This document shows positions 1 to 64,000 of a stretch of 64,000 bases of DNA, piece by piece. Source of the stretch: Ginglymostoma cirratum (lineage: Eukaryota). The position numbers were made by a program, and so were the translations under genes. The stretch is from NCBI GenBank assembly GCA_024137785.1, contig JAHRHZ010000066.1, forward strand, positions 1,410,491-1,474,490. The letters are read 5' to 3'. The notes beneath the pieces were generated by a model. The model saw only the letters and a list, made by a program, of their open reading frames with translations, did no database searches and had not been told where the DNA came from. Each line of letters starts with the position of its first letter. The first letter of the stretch is position 1.

Positions 1-99
1 GTTTATTGTCTCAGTCGAGAAAATGTTCTCAACTCTCGAGACCAAAGCTTTAGCCCAGAATCTTCTGGCCCAGGAGTGCTCCAAAAGAGGCCGGCTTGA

Positions 100-1250
100 A
101 TGGGATACAAGGTGGAGCTATAGAAAGATTGGAATTATGAATTACACAGTTGTAGAAAGAAAATAGAGATATTAGCTAAAGAGTTTAAGGGCTGAAGGAT
201 TTAACAATTAGAAAGAATACAAAGAACAGGTTTAGCAACAGAAGGGTAGAAGCTGAAATAATAGGATGGAGTGATAAGAAACCAAACTATTTCTTTGTAG
301 CTATAAGTTCAAGGTGAACAAGAGAGTCATAGCAAGTTGGGCAGATTATTGTGGAGGGACGTGAACTTGGGAACTTCCATTTTGAAGCTGGACATGAGTC
401 CCAGACAAAACTGGGGAACAAAAACATAATTGTGAAAAAATGAGTTACCAATCCAGCAAAAGGATTTAAAAATAAAGTTTCATAACTGTGTTAATATTAG
501 AAAGAATGCCAAAGTACATGATGAATTGGGTAAGACTACTCTAGATGATCCGGATGTTGCAAAGACATATCAGTTTTCACAAAGGGAGCTAGACAATTTC
601 TAATCAGAGCAGTTATGTGATTTATAGCAAGGAAAGTAGTTAGTGGAGTATAAGTCGTAAAGAAACTGGACCAATTAAGTATCCACATGGGTCCTGACCA
701 CATAGGAAGCATCCTAAAATCTTCAAAGAACTGAAGGAGAAAATTAATGACAGTTTGGTTGATATTTTTCAGAGTGCCATAAATACTGAAGAAATCTCCC
801 AGGATTGTGGTGTCAGTTTTCAAAAAGCATGGACCTAATGATTAAAGGCCAGTTAGTCTAACATTTACAGTGGAAAAATTGTTTGAAGGCCTTCTGCAGC
901 AGGCATATATTAATTTTTAAAGAACTCAGCTCTTCAGGTAGCAGTTAACATGGTTTCAGAAGTAATAGTTCATGCCTCATAAGCCCTCTGGCAGAGAAAC
1001 TAAACTAGTCAGCTCAGAAAATCTAATAGATGCAGTTTGTTTGGATTTTCAAAGTGCATTTGACAAAGTTTGTCATGCAAGACTCATAACCAGGTTCAAC
1101 ACTTGTAGAATAGCTGATAGGTTGTCCAGATGAATTGAGAATTGACTTGATAAAAGAAGTCAGAGGATAATGGTGAAGGGAAGCATTTTGGTTTTAGGAA
1201 ATTTAATTGATGGCTCACCACAGGGATTACTCTGGAATGCCTCCTATTAA
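100..1250 (+). mobile_element. Old, heavily decayed CR1-type LINE ORF2 fragment(s)
   Basis: Degenerate RT-region words (ggtcctgac..catcctaaaatcttcaaagaa; gatgcagtttgtttggattttcaaagtgcatttgacaaagtt = D.V.LDFQSAFDKV) with many stops; boundaries approximate. Confidence 0.7.
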
Positions 1251-1904
1251 CAAGATTTGGGAATCACGTAAAGCAAGATTTCTGTCACTTTTTTTGCCTA
1301 GTCATGTTTGCACACCATGCTATAGACAGGTAACAAGTGAAAAAGGAATTGATTTATGAGCGGTATCAGTGCAGATGGATTATAATTTTGATAAATTTAG
1401 CACAGTATAAATAGGAGAAGGTAACAACACCTATCTGTACATTTATTAAAGGATCCTATTTTAAAGTAGAGAGCGGCATTGAACCGACTCTAAGGGCTGA
1501 TTTATCCCTTTGAGATTGGGAACAAAGGTTGAGACTGTTACTTGGTCCTGCCCCAGGGTGGAACTAGTAAATCATTGGAATTTTCGAAAGGGGACTTACA
1601 TTAGTTGTTTCGCAGTCAGGTTTAATGTCCAATAATGGGCAGAGGGTGGGTCCCTGTAGCTGGAGAGCAAAGTATAGACTTTAGAGCTTACAAGGAGCAA
1701 CAGGCCGTAAAGGAAGAAGAGGAAGAGTGAGAATGCTGGGTGAAGATACCCTCCCTCCAATCTTTAAAGCTTCTGTTAAAAAGGGGCTTTTGCAGCCACG
1801 CCACTGCTGTGGGTATTGTGGTCGGGAGAGGGTAAAGGGTTAGAAGGGGACTGCTAAAGGATGGCTCCTAGCTGCTGCTGCAACCAGGCAGGCTGGGAGG
1901 TCTC

Positions 1905-2375
1905 ACCAATTTTTATAGATGCAGGGTAGAAAGCATCCTGTCTGGATGCATCACAGCGAGGTTTGGCGACTGCTGTTCCAAAGACCACAAGAAACTACAG
2001 ACAGTCATGAATACATCCCAGTCCATCGCGGAAGCCAGCCTTCTACGTATTGACTTCTTCTATACTTCCCGTTGCCTCAAGAAAACAACCAACATATTCA
2101 AAGACTCCTCCCAACTGGGTTATACACTCTTGCGCCCTATTGCATCAGGCAAAAGATATAAAAGTTCGAATACATGTTCAAATAGATTCAGGAACAACTT
2201 CTTTCTTGCTGATCTGGCAGACTCTCTGCACCTTCTCTGTGGCTGTAACACTGTATTCTGCACTCTGTCCTGTCACCCTGCCACATTTTGTACGGTACAA
2301 TCTGCCTGTATAGCACGCAAAACAGTACCTTTCACTGTATCTCAGTACATGCAACAACAATAGATCAATCAACCC
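1905..2375 (+). mobile_element. 3' end of Rex1/Babar-like non-LTR retrotransposon
   Basis: Translates FYRCRVESILSGCITARFGDCCSKDHKKLQTVMNTSQSI..., resembling the C-terminal (DUF1891-type) region of Rex1/Babar RTs; ends in a caa/atca-type tail. Confidence 0.75.
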
Positions 2376-4689
2376 ATCAGTCTAACCCTGTCTGGAATGC
2401 TGGCCCCTTCCTAGCCTCCAAGTACCAAAGCTGGCCCCTGGTTGCCTGTTAGAATGTGTTAGCTTTCCTGCCTTGACCTCAAGTTCTTACTGAACCTAAT
2501 CAGCAAATTTAGCAGTCGGCAGGTAGCCAGAACCCAATTCTGCTTCTACAAAAATATTTAGTTGCTGCTCACTTCCATGTCCAAAATTCAACTCACTGCA
2601 AATCAGTTACTAACCAGGCAGGTCTGGAGTAAATCCAAATCAAAACTTGCACAGATATTACATGGATCAGCTGTAGAGAAGTCAACCATTGATCAAAAGA
2701 AGTGCCAATTGAGATGTTATCATGCAAGGTTCAACCAGGTAACATCATCCTGTTCATTCAGACATTCAGTTCTTTCTTGTAAAGTATTTTTAATGCGATG
2801 ATGCCCCAATCAGGCTAGAACTACTCACAACACAGTTTGACATTCTGTCAGTCTGTCTGTGTTGCCTTCTCCAAAATGAGCGCAACTAGTTTGAGGTGGT
2901 ATGGGTAAAAGGTGGATATAGCAGTCACTTTCTAATCGCTTCCTTCTCTTGGACATGCATGATGACAGAGAATGAACAGAAATTGTCTCAGGTATATTGT
3001 ACAATAGTTGGGACATGTAAAGCTTGGTTTTTAGCAGGAATGTGACCCCTCAGCAGGGGTGTCTGGTGAACAGGACAGACACCAGGCCAGTGCTATGAGC
3101 CTTGAGCTCATCAGAATTTCCAGGAGGATTTGAACAAATGCAGGGTGCCATTGCAAGCTCGCCCGTCTGATTTTATCAACTTGACATATTGCCATGGCAT
3201 TTTACAGGCAAAGCGGTAATACAGAGCAACGCATAGGTGTGGACAGGCCATACTGGAGTAAAATAGCAGAGAAGAATTTCCTCCTCAACCCATAATATCT
3301 TATGTTTACCAGTTAAATGGCTTGCAGCACATTCTGAATTATGCTGTTTGGCACTGACTTGAGGCTGTGTTGCTTTACCTGAAAATTTGAATAGAAAATT
3401 TAAGTCAGAGTTTAGTAAAATCAGTTTTCTTCACGTCTGTTTGAGAATTCCCCAGGGCTGTGTCTATTCTGGATAAACCTGATGGATTAGCTGGAATTTA
3501 TTGTCGCGCTGGTAAAATCTACAATCAACCCTTGGACTGCAGTGGCCAATATACTGTTATGCTTATGGCTACACGGAGCAGCAATTTGTATTAGACCAGT
3601 ACTTACTTCTATGTAATTGTTTTATTTCAGTGTCTATTTTCTTATTCATTTTGAGAGAGAATTTATACTGTACAAAAGTGCTTATGAGCACAAATATGCA
3701 GCTTCACAGTCTGCGGTCTCCCTTTCTGCAATTGAGTTGTGGCAAAAGATCAAAGTTGCTGAAGTGAGAAATAGTGCGATGTACACGGGTATCAGGGAGC
3801 CATGCAGTGTACCAGGGATATTCGGAGCAGTGTGTTGTAGCCAGGGCCTTGTGGAGCAGTGCAGTGTACACAGGAAATGCACGGCCATGCAGTGTATCAG
3901 AGGTCATGTAGAGCAAAGTCGATATAAAAAGAATCAGACTCAGGTTCAATGTTGTGGGTGTTTCATTTGCTAATAAAATCAATACAGTGAGTGTCACCAA
4001 CAGAAAGACTTAGACCAATTCTCCTACTTACATTAACTGTTTTCTAATCTAGTGCATTCGCAGAAAATGTTAATAGTGAGCTCCTGCTTGTAACCTGATT
4101 GGCCCACACTGGTCACATTGGCTGCTGTTACAGTAAAGGGTGTGGTTGTGTCAGTTGGTTCCAGATCCTCAGCTGAATTGCTGGGCTTATAGCAAGTGGA
4201 CAGAGTTTTCCCATCAGGGTTCCCTCTTTGGACAGACATCAACTGAAAATGTCAACACCTTGGTTCTGTACTGCACTGGACTGGAAACATCTCCATAGGA
4301 AAATGAAGCCGGATGTGGAGAAGGGTAATGACCAGAGCAATGAACTGAAGGATTTCCAGGTTCATTGCAAATTCGACAAAACTGAGGTGTGTCTAGTGTC
4401 AGAGACGATTCCAGGACAGTCCATTCAAGCTTATCCTCCCGGTAGGTACCAGAGTTGCTGGCATTGTTTGCAGATGGAGTAGACTGAATATTTGTGAGTT
4501 GTGTTCACAAACGTTGACATTCTAAGTTTAGTTCATACAAACAAATGCTCTGTATTTATTGGGCTTATAAAATGTCTCTCAGTCTTTGGTTTGGCTGTGG
4601 GAATCCTCTAGTAGCATCAGCTGTGTCGCATAGAATTTCAGCTCAGGTATTGGGTTTCGGTCTCACATCTTTATTCTGTACACATACAT

Positions 4690-4830
4690 TAAATTACAAC
4701 ATTTAAAAGACATCTGGATTTACAGGAATATGTACCAAATGCTGGCAAACGGTACTAGATTAATTTAGGATATCTCATCAGCATGGACAAGTTGGATAGA
4801 AGGATCTGTTTCTGTGCTGTACATCTCTAC
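4690..4830 (+). mobile_element. CR1 3' terminal fragment
   Basis: acatttaaaagacatctggat...agcatggacaagttggatagaaggatctgtttctgtgctgta resembles the 3' ends of the longer CR1 copies in this window. Confidence 0.65.
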
Positions 4831-5420
4831 ATCTGACTGCCGTTGTTCTTAGATGGTTCAGAGCTGACCGAGGACTTTAGAAGGAAACATTTGGATAAGT
4901 GTACCTCATGCCGGCTAGTGTGTGTTGGTGATGGAGCTAGAATCAGACTCTGTTGTAGACTTCCATTTGAAAAATGTTCAATGATGATTTCCCCAAATAA
5001 AAGACAATGAGAGGTCTCAAGGATGGTGAAGATCACAGAGGATGAGCATGAATGGGGTTAGGGGACAATGTTCAGTGTAGAGCTGAGTGCAGTGAGTAAG
5101 GAGACAGAGTTGTAAATTGGTTTTGATCTGGGACTCGGACTAAATGAGGGCACAAGAAAGTCTGACACAATTCAAAATATCAGGAAATATTGCTTTGCAC
5201 AGGTTATTTTTAGCAAAGATAACAGGTCAGTTACCAATTGGGCAGCGCCCTGACGTAACCAAGGGGAATTAGAACTGAAGCAACAAAATTCAGTCAGTTG
5301 GAACGAGAGTTTTAAATTTGGAATTCATCTCGATAACATTGTAACTCTCTGGAGCTCACCTTGTAACTGAGAGAAAAATAAAATCCTTTGGTTTGATTGG
5401 ACTAGTATTGCCAGTATAGA

Positions 5421-5462
5421 TGCTGCCAGACCTGCTGAGCTTTTCCAGCAACTTTGTTTTTG
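5421..5462 (+). mobile_element. Truncated Penelope-type terminus with 13-bp target-site duplication
   Basis: tgctgccagacctgctgagcttttccagcaactttgtttt flanked by TTGCCAGTATAGA at 5408-5420 and 5463-5475. Confidence 0.7.
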
Positions 5463-5781
5463 TTGCCAGTATAGAGTTTATATTGGGTTGTGGAGTGACA
5501 CACATTAGTTGTGTACACATATGTGAATTTAATTGTATATGTGCATATAAACATGTGGAAAGATCGGTGCACAATGGTTGTCAGCAGTCTCTTCATCTGT
5601 GACATACAGAGAGGTTGAATAGTGATAATTGCTGATTAAAGAGCTGAAATCAAAAGGGACACATGCTCCCAGGTTTTAATTTCCTGCAGCTTTTCAGCAA
5701 GAAGCAATTCTGATTCCTCCACACCTGTAAGAGACTGAGCTCCAGCCCATTTGAATGAACAGAACTCATTAAAATCTCAGG

Positions 5782-5923
5782 AAAAAGGGCTGTTGTGGTG
5801 CAGAGGTAGAGGCTCTGCCTCTGGACTTAAAGGCTTGGGTTCAAGTCCCACCTGCTCCAAAAGTGTGTAATAACATCTCTGAATAGGTTGATTAGGAAAA
5901 TAAGTTACATTTTAAAAATAATG
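5782..5923 (+). mobile_element. Short tRNA-derived SINE
   Basis: A-box-like TGGTGCAGAGG and B-box GGTTCAAGTCC; flanked by AAAATCTCAGG (5771-5781) and AAAATCCCAGG (5924-5934) as a probable TSD. Confidence 0.65.
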
Positions 5924-7459
5924 AAAATCCCAGGTAGCTGTGGAAAATCACAGGGTACAAAGGCCACCTTCTAACAACAGATGAGTGGTTCAGTCCCTTA
6001 TGACTGGGAATAGAACAAGATCATGGCCATAAAGGCCTAGGTTTTCAACGGAGAGCCACGTTGTACACGGCTGTTCTTCCTAGCCATACAAGTGAGGTTA
6101 AAAAAAATACATTCAAAGTTTACCTTTCTAGGCTTCTACTGGTCCCTGATCCATATTTTGTTAGGTTGGTCTCTCAGAGAGTTTAGGGCTGGTTTCTTGG
6201 TGAGTTTGAGACTGGTTTCTCTGCGCTACAAGTGGATTTGTCAATGAGTTTTAGAGTTTTAGAGTAATCTGCTTTTGTTTAATCGTTAGTGTTTAATTTT
6301 CAAAGGGCGATTTATTTGACCTCAGTGTGAATAGACTGATATCACAAGTGCAAATCTAGGCATTCTTTCATTAATTAATTATGATTTGAAATTTATTGAA
6401 TTTTGTTCAGAGTGCTGGGTCCTGCTGCAATTTGCCCAGTACTCCAGGAGCTGCTATCATATGACACACTTACAGAAAATTGGAACCATAGTAACATGCA
6501 CTAATCCAAAGAGAGATCTGCGTGTTACACTGTGTGAAATGGAGCATGAGTGGTGGTGAAATCTAAGAGTTAAGTTGGAGAAGTGTGTTCTTTATGCATT
6601 ATGCGTTGCTGATCATGGAGGCTCGGCCTTGGCCATCCCATTATAGCAAGGATCTTAATATTGGTTAGTGGGGGCAGGGGGAAGAGTGCAAGAGCAGGTA
6701 AAAAAAAAATTCCAGACCTTGGGATTCCAAGTGGTGAGGAAAGGCTGAACATATTGGGTTTATTTCGTCTGAAAATAAACAGATTTGAAGTGGCCTAATT
6801 GAAATGTCCACTTCCAAGGGAATTGCTAAAACGTGCATGAGCAAATTGCTCATTGTGTTAATGGGCTCAAATCACAAAGGAGTCCTAGTTAGAAATGAAG
6901 AGGAACAATACCTTCCAAAGGGTAATCCAATTGGGAATAAGTTATCAATGATGCTCACACTGACCCTACATAAAAATCATCATTGTGTTCCTTGTCCTAG
7001 AAAATTCCAGAAAAATCGAAGGCTGGTGTAGGCATTATCCCCTAACTTTTGCTGTTGGATTCTGGAAGCCAGGCGGCATGGACAAGTTGAGCTTAGGGGC
7101 CTGTTTCCTTGCTGTAAACCTCTATGACTCTATAACTCAAAGCTGCACAGAGCACAGATGATGGTCAGACCATAAGTGCAAAATATTTTCAGATCTTGTC
7201 CCTCTGTATTTGCACCTGCAGTTTTTTTGACATGTCTACCATTGCACTGAGATATAGTCTGTGCAAGTCACATGCAGGGTAGTTTTGCCTGATGGGTTTT
7301 CAGCTTTACCAGGTAACACCCTGTGACAGAGTATTGATACTAAATGCACTGCCAGGAATTGAATATTTGTTGAAGAGGGACACCTCCCAGATTGCCTGTT
7401 TTGGCTGATTTAATTCCTGTCAAACCACAGGGAAGATGGCATAGGGCTATAGGACAATC

Positions 7460-8810
7460 CACGTGGCTCTACTTTTCAAGAAGGGTGGTAGAGATAAGCC
7501 AAGGAATTCCAGACCAGTGACTGTCTCATCTTTGGTAGGGAAACTACTAGAGAAAATTGTGAAGAAAGGAATTAATCTCCACTTGGAGAGGCATGGTTTG
7601 AACAGGGATAGTCAATATGACTTTGCCTAACAAATTTGAATGAATTTTTCAAGGCGGTGATCAGATGTGTGGATGAGGTTGTGCAGTTGATATCATTTAT
7701 GTAGATTTCAACGAAGCTTTTGACAAGGTCCAACATGGGAGAATGACAAAGAAAGTAAAAGCACAGGGGTTCAGGGTCATTTGGGAAATTGGTTCCAATT
7801 GGCTTAGTGTCAGGAGATTTAGAGTGTGGAGGTAGAACGCTGTTTAGGTGACTAGAAGCTGGTGTGTAGTGGTGTACTACAGGGGTCAGAGCAATGTCCC
7901 TTATTATTTGTGATATTCATTTGCGATGACATGAAGATTGTCAGATGGTTGACAGTGAGCAAGAAAAATGTTCGGTTACAGGAGGATGTAAACAAATTGA
8001 TTGGATGGACAGGTCAATGGCAGAAGGAATTTAATCCTCAAAAGTGTGAGGTAATGCACTTTGGAAGAAGTAACAAGACAAGGGCGTACTCAATGCAGGA
8101 CTCTAGAAAGCTCAGAAGAACAGGGGGATCTTGATGTGCTTGTGCACAAATCCTTGAAGGTGGCTGGACATGTTATTAGGGTAGTGAAGAAGGCATACAG
8201 GACATGTTCCTTTATCAGTCATAGCATAGATTATGACATCAGGAGGTTGTGATGGAGCTGTACAGAACTTTGGTTAGTCCATAACTGTGCACATTTCTGG
8301 TCATTGCACTACAGGAAGGATGCAATTGTACTTGAGTGGGTGCAGATGAAGTTCACCAGGATGTTGCCTGGGATGGTGCAGCTTAGCTATGAAGAGGGGC
8401 TGGATTAGCTTGGATTATTTTCTTTGGAGCAGAGGAAGCTGAGAGGGGATCTGACTGAAGTGTATAAGATTACAAGGGACATGGGCAGGGTGAATCGAAA
8501 GCAACTGCTCCCTTTCGTTGAAAGAGAAATAATGAGGAGACACAATTTTAGGGAGAAAGGTGTAGAGGGGATTTGAGGAAATATTTTTCTCTCAGATTGA
8601 GGTGAGAGTTTGGAATGCACTGTCTGGGAGAGTAGTTGAGGCATGTAACCTCATGGCCTTTATAAAAGTACTTGGGATGAGCACTTGAAATGTCATAACA
8701 TTCAAGGCTCTGGGCTGAGTACTGGAAAGTAAAACTAGTGTAAATTTAGTTTTTTTCAGTGCAGACTCCATGGACTAAAGGGTATCCTCTGTACTTCAAT
8801 TCTATGATTT
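7460..8810 (+). mobile_element. 5'-truncated CR1 LINE (RT to 3' UTR), decayed
   Basis: Fragments DF.EAFDKV, WQKEFNPQKCEVMHFGRSNK, LRGDLTEVYKI; ttctatga-type tail; frameshifts. Confidence 0.9.
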
Positions 8811-10627
8811 GTTTCGTCATCGTTTCAGTGTAGAAATGTGTTGAGCTACACCTTGTTGGAAAAGTGAGCCCAGAGTTGTGTGGAGGGCTCAGGAGGACAT
8901 CTGGGACATTGAAGGCAAACATCAACAATTTCTCTCCTCAGCCATTGAAATTAAAGGATGGGGAAAGAAAGAGAGTTGATGGAGAGAAGAATAGAGTGAA
9001 TTGGTCAAATTAAGTATGGAAGGCGAAATAAAAGGAAGCAAAGTAAGATTGGAAGATCAGAAAGAGAAAAGTAGAGAAAAGAGAAAAGTGTTTTAAAATT
9101 TGAAATAGCCCCTGGAATAATTTCCTGCCTAGAGGAATGAGACCGCTTAGTTTCAGCTGCTTCCTTCTTTCAAAACTTGTGTGGCATTACAGGAATGTTA
9201 AACTCCTCATTAAAATGAGTCCTTGGGTCATTAGGTGCCAGGTTCAACTCTCTGCAGTGAGTTTAATTCCTTTTAATCATGAAACTACAGCAATTTCTTC
9301 CAAGGCATTGGGCAACTGACAGCTTCAGATTTTGTGACACTGACAACAACCAGCGTAAATTGAGCAACAGTTTACTACCATTTTTGCATGCCACAGAGTG
9401 CTTTTGTTAACACCTTGATGTTGCTTTCCCACCAAATTTGGTTCATTATGTCAACACCAGTTTGTTTTGGACACAGATCCGCTCTGCAATGCCTGGCTAG
9501 AATCCCAGCCCGATCCATAACAATCACTCAGCCATGTATCTCTCCTCTAATTTACGTCTCCATCCTCTCATCTGTGCTCCAAGAGCTCATTGAATCATGT
9601 TACGCTATGGTCTCCCAGCTGGCTGCTGCCCTTGGTACCTCAAGCAAGGGGCCATTCTGCCCATCTGAACCTTGTTAATGAGTGTTGCCAAGCAAATTTC
9701 TTGAAGATCATTACAGTTCTGTTCAATCCTCTCCTCTCTGAATAATTGCACTCAGCAGTGTCCAACAGTGATCAGGATCTATAATCCTAGTTAATTTTCC
9801 TCAATTCCATGGGCCAGTGCTCCCACCTTTGCTCTGTCTACCAGAGGCACTGAGGTCTCTGGCCTGACTGAGACTGCCTCAGTTTAGCACATGGCAAAGA
9901 TTGAAACTGAAGATTGATCACTGATCCCCAAGAACTGTATTTACTCCTTAATCTGTTTGCATGGTTGCTCAAGTCATCACATTTGAAATGAACAAAATTT
10001 CCAATAGTTTATTAGAACCAGTGGTTTGATCAGAGGCTGAATCGTCTACCCAGGACACCCAATCTCTCTCTGTTGTTCATGCTTCTGTTTACTTTTTTAA
10101 AGCTTTTTTTTTAACTATTTTGGGCAAGATGTTCAACCAAAGGAGCACGTGCAGGAATACCTGGAGGACATCTCTTATGATTAGGATTTCTGGAGGGAGA
10201 CTATCAGGAATGTGTACGTGGATCCATGGAGTATGAGTTTTTGGAGAGTACCATGAATAGAATTCCCTATTTATCAGTTCCTATATCTTCCTCCTTGCCA
10301 GCTCCCATGCATTTAGCCACTTGTCCTCTGCCCCTGTGGGTTTCTACATGTACTCCAACCAGTCACCATCAATGTATGATCCAACCAGACAGTATCCTTA
10401 TCTCCTCAACAGACCCTAGACACCCTCCCATTGGTTGACAGCAGCATTAGGGCAAACCTGGCCTTTAAAATCACACAAAAAAAACTTCTATGACACATTG
10501 TGTAGGAGAGAACAGTAGGGGAAGTCGTGGTGTTGCTCTGTTATGAATGGATTGTGTACATTCTAAGTAATACAGCTCACTATTGGAAGTAAAATTGATA
10601 GGATTGTTCCTATTTGCTTTATTTCAG

Positions 10628-10701
10628 CTGGCAGAACGACTACAAATGAGGAGCTTGAAGACATGCTGGAGAGTGGGAATCCCGCTATCTTCACATCTGG
10701 G
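10628..10701 (+). CDS. STX1A: Syntaxin-1A internal exon (74 nt; Habc-SNARE linker), equivalent to human exon 7
   Basis: tttcAG acceptor and GTgagt donor; encodes (T)[24 protein letters not shown]; GNPAIF.SG fits STX1A rather than STX1B (GKLAIFTDD). Confidence 0.95.
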
Positions 10702-10869
10702 GTGAGTACTTCCCTAACCTCCCTGACTCCCTGATGCTAAATCCCCAAGTGGAATCAGAACCATTACTCAGGACAATAACTACACTGCGCCCGTCAAACA
10801 GTGTACTATCAACAAAGGCATTAAGTCAAAAATACTGAACAGAGTGTCAAGCTTTACAAAGCCTTTTAA

Positions 10870-11250
10870 GCATCAGTTGGGCAATGTTCTTGCCTTTTAA
10901 TCAGAAGATTGTAAGTTGAAACCCTACTCACACAAGCTGCTAATCTGGGTTGATCCTTTAGTGTGAAGTCACTATGTTTGAAATGAGATGTAGAACCCTA
11001 GGCCCTCTCTGGAGTTTAAAGATCCCATGGCACTATGTCAAAAAGAGCACAGCTTTCTCTTGGTATCCAGTCCGATCTTATTCTCTGGGCCAAAAACAAA
11101 TAAACATGGTTGGTATTTTCCAGTGTGTAAACTAGCTGCCAAACTCACTATCACAGTGACAACACTGCAAAGACTATTCATTGGTTAAGAGCACACTGGG
11201 ACATCAGGGGAATATCCGTGAAGCTGTTACGTACACAGATGTCTATTCAT
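10870..11250 (+). mobile_element. Deu-domain SINE (SacSINE1/AmnSINE-like), decayed
   Basis: tRNA-like head followed by aaagatcccatggcactat..aaaagagcac..ttctcttggtatcc core and an L2-like tail; family call from recall. Confidence 0.6.
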
Positions 11251-12786
11251 TATATTGTTTCACTAAAGCAAGTTGCCATAACCTACACGCTGAACCTTAA
11301 AGTGTGGAGGCTGCTGTTGTAAAGTTCAGTGATTGCAGCACTTTGTGTTGAGCAAGGTCTCACAGGCTACAGTGAAATGAATGGCTATTTAGTTAGTTTT
11401 TGAAGATTGTTGAGAAAAAAATGTTGACCAGGTAACAAAGAAGAAACTTAATTTCCATTTACATAGTATCTTTCACATACTTAGGGGGCCCAAAAATACT
11501 CGACAATCAATTTATACACAGCAATGTTCCATAAACATCAATGGTTCATTTTGGAAGAAATAGCATAAGGAGGCCTAGATTAATATCCTGCACCTGCAAA
11601 TATTTTAGGATTTAAGGGACAGACTAATAAAGAACAGGTCTCTGTAGTAGTAATAACAAGATTACATCTGGTGCCACCTACCAGTCATTATAGAAATAAT
11701 TAAATAAGAGTGATCAGTGCATTTATGGTAGTTAGATGCATTAATAGATCAATGGTATAGCAAGGAAGAGTTCAAATTCCTTGGACATTACAACCATTTC
11801 TCAGCTATGTGTCTTCAAGGAGATGGACAGACATCACACTGATTGGTCTGAGACCTGGTGCTATTTAAAGTGACAGAGTAATTGTATTCTGATGTACTTT
11901 TTAAAATCATGGAATTACCAGGAATAAACGTGAGGATTATCTGTTCGATGTTAATAAAATAAACAACAATCAACAAAGACTTAGGCAGAGGAACATCCTT
12001 TTTGATCCTTAAATCTTTTTAAAAACCTGAAAACTTGATGGACGTAAACGTCCAAAACACAGTGGGCAAAGTTCTCCACCCATTGTTATGAGTCAAATTT
12101 AAAAATCTGGGAATTGCAGGTGGATATTAGGAATGGATAAGAAATTAGCTGAAAAGGTAATGCCAGCTTTTTGTTAACAGACTTGGGTCAGGTTTCCTTG
12201 GGTGGAATTTGAACTTGCTGAAAATCTATTCACTTGCTCAGAGTTTAAGTCAGGTCTAAAGCTCTTTCCATGCTTCAGAACTGCATTCTTCTTTGGATCA
12301 CATCTCTATTGAAGATGACAAAAGAGTGGTTTCACCTTGCAGTATTCATTCTGGCATCAATCTGTGGAAACATTGCCAAGAGACCTCCACCTTCAGCCTA
12401 TTCCTGAGTCTGACCCGTTCTAGCTTTTGGTGCTTTTACAGCACTTATTAAAATATTTCTTCTTTGTGCATAAACATGATTGAAGATGGGATTTCTCCCT
12501 AGTAAAGGAAGCTGAACTTCATCCAAAGTATCTGACTACACCTAGCCTTGAGTCTCAATTTGAAAGTTAGCTTGATAAAGGATTCCCAGAAGCTATTGAG
12601 CTGCAACCAACTGTAACATGATTCTCTTTGAATATGCAAGCATTGAATAGTGATAGCCTAATCAAATACATTAGTTTTAAAACATATCAGATTAAAAAAG
12701 ACAAATAACTAGCAATGCTTAGTGTGGGTTGTTAGCAAAGTTGAATGTTTCATCAGTTCACGATCAACAAAGTGTTGATGAATCTT

Positions 12787-12978
12787 GCAGCATCTGTGAA
12801 GAAAAATCAGAATTAACATTTCAGGTCCGATGGCCCTTCCTCACAACTCTGTCTCAGAACTCACCGGAACCAAAATGTTAACTGATTTCTCTTCAGAGAT
12901 GCTGCCAGACCTGCTGAGCTTTTCCAGAAACTTCTGTTTTTGTTTCTGATTTACAGTAACTGCAGTTCCTCCTGTTTT
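12787..12978. mobile_element. Palindromic Penelope-type insertion with 14-bp TSD
   Basis: Inverted arms (gcagcatctgtgaaga.../...tcttcagagatgctgc); TGTTGATGAATCTT 12773-12786 and TGTTAATGAATCTT 12979-12992. Confidence 0.75.
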
Positions 12979-14420
12979 TGTTAATGAATCTTTTTGGTTT
13001 GAAATATATTTAATTGCAGCATTACATTTTCTGAATGATGTCAGTTACCCTCAGTTGCCCTGAGGGTAGAGGAAGTGTCAGAAACTACAGGGCCTGTTTG
13101 GTCTCAAGTGGTAAAGGAAAGTTATTTACTGGTCTAACTACAACAGCTTCTTGTAGTTAACAAGGTACAGTTTATTGCCCTGTTGGCAGACCCATCAATT
13201 CAGCCTCCACTGAACTCACTTCTTCCTCTCTTGATTCTGTTTTCCTCCCCTCATCCAATCTCATCCCATTTATATCTTCTGATACTTTATGTTGGTTCCA
13301 CAATTTTTAGCTTCCTGGCCCAGACATGTCCTCTTTACCGTGGACATTTAATCTTTCTCATGTCCAACCCTCATCAGAATGGTCTGAAAAATTTATCAAT
13401 TCTGCTTCCAATTTCCATCCTTCTCTTACCTTCAGACTTAGAGAAAAACACACTGTTCATTCAGTGCCTCTGGGTCAAAATCCCAGTACTCCCTGTTGGC
13501 ACTGTCAGTGTTTCTACAACAAATGGACTACAGTGGTTCAAAAAGGAAGCTTACTGTCACCATCTCAAAGTCAGCAACTGTTGGCCTTCCATCCCAAGAA
13601 CAAATTTAAAAAATACAACAGTTTTACTGGTCCAAAAACCAAATGTGGATTCTGGATATCTGAAATAAACACAGCAAATGTGGATCACACTCAACAGGTC
13701 AGACAACTTCTGTAGAAAGAGAGAAAGAGTTCATATTTCAGATCAATGGCCTTTCATTTTAAAATTACCCTGTAATTTTACTGATGAAGGGCAGGGGTGG
13801 CCTTAGTGTAGGCGAAGTAGCTATTTTGTGTTTCTATATAACACCACACTACAAAGTAACTTATTGTATCTGTAGCACTTTGAGGTGTTTCTCACCTCCC
13901 TCAGGGTGGTTATTAATTGGGTTAAAATCCTAGTAGTCCCCATGATGCCCACATCCTACAAGTAAGTAAAAAAAGACTGAGGGAATAAATCCTGGACGAG
14001 CCAGTGACACCCACATTTCATGAATGAAGAAAAGTGGTGATACTTTAGGAAGCGATGTGTCAAGGTAATGCAAGAGTAATCATGTTGTCTTTAGAAACTG
14101 GAGAATTTTGGTGATCAAACTCCTCTAATGTAGACTTGACCAAAGCAATCGTAGGAGCAACTGTTGGATCTATTCCTGATGCATAAAAGAAACAGTAGGG
14201 CAAAGAGAGGGGAAGGTGCTTCGAGAAAATGATGATAAGGTGACCAAAACCTGTTGTCGTAGATGTAACGTTTTTAGTGAGTGTATGCTCAAGTATGCCA
14301 GGCTTTGTGTCCAAACTGCACACAATCCAGGTTGGAGATCTGTTCCAAGCTTTATTTTTACCTGATCAGCTTTAGAAATATGTCTTGATGTGGACTTACT
14401 AATCCTGTTTTCTCTCACAG

Positions 14421-14558
14421 ATCATAATGGACTCGAATATAACAAAGCAGGCGCTGAATGAGATTGAGACACGACACCACGAGATCATCAAACTGGAAAA
14501 CTGTATCCGTGAGCTGCACGATATGTTCATGGACATGGCAATGCTGGTAGAAAGCCAG
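14421..14558 (+). CDS. STX1A: Syntaxin-1A exon (138 nt), N-terminal half of Qa-SNARE motif ending at the 0-layer Gln
   Basis: tctctcacAG / GTaaga; [46 protein letters not shown]; in frame with the previous exon. Confidence 0.97.
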
Positions 14559-15469
14559 GTAAGAGAAGCAGTGAACGGAGAGTGTTCCCATTCTGAACTT
14601 TTGTATCACAGACTAGCTGAGAGCCACGTAAATAATAGACCCAACTTTGTCCATATAGATCAAATTTAAATCCTTTATGTCTCTATGGTGATGCTGACAT
14701 TAGTTGACAAAACATTTTGATCGATGAATCCCTTTAGGGGAGTGCAAGGCTCTTTGTGTGTGTGAGAAATATATTACTTCACTTTACACTGTGGCTTGTG
14801 AAATTATTTGCTGATGTTGAATTTTATTATTGACGTCAAAGGGTAATGCTAATGTCAGATTAGGTGCTATGTGTGACCCACCTGTCATGTGTCCATCACA
14901 GACTGGCCCAAGTAGGAGGCTGCAAGTTGTTTTTCAAAGTTTTAGACATCATCTCTATATCTATCTTGTAGTTTTTTCCACTTATAACTTTTCTCCCAGG
15001 CCACACACTTTACCATCACCAAGTGCAGAGTAACCAACTGAGCACAGACTGGGGAAAAAGGGTTTCAGATGTCCTTGACCTGTGTAACACATTAGAAGCA
15101 ACATTTATTCCAACTGGTCCATTAGCGACTCTGTCTTCTTACTGCCAGGTTTCAGGTAGGCTCTATCCAGAAAACCACAGCTTCACAATCTCAAGCAGAG
15201 AATTGAATTGGTAATGTTATCATTTGTACTAGCTCCCAGCTACACAGCTCTCATCATTCTCCTGTCAGTGGATCACTCATAAATCCTCTACAACTGGTGC
15301 GGCATTCTCCCTATCCATTATTATAAACTACATGAAAGATGTAGAATTTTCTCTGACTAATTATGACCAATGCCACTGTAGATTAGCTCGACATACAGTG
15401 ACATCTCCCCCATGCTTGATGTGAGCTTTTGCCTTTCAATTTGTGAATCTCACTAATTATTGTTCATTT

Positions 15470-15665
15470 TTTCCACCCCAGAGGGTTATAGAAGCTCAGT
15501 CATTAAGCAAGATCAAGGCAGAGATTACTAGATTTATGGTTACTGATGACATCAAGGGATGTGGTTTTAATGCAGGAAGGTGGTGCTGAAGTAGATAATC
15601 AGCCATGATCTAAAATGGCAGAGCAGGCTCAAAGGGCTGAATGGCCTAATCCTGCTCCTTTGTAC
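15470..15665 (+). mobile_element. CR1 3' terminal fragment
   Basis: gatcaaggcagagattactagattt...gcaggctcaaagggctgaatggcctaatcctgctcct. Confidence 0.65.
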
Positions 15666-15989
15666 CAATGCTTCTAGAATCTCCCTACTTTCTGCCTCCA
15701 TTCCCCCTCCATTTTAATTTGACTGATCACCTCATCTGACCATTTACAAATATCTCCAACTCCAAGCATTCACCCTCACCCCTTCATGGAAACAAAATGA
15801 AATTGAAAATGGAAAGAAAGGTACAAATTGTATTAGGAGCTTAAATCTTGTTCCTAAGACTATTGATGTAGATCTTAACTCCACAAGATCCTAAGATGTT
15901 CTGCCTTATCCCTACCAGTGTGGTATCATCAGACTGGATGGAGTTTAACATAGTCTGTAACATTAACCTTTACAGAACAATTGACTTAC

Positions 15990-16930
15990 TCAATAATTAG
16001 AGCAAGGAAGCAGCTCATTTTATCTGTTGATGTTCATACTGGCTCCCTATGAGGTCTACTGGTGCTATTCCCCTGCCTTTCCTATGTAGCCCTGCAAAAC
16101 TTTTCAGATAATTTCCTTTAGAAAGCCACAATTGAATCTGCCTCCACTCTCAGGCAGTGCATTACAGATCCTAAACAACTTGCTGCATATAAATGTTTTT
16201 TTCTCAAGTTATCACTGGTTCTTTTGTCAATCATGTTAAATCAGTGTCCGCTATGTCATGACACTTCCACCCATGGGAACAATTTCTCCCTTCCTACTCC
16301 ATTTGGATCCTTCGTGATTTTGAGATTCTCTATCAAATCTTCCCTCGGCCTCCTGTTCTCCACAGAGAACAGCCTAGTGACTCCAGTCTATTCTTGTACA
16401 CAAGCTGAAGTCCCTCATCCTCAGATCGGTTTTCTTTCATCTTTTCTACACTGTGTTAAAGATTCTTCCTAAATTATAGTTCCCAGAATTAGATACAGTA
16501 TCCAGTTGAGGCAAACCAAAGTTTTACACAAACGTCATAACATCCTTTCTTTCATGCTCAGTTCCTCTTTTTACAAAACCTAGCTCCTTCATGACCTAAA
16601 GACTGCTTTCTCAACCTATCCTATGATCTTCAATGATTTATTTATATGTACTGCAGATCCCTTTGTTCCTTCACCCTGTTCAGAATTGTAATTTGTATTG
16701 TCTCTCCACATTTTCTCAATTTACTTCTTCATGTCAAATTTTGTCTACCACTTGTCTGTCCATCCCAATCTACATCCTTGTGAAGCCTACAACTATACTC
16801 TTCATAGTCCATAATATTCCCAAGCATGATGACATCTGAAAAATTTGAAAATATGCCCCGCACTCAAGTCATAGTCACTAATATAGGTCAAGACAAGCAA
16901 AGACCCCGATATCGAGCCCTTGGAGTACAC
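15990..16930 (-). mobile_element. Decayed CR1 LINE fragment
   Basis: Reverse complement gives CR1 RT C-terminal and 3' UTR words (gaggccgaggggagatttgataga; aattctgggaact). Confidence 0.7.
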
Positions 16931-17175
16931 CATTGTGGGCTGAAGAGATTGGAGATTATAGGCAACTAAAACAAACCTGATTAAAGAGAGATTGAGGAGA
17001 GGGGAGAATAGAATTCTAATAGAGCTCCCTGTAGTGCTGCTTTCCAGTGTTACTGGGAGTCTCTGCCTGTGAGTCAGTTCTGCCTATGCTGGTAACAAGC
17101 CTATGTTTTCTCCTGCTGCTAATACCCTGGACTGGACGGTGGAGTCCTGCAGGTATTTGTATCTCTGTATTTGTA

Positions 17176-17503
17176 GCATGCCATAACTGTGTAATTTGCA
17201 TGAGAGCATGTGCTACAAGCGATTTGCATGCCCTTGGGTATTTTTATATATGCTGAAATGCAACACCAAGTCTGCCAAATGTGCAGTGTTGTGTAACTGT
17301 TACCTTGTTCGCATGGCTTCTCCCACTGTACCAGGCCTAGTGAATACCAGCATCAGCATTATTGAGTACAAACCTGCTGCTCACTATTGCTGGAGTAAGC
17401 CACATCCCATGGTAAGGGCCCGGTACAGTGGCGAGACCCAGGTTCCAAAGGCAATCTCAATGTAGCAACGTGTTCAGAGGTGCCTAGCTAAGAATCCTGC
17501 ATG
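17176..17503 (+). promoter_or_regulatory. Intronic cluster of RBFOX-type (T)GCATG motifs
   Basis: GCATG/TGCATG at 17176, 17197, 17206, 17225, 17311 and 17498, in non-repetitive sequence 0.9-1.2 kb upstream of the duplicated exons. Confidence 0.55.
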
Positions 17504-18389
17504 AACGTGAAATAACAGACATCAGAAAGGACAGATTTCCCTACTCGCTCCCTCTAACATGCCAACACTGGACAGAAGCAGCATACATGAAGTGCCAGGA
17601 TTAGCTGATCTTTGGCAGTGCTTAGTGTAGAAGGGGGCCTAATGCAGTGTGTTGGCACTTTTTAGCTACAAACAATAACGGTCTCAATCAGAGCTAATGA
17701 TCCTAGGATTGGCTGTTGGAATCTCGAGGGACCTGGAGTATTTGATCTGAATTGTGAAACCCTCAGCTTTGGGGTTCAGGACTGCTGGGAGAAAAATAAA
17801 AATGAGAATAGTAGCAGTGGCGATGGGATGTTCAGTGGGACTCGGCGAAACACACTGCCATTTCTTTTCCTGCGGAGGTGGGCTTTCTCTTGGGAATAAG
17901 TCAGTAAAGATTAACATTTACATGTAGTGTCCAGAGAATCCTCATCCTAGTATAAACGCTCTAAACAGCAGTGACAGGGAGTAGAAATGCTCCATGGGTC
18001 AAAATCTATTACGGTTCAAAACTAAAGTCAAATCTTTAATAGCTTCTGCAGTTTTCCAAATCGAAGTGATTGCATGATCTGATAATTGAGTCCTAGCAAA
18101 AGTGAATGAATGGCTCACTGTGTCATGGTGGGAGATAGCTTATGTACTGTTTCACCTCCACATTCAGCTGTGGGATTGTGGTGATCCACCAGGTGAAAGG
18201 ATGAGTTCCATGCAGTCAGGCAGTAGTTACTGTGGGGCTGAAGAATAAAGCTCTTGGAGGCTTCAGCTGGGGTTGGGGACTGCTGCAAGGTGTGGGCAAT
18301 GAGCAAGCAAAAGGGAGGCTTTTCATGTTTGTGTTTTTGTGTGCTCGGAGTGTCTGGACACCTTGTCAACCCTTTACTTTCTGTTTCAG

Positions 18390-18500
18390 GGTGATGTGGT
18401 CAACAGCATTGAGCAGAACGTCACCAATGCAGCGGATTATGTCGAACAGGCAAAGGACAGCACAAAAAAAGCAGTTAACTTTCAGGGTACAAGCAGACGG
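18390..18500 (+). CDS. STX1A: Alternative (duplicated) SNARE C-terminal exon 9A of syntaxin-1A, STX2/STX3A-like
   Basis: ctgtttcAG / GTaagt; 111 nt, phase 0/0, open; GDVVNSIEQNVTNAADYVEQAKDSTKKAVNFQGTSRR; 18/37 aa identical to the adjacent exon with all heptad layer positions kept. Confidence 0.9.
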
Positions 18501-18576
18501 GTAAGTGGCTGAAGAGAACACACTCTGAGAAGATCTGTTATTGTCATGTGTCTCTGCTCTTTTCCTTGATGCCCAG

Positions 18577-18687
18577 GGAGAGATGATAGACAGGATCGAA
18601 TACAACGTTGAGCACTCAGTTGACTACGTAGAGAGGGCAGTGTCCGACACGAAAAAGGCGGTTAAGTACCAGAGTAAAGCACGACGG
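18577..18687 (+). CDS. STX1A: Canonical syntaxin-1 SNARE C-terminal exon 9B
   Basis: gcccAG / GTaagt; 111 nt; [37 protein letters not shown]. Confidence 0.97.
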
Positions 18688-18959
18688 GTAAGTAGTGCAA
18701 GTATCTCCATCTCAGCATGTGGCATGGTCAACTCCATTTGTGAACCGTGCTTTTCCCAATCCCATCACAAGAGACCACAGTAAAACAATGTTTCTCAAGC
18801 CTTGTGTTCACATGATTGACCTGCAGACTATATCCATCCCCAGATACCCTGCAGCCTGTATCAGCTGCCAGTCTGCAATTCCCTGAACTTTTCTCCTGAG
18901 TTAAGGACACTGCCCCTCAATCTGTCTGGGTTTATTATCGATGGTGTATGTTCTGCATA

Positions 18960-19270
18960 AAATGTCACTGGACCGTTTACTCCTGAGGCTGAGGTTCAGA
19001 GGACATGAGTTCAAACCAATCCAGAGCAGCTAATGGAATTTAAATTCATTTAGTAAAAGAAAATCTGGAATTGAAAGCTAGTGTTTGTAATAATGACCAT
19101 GTAACTAGCATTGGTTTTTATAAAAACCATCTACAAGTATCTTCAAGGGAAGGAAATCTGCCATCTTCACCTGGTGTCACCTACATGTGATTCCAGTCCC
19201 ACAGTTACGTGGTCTATCCTTAACTGCTGTCAAGGCGACAGAGGGATGAGGGACAAATGTGGCCTTGCAA
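18960..19270 (+). mobile_element. tRNA-derived SINE, decayed
   Basis: aatgtcactggac...gagttcaaacc...ggaaggaaatctgccatcttcacctgg...; same family as 26840-27420 and 29200-29540. Confidence 0.65.
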
Positions 19271-21964
19271 AAAAATATAAAACAAAACTGGAGCTCTTGG
19301 CCCGTTGACACAATATGCTGTAGTAGAATATACACACGGGAGTGTTAGACTCAGTGAGTATATTTTGAAATATACATAGCACACCACAACTCAGTGGTGC
19401 AACCTTAAAACTAACCTTAATTTCTACCAATTTCTCCCCCTCCCTGATATTATTATGTTAGGGTGATACCATTGTTAAGTAATGTCTATATGTCACCACA
19501 GTGTAGTAGCAGGGAACAATTACGTCACTTTGCTAGAAACAGATCTTGGTGAGCTGAGAGTTATCTGAAGACTCAAGCACACATTTTTATTGAATGATGG
19601 TGAACACTTGACATGGCTCACCAGCTATTCAGAAAACTGTCTTGTAATGTATGCCCAGGCTTTCAATGGTATATCTGCAAAGACCAATCATACTTTTTAA
19701 CATGCACCAGGGAACCAAAAATATCAGGTAAGAATGTTAACAGATAGAAGACAAAGCCCATGTCCATGGAATCATGACAGAGAAACATTTGCTTTGCTGA
19801 CACTTATTGCATTCTGTGGTTTTTCCATTCCTTTTACCTATGCTTGGAGCCTCTGTGAAGCATTTCTCCCAAAAACTCTTGGATTGCTATCCCTTTCATG
19901 CACACTTTACCACACAAACCAGCTGGTAGTTAGCATTCCAATGCAACATCCATTACTCATGGTGAGCACTGTTGTGGCATCCTTGCAGAAAGTACCAGCT
20001 GTATTTGCAGTGGTGGTTAGTAGTATATTAGAGGCAAGGCTTCTGCATGTGGTGACTTGAACAACATTGAGTGAAATTACAGATAGTTGAACTAGGAAAG
20101 TAGCCGTACTAGACCTCGTACTGGGGAATGAGCCTGGCCAGGTGACGGAAGTTGCAGTGGGCAGCATTTTCTGGAACAGTGATCATAATTCTGTAAGGTT
20201 TAACATAGTTATGGATAAAGATAAGACTGGTCCTCAGGTGAAAGTTCTAAACTGGCTGAAGGCTAATTACAACAGTATTAGGCAGGAACTGGAGAAATTA
20301 GATTGGGGCAGCTGTTTGAGGATAAATCCACGTCTGACATATGGGAGCCCTTTAAAGGGCCAGTTAATCAGAGTTTAGGACCAGTATGTTTCTATGAGGA
20401 TGAAAGATAAAGATGGCAAGATTCAGGAACTCTGAATGACAAGAGCTATTGAAAGTCTCCTCAAAAAGAAAAAGGAAGTGCATGTCAAGTTTAGGAAACT
20501 GAAATTAGACAAAGCCATTGAAGAATACAGAGGAAGCAGGAAAGAATTTAAACAAGAAATTAGGAGGGTTAAAGTGGCCATGCAATGTCCTTGGCAAGTG
20601 GGATTAAGGAGAATCTCTAGGCATTTTATACATATATTAGGAGCAAGAGAGTAACCAGGAAAAGGGCAGGTTCAATCAAGGACAAAGGAGGGAATTTATG
20701 CATGGAGCCAAAGAAAGTGGGTGAGGTGTTTATTGAATATTTCACATCGATATTCACCAAGGAGGAGGACATGGATGATGCTAAGATTAGGGGTATGTTG
20801 GTATTCTCGGGCAGGTCGAGATTAGGAAGGAGGAGTTGTTGTGTGATTTGAAAACCATTAAGGTAGGGCCTGATGGGATCAAATCCAAGATACTTAGGGA
20901 GGCAAAGGAGAAGATTATTGGTGACTTGACAGAAATCTTTGTATCCTGTTTAGCCACAGGCGAGGCCTCAATAAACTGGAAGATAGCCAATGTTATTTCT
21001 TTGCATACACAGGGCAACAGAGATAATTGAAGAAATTATTGGCCAGTGAGACTTACATCAATGGTAGGGAAACTATTGGAGAAGGATTTGGGACATTATT
21101 TACTCACATTTGGAAAAGAATGGATTTATTAGAGGTAGTCAGCATGGCTTTGTGCAAGGGAGGTCCTGACTCACAAATTTGATTTGAGTTTTTTGAGGAA
21201 GTGACGAAGATGAATGACAAGGGTAGGACAGTGGATGCCATCTACATGTATTTTACTAAAGCATTTGACAATGTCCATCATGGTAGGCTAGTCCAGAAGG
21301 TTAAGTCACATGGAACCCATGGTGAATTGATAAGTTAGACGCAGCATTGGCTTGGTCATGGAAGGCAGAAGGTAGTTGCAGAAGGGTGTTTTTTTCTGAC
21401 TGGAAATCTGTGACCGATGGTATTCTGCGAGAATCAGTGCTGGGACCTCTGTTATTTGTAAAATACCTAAATCATTTGGATAAAAATATAGGTGATCTGA
21501 TTAATAAGCTTGCAGCTAACACAGAAATTGGTGGAGTTGTGGATAATGAATAAAGTTGTCACAGGATAAAGCAGGATATAGATCATTTGGAAGGTTGGGT
21601 GGAGTAGTGGCAGATGGAGTTTGATCTGGACAAGTAGGAGGTGATGTATTTTGGGAGGTCAAATGCAAGAGGAAGGCGTACAGTAAATGGCAGGACCTTT
21701 GGGAGCATTGAGATACAGAGGAATCTTGAGATGCAAGTCCATAGCTCCATAAAAGTGGTGACACAAATGCACGTGGATAAGGTTGTGAAGAAGGTGTATG
21801 GCTTGCTTGCCTTCATCGATCGGGGCATTGAATATAAGAATTGGCAAGTCATATTGCAATCAAACTTCAGTTAGGCCACATTTCAAGTATTGTGTGCAAT
21901 TCAGGTCACCAAACAATAGGAAGAGACTTTGGAGATGGTAACAATAGAGATTTACCAAGATATT

Positions 21965-22170
21965 AGAAAAAGCAAGATCTACAAATGCTGGAGCCAGAGA
22001 CAACACAGTATGGAGCTGGAGGAACACAGCACGCCAGGCAGCATGAGAGGAGCAGGAAATTTGATGTTTGGGTCAGGACCCTTCAGAAGACCCAACCTGA
22101 AACATCAACTTTCCTGCACATCTGATGCTGCCTAGCCTGCTGTGTTCCTCCAGCTCCACACTGTGTTGTC
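21965..22170. mobile_element. Palindromic Penelope-type insertion nested in CR1
   Basis: Inverted arms gacaacacagtatggagctggaggaacacagca / tgctgtgttcctccagctccacactgtgttgtc; flanks tttaccaagatatt (21951-21964) and tttgccaggaagtt (22171-22184) look like diverged copies of the CR1 word tttaccaggatgtt. Confidence 0.75.
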
Positions 22171-22442
22171 TTTGCCAGGAAGTTGCCTGGATTCGAGTGT
22201 ATCAACCACAAAGAGAGGTTGGACAAATCTGGATTGTTTTCGAACTTGGATGCTGAGGAACGACCTGATAGAAGTGTATAGTATTATAAGAGGCATGGAC
22301 AGAATGGATAATTGGAGTCTTTTACCCTACGGTGGACATATCAAATGCTGGGGGATATAAGCTTAAAATGAGAAGAGAAAAGTTTTAAAGGAGTCATGCA
22401 GGTTAGAGAGGGGGTGGTAGGTTCCGCAAGTGTACTGCCATG

Positions 22443-22938
22443 GGAGTCATACAGCATGGAAAAGGACCCTTCAGTCCAAACAGTCCACGCCAACCATGTT
22501 CCCAAACTAAACTAGTCCCACCTGCCTGCGTATGGCCCATATCTATCCTGTTCATGAACTTAGCTAAATGTCTTTTAAACGTTGTAACTGGCCCTGCATC
22601 CACCACTTTCTCTGGCAGTTCATTCTATGCACACATCATTCTCTATGTAAAAAAGAAGTTGCCTTATTTTTTAAATCTTTCTCTTCTCAGCTTAAAAACA
22701 TTCCCCCTAGTTTTGAACTCTCCCACCCCAGGGGAAAGACCCTTGTCATTCACCTTATCTATGCCCCTTATGATTTTATAAACCTCAATAAGATAACCTG
22801 TCAACCTCCTATGCTCCAGTGGAAAAGTCCCAGCCTTTCCACTCTATTCTTATATCTCAAACCTTCCATTCCCAGCAACATCCTGGCAACGTCCATTTCT
22901 GAACCCTCTCCAGTTTAATAATATCCTTGCTGTAACAG
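22443..22938 (-). mobile_element. CR1 3' fragment inserted in opposite orientation into the CR1 above
   Basis: Minus strand reads ...VDAGPVTTFKRHL.KFMN and a CR1 3' UTR; the host CR1 resumes at ggtggtagaagcag (~22940). Confidence 0.85.
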
Positions 22939-25900
22939 GGTGGTGGTAGAAGCAGATACAGTAGCAACATTTAAGAGACATTTAGAAAGATACAACCAGG
23001 CAGGGCATGGAGGGATACAGACATGTGAAGGCAGACGAGATTAGTTTAGAATGGCATCCTGATTAGCACAGACATGATGGGGCCAAGGGCCAGTTCCTGT
23101 GCCGTATTGTTCTATGTTCTAATTGGGAATTGAAAAGATACTGAGCATTACATTCCTCAAACTATCTTTCCAAGAGGTGTGCTAATGTTCATTCCACTGT
23201 CCAACCCATTATTTCACTCAATAATTTTTACCCTGAACATGCTTCCTTAATGCAGTCTATCCTGATCTAAAGTATTTAACATTTCAATGTAATCTAACCA
23301 CCTAAGCCTATTTTTAATCGGACCAATATATCTGACCTAATCTTTAACATTACATGTTGTCTCATCATTACGTGTCCTATTTTATTGTATTGAAAGACTC
23401 AGATCTCTCCCAACGTAATCTAATCTAGTCATCATATAATGGATCTGAGTGCAATAGATCCTTGTCAAATCTATACCGTTGCAATGTTTTATAAATAAAG
23501 CTAGCCTCATATCACTTATCCTGTTATATTATATGCCAATACAATCATCCCTAACAAAATCAGTCCAGTACAATCTGTCCAATTAGTGTATTTCAGTCTA
23601 ATATGTCCCAGCTGTTTTCTTGCCCCAGTACAAGCAACAGGCTCTCCTAGTTGATAAATATGGCCTGACATAAACAAAGACCTTTTCTCTACTGTAACCA
23701 CATGCTTTCACTTTGCACTCATTTGAGGATTTTTAGTTAATGTGATGTCTACTCCCCACTTGAGCCAATCTGAATGAGATTGCCAGTGTGGTATTAACCA
23801 TACCAGACAGGGTGTAACTTACTGCCATAAACCAACATACTTGGTGGCTTTGGGCTTGGTCAGGATTGATGTATGTTTTTTCCAAGATCTTGCAGCCAAC
23901 TGATGTATAAACTTCTGCTGCAATCGACCTCAAATCAAATTATACCTTTATCCTCTCCTGTGATGTTACTAGATTGAGTTAACAATATCTAGACACAATC
24001 AAACCAAAAATTACAATTAGCAAAGTCTTCTCCAGGACTATCCTGATATGATAGGACTTTGTACAATGTACCTAAGACCCCTATTTATCCCTCTTGTATT
24101 TATCCCAATATATTACTGTGGTTTATTCCATTCTGATACACCTTACAGAGTAGCCTAATCTATTACAATGGAAAGCATCCAGGATATATGTGCTTTCTAA
24201 TACCAAAATAAACACTAATGATAAGGATGGGAAGCAGACTTAAGGTTCGTATGAATTATAGCCACCAAAATTGGGTAGATGTATTTTGAACAGGGTATTG
24301 AAATCTTAAAATATCAGAATTCTGACTCCAACCTGCCTGCTTTTAGTTTCATCAAAGTGAGATGGGAATGGACAAACCAACTCAAAGTCAGAAGATTAGG
24401 TAGAAATATAAATATTTTAATGGAATTGCTTGCATAACATTTGATCTCCATTATGAGTTCACCCCAGGTCGAGGAGTTTTCCAGGCCTTCCTAAAGCCAA
24501 GATCTAAAAGGAGATGATGATTGAGAAGGTTCATGATGGATACATGTCACCACCTTCACTCAATCCTGCCCTTGGACACACCCCCAACAACCTTTCCATC
24601 CACTCCATAAGGTCAATGATCTCAGTCCCACTCCCTAACTCGAACAATCTGCCAGTGATCTCTCCATTCTCCCTCAATCCCCAATATTCCTATTAGATTC
24701 TAATCTTGCACTTGGCCCTCATTCACTTTTCATTTTGGATCCTAATCCTTCCTCTGATTGGGATCAACATCAACATCACTCTAGCCTTTTAATCTTCCAC
24801 TTGACTTCAGCCTACCTCTCGGCCATTTATCTCACCCTACTGCGGCTTTTCCAATCCTGCTGTCCCTTGTCTCTGTTCCCTGGTTATGGTCTGTCCTGAA
24901 GTCCTTCCTGCCTAATGGGCAGCAAAGATCTAGCTGCATATGATCAGTAAACAAATAAAAATAAAGCTGATTAGATCCTGCTATTAAATTTGTCAGGACC
25001 TGTAGGGAACTTGTTATTTCCTGACCTCCAATCAGACTTCTTATTTCTGAGTTCAGCTTGTTGTTTATGACTGCTAAACTGAGAGAGATTGCAGGAACAC
25101 AATGGAGTGCAATCTTGTTATTTGAAAATCCACAATATTCAAATACAAGCCTTACGACCTGACCTGTGTTCGAGTTAAAGACAGATGCTGTTGTATTCCA
25201 CAAATGTTAGAACCTTAATTGTGTGTCATGGAAATAGCATACAAACTGTTCTTTAAATATTTCCATTAAAGTTTCTGCTAAATTTAAGTTGCATTAATGT
25301 AAAATCCTCCATGATTGGTGCAAGCACGCAAGTAATAGAATGCAAATTTTAAATTTCAAAATCTCCTTGATATATTTAACAGTGATAACCTGCTCTAATT
25401 TTGTTTATAAAGCTTTAAAATGGGTTCATCACCAAAAATAAGCAAATTAGTAAATGTTCCAGTTTTCCACCTGTGAACAACCAGATTTAAAATCATAGAA
25501 AATAACAATTAAGCACGATACTGAGCCATTTCATAGTTTTGTTGGTGTGTGCTAATCAGCTCCTTACTGAATTGTGTTCTTTGTGTGATTAAACATGTTG
25601 TCCATGTCATATCACAATCTTCAGAATGTTACATTTCCAAACTGGGAAGCAGGGTCAGTTTGCCCGATGCAGGCAAATCAAAAGTCAAATCTTAGAAGCA
25701 AAGTTCATAAATAACCCAAATGTAAATAGTTTGGAATATGACCCACTAGTGTTTAAAGCTCGTTTGTGCAGTTCAGCTGATTCTGTCTGGATTGCACTGA
25801 TCTTACTGACATGAATGAGCAAAAATTTGATCCCCTCATTTTTACTAGCAATGAAAGTCAATAGATAAGGGCATGGTAGGAGTCAGTGAATATGGTTAGT

Positions 25901-26839
25901 ATCACAAACACCACCTTACTCATGAGGTTGTAATCCCAAATTTTAGAACTAGAAGCTCTTAGGCTGACTTGTATTGTATACAAATCCTTTTAACAAAGTT
26001 TAATGAAGATTGTTAAATTTGTTAAATGTTTTAGATAATCGACAGATGATTTATGTACTATGTTACTATGAGAAATATCAACTAGAACGGTTTCAAATTG
26101 TTCATGATTATACAGCTTCTTACATGGGAGATCGTGAATGGAAAATATTGAGGAAGTATGTGAAATGTATACCAACAGAAGATGATATTCAATAGGTATC
26201 TAAAGATAATTAAGGGTAAGAATAAATTAGAAGTAAAATAGTAGATGGAAGGTTGTAGTAAAATACCATTACAAACAAAAGCAAGTAAAATAATCGGAGA
26301 AGTGAAGAACACGAAATGTATGGGGAAGACATCAAAAGTGACAATGCAAGATTTATAACTGTGTACTCATTAAACAATGGCTGCAAATATATCAGTTTAC
26401 CTTAAATGATGGTGAAATGATGGTTCTGCAATTAAACAAATTCATCTTTACTCCAGGAGATAAGCAGGATTCACTGGAGTCTGAGTCACGTTTCCAGGGA
26501 CAAAGATAAAGGAGCGAGACAATATGTCAATCCTGATGGCTGTGGTCATTAAAAAGATAGAAAGCGCTTAGACAGTGTTACTGCACCTGACACTTTGAGC
26601 ACAAGGGTTTCAGGGAGTAGTAAGGCGTGAAGTCTCAACCATCTTTAATGAGTAGTTCTAGAGGATTAGAAAGTGGTTTACATAACTTTTCAGGTTTATA
26701 GTTTCCTTCTTGAAATAACAATTTTATGTCCATCATAGAAAAGGCCTTGAAAAGCATTTTGAAGTTTCAACAGGTTAACACTTGGAAAATTGTTACCATT
26801 TAATTGGAGAATGCTAGAGGAGGTCACATAAGGGAGGTG

Positions 26840-27420
26840 ATAGACTCATGATATTATCACTAGACTATTAATCAACAAACCCAGGTAATGTTCTGGAGAT
26901 AACAAAATGTGAAAGTGGAGGAACACAGCAGGCCAGGCAGCATCAGAGGAGCAGGAACGCTGACGTTTCGGGTCGGGACCCTTCTTCAGACTCTCTTTTC
27001 TGAAGAAGGATCCTGACCCGAAACATCAGCTTTCCTGCTCCTCTAATGCTGCCTGGCCTGCTGTGTTCCTCCAGCTTAACACTGTGTTAACTGACTCCAG
27101 CATCTGCAGTTCTTGCTTTCTTAATGTCCTGGAGACCTGGGTTTGACTCTCACCATGGCAGATGGTGGAACTTGAATTCAATTTTTAAAAAGTCTAATGA
27201 TGACTATGAAACCATTGTCAATGACAGGAAAAAAATGCATCCAGTTGGCTAATGCCCTTTAGGGTGGGAAATCTGACGTCCTTACCTGATCTGGCCTACA
27301 TATGATTCCAGACCCACAGCAATATGATTGACTCACTTGCCCTGTGGCCAGTTAGGGATGGGCAATGAATACTGGCCTAGCCAGCGACACCCACATCCTG
27401 TGATGAGTTGAAAAAGCATT
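26840..27420 (+). mobile_element. tRNA-derived SINE split by a Penelope-type insertion
   Basis: Head atattatcactagactatt...taatgttctggaga continues after the insert as cctgggtttgactctcaccatggcagatgg; tail ggcctagccagcgacacccacatcc. Confidence 0.75.
26900..27121. mobile_element. Palindromic Penelope-type insertion with 14-bp TSD and two opposed hammerhead-like cores
   Basis: TAATGTTCTGGAGA 26886-26899 and TAATGTCCTGGAGA 27122-27135; ~85-bp inverted arms; CTGAAGA-A-stem-GAAAC on both strands. Confidence 0.8.
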
Positions 27421-29199
27421 CACCTCCCTGCTAGAGTTTGTCACAGACCATACCAGTACCTTCCTAGTGGATGGGACAACAAATGGTATTATAAATTTGG
27501 ATTTTCACAAAGCTTTTGGTGAGGTTTTACACTAACAATTAATGGGTAAAGTAAGGAGTGATGGATCATGGGGTAAACATGATTCCAGTTAGAGGGTGCA
27601 GAATTCTGCTCAGCCTTACATTAGCAGAGAACCTGTGTACAAATGTAAAGAGGTTACACTATTGCTGTAAGTGGAGTTGATCTCACCTAGAGCCCTGGAT
27701 GCAATTCCATTGATTTGATCAGTTCCATAAAAGCCACAAACCAACCCTGGAATATTCAGTAACAGCACAAGAATCATACGGACTGTGATCGCTCAAATTG
27801 AAATGTACAATACTGATGTATAACTTCTTAATAGCCTATATTTCCCATTGTGTTCCCCCTACCATCCACCCCCTCAATTTTGCTCTGCAGTAATTTCATG
27901 ATGGATGTGACAAGGAGAGAAATAGAGCAGAGATTGATAACACCAATTCCCAGCCACTTTATTCCTGCTAGATGCATATTAACAAGGAAGTAATGATATG
28001 ATGCCATCCTATTTCTCATTTTCATGAGTTTTCATCACAGCACATTTTTTTTGGAATGCTGAAGGGAAATTTGGTTTGCAGAGACAAGCCTGCCTGGTTA
28101 TTGCTGCAGGTGAAACATATTTTACTTTTGCATTTGCTGCCTATTTTTCCATTTTTGATTAGTTGGCATTTTCCTTCACTTCCCTCTTTACTTTTAAGAC
28201 AACAAAGAGTGGGTTTTTCCCTCAGGGTTTCCACTGTATCTTTGCTTCTTGCAACAGGAAGAGGAACAGTTTCAGGGTTCTATGGGAATATGGTATCCAG
28301 ATGCCAACACCCACCCATCAGAGCACCCTTGGGGAATCAGTCCTACCTGTTTTTAAGTGACAAGAAATGCCTGAGGAAGGTTAATTTTTTGTCAGCTGTC
28401 AGAACTGCCATGCTTCAAACCAGTCTGCAGCCCACTTCTACCTCATCCACCAGTGTCTGTTATCACCAGCTCCCTTCATGTCTGTAATAATGTGATTTCA
28501 TACTTGCCGCTGTGCACATCTGTGACAGCCAAACATTGTGCACAGATGTGTATCAAGCAATGCACAGCTTGTTATTCTTTGGAACTAGTAATTTTGTCAT
28601 TCTGCCATTGACAACTGGTGCCAACATGATAGTACACTGGAATTCTATTGATTTTTCAAAGTCCAGTGATTGTTTCAACTCTAGGTTAATCATTGCTTCT
28701 CCTACATGCTGTTCGAGTGTTGGTAACTGTGTCGGAAAGGGTTTGAGGTGGTCCTAGTCTGAAAACAGCCATGTCCTGATATGTACTATGTGTAGACAGC
28801 CTGACCCTACATTGTTCTACGCCACAGACATAGCTGAGGGGAGAGCACTCATATTGCATTCTCTGGTTGTTCCTCGTACCAAGCACTGATCTGAGGGAAA
28901 GGAGAGGGAAGGGTTATATGGAAAGCAGTGAAGCACTGAATAATATTTGGCTGCAACTGAGTGGCAAATCCATCCACACAATAACAGACAGCTTTGTCCA
29001 ACCTAGGGGTTAAAGACTTCTATGTTAGTCTGAATCTCCATGGAAGAAGCAATGGCTTCTTTAAGAATGCTGTAGGATGATTTCTATGAGAGATGTTTCC
29101 GAAATTGTTGCATGTGGACTAAAGTGCTTGGCACTGTTATATGGTCCTGTTCCAAGGGTCCCCATTATTCATAGTACTGACAGATGAACTAACAAAGAG

Positions 29200-29540
29200 G
29201 TGACAGTGACGTATTGCTAATGTCACTACACTAGTATCCGGAGACCCAGGCTAATGCTGTGGGGACGTGGGTTCAAATGTCACCCTGGCACTTAATGGAG
29301 GTTGAAAGCTGGTCTCATTATTGGTGACCATGACCATGATTATTAGTTCAGGAAAGGAAGTCTGCCACCCTTAATTGGTCTGGCCTACATGTGGCTCTAC
29401 ACCTGCAGCAATGTGGTTGACTCTTAATTAATTACATTCAGAAATGGTCATGGTCTAGTAAGCCACGCAATTCAAGGGCAGTTGGGGATGGGCAGCGAAT
29501 GCCGACTACCCAGTGATGACCACATTGCATGAAAGACCAC
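29200..29540 (+). mobile_element. tRNA-derived SINE, decayed
   Basis: aatgtcactacactagtatccggagacccaggctaatgct...gggttcaaat; ggaaaggaagtctgccaccctta...ggtctggcctacatgtg. Confidence 0.7.
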
Positions 29541-29999
29541 TTAAGGGACTCAGCTCACTGCAGTTGGGACTAATCCAACTGCAGATTGGCCGCCCACTGT
29601 GTCGGTGTGTACAGTAACTGAAACCGTGCAGGCAGCGTAGGCTGGACATTCTGAAGGACAGGCCTGTTGAGAAACATGCCCCTACCCATATTGCTGATCC
29701 ACCCCCACCCAATCTGACCACAAACCCCACGTGGTGAAATGCCCCATCCCCACATTCCTTACTTGGGATTCTTCACCAGATAACACCCCTGAGACCTCAA
29801 CATCATTCCACCCATAGAGTGGGAAATATTGAGGGCTCTATTACACATTGGGTATGTATTACTCCATAGCATTTGAGAGACAGCAAGTGCTTGGCTTGGA
29901 CTCTGTCACGTTCTGAATGTTTTGTTTTCTGCTGCAGTTTTCTTGTGCTGTATTCTTGCATGCTGAGCTTCATCTGGTTGTTTTCTTCCCTTCCCACAG

Positions 30000-30077
30000 A
30001 AAAAGATCTTTATAGGAATTTGCATTGCAATAGTACTGTTGGTTATCATCATTGTTCTGGCTGTGTATCTCAGTTAA
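30000..30077 (+). CDS. STX1A: Alternative last coding exon 10A: second transmembrane anchor of syntaxin-1A
   Basis: Strong acceptor ttttcttcccttcccacAG; phase 0; KKIFIGICIAIVLLVIIIVLAVYLS* = KK plus 23 uncharged, mostly hydrophobic residues, as expected for a tail anchor after ...RR. Confidence 0.88.
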   Translation, partial: KKIFIGICIAIVLLVIIIVLAVYLS

Positions 30078-30489
30078 TGCTCCAAATCAACAGAATCATC
30101 CTGATTGAAACTAAAGCTGGGCTTTTGTTCCACCATCATCATGCAGCACTCTTGTGGAACAGAGAGACGGCAAGACATCATTACTGGGCATTTCCATTTT
30201 GTTTTGTCAAACATCTATCACGAGGTGATGTTCGTAGCCACCGAGATCATTACTCAGATTTCAGTTCCACCCTCCAGTCCGGACTTTTTCTTTTGGCATC
30301 ACTGTAAGCTGAAGAACAACATCAGGACTCGTGCTGCTGTTTCTCCTCTATTGTTTATTGGTTATTCTTCTTTGAGAAACATTATAAGAATGAACGTCGC
30401 CTTAACAGGCCATGGTTTCATCAACTTACTGATCGACTTTGAATCCAGCTGACCTTCTGCTGTAATCAGGTTTTTTATCATTTCTAATC

Positions 30490-30620
30490 AATCTCTTCCT
30501 TTGCTTCTCTCTTCTCTCCTCCTTTCTCCCCTTCTGTTTTCCTCATCCTTCCTCTCTTTTTTCTCTTCCCTTCTGTCTCTCTCTTTTTCTCTCCCCCCAT
30601 CTCTCTCCATTCCCTCTTAG
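30490..30620 (+). repeat. ~130-nt CT-rich polypyrimidine tract ending in TAG
   Basis: Nearly all C/T; no AG between 30470 and 30618. Confidence 0.85.
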
Positions 30621-30949
30621 ATTTATCCCCTAAGTGTGTAAAATCCACACAATTCCAGTTAGAGATACTTACCCCAATGCAAAGATAAAATGCGCACTAA
30701 TACAGATCAATGTGATTAAGCTGTAAAGAAGCTCCACTGATGTGAATAATACAAACTGAGCTTCCATTCCTACTGTTATCCTCCTTCAAACAGAAACAAA
30801 GCAAGGTTAAAAAATGCGACAGGGGAAGAACAGGGAAACGCAGTTAGAACAGATACCTCCACATGAAGGCTTACAAACACATTGGGACATCTGCTCTCCC
30901 CTTTTTTAATATTTTACATTCCTAGAAAGACAAAAGGGTAAACCTGTAA

Positions 30950-32190
30950 CTAGAGTCATAGAGGTCTACAGCATGGAAACAGGTCCTTTGACCCAATTTG
31001 CCCATGCTGTCCAGTTTTCACAGTTAAAGTAGTCCCATTTGCCTGAGTTTGGTCCATACCCTCCATACCAATCCCATCCATGAACCTGTCTAAATCTTTC
31101 TTAAATGACAAAAATGTACTCGTTTCCACCATTATCTCTGGCAGCCTGTTCAAGACATTCGCCACCTTCTGTGTGGAAAAAATTTCCACCTTTTGGACCT
31201 TTTTGTATCTCTCCCCTCTCACTTTAAATCTATTCCCTCTAGTTTTAGACTCCCCTACCATGGAGAAAAGCTGTTGGCTATCCACCTTATCTGTGTCTCT
31301 TGTGATTTTATAGATTTCTATAAGGTCACCCCTCAATCTCTTATGCTCCAGGGAAAATGTCCCAGCCTATCCAACTTTTCCTTTTAACGCAACCCTTCCA
31401 GTCCATGTATAGAATCCCTACAGTGTGGAAGCAGGCCATTCAGCCTGTTGAGTACACACCAACCCTCTGAAGAGCAGCCCACTCAGCCCCACCCACTACC
31501 CTATTCCTGTAAACCTGCATTTACCATGGCCAATCTGCCTGACCTGCACATCTTGGATTGAGGGAGGAAACTGAAGCAACTAGAGGAAACCCACGCAAAC
31601 ACAAGGAGAACATGCAAACTCCACACGGACAGTTGCCCAAGGCTGGAATTGAACCCAGGTCCCTGGTGCTGTGAGGCAGCAGGACTAACCACTGTGCCCC
31701 CCATTGACATCCTAGTAAATCTTGTCTGCACTCTTTCTAGTTGAATATCCTTTCTATAGTACAGTGATCAGAACTGCATGCAGTAGTCCAAGTGTGGCCT
31801 CACCAACATCTTGTACAGCTGCAACAGGATGTCCCAATTCCTATACTCAGTACTCTGACTGATGAAAACAAGCATGCCGAAAGCCTTTTTCACTAGCATG
31901 TCTACCTTTCACTCCACTTTCAAGGAGATATGAATGTTTACCCTTAGATCTCTTTGCTCCAAAACACTCCCCTGGGCCCTGACATTGACTGTGTAACGCC
32001 TACCCTGGTTTGACCCACCAAAATACAACGTCTTACATTTATCTGAATTAAGCTCCATCTGCCATTCCCTAGCCCACTTGGCCCAGTTGATCAAGATCTT
32101 GCTGCATTCTCAGATAACTTTCCTCACTGTCCACTATACCACCAATCTTGGTTTCATCCATTAACTCACTAACCATACCTCCTACATTCT
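30950..32190 (-). mobile_element. 5'-truncated CR1 LINE interrupted by an HE1-like SINE
   Basis: Minus-strand fragments DETKIGGIVDSEE, WQMELNSDKC..LYFG, RGDLIEIYKI, TRGNRFKV. Confidence 0.9.
31408..31702 (-). mobile_element. HE1-like tRNA-derived SINE
   Basis: Minus strand ggcacagtggttagtcctgctgcctcacagcaccagggacctgggttcaattcc...gtgtggagtttgcatgttctcc; same family as 54133-54448. Confidence 0.85.
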
Positions 32191-33819
32191 CAGAACAAAA
32201 TAATTCAGAATGAAAAATATGTTTAACGACAAGAATCAATACAAATACACAATAGGAGAATGTACAGGAAAAGTGCAACAGATACGGATCCAGATACACA
32301 TGACTATGCAAACAGGGTTACATAGGTAGAATTTATGGAACATAAGACTGTTTAGTTAACTGCACCTGCATTTAAAAAAAGTTCTCCTGACCTTTTGCAA
32401 TAATTTTTAAAGTTATGAGCCCATGTTATAAGTCTAACTACCAGTGAATTTACATGTTCCTTACTTACCAAATCAAACCTCCTTCCACCTCTTCCTAATT
32501 TTCAACGCAGTAACTAAAAATTGCTCACTTTCTTCAGTTTCTCCTCAAAACTGAAATATCTTGATGCTAGAATAATCTCTTTTGCCCTTGAAATGTTCCT
32601 AAAATTTGGCATGCAACAGCAGAAAGCATTTTGTGGTTAGCACAAAGGGGTGGCACTCACTCATGATTTTGAAGAAAGTTGCCTAAAATAAGTTAGTGGG
32701 TTCTGCAGTGTCAATTTCCCCTAATCTGATGCAGCTTTCAACTTGACATCAATAGAGACTTTGTTGTTTCCTCAGTCCTTGAAGTCACCAAAGAGGCTGA
32801 AAAGCCATCTAGGTTGAAGAATTCAGACTGACAACAAGATGAGGAAATTAAAAGTCACAAATTATAATTCAGCTTTCATTGACAACAAAATAAAGATAGG
32901 AACATTCACGTGCAATTAAAGTAAAATCTGAAATATCAACATTAATAAAAAGAAAATAAATTATTTTAAAAATCTATGGGTTTTTTTTTAAATAAAGGAA
33001 ATGGAACTTATGAAATTAGCTTTTCACTGCCAAAGAGCTTGTTCAGGACTAATTATGATTTAAAGTGCCAATTAAAATCTTAGTTTACACCTCATTCGAC
33101 ATTGTCAATTTCAATGAGTTTACAATTGAAACAGTTCATTGGAAGTTGAAGTTTACACCAGCACACTGATTTTGTGTTGAATGCATTTGTGATGACTGCA
33201 ACAGCACACCCTGTGCAGCTTTTAATGTTTAACTGTGTGTCTGTAGCCCACCAAAAATTGCTGTCAGTTTTAAACATTGACTACCACTGCTGGTAGTTTT
33301 ATCATCATTGCAACCTCAAACGCTTCCTCGGTACTGCTCAATTTCCATCATTATAACTCTGGGCTTGGCTATAGGGTGTAATATCAAAATTACCAAGGCA
33401 GCTAAGTGATTTCAGTTGGATGTAGACAGGATAATAGATTGGGCAGATAGATATCAGCTAAAGTTAATGTGGATAAATGTTAAGTGATTCAGTTTTTGAA
33501 GGAAGAATAGAGGACAGAAGGTCTCTAAATTGAGTAGAGGAATGGATGGAATTCACACGCAAAAATCTTTAAAATGGAAAGGAACAATTGACAAGACTGT
33601 AAAAGAAAAATTTTCTTAATTTGGTACAAGAATAAAAGAGGTAATGCTAAATTGATGCAATTCATTAGCCAGGTAGCAGATGGAACAATAGTTAAAGTGA
33701 AGTCTAGGAGATACAGTTTCTTTCACCAATTCTACCTTACCTATAGATGTTGGGTACAGTCTCATTAGCTGCAGGCACCCTCTAATACCCTATCTGATTT
33801 GACAATTTGCATGAGTACT

Positions 33820-34230
33820 TCACAAGAAAATAGAAGCGGGGGAGAAGGCCATTCAGCCTTTCAAGCCTGCCCCACTATTCAATAAGATGATGGCTGATCT
33901 GCACCAGGCTTCAACTCATCTTTCGTGCCAACTCCTCGTTGCTCTCAACTCCTTGATATTTCAGAAATGCATCTACATCCTCTTTAAATGCTTGCAATGA
34001 TCTAGCCTCCACGACTCTCTGGGGTAGACAATGTCAGATATTCACTACCCTCTGAAAGAAAAAATTTCTTCACAACCCACTTTTAAATGTGTCCATTACT
34101 CTGTAATATGTCTCTTAGTTCAAAATGCCCCAACTACAGGAAACATCTTTACATTTACCGTACCAACCCCGCTCAGGGTCTTGTATATTTCAAAAAGATC
34201 ATCCTTATTCTTCTCTAACAAATGAAGGTC
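33820..34230 (-). mobile_element. CR1 3' fragment
   Basis: ggccattcagcc..tcaataagatgatggctgatct...ttcactaccctctgaaagaaaaaatttct (reverse-oriented CR1 end). Confidence 0.75.
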
Positions 34231-35019
34231 TAACTTGTTTACAAAATCTATACTGACTCTGTTTAGCTGTGATCAGCTTTTCTAACTGTGCTACTGTTTG
34301 TTCCTTAATAATGGACTCCAACAAGTTTTCCAGTGACAGGTATGAAAATCTTGGTAGTCACCCCCTCCAAATCCAGCACCCTGAGGGGAATTATAGAGCC
34401 CCCTACCGTAATGCTGACCTATATGACCTAACACTATCCTGAGTAATGCATTTACTGACCCATAATCAACCAAACGAAGAGTTACTTTTGCACAGCAAAA
34501 TATGGCTATAATGGGTAAGGCCTGTAAATTTTATTCATCCTGTGCCATAACAGCGGGGATTGGAATAATTGTTCTGTTTTGCAATTGGATATATACAGCA
34601 TTGTTACAGAATTAGCATACACTGAATTACTTTAATGAGGCTGTTAACATGGTATTGTATTAAGGGGTAAGAGTAAACTCATTTTAGTAACAAAAACAAT
34701 ACTATTACTCTTAAAATCATTGCTACAGGAACAAGGAACCCTTTAAGTGTTGGAACCCCTTTTCCCATCTCCACAATTAACAGAGGTGTCACTGACCACA
34801 TTGAGCCATTGGGATGAATTTTTATTCCAAAATGGACAGAATGGCCCTGGTAACATTGCCTCTCCCCATACAGCTTTCTGCCACCCACTTTCTATTCCCA
34901 ATTCCAGATAAAAAAAGAAGTGGGCAGCATTTCCTTTCCATGGTAAACTCAGTGAGATGCGGGAGTTGGGAGAAGTCTTTGGTCAGGTCAGAAGGTAAAC
35001 AAGGTGAATTAATATATAC

Positions 35020-35520
35020 ATATATAGGGTAGTTGGGCAGATACCGTGATGTCAGGCAGATAGGGTGTTGTTGGGCCTTTTCAGGTGATCTAGGGTAGTC
35101 CTTGGTCAGACCGAGGACCAGTTGGATTGCACTGGGGAGTTTTATTGGGTCTGGTCAGGTGAGATGTTGGGTGTTTGGGTAGGGATAATGCTGCTTGGGG
35201 CTAGTTGATGGTCAGTGAGGGGCAGTTAGGTGAGGTCAAGGGAGGGCTAATCAGGAGGTATAGGGTGGTCTGTAGGTAGCTGGTGGGTTGTCATGGTGAG
35301 TAATTGAGTACGGCTGGGGAAATAATCGAGTGGTGGGAGTGTAGACAGATATGGGATACGTGGGAAGAATATTTTGGTGTTAGGGAGGGTAGTTAATTGG
35401 CCCGGGTGTAAATCAGATTAGCTTGAAGGCTAGTTGGATCAGGTCAGGATATTGCAAGTGGTCCAGGGATAATCAGGATGTGATTTGAGAGATCAAATGT
35501 GGGGCTAATTTGAGCTACTT
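35020..35520. repeat. G/T-rich low-complexity or decayed tandem repeat
   Basis: Recurrent ggtcagg / gggtagttgg words and strong strand skew; a mirror-image C/A-rich tract lies at ~41750-42290. Confidence 0.55.
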
Positions 35521-37158
35521 TGGCTAGCTAGTGAATTAGGTAAGGTATTAAACCAACTAACATTTCTTGGTTAAAAATCCAGACAAGTTTCTTGTGTCTG
35601 GCCTTGTATTTCCACCTTGAACTCAGAGTTGGAGACATTTGTGGGTGTCCCAAGTAGCAGATGTCGGCCCATTGGAAGTTTAAACTTGCTAGGCACCTTC
35701 CCCATGTCTGTGTGTCAGGACCTCCACAAGGTCGTACATCTCCCTCTGTACGTCCCATCTCCAATTATCTAGAGACTGGACAATTTATGTCGTTGAGTTC
35801 CATTGCTGTGGAATGTGTAGAATAGTCTGCCAATGCAATACCAGTCATTGTGCACCTATGCCCGAGATGAATCTCTAGATCAGTGTTCCACTTGACTGCA
35901 AATCCACAGCTCTGCCCATTACGTGTGGCTAATGTGATCATTCTGCAGATGAATTATCCCTTCTTTATCTTATTCTGTTTTTTTTGCATCTCCATTACAG
36001 CTGTCACTTTATCTTCATCCATTTATGAAGAACTGGCTCAGTGTTTTTCCTTGATTGTATATTTTATGGCTGCTTCGCTATTGTTTGATAAAATATAACA
36101 TTTCAAAAACATTTTTCATGGAACTTGTTTACAGCACGTGCAGGTGGTGAACAGTCACACACTCTGTGGGAAACAGTTGAATATTTCTTATAGACCAGTA
36201 CTAAACTCCACAGCAACAATTCTATAGGCATCGAGGCTAAAGGGAAATCAGGTTTGAAAGGTGGGCCACAATTTTAGGGGAAATGTGGGCAAACTGAATA
36301 TTGTTTTTCATGATACCGTGTAGTGCCTGATGATGAAGATCGTATTGAAGGAGAACAACACACACTCACACCACATAATGCACACTCAGCAAATAGAACA
36401 TGTACAGCACATACCTCTTGAGTAGTATTATGGTAAGATACTAATGATGCAAAATTGAGCTCAGTTAAGCCATGAATGCCAGCGTCCTAATTTTCAAACT
36501 AACTTCAAGTTTTCCAAATCTATAAAATATTCAGGCCTAGCCAGTATATCAGTCAGCAACCAGTTAATAAAAGTCAAAGCTTTACAAAAACAATGCATTG
36601 AGTTCTAAACTGAAAAGGTACAAACTGGACAAACTCTTTACTTTGCCCTTTATTTCATGTAAGTGTTAATATGAAGAGTTTGTAAAGAGTGGGATTTTCA
36701 TGTCAGATGTTCATTAAGGTGAGACATTCTAGTATAGGGTGCAGAAGGGGGAAGGGTCTTTGAAGTGAGTCAGTTTCTACTGGAAGCAGTTGGGTAATCT
36801 ACAATGTATATGGCATTTGGAATATGATGGTTTGACGTTTGTAGTGGGTTGGTAATATGACGCTTTTAATGAGAGGCTGTGCAGTAGGGGTGGTTCATAA
36901 CAGAGGGGTACTTATGTTGTGAGATAAATTTGTAACATTGGAAGGTTGTTAATATTGGAGGTGTTTGTAATGTGTTTGAAAGGGTTGGTACATTTCATAA
37001 AGCCAGTTTATTAATGTAAAGGGAAGATTTTAATCTCTGTTGGAATTGTTCATCTTCCATTCTGTAAAGATCCTGTTCATTAATTGTAAAATAAAATCAC
37101 CAGAACTAACTATTTCTCCTCTTCTTCCTGTCATGCTGCTTGGATGTGGGGCCTGCAG

Positions 37159-37239
37159 AAGAAGATTATGATCATTATATGCTGTGTGGTGCTGGGGGTC
37201 GTCATCGCCTCCACAGTTGGGGGAATATTTGGATTTTGA
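37159..37239 (+). CDS. STX1A: Canonical last coding exon 10B of syntaxin-1A (transmembrane anchor)
   Basis: ACTAAC branch motif 37105-37110, pyrimidine tract, ctgcAG; KKIMIIICCVVLGVVIASTVGGIFGF*; IASTVGGIF fits STX1A. Confidence 0.97.
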   Translation, partial: KKIMIIICCVVLGVVIASTVGGIFGF

Positions 37240-39100
37240 AAAACACAAAATAGGAGAGAATCTACCAATGTGATGTGGGCAGTTCAGCCACTTTGTGAGA
37301 ATGAAGTGACTTTCACTCAGTAACACTGAGAAAGGTTTCTCTGCATGACTATCTAGCATTACTTCCTTTACTGGTCCTGCTCTTTCTGGCTGTTAAGGTA
37401 TGGTAACATTTATTTTTTTTCTTTAATTTCTTTTTCAATGATGCGCTGTTTGCCATAAACACATGAAAATTTGGCCCTGGAAAAAAAAACTCTTCACATT
37501 TAAAGGGATTGATCTTAACCCAATGATTGCCAAAGCCAAAGAAAGCCCACTTAACACCAACAAACACAGCGGCTGGAGTCAACATTTTATAAGACACTGA
37601 TCACAAAAAGGCAATATCTTTTTTAGAAACTCAAATTAGTGTGCACAAGTTTTCAAATCTTGCCAAGGTTGGAAGAATGCAGTGATCCGACATCTCATCA
37701 ACATAATGGTAACCCACTGGACCAGTCTGAAGACCATGATCCCAACAACCTGTATTGTGGAAATTCTTATCTTCATAACATTTCCATAGATGGAGGCGTG
37801 ATCTGGTCTGAAAATGTTCTGCTTTAAGTGTAAAACTTGATGTTTGTTACTGTGGGCGAGGACCTGCCAGACTGTCTTTGAAGCCTCTCTTCTGATCTCA
37901 GCCTTATTCCTTAGCTAATTACAGTAATTTTTCATTCACTGTCATTTCTTCATGTGACGAAGAATCACTGATGAAGATTCTCTCAAGTGGTGCTATCGCT
38001 GCCTGTGATGTTAGAGAAAAGGCTGACAAGATCTGAAGAGTATCTTTAAAGGATTCAGCTTTTTAAACAAAAAAAAGTGAAATGAGAATGGAACAATTCA
38101 AATAAGTTGTCATCAATATATTTTATGTACTCTGCTCTGGTAAAAACAAAATCAGGAGCTGGGCCGGTGAACCAATAACAGTTCTACCAGTCAAAAAATA
38201 AGTTATTTCGGCTTACTCCAAGTGGAAGCGGAACCTTTGGAAAATATACACTTCACATCCATCTCTAATTTTATATAAGGTGCCCTCAGTAAGGAGCAGT
38301 TTCCATTTCCTATTTAACCTATGACCTAAACAGAGAAGAAGCTCTCATTTAAAATCCATAAAGGGCTTGTATTAGGAGATCTGCACCTTGTCTTTAGTTT
38401 TACATTCAGAATTCTAATTTGTTTTAATCCCATGTGACGTGAAGCTTTTATTCTGGCTGTTTTACAAATATTACCCACTTGTCTAGTTTTACCAAGAATA
38501 CACTGGTCCTTACCAGACGCCAGCATTGCCATTGTGCAGTCCTGGGCAGCTAGGTATCCAAGGGCTTTAAAGAGCAGTTAGTCAAGACTTGCCACTCTGC
38601 ACTTGGGTATGGCAGCTCCTTTGGGTTGTTGAGGTGATGTCAGTCTGTATGTGATGCAGCAAGTTCTGTTGCCAAATTTCTTCCAGTCTTAGTAAAAGTA
38701 CATTTTATTTATGCAATTTATGTATGGAAAAGAAGTAACCAGATTTTTAAAATTCCAGCTTTTTGTTGTCTATTCCAGCAGTGGTGATGCAAGAAGGCTT
38801 CCTACGCAGGGCGCTGACATGGTGCCATGAACCAATTCACTAAAAGCCCCTGATCAGTTATGTGTACTTTACAGTTTTTATGTTTTAAAGTTCCAGTTAC
38901 AGCTATCCAGTTCAATCAATTTCAGTTGCATTACCTCAAACCTCAGTATTTTGCACATTTGAGCTATTTCAAACTCTGCACTTTTTTTCTATGTTTTTAC
39001 CATAATATAAAATTACTGAATTTTTCCTTCTCTGTTTTATTGTTACATTGCCCTATTTCATGCCTTATTACATTTACTTATAAACACTTTCCCTTAGAGT
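37240..39100 (+). other. Probable 3' UTR of the exon-10B isoform (end not determined)
   Basis: Repeat-poor, AU-rich sequence after the stop codon; the first AATAAA I noticed is at 40959, so the true end is uncertain. Confidence 0.5.
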
Positions 39101-39964
39101 TCATTATCAACTGATAAAGAATATTGAGGGACAGATCTGTATTAATGGCACCGTTGCCTTCACCTTCCATCATGTAGTTTGAAAGCAGTAAAGTGGGACA
39201 AGAGGGGCTATCAGAGCAGGAAACCTGGCAGATTTTCCATTCTTAGTCCAGTGATGCAGAATGCTTCTTTCACTGGCTGGCTAAAATCTGTTAACTCGGC
39301 TTAAACCAGCATTTGTACCTGGGGACCTTCCAAGTGTGAATGGCATGTTTATTCATTACGTTAACCAACTGATCCATTGGGCAGCTTCAAGTAAGTAGAA
39401 AGAAGTCAGTAAAAACTTTACATGAACTAAGATACAGTATGAAACTGGAACATGCTAATAAGACTGGAGAGTGTGAAGACGAGAAAGATTAAACAAAAAA
39501 TTCCCCATTTTCCTACTGGGGATAAATTGAAAGGTCACATATAAAATCATCATACTTAAGTTGCCTTGTGTTCGATCTTAGAAGCTATAAATACCAGGAA
39601 CGGTCTGACTGAGGCCTGTAGTACTGTATACTTCTTCAAACAAAACCAGTGTTATCTGCAACAGCACAGTTTGCATTATTCACAGAGATTAATGTGAGAC
39701 TTTACACGTAATAACTGAGAAACCTCAACTGCACATCCAAACTCCTCCTCGTTCCCTTTTAGGAGGTCTATGCCAGAAATATAATTACACCTGCCTACCA
39801 ATGAGTAGGTCTTGCAGAGAGACTGCACTGGATGTAATATTTAGTAAACTTATTATTCGGTACGAGTATTTTGAGTATCTCCTGATCTTTCAGAAGTCCA
39901 GCCTCTGGTAAACATGCTGAGTCAGTTCCGTGCATCAGTGTGCAAAACAGTTAGTGCCATGAGC

Positions 39965-40200
39965 AAAAAAACAAAGTTGCTGGAAAAGCTCAGCAGGTCA
40001 GGCAGCGTCTGTGAAGGAAAAAATAGGTAGCGTTTCGGGTCCGATGACGCTTCCACAGAACTGTTTTGAGGAAGGGTCACTAAACCCGAAACATTAACTC
40101 TGTTTCTTTCCTTCACAGATGCTGCCAGACCTGCTGAGCTTTTCCAGCAACTTTATTTTTGTTCCTGATTTACAGCATCTGCAGTTCTTTCGGTTTTTAT
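39965..40200. mobile_element. Palindromic Penelope-type insertion with perfect 14-bp TSD
   Basis: TTAGTGCCATGAGC at 39951-39964 and 40201-40214; arms aaagttgctggaaaagctcagcaggtc / gacctgctgagcttttccagcaacttt. Confidence 0.85.
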
Positions 40201-40627
40201 TTAGTGCCATGAGCTTATTGCAATATTCTTCCAAATTACTGGAAAGATATATACTTGAGAAGTAAATGCAGGCCCTTAACTAAAGGTAGCAAGTTCCGTG
40301 TCACATTAGTTGAGAGATGGATGGGTGTTGCGTGGGTGGGTGGAATCGAAACAGAGCACAGGTCTCTTCCTCCAAATGCCTGGGGAGGCGGGGTGGGGGG
40401 GTGCGAAGATGACACCTGACTCATATGTCAGGAGAGATCTATAAACAGAAAATTATAGGAATACTCATTACTGGAAACCCTTAGAGTCATCAACCACAAA
40501 TATTAACTCAGTGAGTCCCTAGATGTAGATGTTTCCAGACTTGTTGACTGTTCCCAGCATTCTTCTGTTTTAAGATTGACAGCATCTGCAGTATTTTGCC
40601 GTTGTTTATTCAAAGCAGGAGGTGACA

Positions 40628-40862
40628 CAGAAACAGAAATTGCTGGAGAAACTCAGCAGGTCTGGCAGCTTCTGTGGAGAGAAGGCAGAGTTAACGTTTC
40701 AAGTCCAGAGACCCTTCTTTGGATCATTCTCCATTCCAAAGAAGGATCACTGAACTTGAAACATTAATTCTGCTTTCTTCCACAGGTGCTGCCAGACCCA
40801 CTGAGTTTCTCCAGCAATTTCTGGTTTTGTTTCAGATTTCCAGCATCCGCAGTTCTTTGTTT
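40628..40862. mobile_element. Palindromic Penelope-type insertion
   Basis: Arms cagaaattgctggagaaactcag / ctgagtttctccagcaatttctg; an older related copy lies at ~40440-40600. Confidence 0.75.
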
Positions 40863-42699
40863 AAATATGTGTTGTAGTATTGAAGAGTCAGAAACAGTTA
40901 AACTGTGGCATTGAGTGTGATTCTAAATGTCAGAGTAAACACAAAGGACAGGCACTGCAATAAAATCTGAGTTTGGAGTGGGATGGGGATTGAAATAGTG
41001 GAAAATTTTACTAATAAGGATGTGTAAGGTGTGTAAGAAGGTCAGAATATTAATTGACTTTCAATTACTCAACAATAACCTCAAAATCAATGAAGAAAGA
41101 AAATAAGCACTTGGTTCTAGAAGTGGTACACATTTGTCTCTCTGTCTCCCTCTGTGTCTGTTTGACTAATAGGTCTTACCCTTTTTTAAAAACTTTAGTA
41201 ATTATCCAGGAATGATATCAAACAGCGCAATGGCTTTATCCAAAAGAAAATAGAGGAACTTAAGGAAGTATTTAAAGACAATAATAAACAACAAAGTACA
41301 AGCAGGTCTCCAAAATTAATGCTGTCGATTGCAGGTCAACAAATAACAAGATCTATTCAGGGGTAAATTAGGACAGACTAGCGCAGTTGGTTAGAATAAG
41401 GCAGAGACATTGAACACATTATTCATGTTGCAACGGAAGAAAAATTCCAGTAAAGGATAATAGTTAATATATAACAAACATAGGAATCATAAATAATGGT
41501 GTTTCGTCTCCAGATCATCGGACACTGGGCATATGACTAAAGATGCACATCAGACCCTGCAGGGATTTTAATGCATTGACCTCTGTGGGAACTGCCGAAA
41601 ATGTTTGAACTTTGAGTGGGTAACTCTTCTACTCTCTAGGACCCTCTAGCTCTAGTTGTCTAACTGAGTCAGTCAGAGACTTTAGACAATTTTACGTTCT
41701 TATTGAATAGTTACACAGTATTTAGTCTAACTCCTAGACAATTCCAGAACTGACATCCAAATCACTCACGCTAACATCCTGAACATACTGCTCCCCCACT
41801 CCACTCACTCTCCCTGAACCCACGAACACTCCTAACTGCTGGACTACACTTCCAAGACGCCATGAAAACAACCTCTGCCTACCTCCACTCAACGCAACCA
41901 GCCCACCAGTCCTCAACTCTGTCCACTATCCTGCCTACCTCTGACTCGATCTGATTTTCCCCATACCCCGACTCGACCTGTCTACCCGTGACTATCTACT
42001 CCAGATCACCCAATGACAGCACCAAGCAAACCCAAGTACTCTATCCAGTATCCCTGACATTCCCTTCTCTACCTACCCCTTTACCCATGTGAACTGCCCC
42101 ACCCATTTAACCCAATCTGCCGCCAATCACCTGTCTACCTCCTGACTACCCATGTGCCCACCCCCATCTCAACTAACCCACAACTGCACCTGACCTCCTC
42201 CTCCAGACCCAGATAACCCTATAACCCTATGTTGTCTCACCCACCTACCCACCTTATCTTCCTCACCCACCTACATCACCAATCAATACGTGACTAACTG
42301 ACTGATTAATGGCTGACTTTTATATCTGCATTTACTGATATTGGTTTTGGTTTCTATTAATGCTGTATCTCTCCTAGCCTTGCACTTTTCACCGACTTCA
42401 CTCCTAACTCTTGCATCCTCCCTCTCTCTTTTCCTTTTTTTGTCCCCCTCTTTATAATCTGGCAAGAGTCCTGCTCACACCGTGAGGAACACCAAGAAAA
42501 AAAACCCCTCTACCCACCTACTCACCCAGTCTTATTTTCCCCCAACACTGCCTTGTTGGAGTTCTCCAAGTAACGCTGCACTTGAATTGCTGGGAAAGTG
42601 AAACTCAAAAATCCCAGAAGAAATGAGGAGGTGGTTCAGATGAGGTGAATTCTCAACTGGAGGTGGCAATCTGACAATGATTCCCATTTCCAGTATATC

Positions 42700-44020
42700 C
42701 AGAGGCACATGATATAGAGGAAATGTAAGAAATAAACAGTTTCAAAACTTCTGGGCTAGATAGAAAGCATTAGTAAGAACTTGGAATTAAAATGAGGCAA
42801 TTCTTAATATTTCAGATGACATTTTTCAGGGTTCCAAAATACCGGGAAGTCTCCATGCTTGTAAATGTAGTTCCAGTATTCAAGAAAGGAGTAAGATTCA
42901 ATCACAAGCCAGTTATTCTGACATTCGTTGTGGAGAAGTTGTTTTGAGAGCACCCTAAAGATACAATAAGTGAACACTTTATGAATATAGATTACACAAA
43001 GTGCAGTACAGTCTGCACTAATTCAGAAGTAATGGCTTTAAAATTCTTCTGGATTTCTGCAGGGGCAGATAAACAGGGGAACAAGGATTTTGAAAAGGTA
43101 ATTGATAAGTTCTTCACTGAGTCTTGGTAGAAAACTGAAGGTTGATTAAATAGTGGAAGATTTAAGTGGTTTGAAAATTGGATTTCTTTTTGATAATAGA
43201 GGGTCAATAAATGATAAACATTCTGTTAAGAAAGTAACCAGTATATCTCTTTGATATATACTCTTCAGTATATACTCATTTCTGAAGAAGGGTCGAGGCC
43301 CGAAACGTCAGCTTTCCTACTCCTCTGATGCTGCTTGGCCTGCTGTGTTCATCTAGCTCTACACCTTGTTATCTCATTGAGAATCTGTTCTTGGACTTCT
43401 GGTATTTGTGAATGATGCCAAATTCTGTGGTTAGAAAGGAGAGAGATTATTTTCAAGAAGGTTGAATCAATTTTACGGCTGGTCTGAGATTTGACAAGAT
43501 TTTGTATCGATAAGTTTAGAGTACTGAAACTAGCAAGAGGTGAAGTAAAGATATTTAAAACAAGACAGGGTTTCTGCTATAGCATATCAAGCTCCAAACA
43601 TTAATAGAGGGTGAGGAACTTCAAGAAGGAATAACATGAACGGGAAATTCTTCCATGGCAGAAGATGAAAGGATTTGGGGATGGTCATTGAACGTACTGC
43701 GAAAGCATTTAGTCATTGAGGTAGCGGTTAATATTGGCTGTGAGCTGGAAACTCTTCAATTTCAAGTCAGAAGGTTTGGCAGATGAATGGTAGTGCATAT
43801 TCTTGAGCAAGGATTTAGTTCCGAAAACCCTACATGACAAAGGATAGATATGTCTCATTGTTCAGAGCACAGTGGCCAGAGTGATTTGATGCCTTACAAG
43901 TGAAGTTATGAAGCAATGTTCAAGCAATATATTTACTATGAGTGGATAATACTGAGGAAATTCAAGGTTCCAGTCTTACAAAGTAATGAAAGACATAGTT
44001 AAAGTTGATATTAACAATAT
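42700..44020 (+). mobile_element. Old CR1 LINE remnant
   Basis: ANVVPVFKKG-like gtaaatgtagttccagtattcaagaaagga, then kpv.LTFVVEKL-like and later RT words; very degenerate. Confidence 0.6.
43276..43376 (+). mobile_element. Penelope-type terminus with intact minimal hammerhead core
   Basis: CTGAAGA-A-GGGTC-GA-GGCCC-GAAAC-GTC at 43282-43309, followed by the same tail as the 26900 element. Confidence 0.75.
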
Positions 44021-44504
44021 ATTCAGCACAGACAAACAGCACAGAACAGAAGGGCACAGAAAGGAAAATTGCACAATCCATTTATATTTCTTTCTAAATC
44101 TGATTGTGTTGTTCTTTGTTATCTATTCTGCATCCCACTTTGGTATTATCTGCAAACCTATAGATTGGTTTAAATATACAGTTAGCTGAACTAATAATTT
44201 ACAATTTTTATTGGAATTGGTACTGGTGCTATTTCATAGCTATGTGACTTCTTTATATCTGGATTTTAGTTCCTCGCTATCACTTTGAAGTGGATGTGTA
44301 TTTAGTTAGCCACTGTTCTATTTTTATTTTCATATAAACCTTAATTATTCTTTGAAATGCTGTCAAAAAAAACTTGTGGCCACTATTTTGCTTTGCTTCT
44401 CCTATCGCTAACTGAAGTCATTATTATATCTCAAGTATTAACTTCCATCCCTACTTAACTCCTTCATTTTTCATCAGTACATGTCTACTCTGATGAAGTT
44501 CAGC

Positions 44505-45020
44505 AACAACAACTTAATATTTCTCTAGAAGCATTAACACAACGTAATGGCCCAAGGTGCTTCACTGGAACATTATAAAGTAAGACTGTGCCACATAAGG
44601 AGATATTTGAACTAATGACTAAAAGCTTGGTTAAAAAAATAGGTCTTGTCAAATGTTTTAAAGGAAGAAAATTTGATAGAGAGCCGGAGATGTGTAGGGA
44701 GGAAATTTCAGTGCTTGAAGCTTAGGCAACTGAAGCTATGGCATCCAAGGTGGATCAGTTATAATGATAAACGTACAAGTCGCCAGAATTAAAGGAACAT
44801 AAACACCTCAGAGGATTGTGGGGTTGATGGAGATTACTCAGCTAGAGATTACAGAGCTAGGAGACAGACAAAGAAATGAAGGAATTTGAAAACAAGGATG
44901 AAAATTTTAAAGTCAAGATGTTGCCTATCTGAGGGCCAATGTAGGTCAGAGAGCATCATGTTGATAATGGACTTGCTGTGAGTTAAGACACAGGCAACCA
45001 AATTTTGGCTGACCTCAAGT
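44505..45020 (-). mobile_element. L2-type LINE 3' fragment
   Basis: caacaacaac tail then aaaagcttggttaaa..tgttttaaaggaag..gggaggaaatttcagtgcttgaagcttaggcaactgaag (reverse-oriented L2-like end); family call from recall. Confidence 0.6.
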
Positions 45021-48000
45021 TTATGCTTTCAATTTGTTCTTTACAGATGTTTTCACTTTTCTGAGGTAGATTTCAAATTGATTTTTTTTTTTTCCGTTTT
45101 TAAGTCCCTGTGTATTTCCTTAGACTGCTCTGTTAGAGTCTGTTATTTCGTATAATTCATCATTCTTTCAGGATGTGTTAGATTTGCAGGTGCTTTAGTC
45201 CTTTAACGGGAAACCTGACAAGATCTTGAGAGACACAACCATTTCCCGGTTACAAGAATAAATCACTAGTTAGCTGTGAAGTATGATGAATTAAGCCCAG
45301 CAACAGAGTCCTGTTGCCTTAATTGCCCGAGGGAATTGGAGAGCAATTTCTCAGAGATTTCCAGAATTGCCCATAGTTTGTTTAGTTATTATTTATCTTT
45401 CCCAGGAAATAGCTTGATATTACTGGGAGCAAAAGGAGAGGGAAGAGGGATTAAACAGTTTGCAAGGTTATGCCATTGGCAGATTGGGGTTGGCATAATT
45501 AGGTTGAATGTCTTTTCCTGTCCTTCCTTGTATAGATTCTCATATCCTCATAAATGTTTTAGCATGATTATTTTATAGCAACCAGCTTCCCAATGTTTAA
45601 TTGATGTGCCACATCTGTGTCATTATTGAAGATCAGACCTGAATACTGTCTGCTTAATTTTGGCTTTATTACAAACTCTTAAGAGATGATCTTACACAAC
45701 CTTTAGGAACATATGTTTCTCTTTTCCAGACAATATCTCGATCATTTAAATGTTTGTTAAAGTTCTGACTTTTTCACTTTCCTCATTTACCCACTTTGGC
45801 ACCAAAGCACCTGTTTTGTTGCAAGGTTTGTCCTTTCTCCACGTTGTTTTGCACTGACATCTCATTTCACCAGATCATGCTGCTCGTCTCATCAAATCAT
45901 ATTTTTTCTAGTCTGCAAACCATTTCCTTGGACTCCTAATATTGGTATAAATCTACACAGCTTTCCCTGTCATTTTTCTTCTTTTTATCATTTTTTCTTT
46001 CCTTTTGATTTTTGCCAGTAAATACTTGTACAGTATGCATATACAAACTAAGCAAACAGCTTTAAAGGCTGTTTCTTTGGTGTGAACTAGTATTAAAATG
46101 GAATGAGTCATTTTCTATCTAGGCTAACAAACAAAATGCAATGCAAATGCAAGATGCAAAACTAAACCTGAATTCAGAGTGTTAATCTCAGCTGTTTATA
46201 TTAGGTTAAAAAGCACGTCCTCTGTCTCTCTCTGCCCCTATTGCCCCCACTACTGTTCTCTCTACTCACTCTGGATAGGAAACATAGTCACATGTTCTCA
46301 ATCATTACCTCGGCACCTGGTCATCTCAATTTGTCATCCTATTTTCACTTTGTTTCATTTATTCATTCACGTTTTCCCTTTGAATTCGCAGCTGTACTTT
46401 CAACAGGATGTCATTAGTTGTGTAGCAGTGAGCCCATAGTTAACTATCGGGAGAGAAAACTGCATGTCAAATAAGGATCGTTGCTCTCAGTCTCTCAAAT
46501 GGAAGCTATCCTCAACTCCTACTTGAGTCGGTCATTGTCTATCAGTGAAACCTATAGCTATCAGAAAGAAGACCCAAATTCTAATAGCTCAAATTTATTC
46601 AACAAGTGGCACAATCTTAGCCAGATGCATTTGAACGTTGCTGATGCCAATCAAGTAGTCAGCACTGACCATTATACTGGTAACTCCAAAGCTTGCAATT
46701 TTAATTATATAATGAAAGAGATATCTAAGGATAGAAGAAGAGCATGCCTTGTCAATTAGTTTTTCCTGTGACTTCATCTAACGTTTAAGAAATGTGTCCA
46801 GTAATGTGCATCAATGAAGTGTTTCCTCTTGTATTAGCACAGCATCTTAAACCAGTCAGCTTTAAACAGGCACTAAAGAATGTTGATGGTAGGAATTAGC
46901 TGTATCTGAATAAATCAAATGAAAAGAAACTGCAAATCAAATTTTTAAAAAGCATTAGGACGTTTGCAACATGTCATAGCATTATTGAGCTGTCGAGCAC
47001 AAAAACAGACCCTTCGGTCCAACTCGTCCACATTTGACCAGATATCTTAAATAATTCTGGTCCAATTTTCCAGCATTTGGCCCATATCCTTCTGTACCCA
47101 TCCAGATGCCCATTCAGAGTCAATTTAGTAGACCCTTCAGAACCAAGACTACAAGTTGAGTGAACCTTTAAGGGAACTGGACAAAGTAAAGGCTTGAAGG
47201 AAGAGAGAAAATTGAGTAAATAATAAAAAAATTGCTGTGATAGCCACACAGAGAGCAGACCCTCACAGGCAGTGGCATGCAGTTAACTTCACTTTGGTCT
47301 GAGCACTGTTCTTACTCACACTCAGTGGCATTTGATAACATGTGTGGTCATCACTATTGCTTAACATTGATGGGGATGGATTCCACAACAAACTTCCTGT
47401 ATCTTCTCACCTCTACCATCTTTGAATCACTGTTCCTAGGGTGGGCAGAGGACCACATCAGGGTATGGAAATTGTACGGGGAAGACTGACCATATATAGT
47501 TAAGAAATGGACAATTATAATACAAATAAAGCATAAAATCTTTATAACAGTAGTTGTTCTCCATCATAAAAATGCTAATCATTACACGAAATGATTAAAT
47601 GTGATCTCTTTCTCATAGCCTCTTGGCTTAGTGTGAAGACTGCAGTTGTTGTCCCTCTTTACAATGGGTTCAATGTCCAACATAACTCTTCGTCTTCATT
47701 CACAGATACTACCTGACCTGCTCGGTCCATCGATTTCTGTTTTTATTTAAGATTTCAGGTAGCTGCAGTGTTTTACTTTAGTCTTACCAATACAAACGTT
47801 GCTTCACTATGATCTACAATATAGTGTTGCAAGAATCACCAGGATAAACACAATAAAGACAAAGTAAAGTGGACAGTACACATCCCAGGGGCAGTCACCA
47901 CACCTTGTGGGAAGTAACTTAGTGGCACATTTTAAAAGGTGCCACCTAGTCCATCTCAAATCTGTTCCACATCTGTTAGGGAACATGATCCTAATTTTCA

Positions 48001-48829
48001 GTTCACTCAAAATATAAACCTATAACCACGCACTGTTCACTTCCCATTGTATTCATCATCTCTTATAAAATAATGTAAATCTTAAGGGCTTTTCCAACTC
48101 TATTATTTCAGAAGGACATAAATAGTGAATCACAGAGATGCCTATTTCAGCATCAAGATTCCTTGTGAGAGGCCTTTAGTAATTATGTCTTGGGATTGCT
48201 TCAGATAGCAGTATTTATGTTTCAATATTTCAAATCCTTGCCGAGCAGCGGACGTTTAGAGCGAGTTTTTGTTGGGTCTACAAATCTGCTGCTGTCCAGT
48301 TTTTTTGGCAATCAACTGAAATCTGTAACCTCTGGCTGCCGACTCGTTTGTCACCAGATCTAGTTTCCTCTTATCTATCTAATCAATATCCTCATGATTT
48401 CGAACACTTCCGTAAAATCTACTCTTAACTCCCTTTGCTGTAAGGAGAATAACCCCAGTTTTTATTCATGTCTCCACTTAACTGAGTTTCACATTCCTGG
48501 TGCCAGTATAAGTATAGCGAAAGAAATTTATGGTGTAAAATGTTGACTTAAAATATGTACTTTAATTGATTAGGGACAGATAACTATTCTAGTGGGTAAA
48601 GGTACTCTTCAGTTTATTATTTTTCCAATGCGAAAGTAGAGGTTTCAGGTTCAAATCCTGGACTGCCAATGTCCACAGGGCAAACGTCTGGAAAAATCAG
48701 TACATTCGAGGGAAGAAATAAGAAAAATGGGAAATACAGCTGTATGAGAGCTGACATGACGTTCATAGACAGTATTAAAAAACCTAAGAGAAAAATAAGC
48801 TAAAGTTTTTTTTAAGGAAGGAATTTCCA

Positions 48830-49600
48830 GGACTTTGAACCAGCAACAATGGAAGAATAGCAATAAAGTTCCCAATCAGCAGCTGGTGTGGTTCCCATGT
48901 CTCTGTTGTCCTTGTCCATCTAGATAGTAAATGCGGGAGGCTTTTAAGCTGCTGTTGAAGAGACTCTGGTGAATTACTGCAATGCATCTTGTAGATGGGT
49001 AATGGAGTGAATGTTCAAGTTGATGGATAGGGTGCCAGTCAAGTGGATTGCTTTGTCCTGGACGGTTAAGTTGCTTGAATGGTGTTGGAGCTGCATGAAT
49101 TCAGGCATGTGCAGAGTATTCCATCACATTCCTTATTAGTGCCTTGTAGGTGGTGAACAGCATTGGAGAAAACAGAATTCCTAGCCTCTGACTGTCTTTT
49201 GTAGTCACAGTATTTATATGGCTGTTTCAATTCAGTTCTTGATCAATGGAAACTCCCAGAAAGTTGACAGTGGAGGATTCAGTGCAGGTTGAATGTCATG
49301 AGGAGAGCGGTAGATATCTGAGACATTTCAAATAGAAAATTATGCAATCGTAAGTAAACATCCTAAAATCTAACAGGAAGTTCAGTGATGGAACAACTTA
49401 AGATGGTTAGGCCTAGGTCACTGCCAAGAGGAACTTCTTCAGAGATGTCCTGGAACTGAGATGATTGACATCTAACAACCAGGACCATCTTCCTTTGTAT
49501 GACCAGTACAGATTTCTACCACTGAATCTCACTGACTCCAGTTTTGCTGTAGCCAGTCATATGCTGCCTCAATGTCAAGGATAGTTACTCTCACTTCACC
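48830..49600 (-). mobile_element. Decayed non-LTR retrotransposon fragment (family uncertain)
   Basis: Words typical of a common elasmobranch LINE (tgcaatgcatcttgtagatgg; gagtattccatcaca; gatgtcctggaactgagatgattgac); no open frame. Confidence 0.5.
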
Positions 49601-50129
49601 TCAGACTATATATATCTGCAAAAGCAAAATGTATTTCAAAACAGCAATAACCTAAAGAGTATTCTTGAATGGACAGTTACCTTGTACAACCCTCATCATT
49701 TCTCCATGTTCACTTGCCACTTTAACATGGCAGCTGCATGCATTCCCCAATTAAAACCTGAGCCCAATCAATGACCAGCTTCAACTTACCTGAAAGTATT
49801 TCCATTAGCCCTGAAGCTCTCCACCAAGTCTGAATTTTATTTTATTGTAACTCCTGATGCCAGTCAGTCAGATGCTAAGAACACTGTGTGTGTAGAGATC
49901 CACTCAGGTTCATTGGTGGCAGCATTTCATTTAACCAGTCATGCTGCCACAATACTAACAGAAGATTAGGAAACAAAATTAAAGTGCTTGGCTTTTTAAG
50001 CAACGTATTAGTATGGCTTGAGAATTGCTTAAAAGATGGAAAGCAGATATTAGGAGTAAATGGTTCATTGTGAGGAATTAGGCTCCTGCTAGGATCTGTG
50101 CCAGGACCACAGCTCTTCACCATTTATGT

Positions 50130-51040
50130 TGCAGATGACACTAAAGTCGGTGGAGTGGTGGACAGTGTGGAAGAATGTTGCAGGTTGCAGGGATACTTGG
50201 ATAAACTGCAGAATTGAGCTGAAAGGTGGCAAATGGAGTTCAATGCAGATAAATGTGAGGTGATTCACTTTGGGAAGAATACTAGGAAGGCAGAATACTG
50301 GGTCAATGGAAAGATTCTTGGTAGTGTGGATGTGCAGAGGGATCTTGGTGTCCAGGTACATAGATCCCTGAATGTTGCCACCCAGGTTGATAGTGCTGTT
50401 AAGAAGGCATACGGTGTGTTAGGTTTCATTGGTAGAGGGATTGAGTTCCAGAGCCATGATGTCATGCTGCAACTGTACAAAACGCTAGTGCGGCCTCACT
50501 TGGAATATTGCGTACAGTTCTGGTCACCCCATTACAAGAAGGATGTGGAAGCATTGGAAAAGGTGCAGAGGAGATTTACCAGGATGTTGCCTGGTCTGGA
50601 GCAAAGGTCTTATGAGGAAAGGCTGAGGGATTTGGGTCTGTTCTCATTGGAGAGAAGAAGGCTAAGAGGGGATTTAATAGAGACATACAAGGTGATCAGA
50701 GGATTAGATAGGGTGGACAGTGAGAGTCTTTTTCCTAGGATGATGACATCGGCTTGTACGAGGAGGCATAGCTGCAAATTGAGGGGTGATAGATTTAAGA
50801 CAGATGTCAGAGGCAGGTTCTTTACTCAGAGAGTGGTAAGGGCGTGGAATGCCCTGCCTGCCAATGTAGTTAACTCAGCCACATTAGGGGCATTTAAACA
50901 GTCCTTGGATAAGCATATGGATGATGATGGGATCGTGTCGGGGGATGGGCTTAGATTAGTTCACAGGTCAGCGCAACATCGAGGGCCGAAGGGCCTGTTC
51001 TGCACTGTATTGTTCTATGTTCTAAGTTCTATGTTCTATA
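50130..51040 (+). mobile_element. Young 5'-truncated CR1 LINE, nested in an older CR1 (~49965-50125 and ~51085-51300)
   Basis: ADDTKVGG at 50131, one TGA at 50215, then an open ORF2 C-terminus (MEFNADKCEVIHFG...LVRPHLEYCVQFWSP...RRRLRGDLIETYK...); (TTCTATG)n-like tail at 51012-51040. Confidence 0.95.
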
Positions 51041-51739
51041 TATCAGTAATTAGAATGCAGCAATGGACTGTCATACCCCCAAGTTTGCCAATGACTCTAA
51101 GTGGCAATGTAAGTTATGAGGAGGATGCAAGGAGGCTTCAAGCAGATTTGGTCAGGTTAAGTGAAGGGCCAACAACATCCCAGGCGGAATATCATGCTAA
51201 TTAGTGTGAAGTTATCCACGTTGGTTGGAAGAACAGAATATTTCTTATTGAGGTTAGGAAGTTTTGGTACACAAACGGACCTGGGCGGTCATGTCCACGA
51301 GTATTGAAATGCAATAATCAATAGATGAGCTACAAAGCACAAGGAAGTTTTAAGTATGCAGCAGGCTTGAAGGATAATGAACTGAAATTTTGGAATCCCC
51401 AGCCCAAGGCAGCAAGACTGTCTTCACCCAGTTGTCCTCCCCCTACACTGCTCACCAAGGGATCATGACAATTTTCAAGATTTGAAATGGAAGAACATTG
51501 GGAAAAATGTCAGTATCTGGTATATAAGGAAGAGGAGATCACAGAGGGATTTGAACGTGCTAAATGAATTTTTGCATACCTTCCTTTCAAAATATCACCT
51601 GTGCCAATCCTATTATACTGTAAAGACTTCAGACCATTAGTATAAGTTGCAAAAAACTTTCCAGCTCAAACATTATTGACCATTTTCCAGTGGAAAGGAA
51701 ACAATAGCACAAGAGGGTGAAACAGTTTATAAAGATATA

Positions 51740-52020
51740 AGATGTAAATCGTAGGAGCAGAGGTAGACCATTTGGCCCAGCAAGTCTGTTCTGCCATTCA
51801 ATGATATTGTGTCTGATCCGATAATCCTCAACTCCATGTTTCTGTCTTTCCCTATAATCTTGGATTCCCTCATTAACTGAAAATCAGTCTATCTCAGCCT
51901 TCAAATGGGACATCATCAACAGCCGTCTGTGACAAAGAATTCAAAAGATGCTCTACCCTCTGACAGAAGAAATTCCTCCTCACCTCAGTCATAAGTGGGT
52001 GGCCCATTACTCTGACAGAA
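51740..52020 (-). mobile_element. CR1 3' fragment
   Basis: gtaggagcagaggtagaccatttggccc..ccattcaatgatat..accctctgacagaagaaattcctcctc. Confidence 0.75.
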
Positions 52021-53509
52021 TTCCCTGAAGCGTAAGAGCTTAACTGATGTTATACTTACAATCACCAAGGGGTGTGACACAACTTTCAGCTTATGACAGG
52101 GAATGCACAGCAAAGCAGTTGTCAAGATGATTTACTTTTGTTGCAATTCACTTATTATTTCAATCTGTGGATAGACAGAGAAAATGGATGCAAGGGGACT
52201 AGAATTGCCCACTAAAGCACTGGCTATTAACACCACTGAGAAGCTGAGGGCAATTGAAAATATAATGACATTGAATAGTGGTAAGATATGCTGTCAGTAT
52301 GTTGAAGTGCGTTGGGATGCTTTGTATGTTAAAGACAAAACATAGATGAGATTTTGCTTTAAAGTTGGAGGAGACCATGAAAGCTATAATTTCCATGCCC
52401 TGTATAATTCATACAACACAGTATCTGCAAGGTCAAGCCTGAGTTCTTGGCAGAGGAGAAGGAAGAGAAAGATTGTGAGATGAATAAGCCCAATGTATAA
52501 CAGGAAAACTGCTGCATCAATCATTGATTTACAGAACTTTCCAGTAATAGCTGCACCAGTGGCCCTATAATTAGTCCTAACAGTGCTCTCTGTTGGAGCC
52601 CTATTAATGACTTGTCATACAGAATCATTTTGACTACTATCCCTGTCTGCTTCACCCCACCTGCAAAATTCGAATGATTCTTTCTGAATAATATACCAAG
52701 TATGATGCAAATAAAGTGCAATCTGTACACTTGCCTACTCAAGTTTTGTGTTCTGCTTGAATATTTATTTATCTGATTCCTAGGTGAGAATGTAGGCTGT
52801 ACATTGTATTCAATCTAATTATATATTCTTTTTAATTGCCACATTAGTGAGAGGGGTAAGTATGCTTCCAAGGGAGTTTGGGTCGTAGCCAGTTTTCTGT
52901 TAAATCGCTAAATCATCCGAAGTTATTGCTAGCATTTTGGTGATCCTGCTGTCCAAGTCCTTCCATTTGGGACTTAAAATCTTCTGCAATCCTCTGAGGA
53001 GAACCAGCTAGGTTAAAGAAGGTCAGCCAGAAAGGCAAATGACCAAGGAGCAGTGTGGGGACAGATTGTTTTAGTGGTGGCCACCAATGTCAATGCTAGC
53101 AGCAAGATCGTCTCTAACGAATTCTCTAGATTCGGAGGCTCCAGCAAATTACAGCTAAAGGTCTCACCAATATTGGGCATAGTGTGTGACATCACAACTA
53201 CATTAACAGTTAGGCCCCCTGTCTTCAGAGCTTTTTGATATTTAGAGCGATGTTTATAATTGTAATAATTATAATTGATACTTAGAGTGATGATTGAGGG
53301 ACCGCTTATATCTGTATATGTAGCACTACAGATTCACAACTATATCTATGCAGACTATATAAAGTATGTATTCTGACTAAGATCATCATTGATGCAACTT
53401 CTGTAAAGCACAAAATTTGTAGGTTCCACAGCAGATGCCACACTTAAGTTCAGTCTCCCTCTCGCTGCTGTTCATTTGCAGCCTTAAAGTATTTGCCTGA
53501 ACAACTTTC

Positions 53510-53830
53510 ATCTCATTATCGGATGGCGTAGGTTTAAAGCTCACACTACCATTTCAGCATATAATCTAGGCTGCCAGAAGAGTATTACTGAGCAAATTGT
53601 GTCCCCATTTTTTGGAAGAGGTACTAAATAGACAGATGTAAAAGATCTCATGGCATTACTTGTCCCAGAATCATCAAAAACAGATTAATTAGCTATTTAT
53701 CTTATTGCAGTTTGTTGCACTATGGCAAATTTACCCCAGTTGCCTACTTAACAATTAGAGACTTCAAAGATAATTTATTGGCCATGGGTGCTTTGTGATG
53801 ATCTGAGGATGTGAAAATCATTACATACAA
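53510..53830 (+). mobile_element. Deu-domain SINE, decayed
   Basis: gatgtaaaagatctcatggcattact core as in the 10870 copy; L2-like tail. Confidence 0.55.
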
Positions 53831-53999
53831 GAAGTTTGTTCATTGTTTGTCCAATTATTCATCCTAAGTGTTTGATGCTTCCCAACATTTTCCCTCAGGA
53901 CTCCATCTGATTCATTTGAAGTGAATGTTTCTCTCACATTGCCTGTGTTTAGAGTGCTGACTGGGTGCAGACATGATGGTCCTGCTCCCTGGTATCAAC

Positions 54000-54530
54000 T
54001 TCAGAAGTTACGTAACACCAGGTTATAGTCCAACAGGTTTATTTGAAATCACAAGCTTTTGAAGCGCTGCTCGGTCATCAGCTGAAGTGATCTTGGTCAC
54101 CTGATAAAGGAGCAGTGCGCCAAAAGCTTGTTATAGAATAGAATCCCTACAGTGTGGAAACAGGCCCTTCAGCCCAACAAGTCCACACCAACCCTTGGAG
54201 CATCCCACCCAGACCCATCCCCTAATAACCCACACACCCCTGAACACTATGGGCAAATTAGCATGGCTAATCCACCTAGCCTGCATATCTTTGGACTGTG
54301 GGAGGAAACCAGAGCTCCCAGAGGAAACCCACACAGACACAGGGAGAATGTGCAAACTCCACACAGACAGTCACCTGAGGCTGGAATCAAACCCAGGTCC
54401 CTGGTGCTGTGAGGCTGCAGTGCTAACCACTGAGCCACCGTGCTGCCCAAACAAACCTATTGGAATACAACCTGGTGTCATGTAACTTCTGACTTTGTCC
54501 ATCCCAGTCCAACACCGGCACCTCCACATC
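54000..54530. mobile_element. Second-family palindromic Penelope-type element split by a SINE
   Basis: Left arm tcagaagttacgtaacaccaggttatagtccaacaggttt; right arm aaacctattggaatacaacctggtgtcatgtaacttctga after the SINE; decayed CTGATnA-A-GGAGC..GAAA core at ~54100-54128. Confidence 0.7.
54133..54448 (-). mobile_element. Full-length HE1-like tRNA-derived SINE
   Basis: Minus strand A box TGGCTCAGTGG, B box GGTTTGATTCC, central gtgtggagtttgcacattctcc, CR1-like tail gggattctattcta. Confidence 0.9.
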
Positions 54531-55314
54531 ATGGCTGCCTGGTATTATTTTAACATTGTCTTGAAAGCTCTTTGCAGAAAGAAAAGGGGAATGTATGTAT
54601 CTGCCTAGGGTGTGTACACAAAAAGAATCTGTGCACCCATGTCCATTTTGCTGAGCGGTAAGCTGCTTATCTGTGTGACTTGCTGAGCGTGTTTGAAGAA
54701 TTAATGAGAAAAATTGAAACCAGCTACCATGTAGTCACCAAGCTTTCTTTTTATGGGCTCCACTCCCAGTAATTTGGAGGATCGGGTTCTCCTGCATGAG
54801 TCTGCAGCATCATGGGATAGTCAACTATTAGTCATTAGCAGACTTCTTTAAAATTAGACAGTTTCATCAAAAGGATATAACCTGAGGATTGTTCTAAAGA
54901 TCTATCTACAACCACCAGGCATGAAAGAGTAACTAGATAATATTTGAGCTGTTTTAGGAGTTGTACTGGCTTGATGGCAAAACACTCAACAGTTTATGAA
55001 TCAAAGGAAACTTTTCTTTTGGCAATTAGCAAATCAAATGCAGTTTTACAGATCTGTTAGGTAAAGGTTATGAGGTGTGACAGGTGGGAAAGTAATTGTG
55101 AATGCTTTTGTCACATTTGATCGATGAGTTGTATCATTGAGGTACTGCATTTCATCAGGCAGCAGTTCTTGCAGTTTCTGATCCAAATTTGACTATTGTG
55201 CAGCAACACAGCTGACCTCTCATTGTAAGATATGCCACTCCTCCTACTTATTCTTTCATCATCATTGCAAATTAATAAAATGAGTGGCTGTTTATATGCT
55301 TGTAGGACATTGAA

Positions 55315-55535
55315 AAATGTCCAAAGATGTACAGGTGAGGTGGATTGGCCATGCTAAAAATTCCCCTGTAGAGTCAAGATATGTGCAGGTTAGGTGGGTT
55401 GGCCAAAGTGAAAACCCCATGCAGTGTTATGGAGATGGGTTTTGGGGGATGTGGATCTGGGAGGCATGCTATTCGGAGGGTTGGTGCAGACTCGATGGGC
55501 CAAATGGCCTCTTTCTACATTGTAGGAATTCTGGG
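55315..55535 (+). mobile_element. 3' half of an HE1-like SINE with internal duplication
   Basis: gtccaaagatgtacaggtgaggtggattggccatgctaaa recurs as atgtgcaggttaggtgggttggcc; tail gggccaaatggcctct..gtaggaattct. Confidence 0.75.
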
Positions 55536-58500
55536 ATTCCGTGAAAATTGACGAAAAGCAACCCCACAAGAAACATTGTACACCTCACTCTCTGTTCACC
55601 TGTTGCTACTGTACTCCATGTGCATGAAGAAAAAATATAGAGAACATATTTAAATTGGTGCCCTCAATAAATCCAACCAGACTACAGATCATGCAAACAC
55701 ATAGAAATTGCCAGAGGCACAGGGACCTTTTCTGTCCAAATGCAATTGGCCTGGCAGTGGAACCTGTTGGATAATGTTTGAAGATCAAAGATTAATGTCT
55801 TTGATCTGGTAGTCCATTCTCATTGAGTTAGGAGGCATACGATTTGAACCCTGCTCCAGACGGAAGTAGACACTGTAGCTTGGGCTGTGAATTCTTAGCT
55901 GACATCTCAGTGGTGACCCCACTCAAAACGCATGAGTTTTGGGAGCCCCTAAACCCCTCACATAAAATATAATGAACCACCTTATCAATTGGTAGAAAGA
56001 TAGTTATCACTGAGGAAAGAGTTTTCACATTGGAACATGTCAAACTGCTAACCGGTTGTGAATCCTTGCACATCTTGCCATGGTTTGTTGGGGGAAAAGT
56101 GTAATGATATGAAAGCAACAACATCACAGTAAAGCCAATGAAGTGATATTATTTGAGCAGTCGTAACTGTTGTTTCTTTAGTCAGTGCTGATGGACCGTC
56201 TGTCAGTTTCCAGCCTTTTCTGCATTTATTTTCAAGTCTTTCCAGTTTTCAAAAACCTGCTTAGCAATTCAGTTTTCTCCCTAATTCACTTTTTGTTTTG
56301 TTCCTTTCCATCAAGTAGCTTTTCTTTCAGGTTCTAATCCTAACCGACCCCAAATCAAATACAAATTGATAGAAGGACCTGCTGTCTAATTGCAGTGTTT
56401 TCTGATTTTTTTTTCTGAATGAAGTTTTTGTGACTTTATAACCTCACACGCAGTTGCTTCAGTGTCATGTTATAACTTACACACTCCCATCCAACCAGAT
56501 GCAGCTCCCATTAAACCAGAACAGAGCCTCCTGAGACACTTCCTTAACCTTTACAATACAACTCCTTACAAAAACTTAATTCATGATAGAATGAATTCTG
56601 CACACCTAGAACTTGAGGAGATGCTGGTTGAAATTAGGACTTTGATACTCCTGCCCTAACTCTGCAATTCTTGAGAGTGGCTATTGAAAGGAATTGCCCC
56701 TGGTTTGTGTGAAGTCAAGTCCGAGCTGATTGCTTCTGGGCTTTGGCTCTTCAGTTGCCTGCAGGTTAGCAATATTTATTGGTAAGATGATTCATAGAGA
56801 GTGGCCTCCTCTCAATCTCCTTCCTTGCAACACTTGCGTAAAAACTTAATGAAAATACACTACGATACTGTTCATTTTACAAATCTCTATAAACCGTCCC
56901 TGCAGTGTTGCAGTCAGCAGAAAACTCAAGGTTTATCGATCCCCTCCAGTGGGAAAGCAAATCAAATCTAGTCCAGTAACCCACAGTGATCAGTATTATC
57001 AATTACCGAGTGCTATGCACATACATCTGCCCATTATTTCTGACAAATAAACCAAGCCCAATCCTGCCCTCATCTCAACATGAAGGTGAACTTTCTGCAG
57101 CAGATTCAGTGGACTAATTTTCCAGCTCTCTAGGAGCTCTCTCTTACCACCACTACCTCCTCACCATACTATGCACTGCAAATATTCTGTTGGCAAATGC
57201 ATGCATTTATTCTGAGGATCAAGTTTTCGATGGTCCCCTGCGTGCTATCTTTTTTCAGTGGTTCCACTGGGTAGGTACGGCATTAAGGTGAAAATATCCT
57301 GTCGCTGAGCATAAACCTTATGATTTGACTATACAAAGCAGACAGAACAACTCTAACTGAGGCCAGCTAAGCAAGTGAATGGTGTTTCACATAGTAATGC
57401 TAGTTTCAGGTAAAGATGCACAAGATCTCAGTCAGGAGTATGATCCGTGGGAAGCCTGGCAGGCGACTTCATTACACCCTCCCAAATCCTGTCTCGATGA
57501 GCTTCTGAAAAATAGGCTGATTGGCCCCTTTCCTTCAAGATGTCTCCTAGCAGAATAGAGTAGAAAGTGGTAGAGTGGATATGAAGGTTTGTTTCTTCTC
57601 TTGCAACAAGGGTTACAATGCATGAAGAAAACCACAGGGAGAGAGTGAGAATCCAAGATCACTGAGTAAAAAATTCTTCGTCAAGAAACTGCTGGGATCT
57701 GTCATTTCACCCACATCACCCAAGCACATTGAGAAGATCCAACTCACTCTTTGGTTACACTCACAAATTAAAATCTCAAAATTTGCCTGTTGCCCCCACT
57801 TAGCACCCTGCGTTGCTTGAAGACTTTATTGTATGTCTAAAGCCAATGTTCTGTGCCAATTACCTGATGTTTGGTATTTTAGCTGCTTTTGAATGTTCAT
57901 GAGAAAGTCTCCAGCCTGTGACCGAGCAGACATGAAGTCTGGCTCAGATCAGCTCCAGTCTGCCCCACATGTATAGCACAACTGTAGTCCGGGTTTAAGA
58001 ACCTGCTACATTCACCAATTAACAAATTGTTTGCACGTTAACCTAAGAAAAGCAGTGTTATGTCTTGTGTCTGTGATTAGTTTGGTTTTGGCTTAACTGT
58101 CTCAAAATAAATGTGATGTCCAAACTCTGTATTTTGAAAAGTAAAAGCCTGGTGAGAATATTGCTTCGAAATTGGGAGTTTCAACCTGCACCCATCACAC
58201 TTTCGAAACACATCTCTGGTAATGACATTTGGTACAATGTACACTGGAGAAGCCCTTAAACATTCTGTCATTCAAGTCTGTATCAGAGCTGGAGATGACA
58301 ACAACTCTGCTACTGGAAGATTTGTAGCCTTTTTTATAAATCAACAATTTAAATTGGCAGAAGCACAGGATTGGCTGGATGAGAGCCTGCCCCACATCAC
58401 CTCCATCACCGTCCACTCGCCAGTCAGTGAAAAGCACAAGCATGGAAAATGTCCCAGGGGCAACTTGTAGGAGCAAAATGTTCAAAATTGGATCAGTGAA

Positions 58501-59109
58501 TAAAGTCAGCTGGCAGGGCAGGGCAGAAGCTAGATTTGCTGCCCTGACTCTCAGTGACACCAAATCTCTCAGTAACTTTACTGTCCATTGTGCTATCCTC
58601 TCTGATCTCCATTACCCACTGTTCTCTGCTGCCCTTCCCCTCAGATTCCTTTATTATTTTGTTCAGTTATTGCCTTTCAGTATTTTTCTCTGGCCCCCTG
58701 AGACTTTTCTGTTACTCACAGTTTACAGCTACGGTTTCTGCTGTCATGTGAGAATCTGAAAACCATGGATATATGTTAACTCATATTCTCACTGACTGTA
58801 CAGCAATGAAAGCACGGGGCTATGAAAGCTGTGACTAACAAACTGTTCCATTGAAAGCAATACTTTTTTACAACAATAACAGCTACGAGTCATTCTCCAA
58901 GTCACTTTGGTGATGTGCATAGGTTTGGACAACAGCAGATGTGTCAGCATCCTCTCCCTGGTGTGCTTTACACTGTACAATATGCCAACAGGGAAGATAC
59001 AATCCACAGCTCTAAGTGGCTGCATTAGGAGTAATGACAAAGTGTCTGTGTTAAGTGCTTGTTGGGCAGCAAGAAATATGGTTAAGCAACCCTTTGGAGA
59101 GGGGGCCTT

Positions 59110-59690
59110 GTGATTTAGGAGCCTACTGCAGGAGAGAACAATAGGATTTAGTCTTCATGGAAGACAGTGGTAGCATTAGGAGTTCAGTGTAGAAGAGAGA
59201 GAGAGGTGGGGTTCAGATTTCACTGTCAGGAGAGTTAGTTAGCTGACTGCAGGAGGGAGAGGTAAGGGTTAAGAGCCCATTGCAAAAGGAAATGTTAGAG
59301 CTGTTAATCAACTACAGAATTGAGTAGTAGGTTTAGGAGCCACTTCTGGAGCAGTAAGCTTTACGGTTCACTTCATGAGAGAAAGGTAGGATTGGGAGCC
59401 AGAAAAAAAAGGTAGAATTAGAATCCTGTGCTAGGAATGCTTGGGGTTGGGGGGAGGACAGTGTTAGGAACACAACACTGGAGCAGTAAGCATCAGACTT
59501 CACTGCTGAAAGGAACGGTAGAATTAACAATTTTTTAAAAAGCAACAAAAAAGGTGGGGTTCAGAGTCAGTTCTGTACCTGTCAGAGAGGGCAGGATAGG
59601 GTTAGCTATTAGCTACTCGGAGAGAGAGACAGATACAGGAGCCAGCTGTAGGTGGAAGAGATAAGGTTGGGAGCTCACTTTAGGAGAGAA
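59110..59690. repeat. Decayed purine-rich minisatellite (~30-35 bp unit)
   Basis: Recurrent ttaggagcc..actgcaggagag.. units; ctggagcagtaagc occurs exactly twice (~59346, ~59478). Confidence 0.55.
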
Positions 59691-62600
59691 TGGCCAAATT
59701 CAAAATTAATTTTGAAATAATTTGTTTTACCCTGGCTTTGGGCTCTAGAATATGAATGAGCAGAGAGTAACTTGAGAGACCAATATCTTACCTGCAAGCA
59801 TGGATCTGAACATCTACAGATGCTCAGTTATGAATGAGATCTTATTCATTTACACATAGAATTAAACAGAATGTGCATTACAGAAACAGACCATTCAATC
59901 CAACTGGTTCAAGTTGACATTTTTGACCCACATGAGCCTCCTTCCACAATACTTTGCTTCCCCCTATCAACCTGTTCTTCTAAAACATTTAAGTCTCTAA
60001 ATTTGTTTTCAAAGAGCTGAACCTGACAGTAGCTACCCCTCTCTGGATACTGATGTGCGGTGCTACAATTTCCATAAGGAATGGGCATCCTCGTTGACTT
60101 CACACAAATGTCCAATCTTCATGTGTGAGTCTGAATTGTAGGTGATTGCGAGAAATTAGATTGTGAAGGGCAACAGAGACCCATTCATCTCCTCAGCTCT
60201 TCTTCACAGATCAGTTAACTCAGCACAGTCCAATGGTAAAAGATTGGATTTTTCTGGTCTACCTAGTTCAGTACTTTTTATTCACTGGTCCAAGATGGAA
60301 GCATTAATCACTTTTCAATGAGGGCTACCCAGAGCTAATATCCAAGTGTTCAATATTATTTAATGTTGTGTATTAAATTAATGACTAGTTTTGATTAGTT
60401 GTCATTCTATTCTATTGTTCTCAGAGTTGCACAACTATTGTCATTTAAATGTAAAAATAGAATGAAGATGATTATTGATCATTAAGGTGTTCACATTAGT
60501 CACTTGCTGTGTAATGGAGAATCCTGCATGTGATTCAATCTGTCCCTGCCACTTTCTCCTTAAATGGACAATGATCTGAAGTGCAGATTTCAAAACACTT
60601 ATACCTACTTAAAAAAAGTCTTCCTTCTCATTTAAATACAAATGATAACTGTTTTGTGCAAAAGTACAGTGTCCCTATTGTCTACTTGCAGGGCCATATT
60701 AGGCAACTGCACATTATGCTATCTATTAGTACGAAGAAAAATATGACCACACCATTACATTCTCCTAAATGGACAATGGCAAGCAGCCACAAACAATGAC
60801 ATAAAGATGGAAGGCCAGTGCTGCTGGATGAAACATACCTCATCTTCTATAGCATATATCAAGGAATTGTAACTGTGCGCTGCTGATGAGTAATGAAACA
60901 GGAGAGGCAGGCACAGCTATCTGCACATTGCAACAGTCATCAATTTCTCCATGCAGTTTACAAAGTACACAGCCCCGAGTGACCAACTATAAAGGTTATC
61001 TAAAAATGTAATGCTATGGTCCTGCAACACAAAGCCCGGGCACCTCAAGAGATGTTTTGGGGGAAAACCTCATTTTTTAAACAAAAGTTCTCAGAAATAT
61101 AATAAAATGTTCAGTGTCATTATTCAGAATGTTACCTCATGACTGTTAGGATGAGTTCTTGCCTGTTTGGTAGACGGTTTGATGTGAAGAAGAAACTCCT
61201 TTTGCTGAGGCACTCACTTGTTTCAGCAACAATCCAGCCTGCTTGGATTCTTACTTTATATTGGAAAATAGCTAATGGCCAACTATTATGTGGGTATTGA
61301 TCTAGAATAGAATGGAGAAAGGAATGGATGTCTGAAGCACAGGGCTGTTACTACAAACCTCACATATCATAAGGTGACATCAGAATGATCATACAACAAG
61401 ACTGATATCACTTAATGTATACCGCAAAGCTCATATCCCCAAACTGATATCACAGGGTTCATGCCACACTGCTCATATCGCACTCAATGACAAGCAACCA
61501 TTATTCGGGTCAATTGCTTAGAGAGGATGGAGATTATTTACTCTTAATAGAGTTTGCATCTTCCTTCTAAGGAAGTGACCTTCCAATTGCCCCGAGATGA
61601 GCTATCAGAGAAACAAATCCTGAGACGAAAAGGCCATGAGGGAGATTTTCTAAGCAGGAGGTGTGTACTCTGGTACTCTCATATCTGAGAGGTTCATTTA
61701 GCACGTGAAGTCTTCCACACCGTCATTTATATAAAGTAGGCTCATCTCCTTTTATGTTTACTATTAAGGCAAGCCCCACATGAGACTTAGGTTTGCAATT
61801 TGTCAGCTGAAAAAAGGTAAGATAAAATGGACTGAAATTATTAAGGGAAAGTATGGGTGAGAGTGGAGGATGTGCACCTGAAAACAGGAAAATACTTTAC
61901 AATTGGTAGATAATCTCTCTTCAAGCTGCACCCTCCAGGGGACAGTAAATTGAGACCCAGCAGGCAGAATAAAGGTGTCACTTTTAGGACAGACATCCAA
62001 ACCATTATTCATTGCAAGATCTGGTGATCATCTAATCAATATGTAATTTTTACTCTATGAGGTATCACATTAAATCACCTTTAATGTCTATTTGATTCAG
62101 AGGCCGAAGATGTAATCTTGCCTCACATTAAGACATTATTGGCCTCAATGGATGACCATGAAGGGGACAGTCTACTAATTGAGAAAATAATCCCTCTTCA
62201 GTTTAAGGTATCTTCGAAATATAGGAAACAAAAGATTGGTTTAAATCTCTGCCAATGGACAAGATGTTGAACCATAACGAATATCAAATTGGATAGAGTG
62301 AAAATTCAAGTCCCACATGAGAATTAACTGAGGAAGTCTGGAGTGAATACCTCTCCTGCTCCATAGTTTAATGACTCTTACCCTAAAAAACCCAGTGCAG
62401 ATGGATTTCATCTGGAGGCCTATAAACAATCCAATGCGCTCCTGAAATAAAGTCAGATCACGAGAGATTATTCCAGATCTCCATCAGATGCACTAGATAA
62501 CCATAAGAAATGTATCTTACATGAATCCAGGAGTCCATCAGTGATAAAAAGATAAATGCCTTGCTCTGGGAACCCGTTCCTCTCTCAAAAAAAAAATTGC

Positions 62601-64000
62601 CTGGTATTTTTAAGTCTCTGCTACCGGCAATAAGATAAATTGAATGTCTTGCTGTCTTGAGACCACCTTCAAATGAATAAATAGTGAATAAAGAAGTAGA
62701 GCAAAAAAAGACAGGTGAACAGAAATAAAAGGTCCTGAATGTTATTTCCTGAGTTTATAAACTGGAATTCTTGATCTAAAGCTAGAAGAAAATCAACATG
62801 GGGACAAACTTGCCTTTGATAGTGTTTAAGAAATGCTTGCCTTTTACTGGATGAGGAAATGATCACATGTCCACTTTGATATCCTATTACAAACCTTTTT
62901 GAAGTCAAAGCCTTGTAATTCTTTGCCTTTTCAGAAAGGTTCAAGTGGCAGCAATGTTGCTTGCCAGGGAGGTTAGACTACTTAGTCAGTGTACAGCTGC
63001 CAACCAGCCCACATGGTCTGGTGCTTACTGAGAACTTATCTACAACTACACTTCTCTCTCTGCTATAAACTTCAAGACTCCACCTGTACATCAACTATAT
63101 ACAACTCTCAGGGACATTTTAGGGTTTGCTGTCTCCTAATAATTCAAAATCTACTGCTCCCAGAAATTTGAACTACCCAATTATTCGAATTAAGCAACAC
63201 TGCAATGTGGAAATTCAGCTTTAAACAGTTTAAGCATCAGATAATTTCAATTAACTGACTGGCATCAAGCGGAACATGGTTATCAAAACAAAATCATGTT
63301 TGAACAGGGTTCTAAATGTTATTATTTGGTGAGAGATGCACATTAATGTAGACCAAACTAGGAGCCATGTTAATCTAAAATGAGCAAGGATTGCTAAGAA
63401 TGGGGTACCAAGCAATCTGGCAGCATCAACACTGATGATGGTCTTTGAAGTTTCTCAAACAAGATATGGACAAATGAATCAGCTTGTATAAAAAGTAGGA
63501 TCCAGCAGCACGGCCCACTGTTTGAACTTTCATCATGTCCCTTCTCCCAGTTTGGTGAGAGGTCTAAAGAGGAAGATTCACCCAGGGGAAATAAAATATA
63601 TGTTTCTACTCAACACAGCTCATGTAGGTCAAACAAAAGGGACACTGTAACTAGCAAACAAAAAAAGATCAGAGGCTGCGCCCGAGATCAGTGTTGCCTC
63701 GTTTAAAGAACTGTCTGGGGCAAGCGTTTCTATTACTGTGCAATAAAGTGGACAAAATACCCAGGTCCTTCTAATTCATTGAATTTATGCTGCATGTTAC
63801 AGGACTTTTTAAAATGTGAAACATTTCCTTTCTGTGTCTGAAACTCTCATTGAACTTGTTGTTTAACGCGCTGCTCCTGACCAGCAGTGCTTGATATTGT
63901 AAAGATGTGGATGGCTGTCAGTATTGTCAGTTATGCCCTCTCTGCGAGGATTGCCCTGATTTGTAACTGTGCTGTAGAGCTGATTGTGCTGGTTTATGTG

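Follow-up and report, generated by a model that had tools for sequence, protein, structure and literature searches.

In the 64,000-nt stretch of Ginglymostoma cirratum DNA analysed here (the window), a syntaxin-1A (STX1A) locus carries two adjacent homologous exons, 9A and 9B, for the SNARE motif's C-terminal half. We consider it reasonably probable that in 9A this gene has kept the second member of an ancient tandem pair of exons of STX1, STX2 and STX3, giving an STX2-like STX1A isoform with weaker clamping. Such an isoform would be a natural version of the chimera built to locate syntaxin-1's clamp on spontaneous release; it suggests how STX1, STX2 and STX3 shared out ancestral splice forms and, overlooked so far, may be expressed in fish models of synaptic release.

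The placement of exons 7, 8, 9A and 9B and of the terminal exons TM-A and TM-B (Table 1) identifies the locus, on the strength of its sequence, as STX1A of the shark, with both the SNARE half-exon and the anchor exon present in two versions. The most 5′ of these exons, encoding the linker ahead of the SNARE motif, is the one we take to be exon 7. The 9A segment, used as query, retrieved a white shark protein named syntaxin-1A-like (P0004), and seven of the eight members of its cluster are named syntaxin-1A or syntaxin-1A-like. Exons 7, 8 and 9A match this protein and its cluster, and 9B matches the PDB syntaxin-1A sequence, alignment to which provides the residue numbering used throughout. Exons 9A and 9B have the organization of tandem exons, being adjoining homologues of 111 nt each, in phase 0-0 and bordered by AG and GT. 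The intron between them contains branch-point-like words at intron positions 9, 25, 38, 44 and 64-67, and its shortness may sterically hinder the joining of 9A to 9B.

Table 1. Elements of the STX1A locus, in window positions.
Feature	Position	Strand	Evidence
STX1A coding exon (linker) ahead of the SNARE motif	10628..10701	+	tblastn with P0004, 96% over residues 157-181
Exon 8, ending at Q226	14421..14558	+	P0004 match; AG/GT borders
Exon 9A, A-type C-terminal SNARE half	18390..18500	+	stop-free translation, AG/GT borders, alignments, Pfam
Intron separating 9A and 9B, 76 nt	18501..18576	+	exon borders
Exon 9B, C-terminal SNARE half of the canonical neuronal STX1A	18577..18687	+	36/37 vs PDB syntaxin-1A
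TM-A, alternative terminal transmembrane exon, one Cys (271)	30000..30077	+	matches the anchor that follows 9A in models of ray, coelacanth, sturgeon and teleosts
TM-B, canonical terminal transmembrane exon, Cys271 and Cys272	37159..37239	+	sequence

A sequence-only reading of this DNA had described a 37-residue exon 9A beside 9B, and the exon is real: its 37 codons run without a stop, 19 of the 24 bases preceding the acceptor AG are pyrimidines, and the donor, GTAAGT, is a full consensus. Exon 8 terminates at the zero-layer glutamine, and 9A and 9B both correspond to residues 227-263. The layer pattern of 9A is that of a Qa-SNARE C-terminal half, and the Pfam SNARE model (PF05739) scores 33 bits on 9A and 55 bits on 9B, both above the cut-off of 26.8. 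Layers +1 to +8, which we take to be positions 230, 233, 237, 240, 244, 247, 251 and 254, are V, I, V, A, V, A, T, A in 9A against I, I, V, S, V, A, T, A in 9B. The alignment bears out these residues and the overall identity as first read (18/37 residues; 67/111 nt), together with the substitutions D231N, E238T, K256N and K260T and the retention of E234 and of K253-A254. The further claim that every core layer is kept holds for six of the eight, the other two being changed, conservatively; for this pair alone, identity in layers (6/8) and elsewhere (12/29) does not differ significantly (Fisher p=0.099). Across paralogue exon pairs synonymous sites are saturated (pS 0.76-0.99, dN 0.28-0.38). 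The 9A isoforms are probably able to form SNARE complexes with SNAP25 and VAMP.

Exon 9A of the window is identical at 35-36 of 37 residues to RefSeq STX1A models from four other shark genera. Among the best 120 of 2016 matches (38 fish proteins, 81 tetrapod proteins, of which 74 are from birds and none from a mammal, and one from a mite), 37 of the 38 fish proteins have a 9A-type segment and none of the 81 tetrapod proteins does, counts that are not frequencies because the ranking favours 9A carriers and because 74 of the tetrapods are birds. Among the carriers are sharks, an electric ray, coelacanth, sturgeons, bowfin, eels, tarpon, bonytongues, salmonids, catfishes, carps and spiny-rayed fishes. 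Loss of 9A in tetrapods is likely, given the 81 listed tetrapod proteins and the human duplicated-exon catalogue, whose supplement has no STX1A or STX1B entry (PMC8373072). The coelacanth 9A segment, used as query, returned two candidates and not even STX2, so that this search cannot show absence from tetrapods.

Conservation was assessed on 29 rows of 9A (the window and 28 others, with same-genus or near-duplicate rows and one mixed-end eel model left out), all taken from protein models, among which broken copies could not appear. The frame is open in all 29 rows and 37 codons long in 28, and layers +2, +3 and +6 are invariant. Mean column conservation is 0.88 in layers and 0.62 at other positions (p=0.002, for rows related by descent); within the seven cartilaginous fishes the values are 0.96 and 0.91 (p=0.18). 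On the surface, 27 of the 29 rows have N231 and 24 have K248; none has R232 or an acidic residue at 238. The intact exon and the conserved layers support the earlier proposal that 9A is under purifying selection and not in decay.

The opposing view sees in 9A a relic of weak expression, exposed to relaxed selection and on its way out as in tetrapods; it seems to us very unlikely, even though 9A changes much faster than 9B: shark and bony-fish 9A share just 15-22 of 37 residues, and 9B is held at 36-37/37 by 125 of the 158 proteins fetched. It can also invoke the altered layers +7/+8 (I or V, and C) in five of the 29 rows, all from spiny-rayed fishes; the 9A of Scyliorhinus torazame, deviant at its C-terminal end and missing both arginines; and the comparison with Stegostoma, in which 9A differs at 1/37 residues and a translated 3′ control stretch at 9/97, a difference that is not significant (p=0.18). 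Against decay stand the open frame and constant length across cartilaginous fishes, ray-finned fishes and coelacanth, in rows that are protein models, and the three invariant layers. A nearly frozen 9B beside a faster-changing 9A points to selection on 9A that is much looser than on 9B. The spiny-rayed 9A, with Cys at +8 and a linker rich in lysine, is a distinct derived form. Separately, 9B itself matches at merely 26/37 in the STX1A models of the carp-family genera Anabarilius and Labeo, which suggests that in cyprinids selection on stx1a has relaxed or shifted.

The relationships of the exon were analyzed with a tree of 38 rows and 37 columns, including 11 of the 29 9A rows and no outgroup, in which six of the seven STX2-like rows and two invertebrate-like rows carry labels that we assigned to unnamed records. 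STX1A-9A, STX2-like and STX3A exons fall on one side, and 9B, STX3B and invertebrate-like exons on the other, of a branch supported at 97/91. A clade of STX1A 9A plus 9B is rejected on these 37 columns (p-AU 0.0002), a clade of STX3A plus STX3B is not (p-AU 0.19), and the branch joining 9A to STX2 reaches only 91/85. Direct comparison gives 19-25/37 identities between 9A and the seven STX2-like rows, and 21/37, counted by eye, with human STX2; together with the tree, these values uphold the likeness to STX2 noticed in the sequence-only reading. At 19/37, 9A matches the STX2 exon of the same shark barely better than it matches 9B (18/37). That STX2-like locus, named from similarity, has one A-type exon and no B-type exon within 40 kb. 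A recent duplication specific to sharks is rejected by the presence of 9A in ray, coelacanth and bony fishes as well as by the tree.

The split of the tree into A-type and B-type exons indicates that the duplication is probably older than the divergence of STX1, STX2 and STX3. On the simplest reading, a single exon duplication would have preceded that split and been followed by differential loss. The ancestral vertebrate gene would have held A-type and B-type C-terminal SNARE exons plus alternative anchor exons; STX3 would have retained A and B, STX2 would have retained A, STX1A of cartilaginous fishes, ray-finned fishes and coelacanth would have retained A and B, and tetrapod STX1A appears to retain B. 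Human STX2 has a single SNARE exon and two anchors according to the supplement of PMC8373072, which dates the STX2 and STX3 events to Bilateria; since these events are classed as C-terminal, the dating may apply to the anchors. TM-A is similar to human STX2's second anchor exon and to the anchor at the shark STX2-like locus (L010:9510), a likeness suggesting that the anchor exons, too, predate the split of the genes. Searches of this shark genome that scored best candidates only gave no match to an STX1B or STX3 locus; these loci were either overlooked by the search, absent from the assembly or lost.

The closest known architecture is that of STX3A/3B, whose splicing is well described (PMC11119284, PMC9183232). 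As in shark STX1A, two homologous 111-nt exons of 37 codons lie past layer 0, A before B, separated by a short intron and followed by two anchor exons (PMC8373072, PMC9183232, PMC11119284); the intron measures 119 nt in human STX3 (PMC8373072) against 76 nt here. Unlike in STX3, it is STX1A that carries the pair here, with B as its canonical form, and 9A has N231, as does STX2, where STX3A has D231. Fish STX1A models mix exons and anchors two by two, whereas in the two human STX3 transcripts each SNARE exon comes with an anchor of its own (PMC8373072). With an architecture known from STX3 and an exon that is already present in the automatic (RefSeq) STX1A annotations of many fishes, the finding is less surprising. 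No paper describing a duplicated SNARE exon in STX1A was found in the literature searched, a scope outside which most subscription papers fall; STX is unmentioned in the text and one supplement of PMC9741552 and in the text and searched supplements of PMC4494069.

STX2 shares with 9A the A-type SNARE half, N231, a non-basic residue at 232, no acid at 238, and K248; unlike shark STX1A, it is a separate gene with this exon type alone, and it keeps K256 and K260 in KYQSKARR where shark 9A has N256 and T260. Among duplicated exons of other SNAREs, the 5a and 5b forms of SNAP25 are much more alike than those of 9A and 9B. Like 9A and 9B they stem from a duplicated exon of a neuronal SNARE, in SNAP25 a mutually exclusive one (PMC2581893), but in another protein and another region. 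Arthropod syntaxin-1A models (woodlouse, shrimp, thrips, dragonfly and mite) carry at least two copies of the same segment, as shark STX1A does, but with the B-like copy first and with extra copies that keep R232 and fall on the B side of the tree; from that position, the arthropod copies are probably independent duplications.

The functional consequences can be approached through data from mouse neurons, in which the substitutions partly differ from those of the shark (R232N there, R232S in 9A). D231 and E238 belong to the synaptotagmin primary interface (PMC11213007, PMC10957171), and shark 9A carries D231N, R232S, Y235Q, E238T, V248K and S249D, so that all six positions tested in PMC10957171 are changed. 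The point mutants of that study (D231N, R232N, Y235R, E238V, V248K and S249E) left EPSC amplitude unaffected in all cases; with D231N/R232N the pool was lower and release probability twice as high. Its STX1A-2(Cter) chimera (Salazar Lazaro et al. 2024, PMC10957171), in which Q226-255 is replaced by STX2, resembles the 9A isoform in placing an STX2-type 226-255 segment on an STX1A backbone; it differs in retaining the STX1A linker and anchor, where 9A also alters 256-261 and may join the one-cysteine anchor. In the chimera, EPSC amplitude fell with the pool (from 0.5 to 0.2 nC), minis rose about threefold, release probability rose by 42% and kinetics were unchanged, and the authors argue against syntaxin's side of the primary interface serving Ca2+-evoked release. 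The D231N/E234Q/E238Q mutant of mouse STX1A had normal evoked EPSCs; its pool was reduced, and both release probability and spontaneous release were raised (PMC11213007). From these phenotypes we infer that the 9A surface would weaken priming and clamping, not triggering. Splicing of exon 8 to 9A would join the STX1A regulatory N-terminus to an STX2-like SNARE surface that, judging from the mouse mutants, would still zipper with SNAP25 and VAMP; the six surface changes would loosen both the stabilization of primed vesicles and the clamp on spontaneous fusion, giving a smaller pool and a higher release probability. The isoform would then probably be a minor, loosely regulated, STX2-like one serving secretion away from fast synapses.

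The sequence-only reading had drawn the other conclusion, namely that 9A isoforms form SNARE complexes but couple poorly to Ca2+/synaptotagmin and to PIP2 clustering, with slower or weaker evoked release. We regard this as unlikely. The alteration of both D231 and E238 and the reduced EPSC amplitude of the STX2 C-half chimera (PMC10957171) agree with it, but weaker triggering is largely contradicted by the normal EPSCs of D231N/E234Q/E238Q (PMC11213007), the unchanged kinetics of the C-half exchange (PMC10957171) and the raised release probability. Further arguments on both sides come from the linker. K264 and K265, cited as the main PIP2 binders (PMC9183232), are encoded by the next exon; both transmembrane exons of the window begin with KK, so that the pair is retained with 9A and the basic residues in 260-265 merely drop from five with 9B to four, which leaves little basis for the reduced PIP2 clustering. 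K256E and K260E lowered the pool (PMC9183232), in keeping with weak coupling. Wild-type STX3A, which shares with 9A plus TM-A the lack of K260 and of the cysteine pair, gave EPSCs of about 15% of the size with doubled rise and decay times; the linker and anchor of STX1A rescued this slowing, and the SNARE surface did not (PMC9183232). By analogy, a 9A plus TM-A isoform could possibly be slow through its linker and anchor, that is, from causes outside the synaptotagmin interface. A basic residue at 260 is required for full palmitoylation of the anchor, K260A/Q being partly deficient (PMC9183232), and K260T in 9A would reduce it. A basic residue at 260 occurs in 3 of the 29 9A rows. The predicted effects pull in opposite directions, K260T toward less spontaneous release and the 9A SNARE surface toward more. 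As for the K253-A254 bond, which we take to be the botulinum C cleavage site, the earlier observation stands for shark 9A but extends to only 11 of the 29 rows, so that the bond is not a conserved 9A feature and carries no special signal. Botulinum C cleaves both syntaxin-1 and syntaxin-2 (PMC9892835).

The 9A isoforms are known here from database gene models, not from RNA. These models carry 9A or 9B alone, several fish models carrying both in tandem; 9A is joined to TM-A in ray, coelacanth, sturgeon, tarpon and catfish, and to TM-B in bonytongue, char and catfish, the catfish models presenting all four exon/anchor combinations. The six shark 9A models, all of one 90% cluster, are without an anchor: four end by intron read-through, one in three other residues and one in an unrelated tail. 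It could be argued from these six, from the in-frame stop that the window has three codons into the intron 3′ of 9A, and from a reported soluble STX3 splice form (bioRxiv 10.1101/162958), that shark 9A mainly makes a soluble, anchorless syntaxin ending three residues into the intron and competing in the cytosol for Munc18 or SNAP25. We give this account a slim chance, as the shark evidence comes from that single cluster, read-through ends occur on many 9B models too and may be annotation noise, the 9A donor is a full-consensus GTAAGT, and models of ray, coelacanth, sturgeon and teleosts connect 9A to an anchor. For four contig sets examined over 18300-37300, none of the 15 joints and 24 loose ends listed, out of thousands, lay at an exon border; swamped by interspersed repeats, they are silent on expression.

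For an STX2-like, weaker-clamping membrane isoform, a broader scenario may be sketched, which we think rather improbable as a whole. The difference between STX1 and STX2, tight clamp against loose fusion, would have begun as a splice switch within one gene that fishes still use in neurons and tetrapods have lost. It would act in two independent steps, the SNARE-surface exon turning the clamp on or off and the anchor exon offering two cysteines or one, to give four isoforms under regulation; 9A would serve synapses where tonic release is high.

Other features of the window and genome were recorded alongside. High-copy interspersed repeats, some in inverted pairs, occupy 20100-23400, 26500-27800 and 30300-32250 in the intron 3′ of 9B. 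Six long frames of the window have no Pfam match, and no neighbouring gene was identified there; a 328-codon frame without stop and without a Pfam match lies at 50218-51204. Elsewhere in the genome, three intronless syntaxin-like frames of about 290-300 codons (contigs C267, C59 and C32) are presumably of the STX11/STX19 kind. Finally, an open stretch preceded by AG begins 70 nt past the TM-A stop (30147-30440); it corresponds to the terminal exon of two Stegostoma STX1A models, from which the window differs at 9 of 97 residues, and could represent a third ending or else 3′ UTR sequence that has been conserved.

What the first reader, a model, noticed from the sequence alone, without database searches (positions are those of the whole stretch)
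30000..30077. Hidden second transmembrane last exon resembling an STX2 tail
Seen: KKIFIGICIAIVLLVIIIVLAVYLS* lies behind a strong polypyrimidine acceptor 7 kb upstream of the canonical TM exon and is not shown in this frame in the ORF track. It has one Cys instead of the CC pair and lacks the small-residue C-terminal ASTVGG stretch. From recall, one human STX2 tail (KLMFIIICVIVLLVILGIILATTLS) has the same length and FI-x-IC...LA-xx-LS pattern. Inference: altered palmitoylation, sorting or fusion-pore behaviour plus a different 3' UTR. A run of AATAAA at 32889, 32944, 32955 and 32991 is a candidate poly(A) region.
Basis: partly seen in the sequence, partly recalled or inferred. Interest (0 to 1): 0.78.

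Follow-up and report, generated by a model that had tools for sequence, protein, structure and literature searches.

The report
Fish syntaxin-1A has a second ending
This shark gene for the nerve-fusion protein syntaxin-1A carries a second copy of its last two exons, spliced together in RNA-type contigs of three other species and on record across fishes, which likely yields a syntaxin-2-like, less tightly clamped fusion protein that land vertebrates appear to have lost.

Summary
The exon at 30000-30077 is real, but it is only half of the feature. The gene is syntaxin-1A. Contigs from three other organisms join into base 30000, and the joined letters are not the canonical exon 9. The gene reads 8-9b-9a-10b-10a, so the alternative form swaps the SNARE C-terminal half, juxtamembrane segment and anchor together, as in STX3A/3B. 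The 9b and 10b types appear in automatic database models of ray, coelacanth, sturgeons and teleosts (43 and 35 of 74 fish rows) and in 0 of 45 tetrapod rows. Exon 9b keeps the SNARE layers but carries STX2-type surface residues, and loses K260 and C272. An exon tree groups 9b with STX2 and STX3A, and 9a with STX1B and STX3B (37 columns). This suggests a duplication older than the gene split. Function and tissue are inferred. The poly(A) site is unproven. Ten literature searches found no description of this fish form. The scan noted a similar layout in an algal syntaxin.

The parts
10628..10701 (+). STX1A shared coding exon ('exon 7'; start approximate)
   Evidence: translation matches STX1A linker sequence, GT donor
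14421..14558 (+). STX1A shared exon 8, SNARE N-terminal half, ends at zero-layer Q226
   Evidence: AG/GT ends, phase 0; same peptide in shark STX1A records
18390..18500 (+). Duplicated alternative exon 9b: SNARE C-terminal half and juxtamembrane start, residues 227-263, STX2-like surface residues
   Evidence: tblastn E 2e-9 and 49% identity to exon 9a; CAG/GTAAGT ends, 67 of 111 bases equal to 9a; Pfam SNARE 33 bits, cut-off 26.8; its last 30 bases are the loose ends of the bridging contigs
18501..18576 (+). 76-base intron between 9b and 9a; candidate branch points 28-46 bases from the donor; read-through gives V-S-G-stop
   Evidence: retained in an X4 contig spanning 18471-18687; read-through models P0004, P0009
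18577..18687 (+). Canonical exon 9a (neuronal-type SNARE C-terminal half, ends KARR)
   Evidence: 36-37 of 37 residues equal in tetrapod STX1A rows
29975..29999 (+). Polypyrimidine tract and CAG acceptor of exon 10b
   Evidence: 17 of 20 pyrimidines; contigs of X4, X5, X9, X12, X16 begin to match at 29999
30000..30077 (+). Alternative last coding exon 10b: 25 residues, transmembrane anchor, single Cys271, TAA stop
   Evidence: 21 of 25 equal in Narcine, 13-14 of 25 in four ray-finned fishes, 9 of 25 in Latimeria
30078..31374 (+). 3' UTR of the 10b form, at least this far (runs into LINE/SINE-like repeats)
   Evidence: X4 contig of 1423 bases maps 29999-31374; X16 contig goes on 1301 letters beyond 30427
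32847..33076 (+). Candidate poly(A) signal cluster for the 10b form (4 AATAAA, 3 ATTAAA); use not shown
37159..37239 (+). Canonical last coding exon 10a (CC pair, weaker acceptor with 10 of 20 pyrimidines)
   Evidence: an X4 contig enters at 37158 with 29 foreign letters before it

Best explanation
The shark syntaxin-1A gene holds two versions of its last two coding exons (order 8-9b-9a-10b-10a); exon 9b is spliced to the 30000 exon in contigs of three other organisms, which would give a 288-residue syntaxin-1A with an STX2-like SNARE end and anchor that is predicted to fuse membranes with weaker synaptotagmin clamping and less palmitoylation, likely for non-synaptic secretion. SHOWN: both exon pairs, their splice sites and phase; the 9b-to-10b joint; conservation from ray to coelacanth and teleosts in database models; intact hydrophobic layers; the residue changes D231N, R232S, Y235Q, E238T, V248K, S249D, K256N, K260T, C272I. 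INFERRED: (1) 9b and 9a exclude each other, probably sterically, because the 76-base intron puts its candidate branch points within 46 bases of the 9b donor; (2) choosing 10b with its proximal poly(A) site ends the transcript before 10a; (3) the protein behaves like the engineered STX1A chimera that carries the STX2 C-terminal SNARE half (smaller primed pool, unclamped spontaneous release) and is at most singly palmitoylated; (4) it serves non-neuronal or constitutive exocytosis; (5) the exon pair was duplicated before STX1A, STX1B, STX2 and STX3 split, STX3 and fish STX1A kept both versions, STX2 kept the 9b type, STX1B the 9a type, and tetrapod STX1A lost the 9b/10b pair.
For: Junction: loose letters before 29999 in X9, X12 and X16 (organisms E, F, G; three studies) match window 18470-18499 at 29, 29 and 27 of 30 and do not match the end of exon 9a; the contigs carry 893, 599 and 909 letters upstream, as a spliced mRNA would. 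Records: Narcine P0003, Latimeria P0014, sturgeons, tarpons, eel, bonytongues, herring, carps, catfish and percomorphs have 9b+10b ends; among the best 120 hits, 43 of 74 fish rows have a 9b-type exon, 35 a 10b-type tail (36 by pattern, one false match, P0069, dropped), 28 both; 0 of 45 tetrapod rows have either. Layers: 6 of 8 layer residues equal 9a, the others I to V and S to A. In 37 fish 9b rows N231 stands in 33, K or R248 in 33, no E238 in any, K260 in only 5. Published tests: the STX2 C-half swap (Q226-255) cuts the primed pool and triples spontaneous release, D231 and R232 matter most (PMC10957171); D231, E234, E238 contact synaptotagmin-1 (PMC11213007); a basic residue at 260 is needed for full C271/C272 palmitoylation (PMC9183232). 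Tree: 9b+STX2+STX3A against 9a+STX1B+STX3B, support 96/97; a clade of 9a+9b+STX1B rejected, p-AU 0.006. STX3 records have the same order, 3A-type exon first.
Against: The junction was not seen in the window's own species: X1 covers the acceptor unspliced (29934-30402), as does X3. All runs are 'RNA?' by guess, contigs only, tissue unknown. Pairing is not strict in database models: 9a+10b (P0001, P0023, P0026, P0044, P0107, P0112), 9b+10a (P0055, P0099, P0109) and 9b+9a in tandem (P0024, P0040, P0043, P0075) all occur. By raw identity STX2 exon 9 is closer to 9a than to 9b (human 25 against 21 of 37; own shark 62% against 51%). The tree has 37 columns, 9b rows are fast and not one clade in the free tree, four long rows were dropped, and a 3A+3B clade was not rejected (p-AU 0.13). 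With invertebrate rows the split is weaker (86/90 and 92/90). Published effects point two ways: D231/R232 loss raises spontaneous release, K260 and C272 loss lowers it. Tetrapod absence rests on protein records only; no tetrapod or lungfish STX1A DNA was searched.
Confidence: 0.7

Rival explanations
1. Exon 10b is an independent alternative last exon used freely with either exon 9, so a main product is the neuronal SNARE domain with only the anchor swapped.
For: 9a+10b models in catshark (gene prediction P0001), sturgeon, eel, bonytongues, carps and catfish; 7 of 35 fish rows with a 10b tail lack a 9b-type exon; both donors are phase 0; X4 has a contig that ends exactly at the 9a donor.
Against: 3 of 3 bridging contigs come from 9b; 28 of 35 rows pair 10b with a 9b-type exon; human STX3 junction counts follow 9A/10A and 9B/10B pairs (PMC8263458).
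Confidence: 0.2
2. The isoform is real, but exons 9b/10b arose by a tandem duplication inside the STX1A lineage and resemble STX2 and STX3A by convergence or relaxed selection.
For: Such duplications recur: crustacean and other unnamed invertebrate-like syntaxin rows have tandem exon-9 copies that do not join the vertebrate 9b group; the scan noted the layout in an alga. STX2 exon 9 is closer to 9a by raw identity; only 37 columns; 9a is nearly invariant, so fast rows may attract each other.
Against: AU test rejects 9a+9b+STX1B as one clade (p 0.006), split support 96/97; shared N231 and K248-E/D249; 10b equals the human and bird STX2 tail in length and at 11-12 of 25 positions against 8 of 25 for its own 10a; same exon order in STX3.
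Confidence: 0.25
3. The pair is a decaying relic whose transcripts are mostly unproductive (retained 76-base intron, early stop) and have no protein function.
For: Shark models ending V-S-G after 9b (P0002, P0004, P0009, P0010); intron-retaining contig in X4; 9b is far more variable than 9a, with Cys at layer +8 in 11 of 37 rows; missing from tetrapod rows.
Against: Frame, length and layer pattern are kept from ray to teleosts; no listed substitution or indel falls in 30000-30077 while many fall in the UTR just behind (36 and 10 rows were not shown); full spliced 9b-10b contigs exist in three organisms.
Confidence: 0.05

Closest known systems
Syntaxin 3A/3B splice pair (STX3; PMC11476516, PMC8263458)
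   Same: Shared exons 1-8, then alternative exons 9 and 10 that swap the SNARE C-terminal half and the transmembrane anchor from the zero layer on; one version neuronal-type, one not; 3A-type exon 9 lies first.
   Different: Host gene is STX1A. In STX3 the non-neuronal form is the common one and the neuronal type is retina-specific. STX3A's anchor has no Cys, 10b has one. Kept in mammals, whereas STX1A 9b/10b is absent from the tetrapod rows seen.
Syntaxin-2 (own genome contig C99; human record P0292)
   Same: N231, K248, acidic 249, no E238; one STX2 tail has the same 25-residue length, Cys271 and 11 of 25 identities.
   Different: A separate gene. One exon 9 found there (30,100 of the 100,000 bases fetched were N). 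STX2 keeps K260. The N-terminal 226 residues here are STX1A.
Engineered STX1A-2(Cter) chimera (PMC10957171)
   Same: STX1A body with an STX2-type SNARE half from Q226 on; the natural exon border falls at the same residue.
   Different: The natural form also changes the juxtamembrane segment (K256N, K260T) and the anchor, and its residues are not those of mouse STX2.
C. elegans unc-64 exons 8a/8b (PMC4946901)
   Same: A syntaxin-1 gene with two alternative anchors, one mainly neuronal and one non-neuronal.
   Different: Only the anchor changes there; no alternative SNARE half is described in the passages read.
Medicago SYP132A/C and an algal SYP1 (from earlier scan note e1-7340802, not checked)
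   Same: Duplicated terminal exons holding the SNARE end and anchor.
   Different: Plant and algal genes, a single last exon, independent origin.

Membership tests
Syntaxin-1A gene | Habc, linker and SNARE N-half of STX1A type, with the canonical exon 9 and CC anchor | tested here: met
   Exons 7, 8, 9a, 10a; near-identical shark records named syntaxin-1A; P0003 matches solved Syntaxin-1A at E 1e-123
Qa-SNARE, tail-anchored | SNARE motif with zero-layer Gln and intact hydrophobic layers | tested here: met
   Q226 ends exon 8; 9b scores PF05739 33 bits over cut-off 26.8; layers +1 to +8 read V I V A V A T A
Qa-SNARE, tail-anchored | Basic juxtamembrane segment and one C-terminal transmembrane helix | tested here: met
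   R262 R263 K264 K265 kept, K260 lost; 19-residue hydropathy 3.61 ending at the stop; hydropathy only, no topology predictor
Qa-SNARE, tail-anchored | Forms a four-helix complex and drives fusion | not testable with these tools
   No assay; no complex prediction was run
STX3A/3B-type paired terminal cassette | Duplicated exon 9 of equal length starting right after the zero layer | tested here: met
   18390-18500 and 18577-18687, both 111 bases, phase 0
STX3A/3B-type paired terminal cassette | Alternative exon 9 spliced to its own anchor exon | tested here: met
   9b-to-10b joint in 3 of 4 runs, other organisms; not seen in the own-species run X1
STX3A/3B-type paired terminal cassette | Strict mutual exclusion and strict pairing | tested here: inconclusive
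   Cross-paired and tandem models exist in fishes; short intron suggests steric exclusion in the shark
STX3A/3B-type paired terminal cassette | Tissue-specific use of the two forms | not testable with these tools
   Runs are coded, contigs only, tissue not given
STX3A/3B-type paired terminal cassette | Common descent of the STX1A and STX3 exon pairs | tested here: inconclusive
   Split by type 96/97 and STX1-internal origin rejected (p 0.006), but 3A+3B clade not rejected (p 0.13), 37 columns
Syntaxin-2 gene | STX2-type exons upstream of exon 9 | tested here: not met
   The genome's STX2-like gene lies on C99, exon 8 76% identical; the window's shared exons are STX1A

The most novel reading that the evidence does not exclude
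The ancestral vertebrate syntaxin-1 gene made both the clamped synaptic t-SNARE and the general secretory t-SNARE by switching one exon pair. After gene duplication the two splice forms were sorted into STX1B (neuronal type) and STX2 (general type), while STX3 and fish STX1A kept the switch, and tetrapod STX1A became neuron-only by losing it. Fishes would then carry a natural, regulated version of the STX1A/STX2 chimera.
Probability: 0.5. Interest if true: 0.7.

Novelty: new member of a known kind. Interest (0 to 1): 0.55.

Why it matters
STX1A is treated as the fixed neuronal t-SNARE. A conserved fish isoform that replaces the segment controlling synaptotagmin clamping and palmitoylation gives a natural test of those published mechanisms in a living vertebrate (carps have it; zebrafish itself was not checked). 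It offers a concrete route by which neuronal and general syntaxins arose from splice forms, and it warns that fish stx1a knock-outs, probes and antibodies may hit two different proteins. The layout itself is known from STX3 and the sequences sit in automatic annotations, which limits the surprise.

Tried and rejected
(1) Laying X1, X3, X4, X5 on 18450-38400: the joint table was swamped by repeats (1396 rows not shown), so no exon joint could be read there. (2) No RNA holder listed on record; all are guesses. (3) A protein search with the 25-residue tail alone was not possible (40-residue minimum). The two short searches found only 3 cartilaginous-fish proteins each; the bony-fish forms appeared only with the full-length query (best 120 of 3553 listed). 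(4) Own-genome searches found two multi-exon syntaxin-1-group genes, this one and an STX2-like gene on C99, plus intronless STX11/19-like frames; STX1B, STX3 and STX4 were not found. The assembly may be incomplete, so this is not read as loss. (5) No second exon 9 in 100 kb of the STX2 region, but 30,100 bases were N, 5,000 of them between exons 8 and 9. (6) Poly(A): depth falls after 33101 in X3 and X5, X4 has no cover at 32436-33101, X1 has cover beyond; inconclusive. (7) Splicing-factor motif counts around the exons gave nothing clear. (8) Rfam: 0 matches in the window. (9) Mammalian models with an acceptor some 90 bases before exon 9a (P0090) were considered as a remnant of 9b; no sequence likeness (1-2 of 37), dropped. 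(10) Ten literature searches, seen as listings with abstract starts, showed no paper on a fish or shark STX1A 9b/10b form; most subscription papers are not in the library, and no supplements were read, where isoform tables might list it. One recalled structure paper was not held. (11) No structure or complex prediction was run.

Full report
Observation. The stretch 30000-30077 reads KKIFIGICIAIVLLVIIIVLAVYLS* straight after a CAG acceptor with 17 of 20 pyrimidines. It is the only one of 88 strong acceptors in the window, both strands, that leads into a 20-40 residue frame of hydropathy 3.0 or more. The window is single-copy at this place in a 4.36 Gb genome. The canonical anchor exon is 37159-37239.

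The gene. Coding exons lie at about 10628-10701, 14421-14558 and 18577-18687. They match shark records named syntaxin-1A, and the ray protein P0003 matches solved Syntaxin-1A chains at E 1e-123. In full-length shark records exon 8 ends at residue 226, so mammalian numbering applies. The genome's STX2-like gene is elsewhere, on C99.

What splices into 30000. Twenty-two of 24 listed runs hold part of 30000-30480; none is on record as RNA, 16 of the holders are guessed RNA. I laid 7 of them. In one search, contigs of X4 and X5 start at 29999, while X1 (listed under the same organism code as the full holders) and X3 run unspliced through the acceptor; the joint table was swamped by repeats. In one search, on the repeat-free stretch 29780-30435, contigs of X9, X12 and X16 (three organisms, three studies) enter at 29999 with 893, 599 and 909 letters before it. 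Their last 30 letters match window 18470-18499 at 29, 29 and 27 positions, not the end of the canonical exon 9. X4 showed only an unspliced contig and one that starts at 29999.

The missed exon. 18390-18500 is a second exon 9 (9b): 111 bases like the canonical 9a, CAG and GTAAGT ends, 49% protein and 67 of 111 base identity to 9a, 76 bases upstream of it. It scores as a Pfam SNARE motif over the cut-off. The gene therefore reads 8-9b-9a-10b-10a. The 9b+10b product would be 288 residues and differ from the canonical form from residue 227 on.

Conservation. Database models hold the same ends in Narcine, Latimeria, sturgeons, tarpons, eels, bonytongues, herring, carps, catfishes and percomorphs. 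Among the best 120 of 3553 hits, 74 rows are fish, 45 tetrapod and 1 mite. 43 fish rows have a 9b-type exon, 35 a 10b-type tail (one false pattern match dropped), 28 both; no tetrapod row has either. None of the listed tetrapod members of two STX1A clusters (15 listed each, of 146 and 190) had them, though a form this different would tend to cluster apart. The order 9b then 9a holds in fish tandem models. Cross-paired models (9a+10b, 9b+10a) and tandem 9b+9a models also exist, so pairing is a tendency, not shown to be strict. These are automatic annotations, not curated isoforms.

What changes in the protein. The eight layer positions stay hydrophobic or small (6 equal, I230V, S240A), so a four-helix bundle is expected (inference). 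Surface and membrane-side residues change: D231N, R232S, Y235Q, E238T, V248K, S249D, K256N, K260T, C272I. Over 37 fish 9b rows, N231 stands in 33, K or R248 in 33, E238 in none and K260 in 5. These are the positions tested in mouse neurons. Swapping Q226-255 of STX1A for STX2 cut the primed pool from 0.5 to 0.2 nC and nearly tripled spontaneous release, with D231 and R232 the main single contributors (PMC10957171: abstract, one results section, passages). D231, E234 and E238 lie at the synaptotagmin-1 interface (PMC11213007, passages). A basic residue at 260 is needed for full palmitoylation of C271/C272, whose loss lowers spontaneous release (PMC9183232, passages). The two effects oppose each other, so the safe prediction is a syntaxin poorly tuned for primed, clamped synaptic release. 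That points to general or non-neuronal secretion, as for STX3A (PMC11476516, PMC8263458, passages) and UNC-64B (PMC4946901, passages). Tissue could not be read from the coded runs.

How the choice may work (inference). The 76-base intron has candidate branch points 28, 40 and 46 bases from the 9b donor. Distances under about 50 bases block splicing of neighbouring exons (recalled rule), which would make 9b and 9a exclusive in the shark. In line with this, an X4 contig retains the intron and several shark models read through to V-S-G. Exon 10b has the stronger acceptor (17 against 10 of 20 pyrimidines), so it would be the default unless skipped. The first AATAAA after its stop is at 32889, in a cluster of four (27 of 5000 local shuffles, post hoc); contigs show the UTR to at least 31374 but do not fix its end.

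Origin. The 10b tail equals the human STX2 tail of P0292 in length and at 11 of 25 positions, a bird STX2 tail at 12, its own 10a at 8, and the other STX2 and STX3 tails ending in G-L-S-V-G at 2-5. A tree of 27 vertebrate exon-9 peptides (four long rows left out: Toxotes and Clupea 9b, egret 3A, one unnamed 3A-like row) splits by type: 9b with STX2, STX3A and a hagfish row labelled Syntaxin 4, against 9a with STX1B and STX3B, support 96/97. A clade of 9a+9b+STX1B is rejected (p-AU 0.006); a clade of 3A+3B is not (0.13). The 3A/3B labels are my assignment from record order, the Cys-free anchor and recall; several rows are unnamed. Against: 37 columns, fast 9b rows, raw identity of STX2 higher to 9a (25 against 21 of 37), weaker support with invertebrates, and tandem exon-9 copies in crustacean records, which show that such duplications recur.

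Comparison and verdict. It works like the STX3A/3B switch and is a member of the STX1A gene, not STX2. Ten searches of the held library found no paper on this fish form; subscription papers and supplements were not seen. The scan's own notes hold a similar layout in an alga and nothing for this sequence or place. The isoform is very likely real (about 0.95); paired use with STX2-like, non-synaptic behaviour about 0.7; origin before the gene split about 0.6. New member of a known kind, interest 0.55.

Noticed in passing
window 30147-30452: A second CAG acceptor inside the 10b UTR opens a 101-residue anchor-less frame; Stegostoma models P0005 and P0007 use it after 9b and 9a (88 of 97 equal). 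Indels in X9, X12 and X16 fall in it, so it is probably not conserved far. It would parallel soluble STX3S.
   Followed up: partly
window 18501-18512: Read-through of the 9b donor gives V-S-G-stop, a 266-residue soluble form present in several shark models and as a retained intron in one X4 contig.
   Followed up: partly
G000:C99:41662446-41681990 (L007, L003, L010-L011): STX2-like gene: exon 8, one exon 9 and a last exon at 41681910 with Cys in the same register as 10b; no second anchor exon found in the unmasked part.
   Followed up: partly
G000 whole-genome searches: No STX1B, STX3 or STX4 exon was found, although STX1B exon 9 should be nearly identical to the query; assembly gap or loss is open.
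   Followed up: no
G000:C267, C59, C32 (L005, L008, L009): Three intronless syntaxin frames of about 290-300 residues, STX11/STX19-like by recall.
   Followed up: no
proteins P0112, P0113, P0120, P0235, P0242 (carps): In these cyprinids the normally invariant exon 9a has diverged (26-28 of 37 equal), while 9b persists; STX1A may be shifting to the non-neuronal role there.
   Followed up: no
proteins P0041, P0058, P0061, P0067, P0077 (percomorph fishes): Their exon 9b has Pro near 252 and Cys at layer +8 (11 of 37 rows), a possible new palmitoylation site or a shortened helix.
   Followed up: no
proteins P0154, P0156, P0165, P0221, P0135: Crustacean and unnamed invertebrate-like syntaxin-1 records also hold tandem copies of the exon-9 segment.
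   Followed up: partly
window 30951-32146 and 50218-51201: LINE-like reverse-transcriptase fragments and a SINE-like repeat (labels recalled); the first group lies inside the probable 10b 3' UTR.
   Followed up: no
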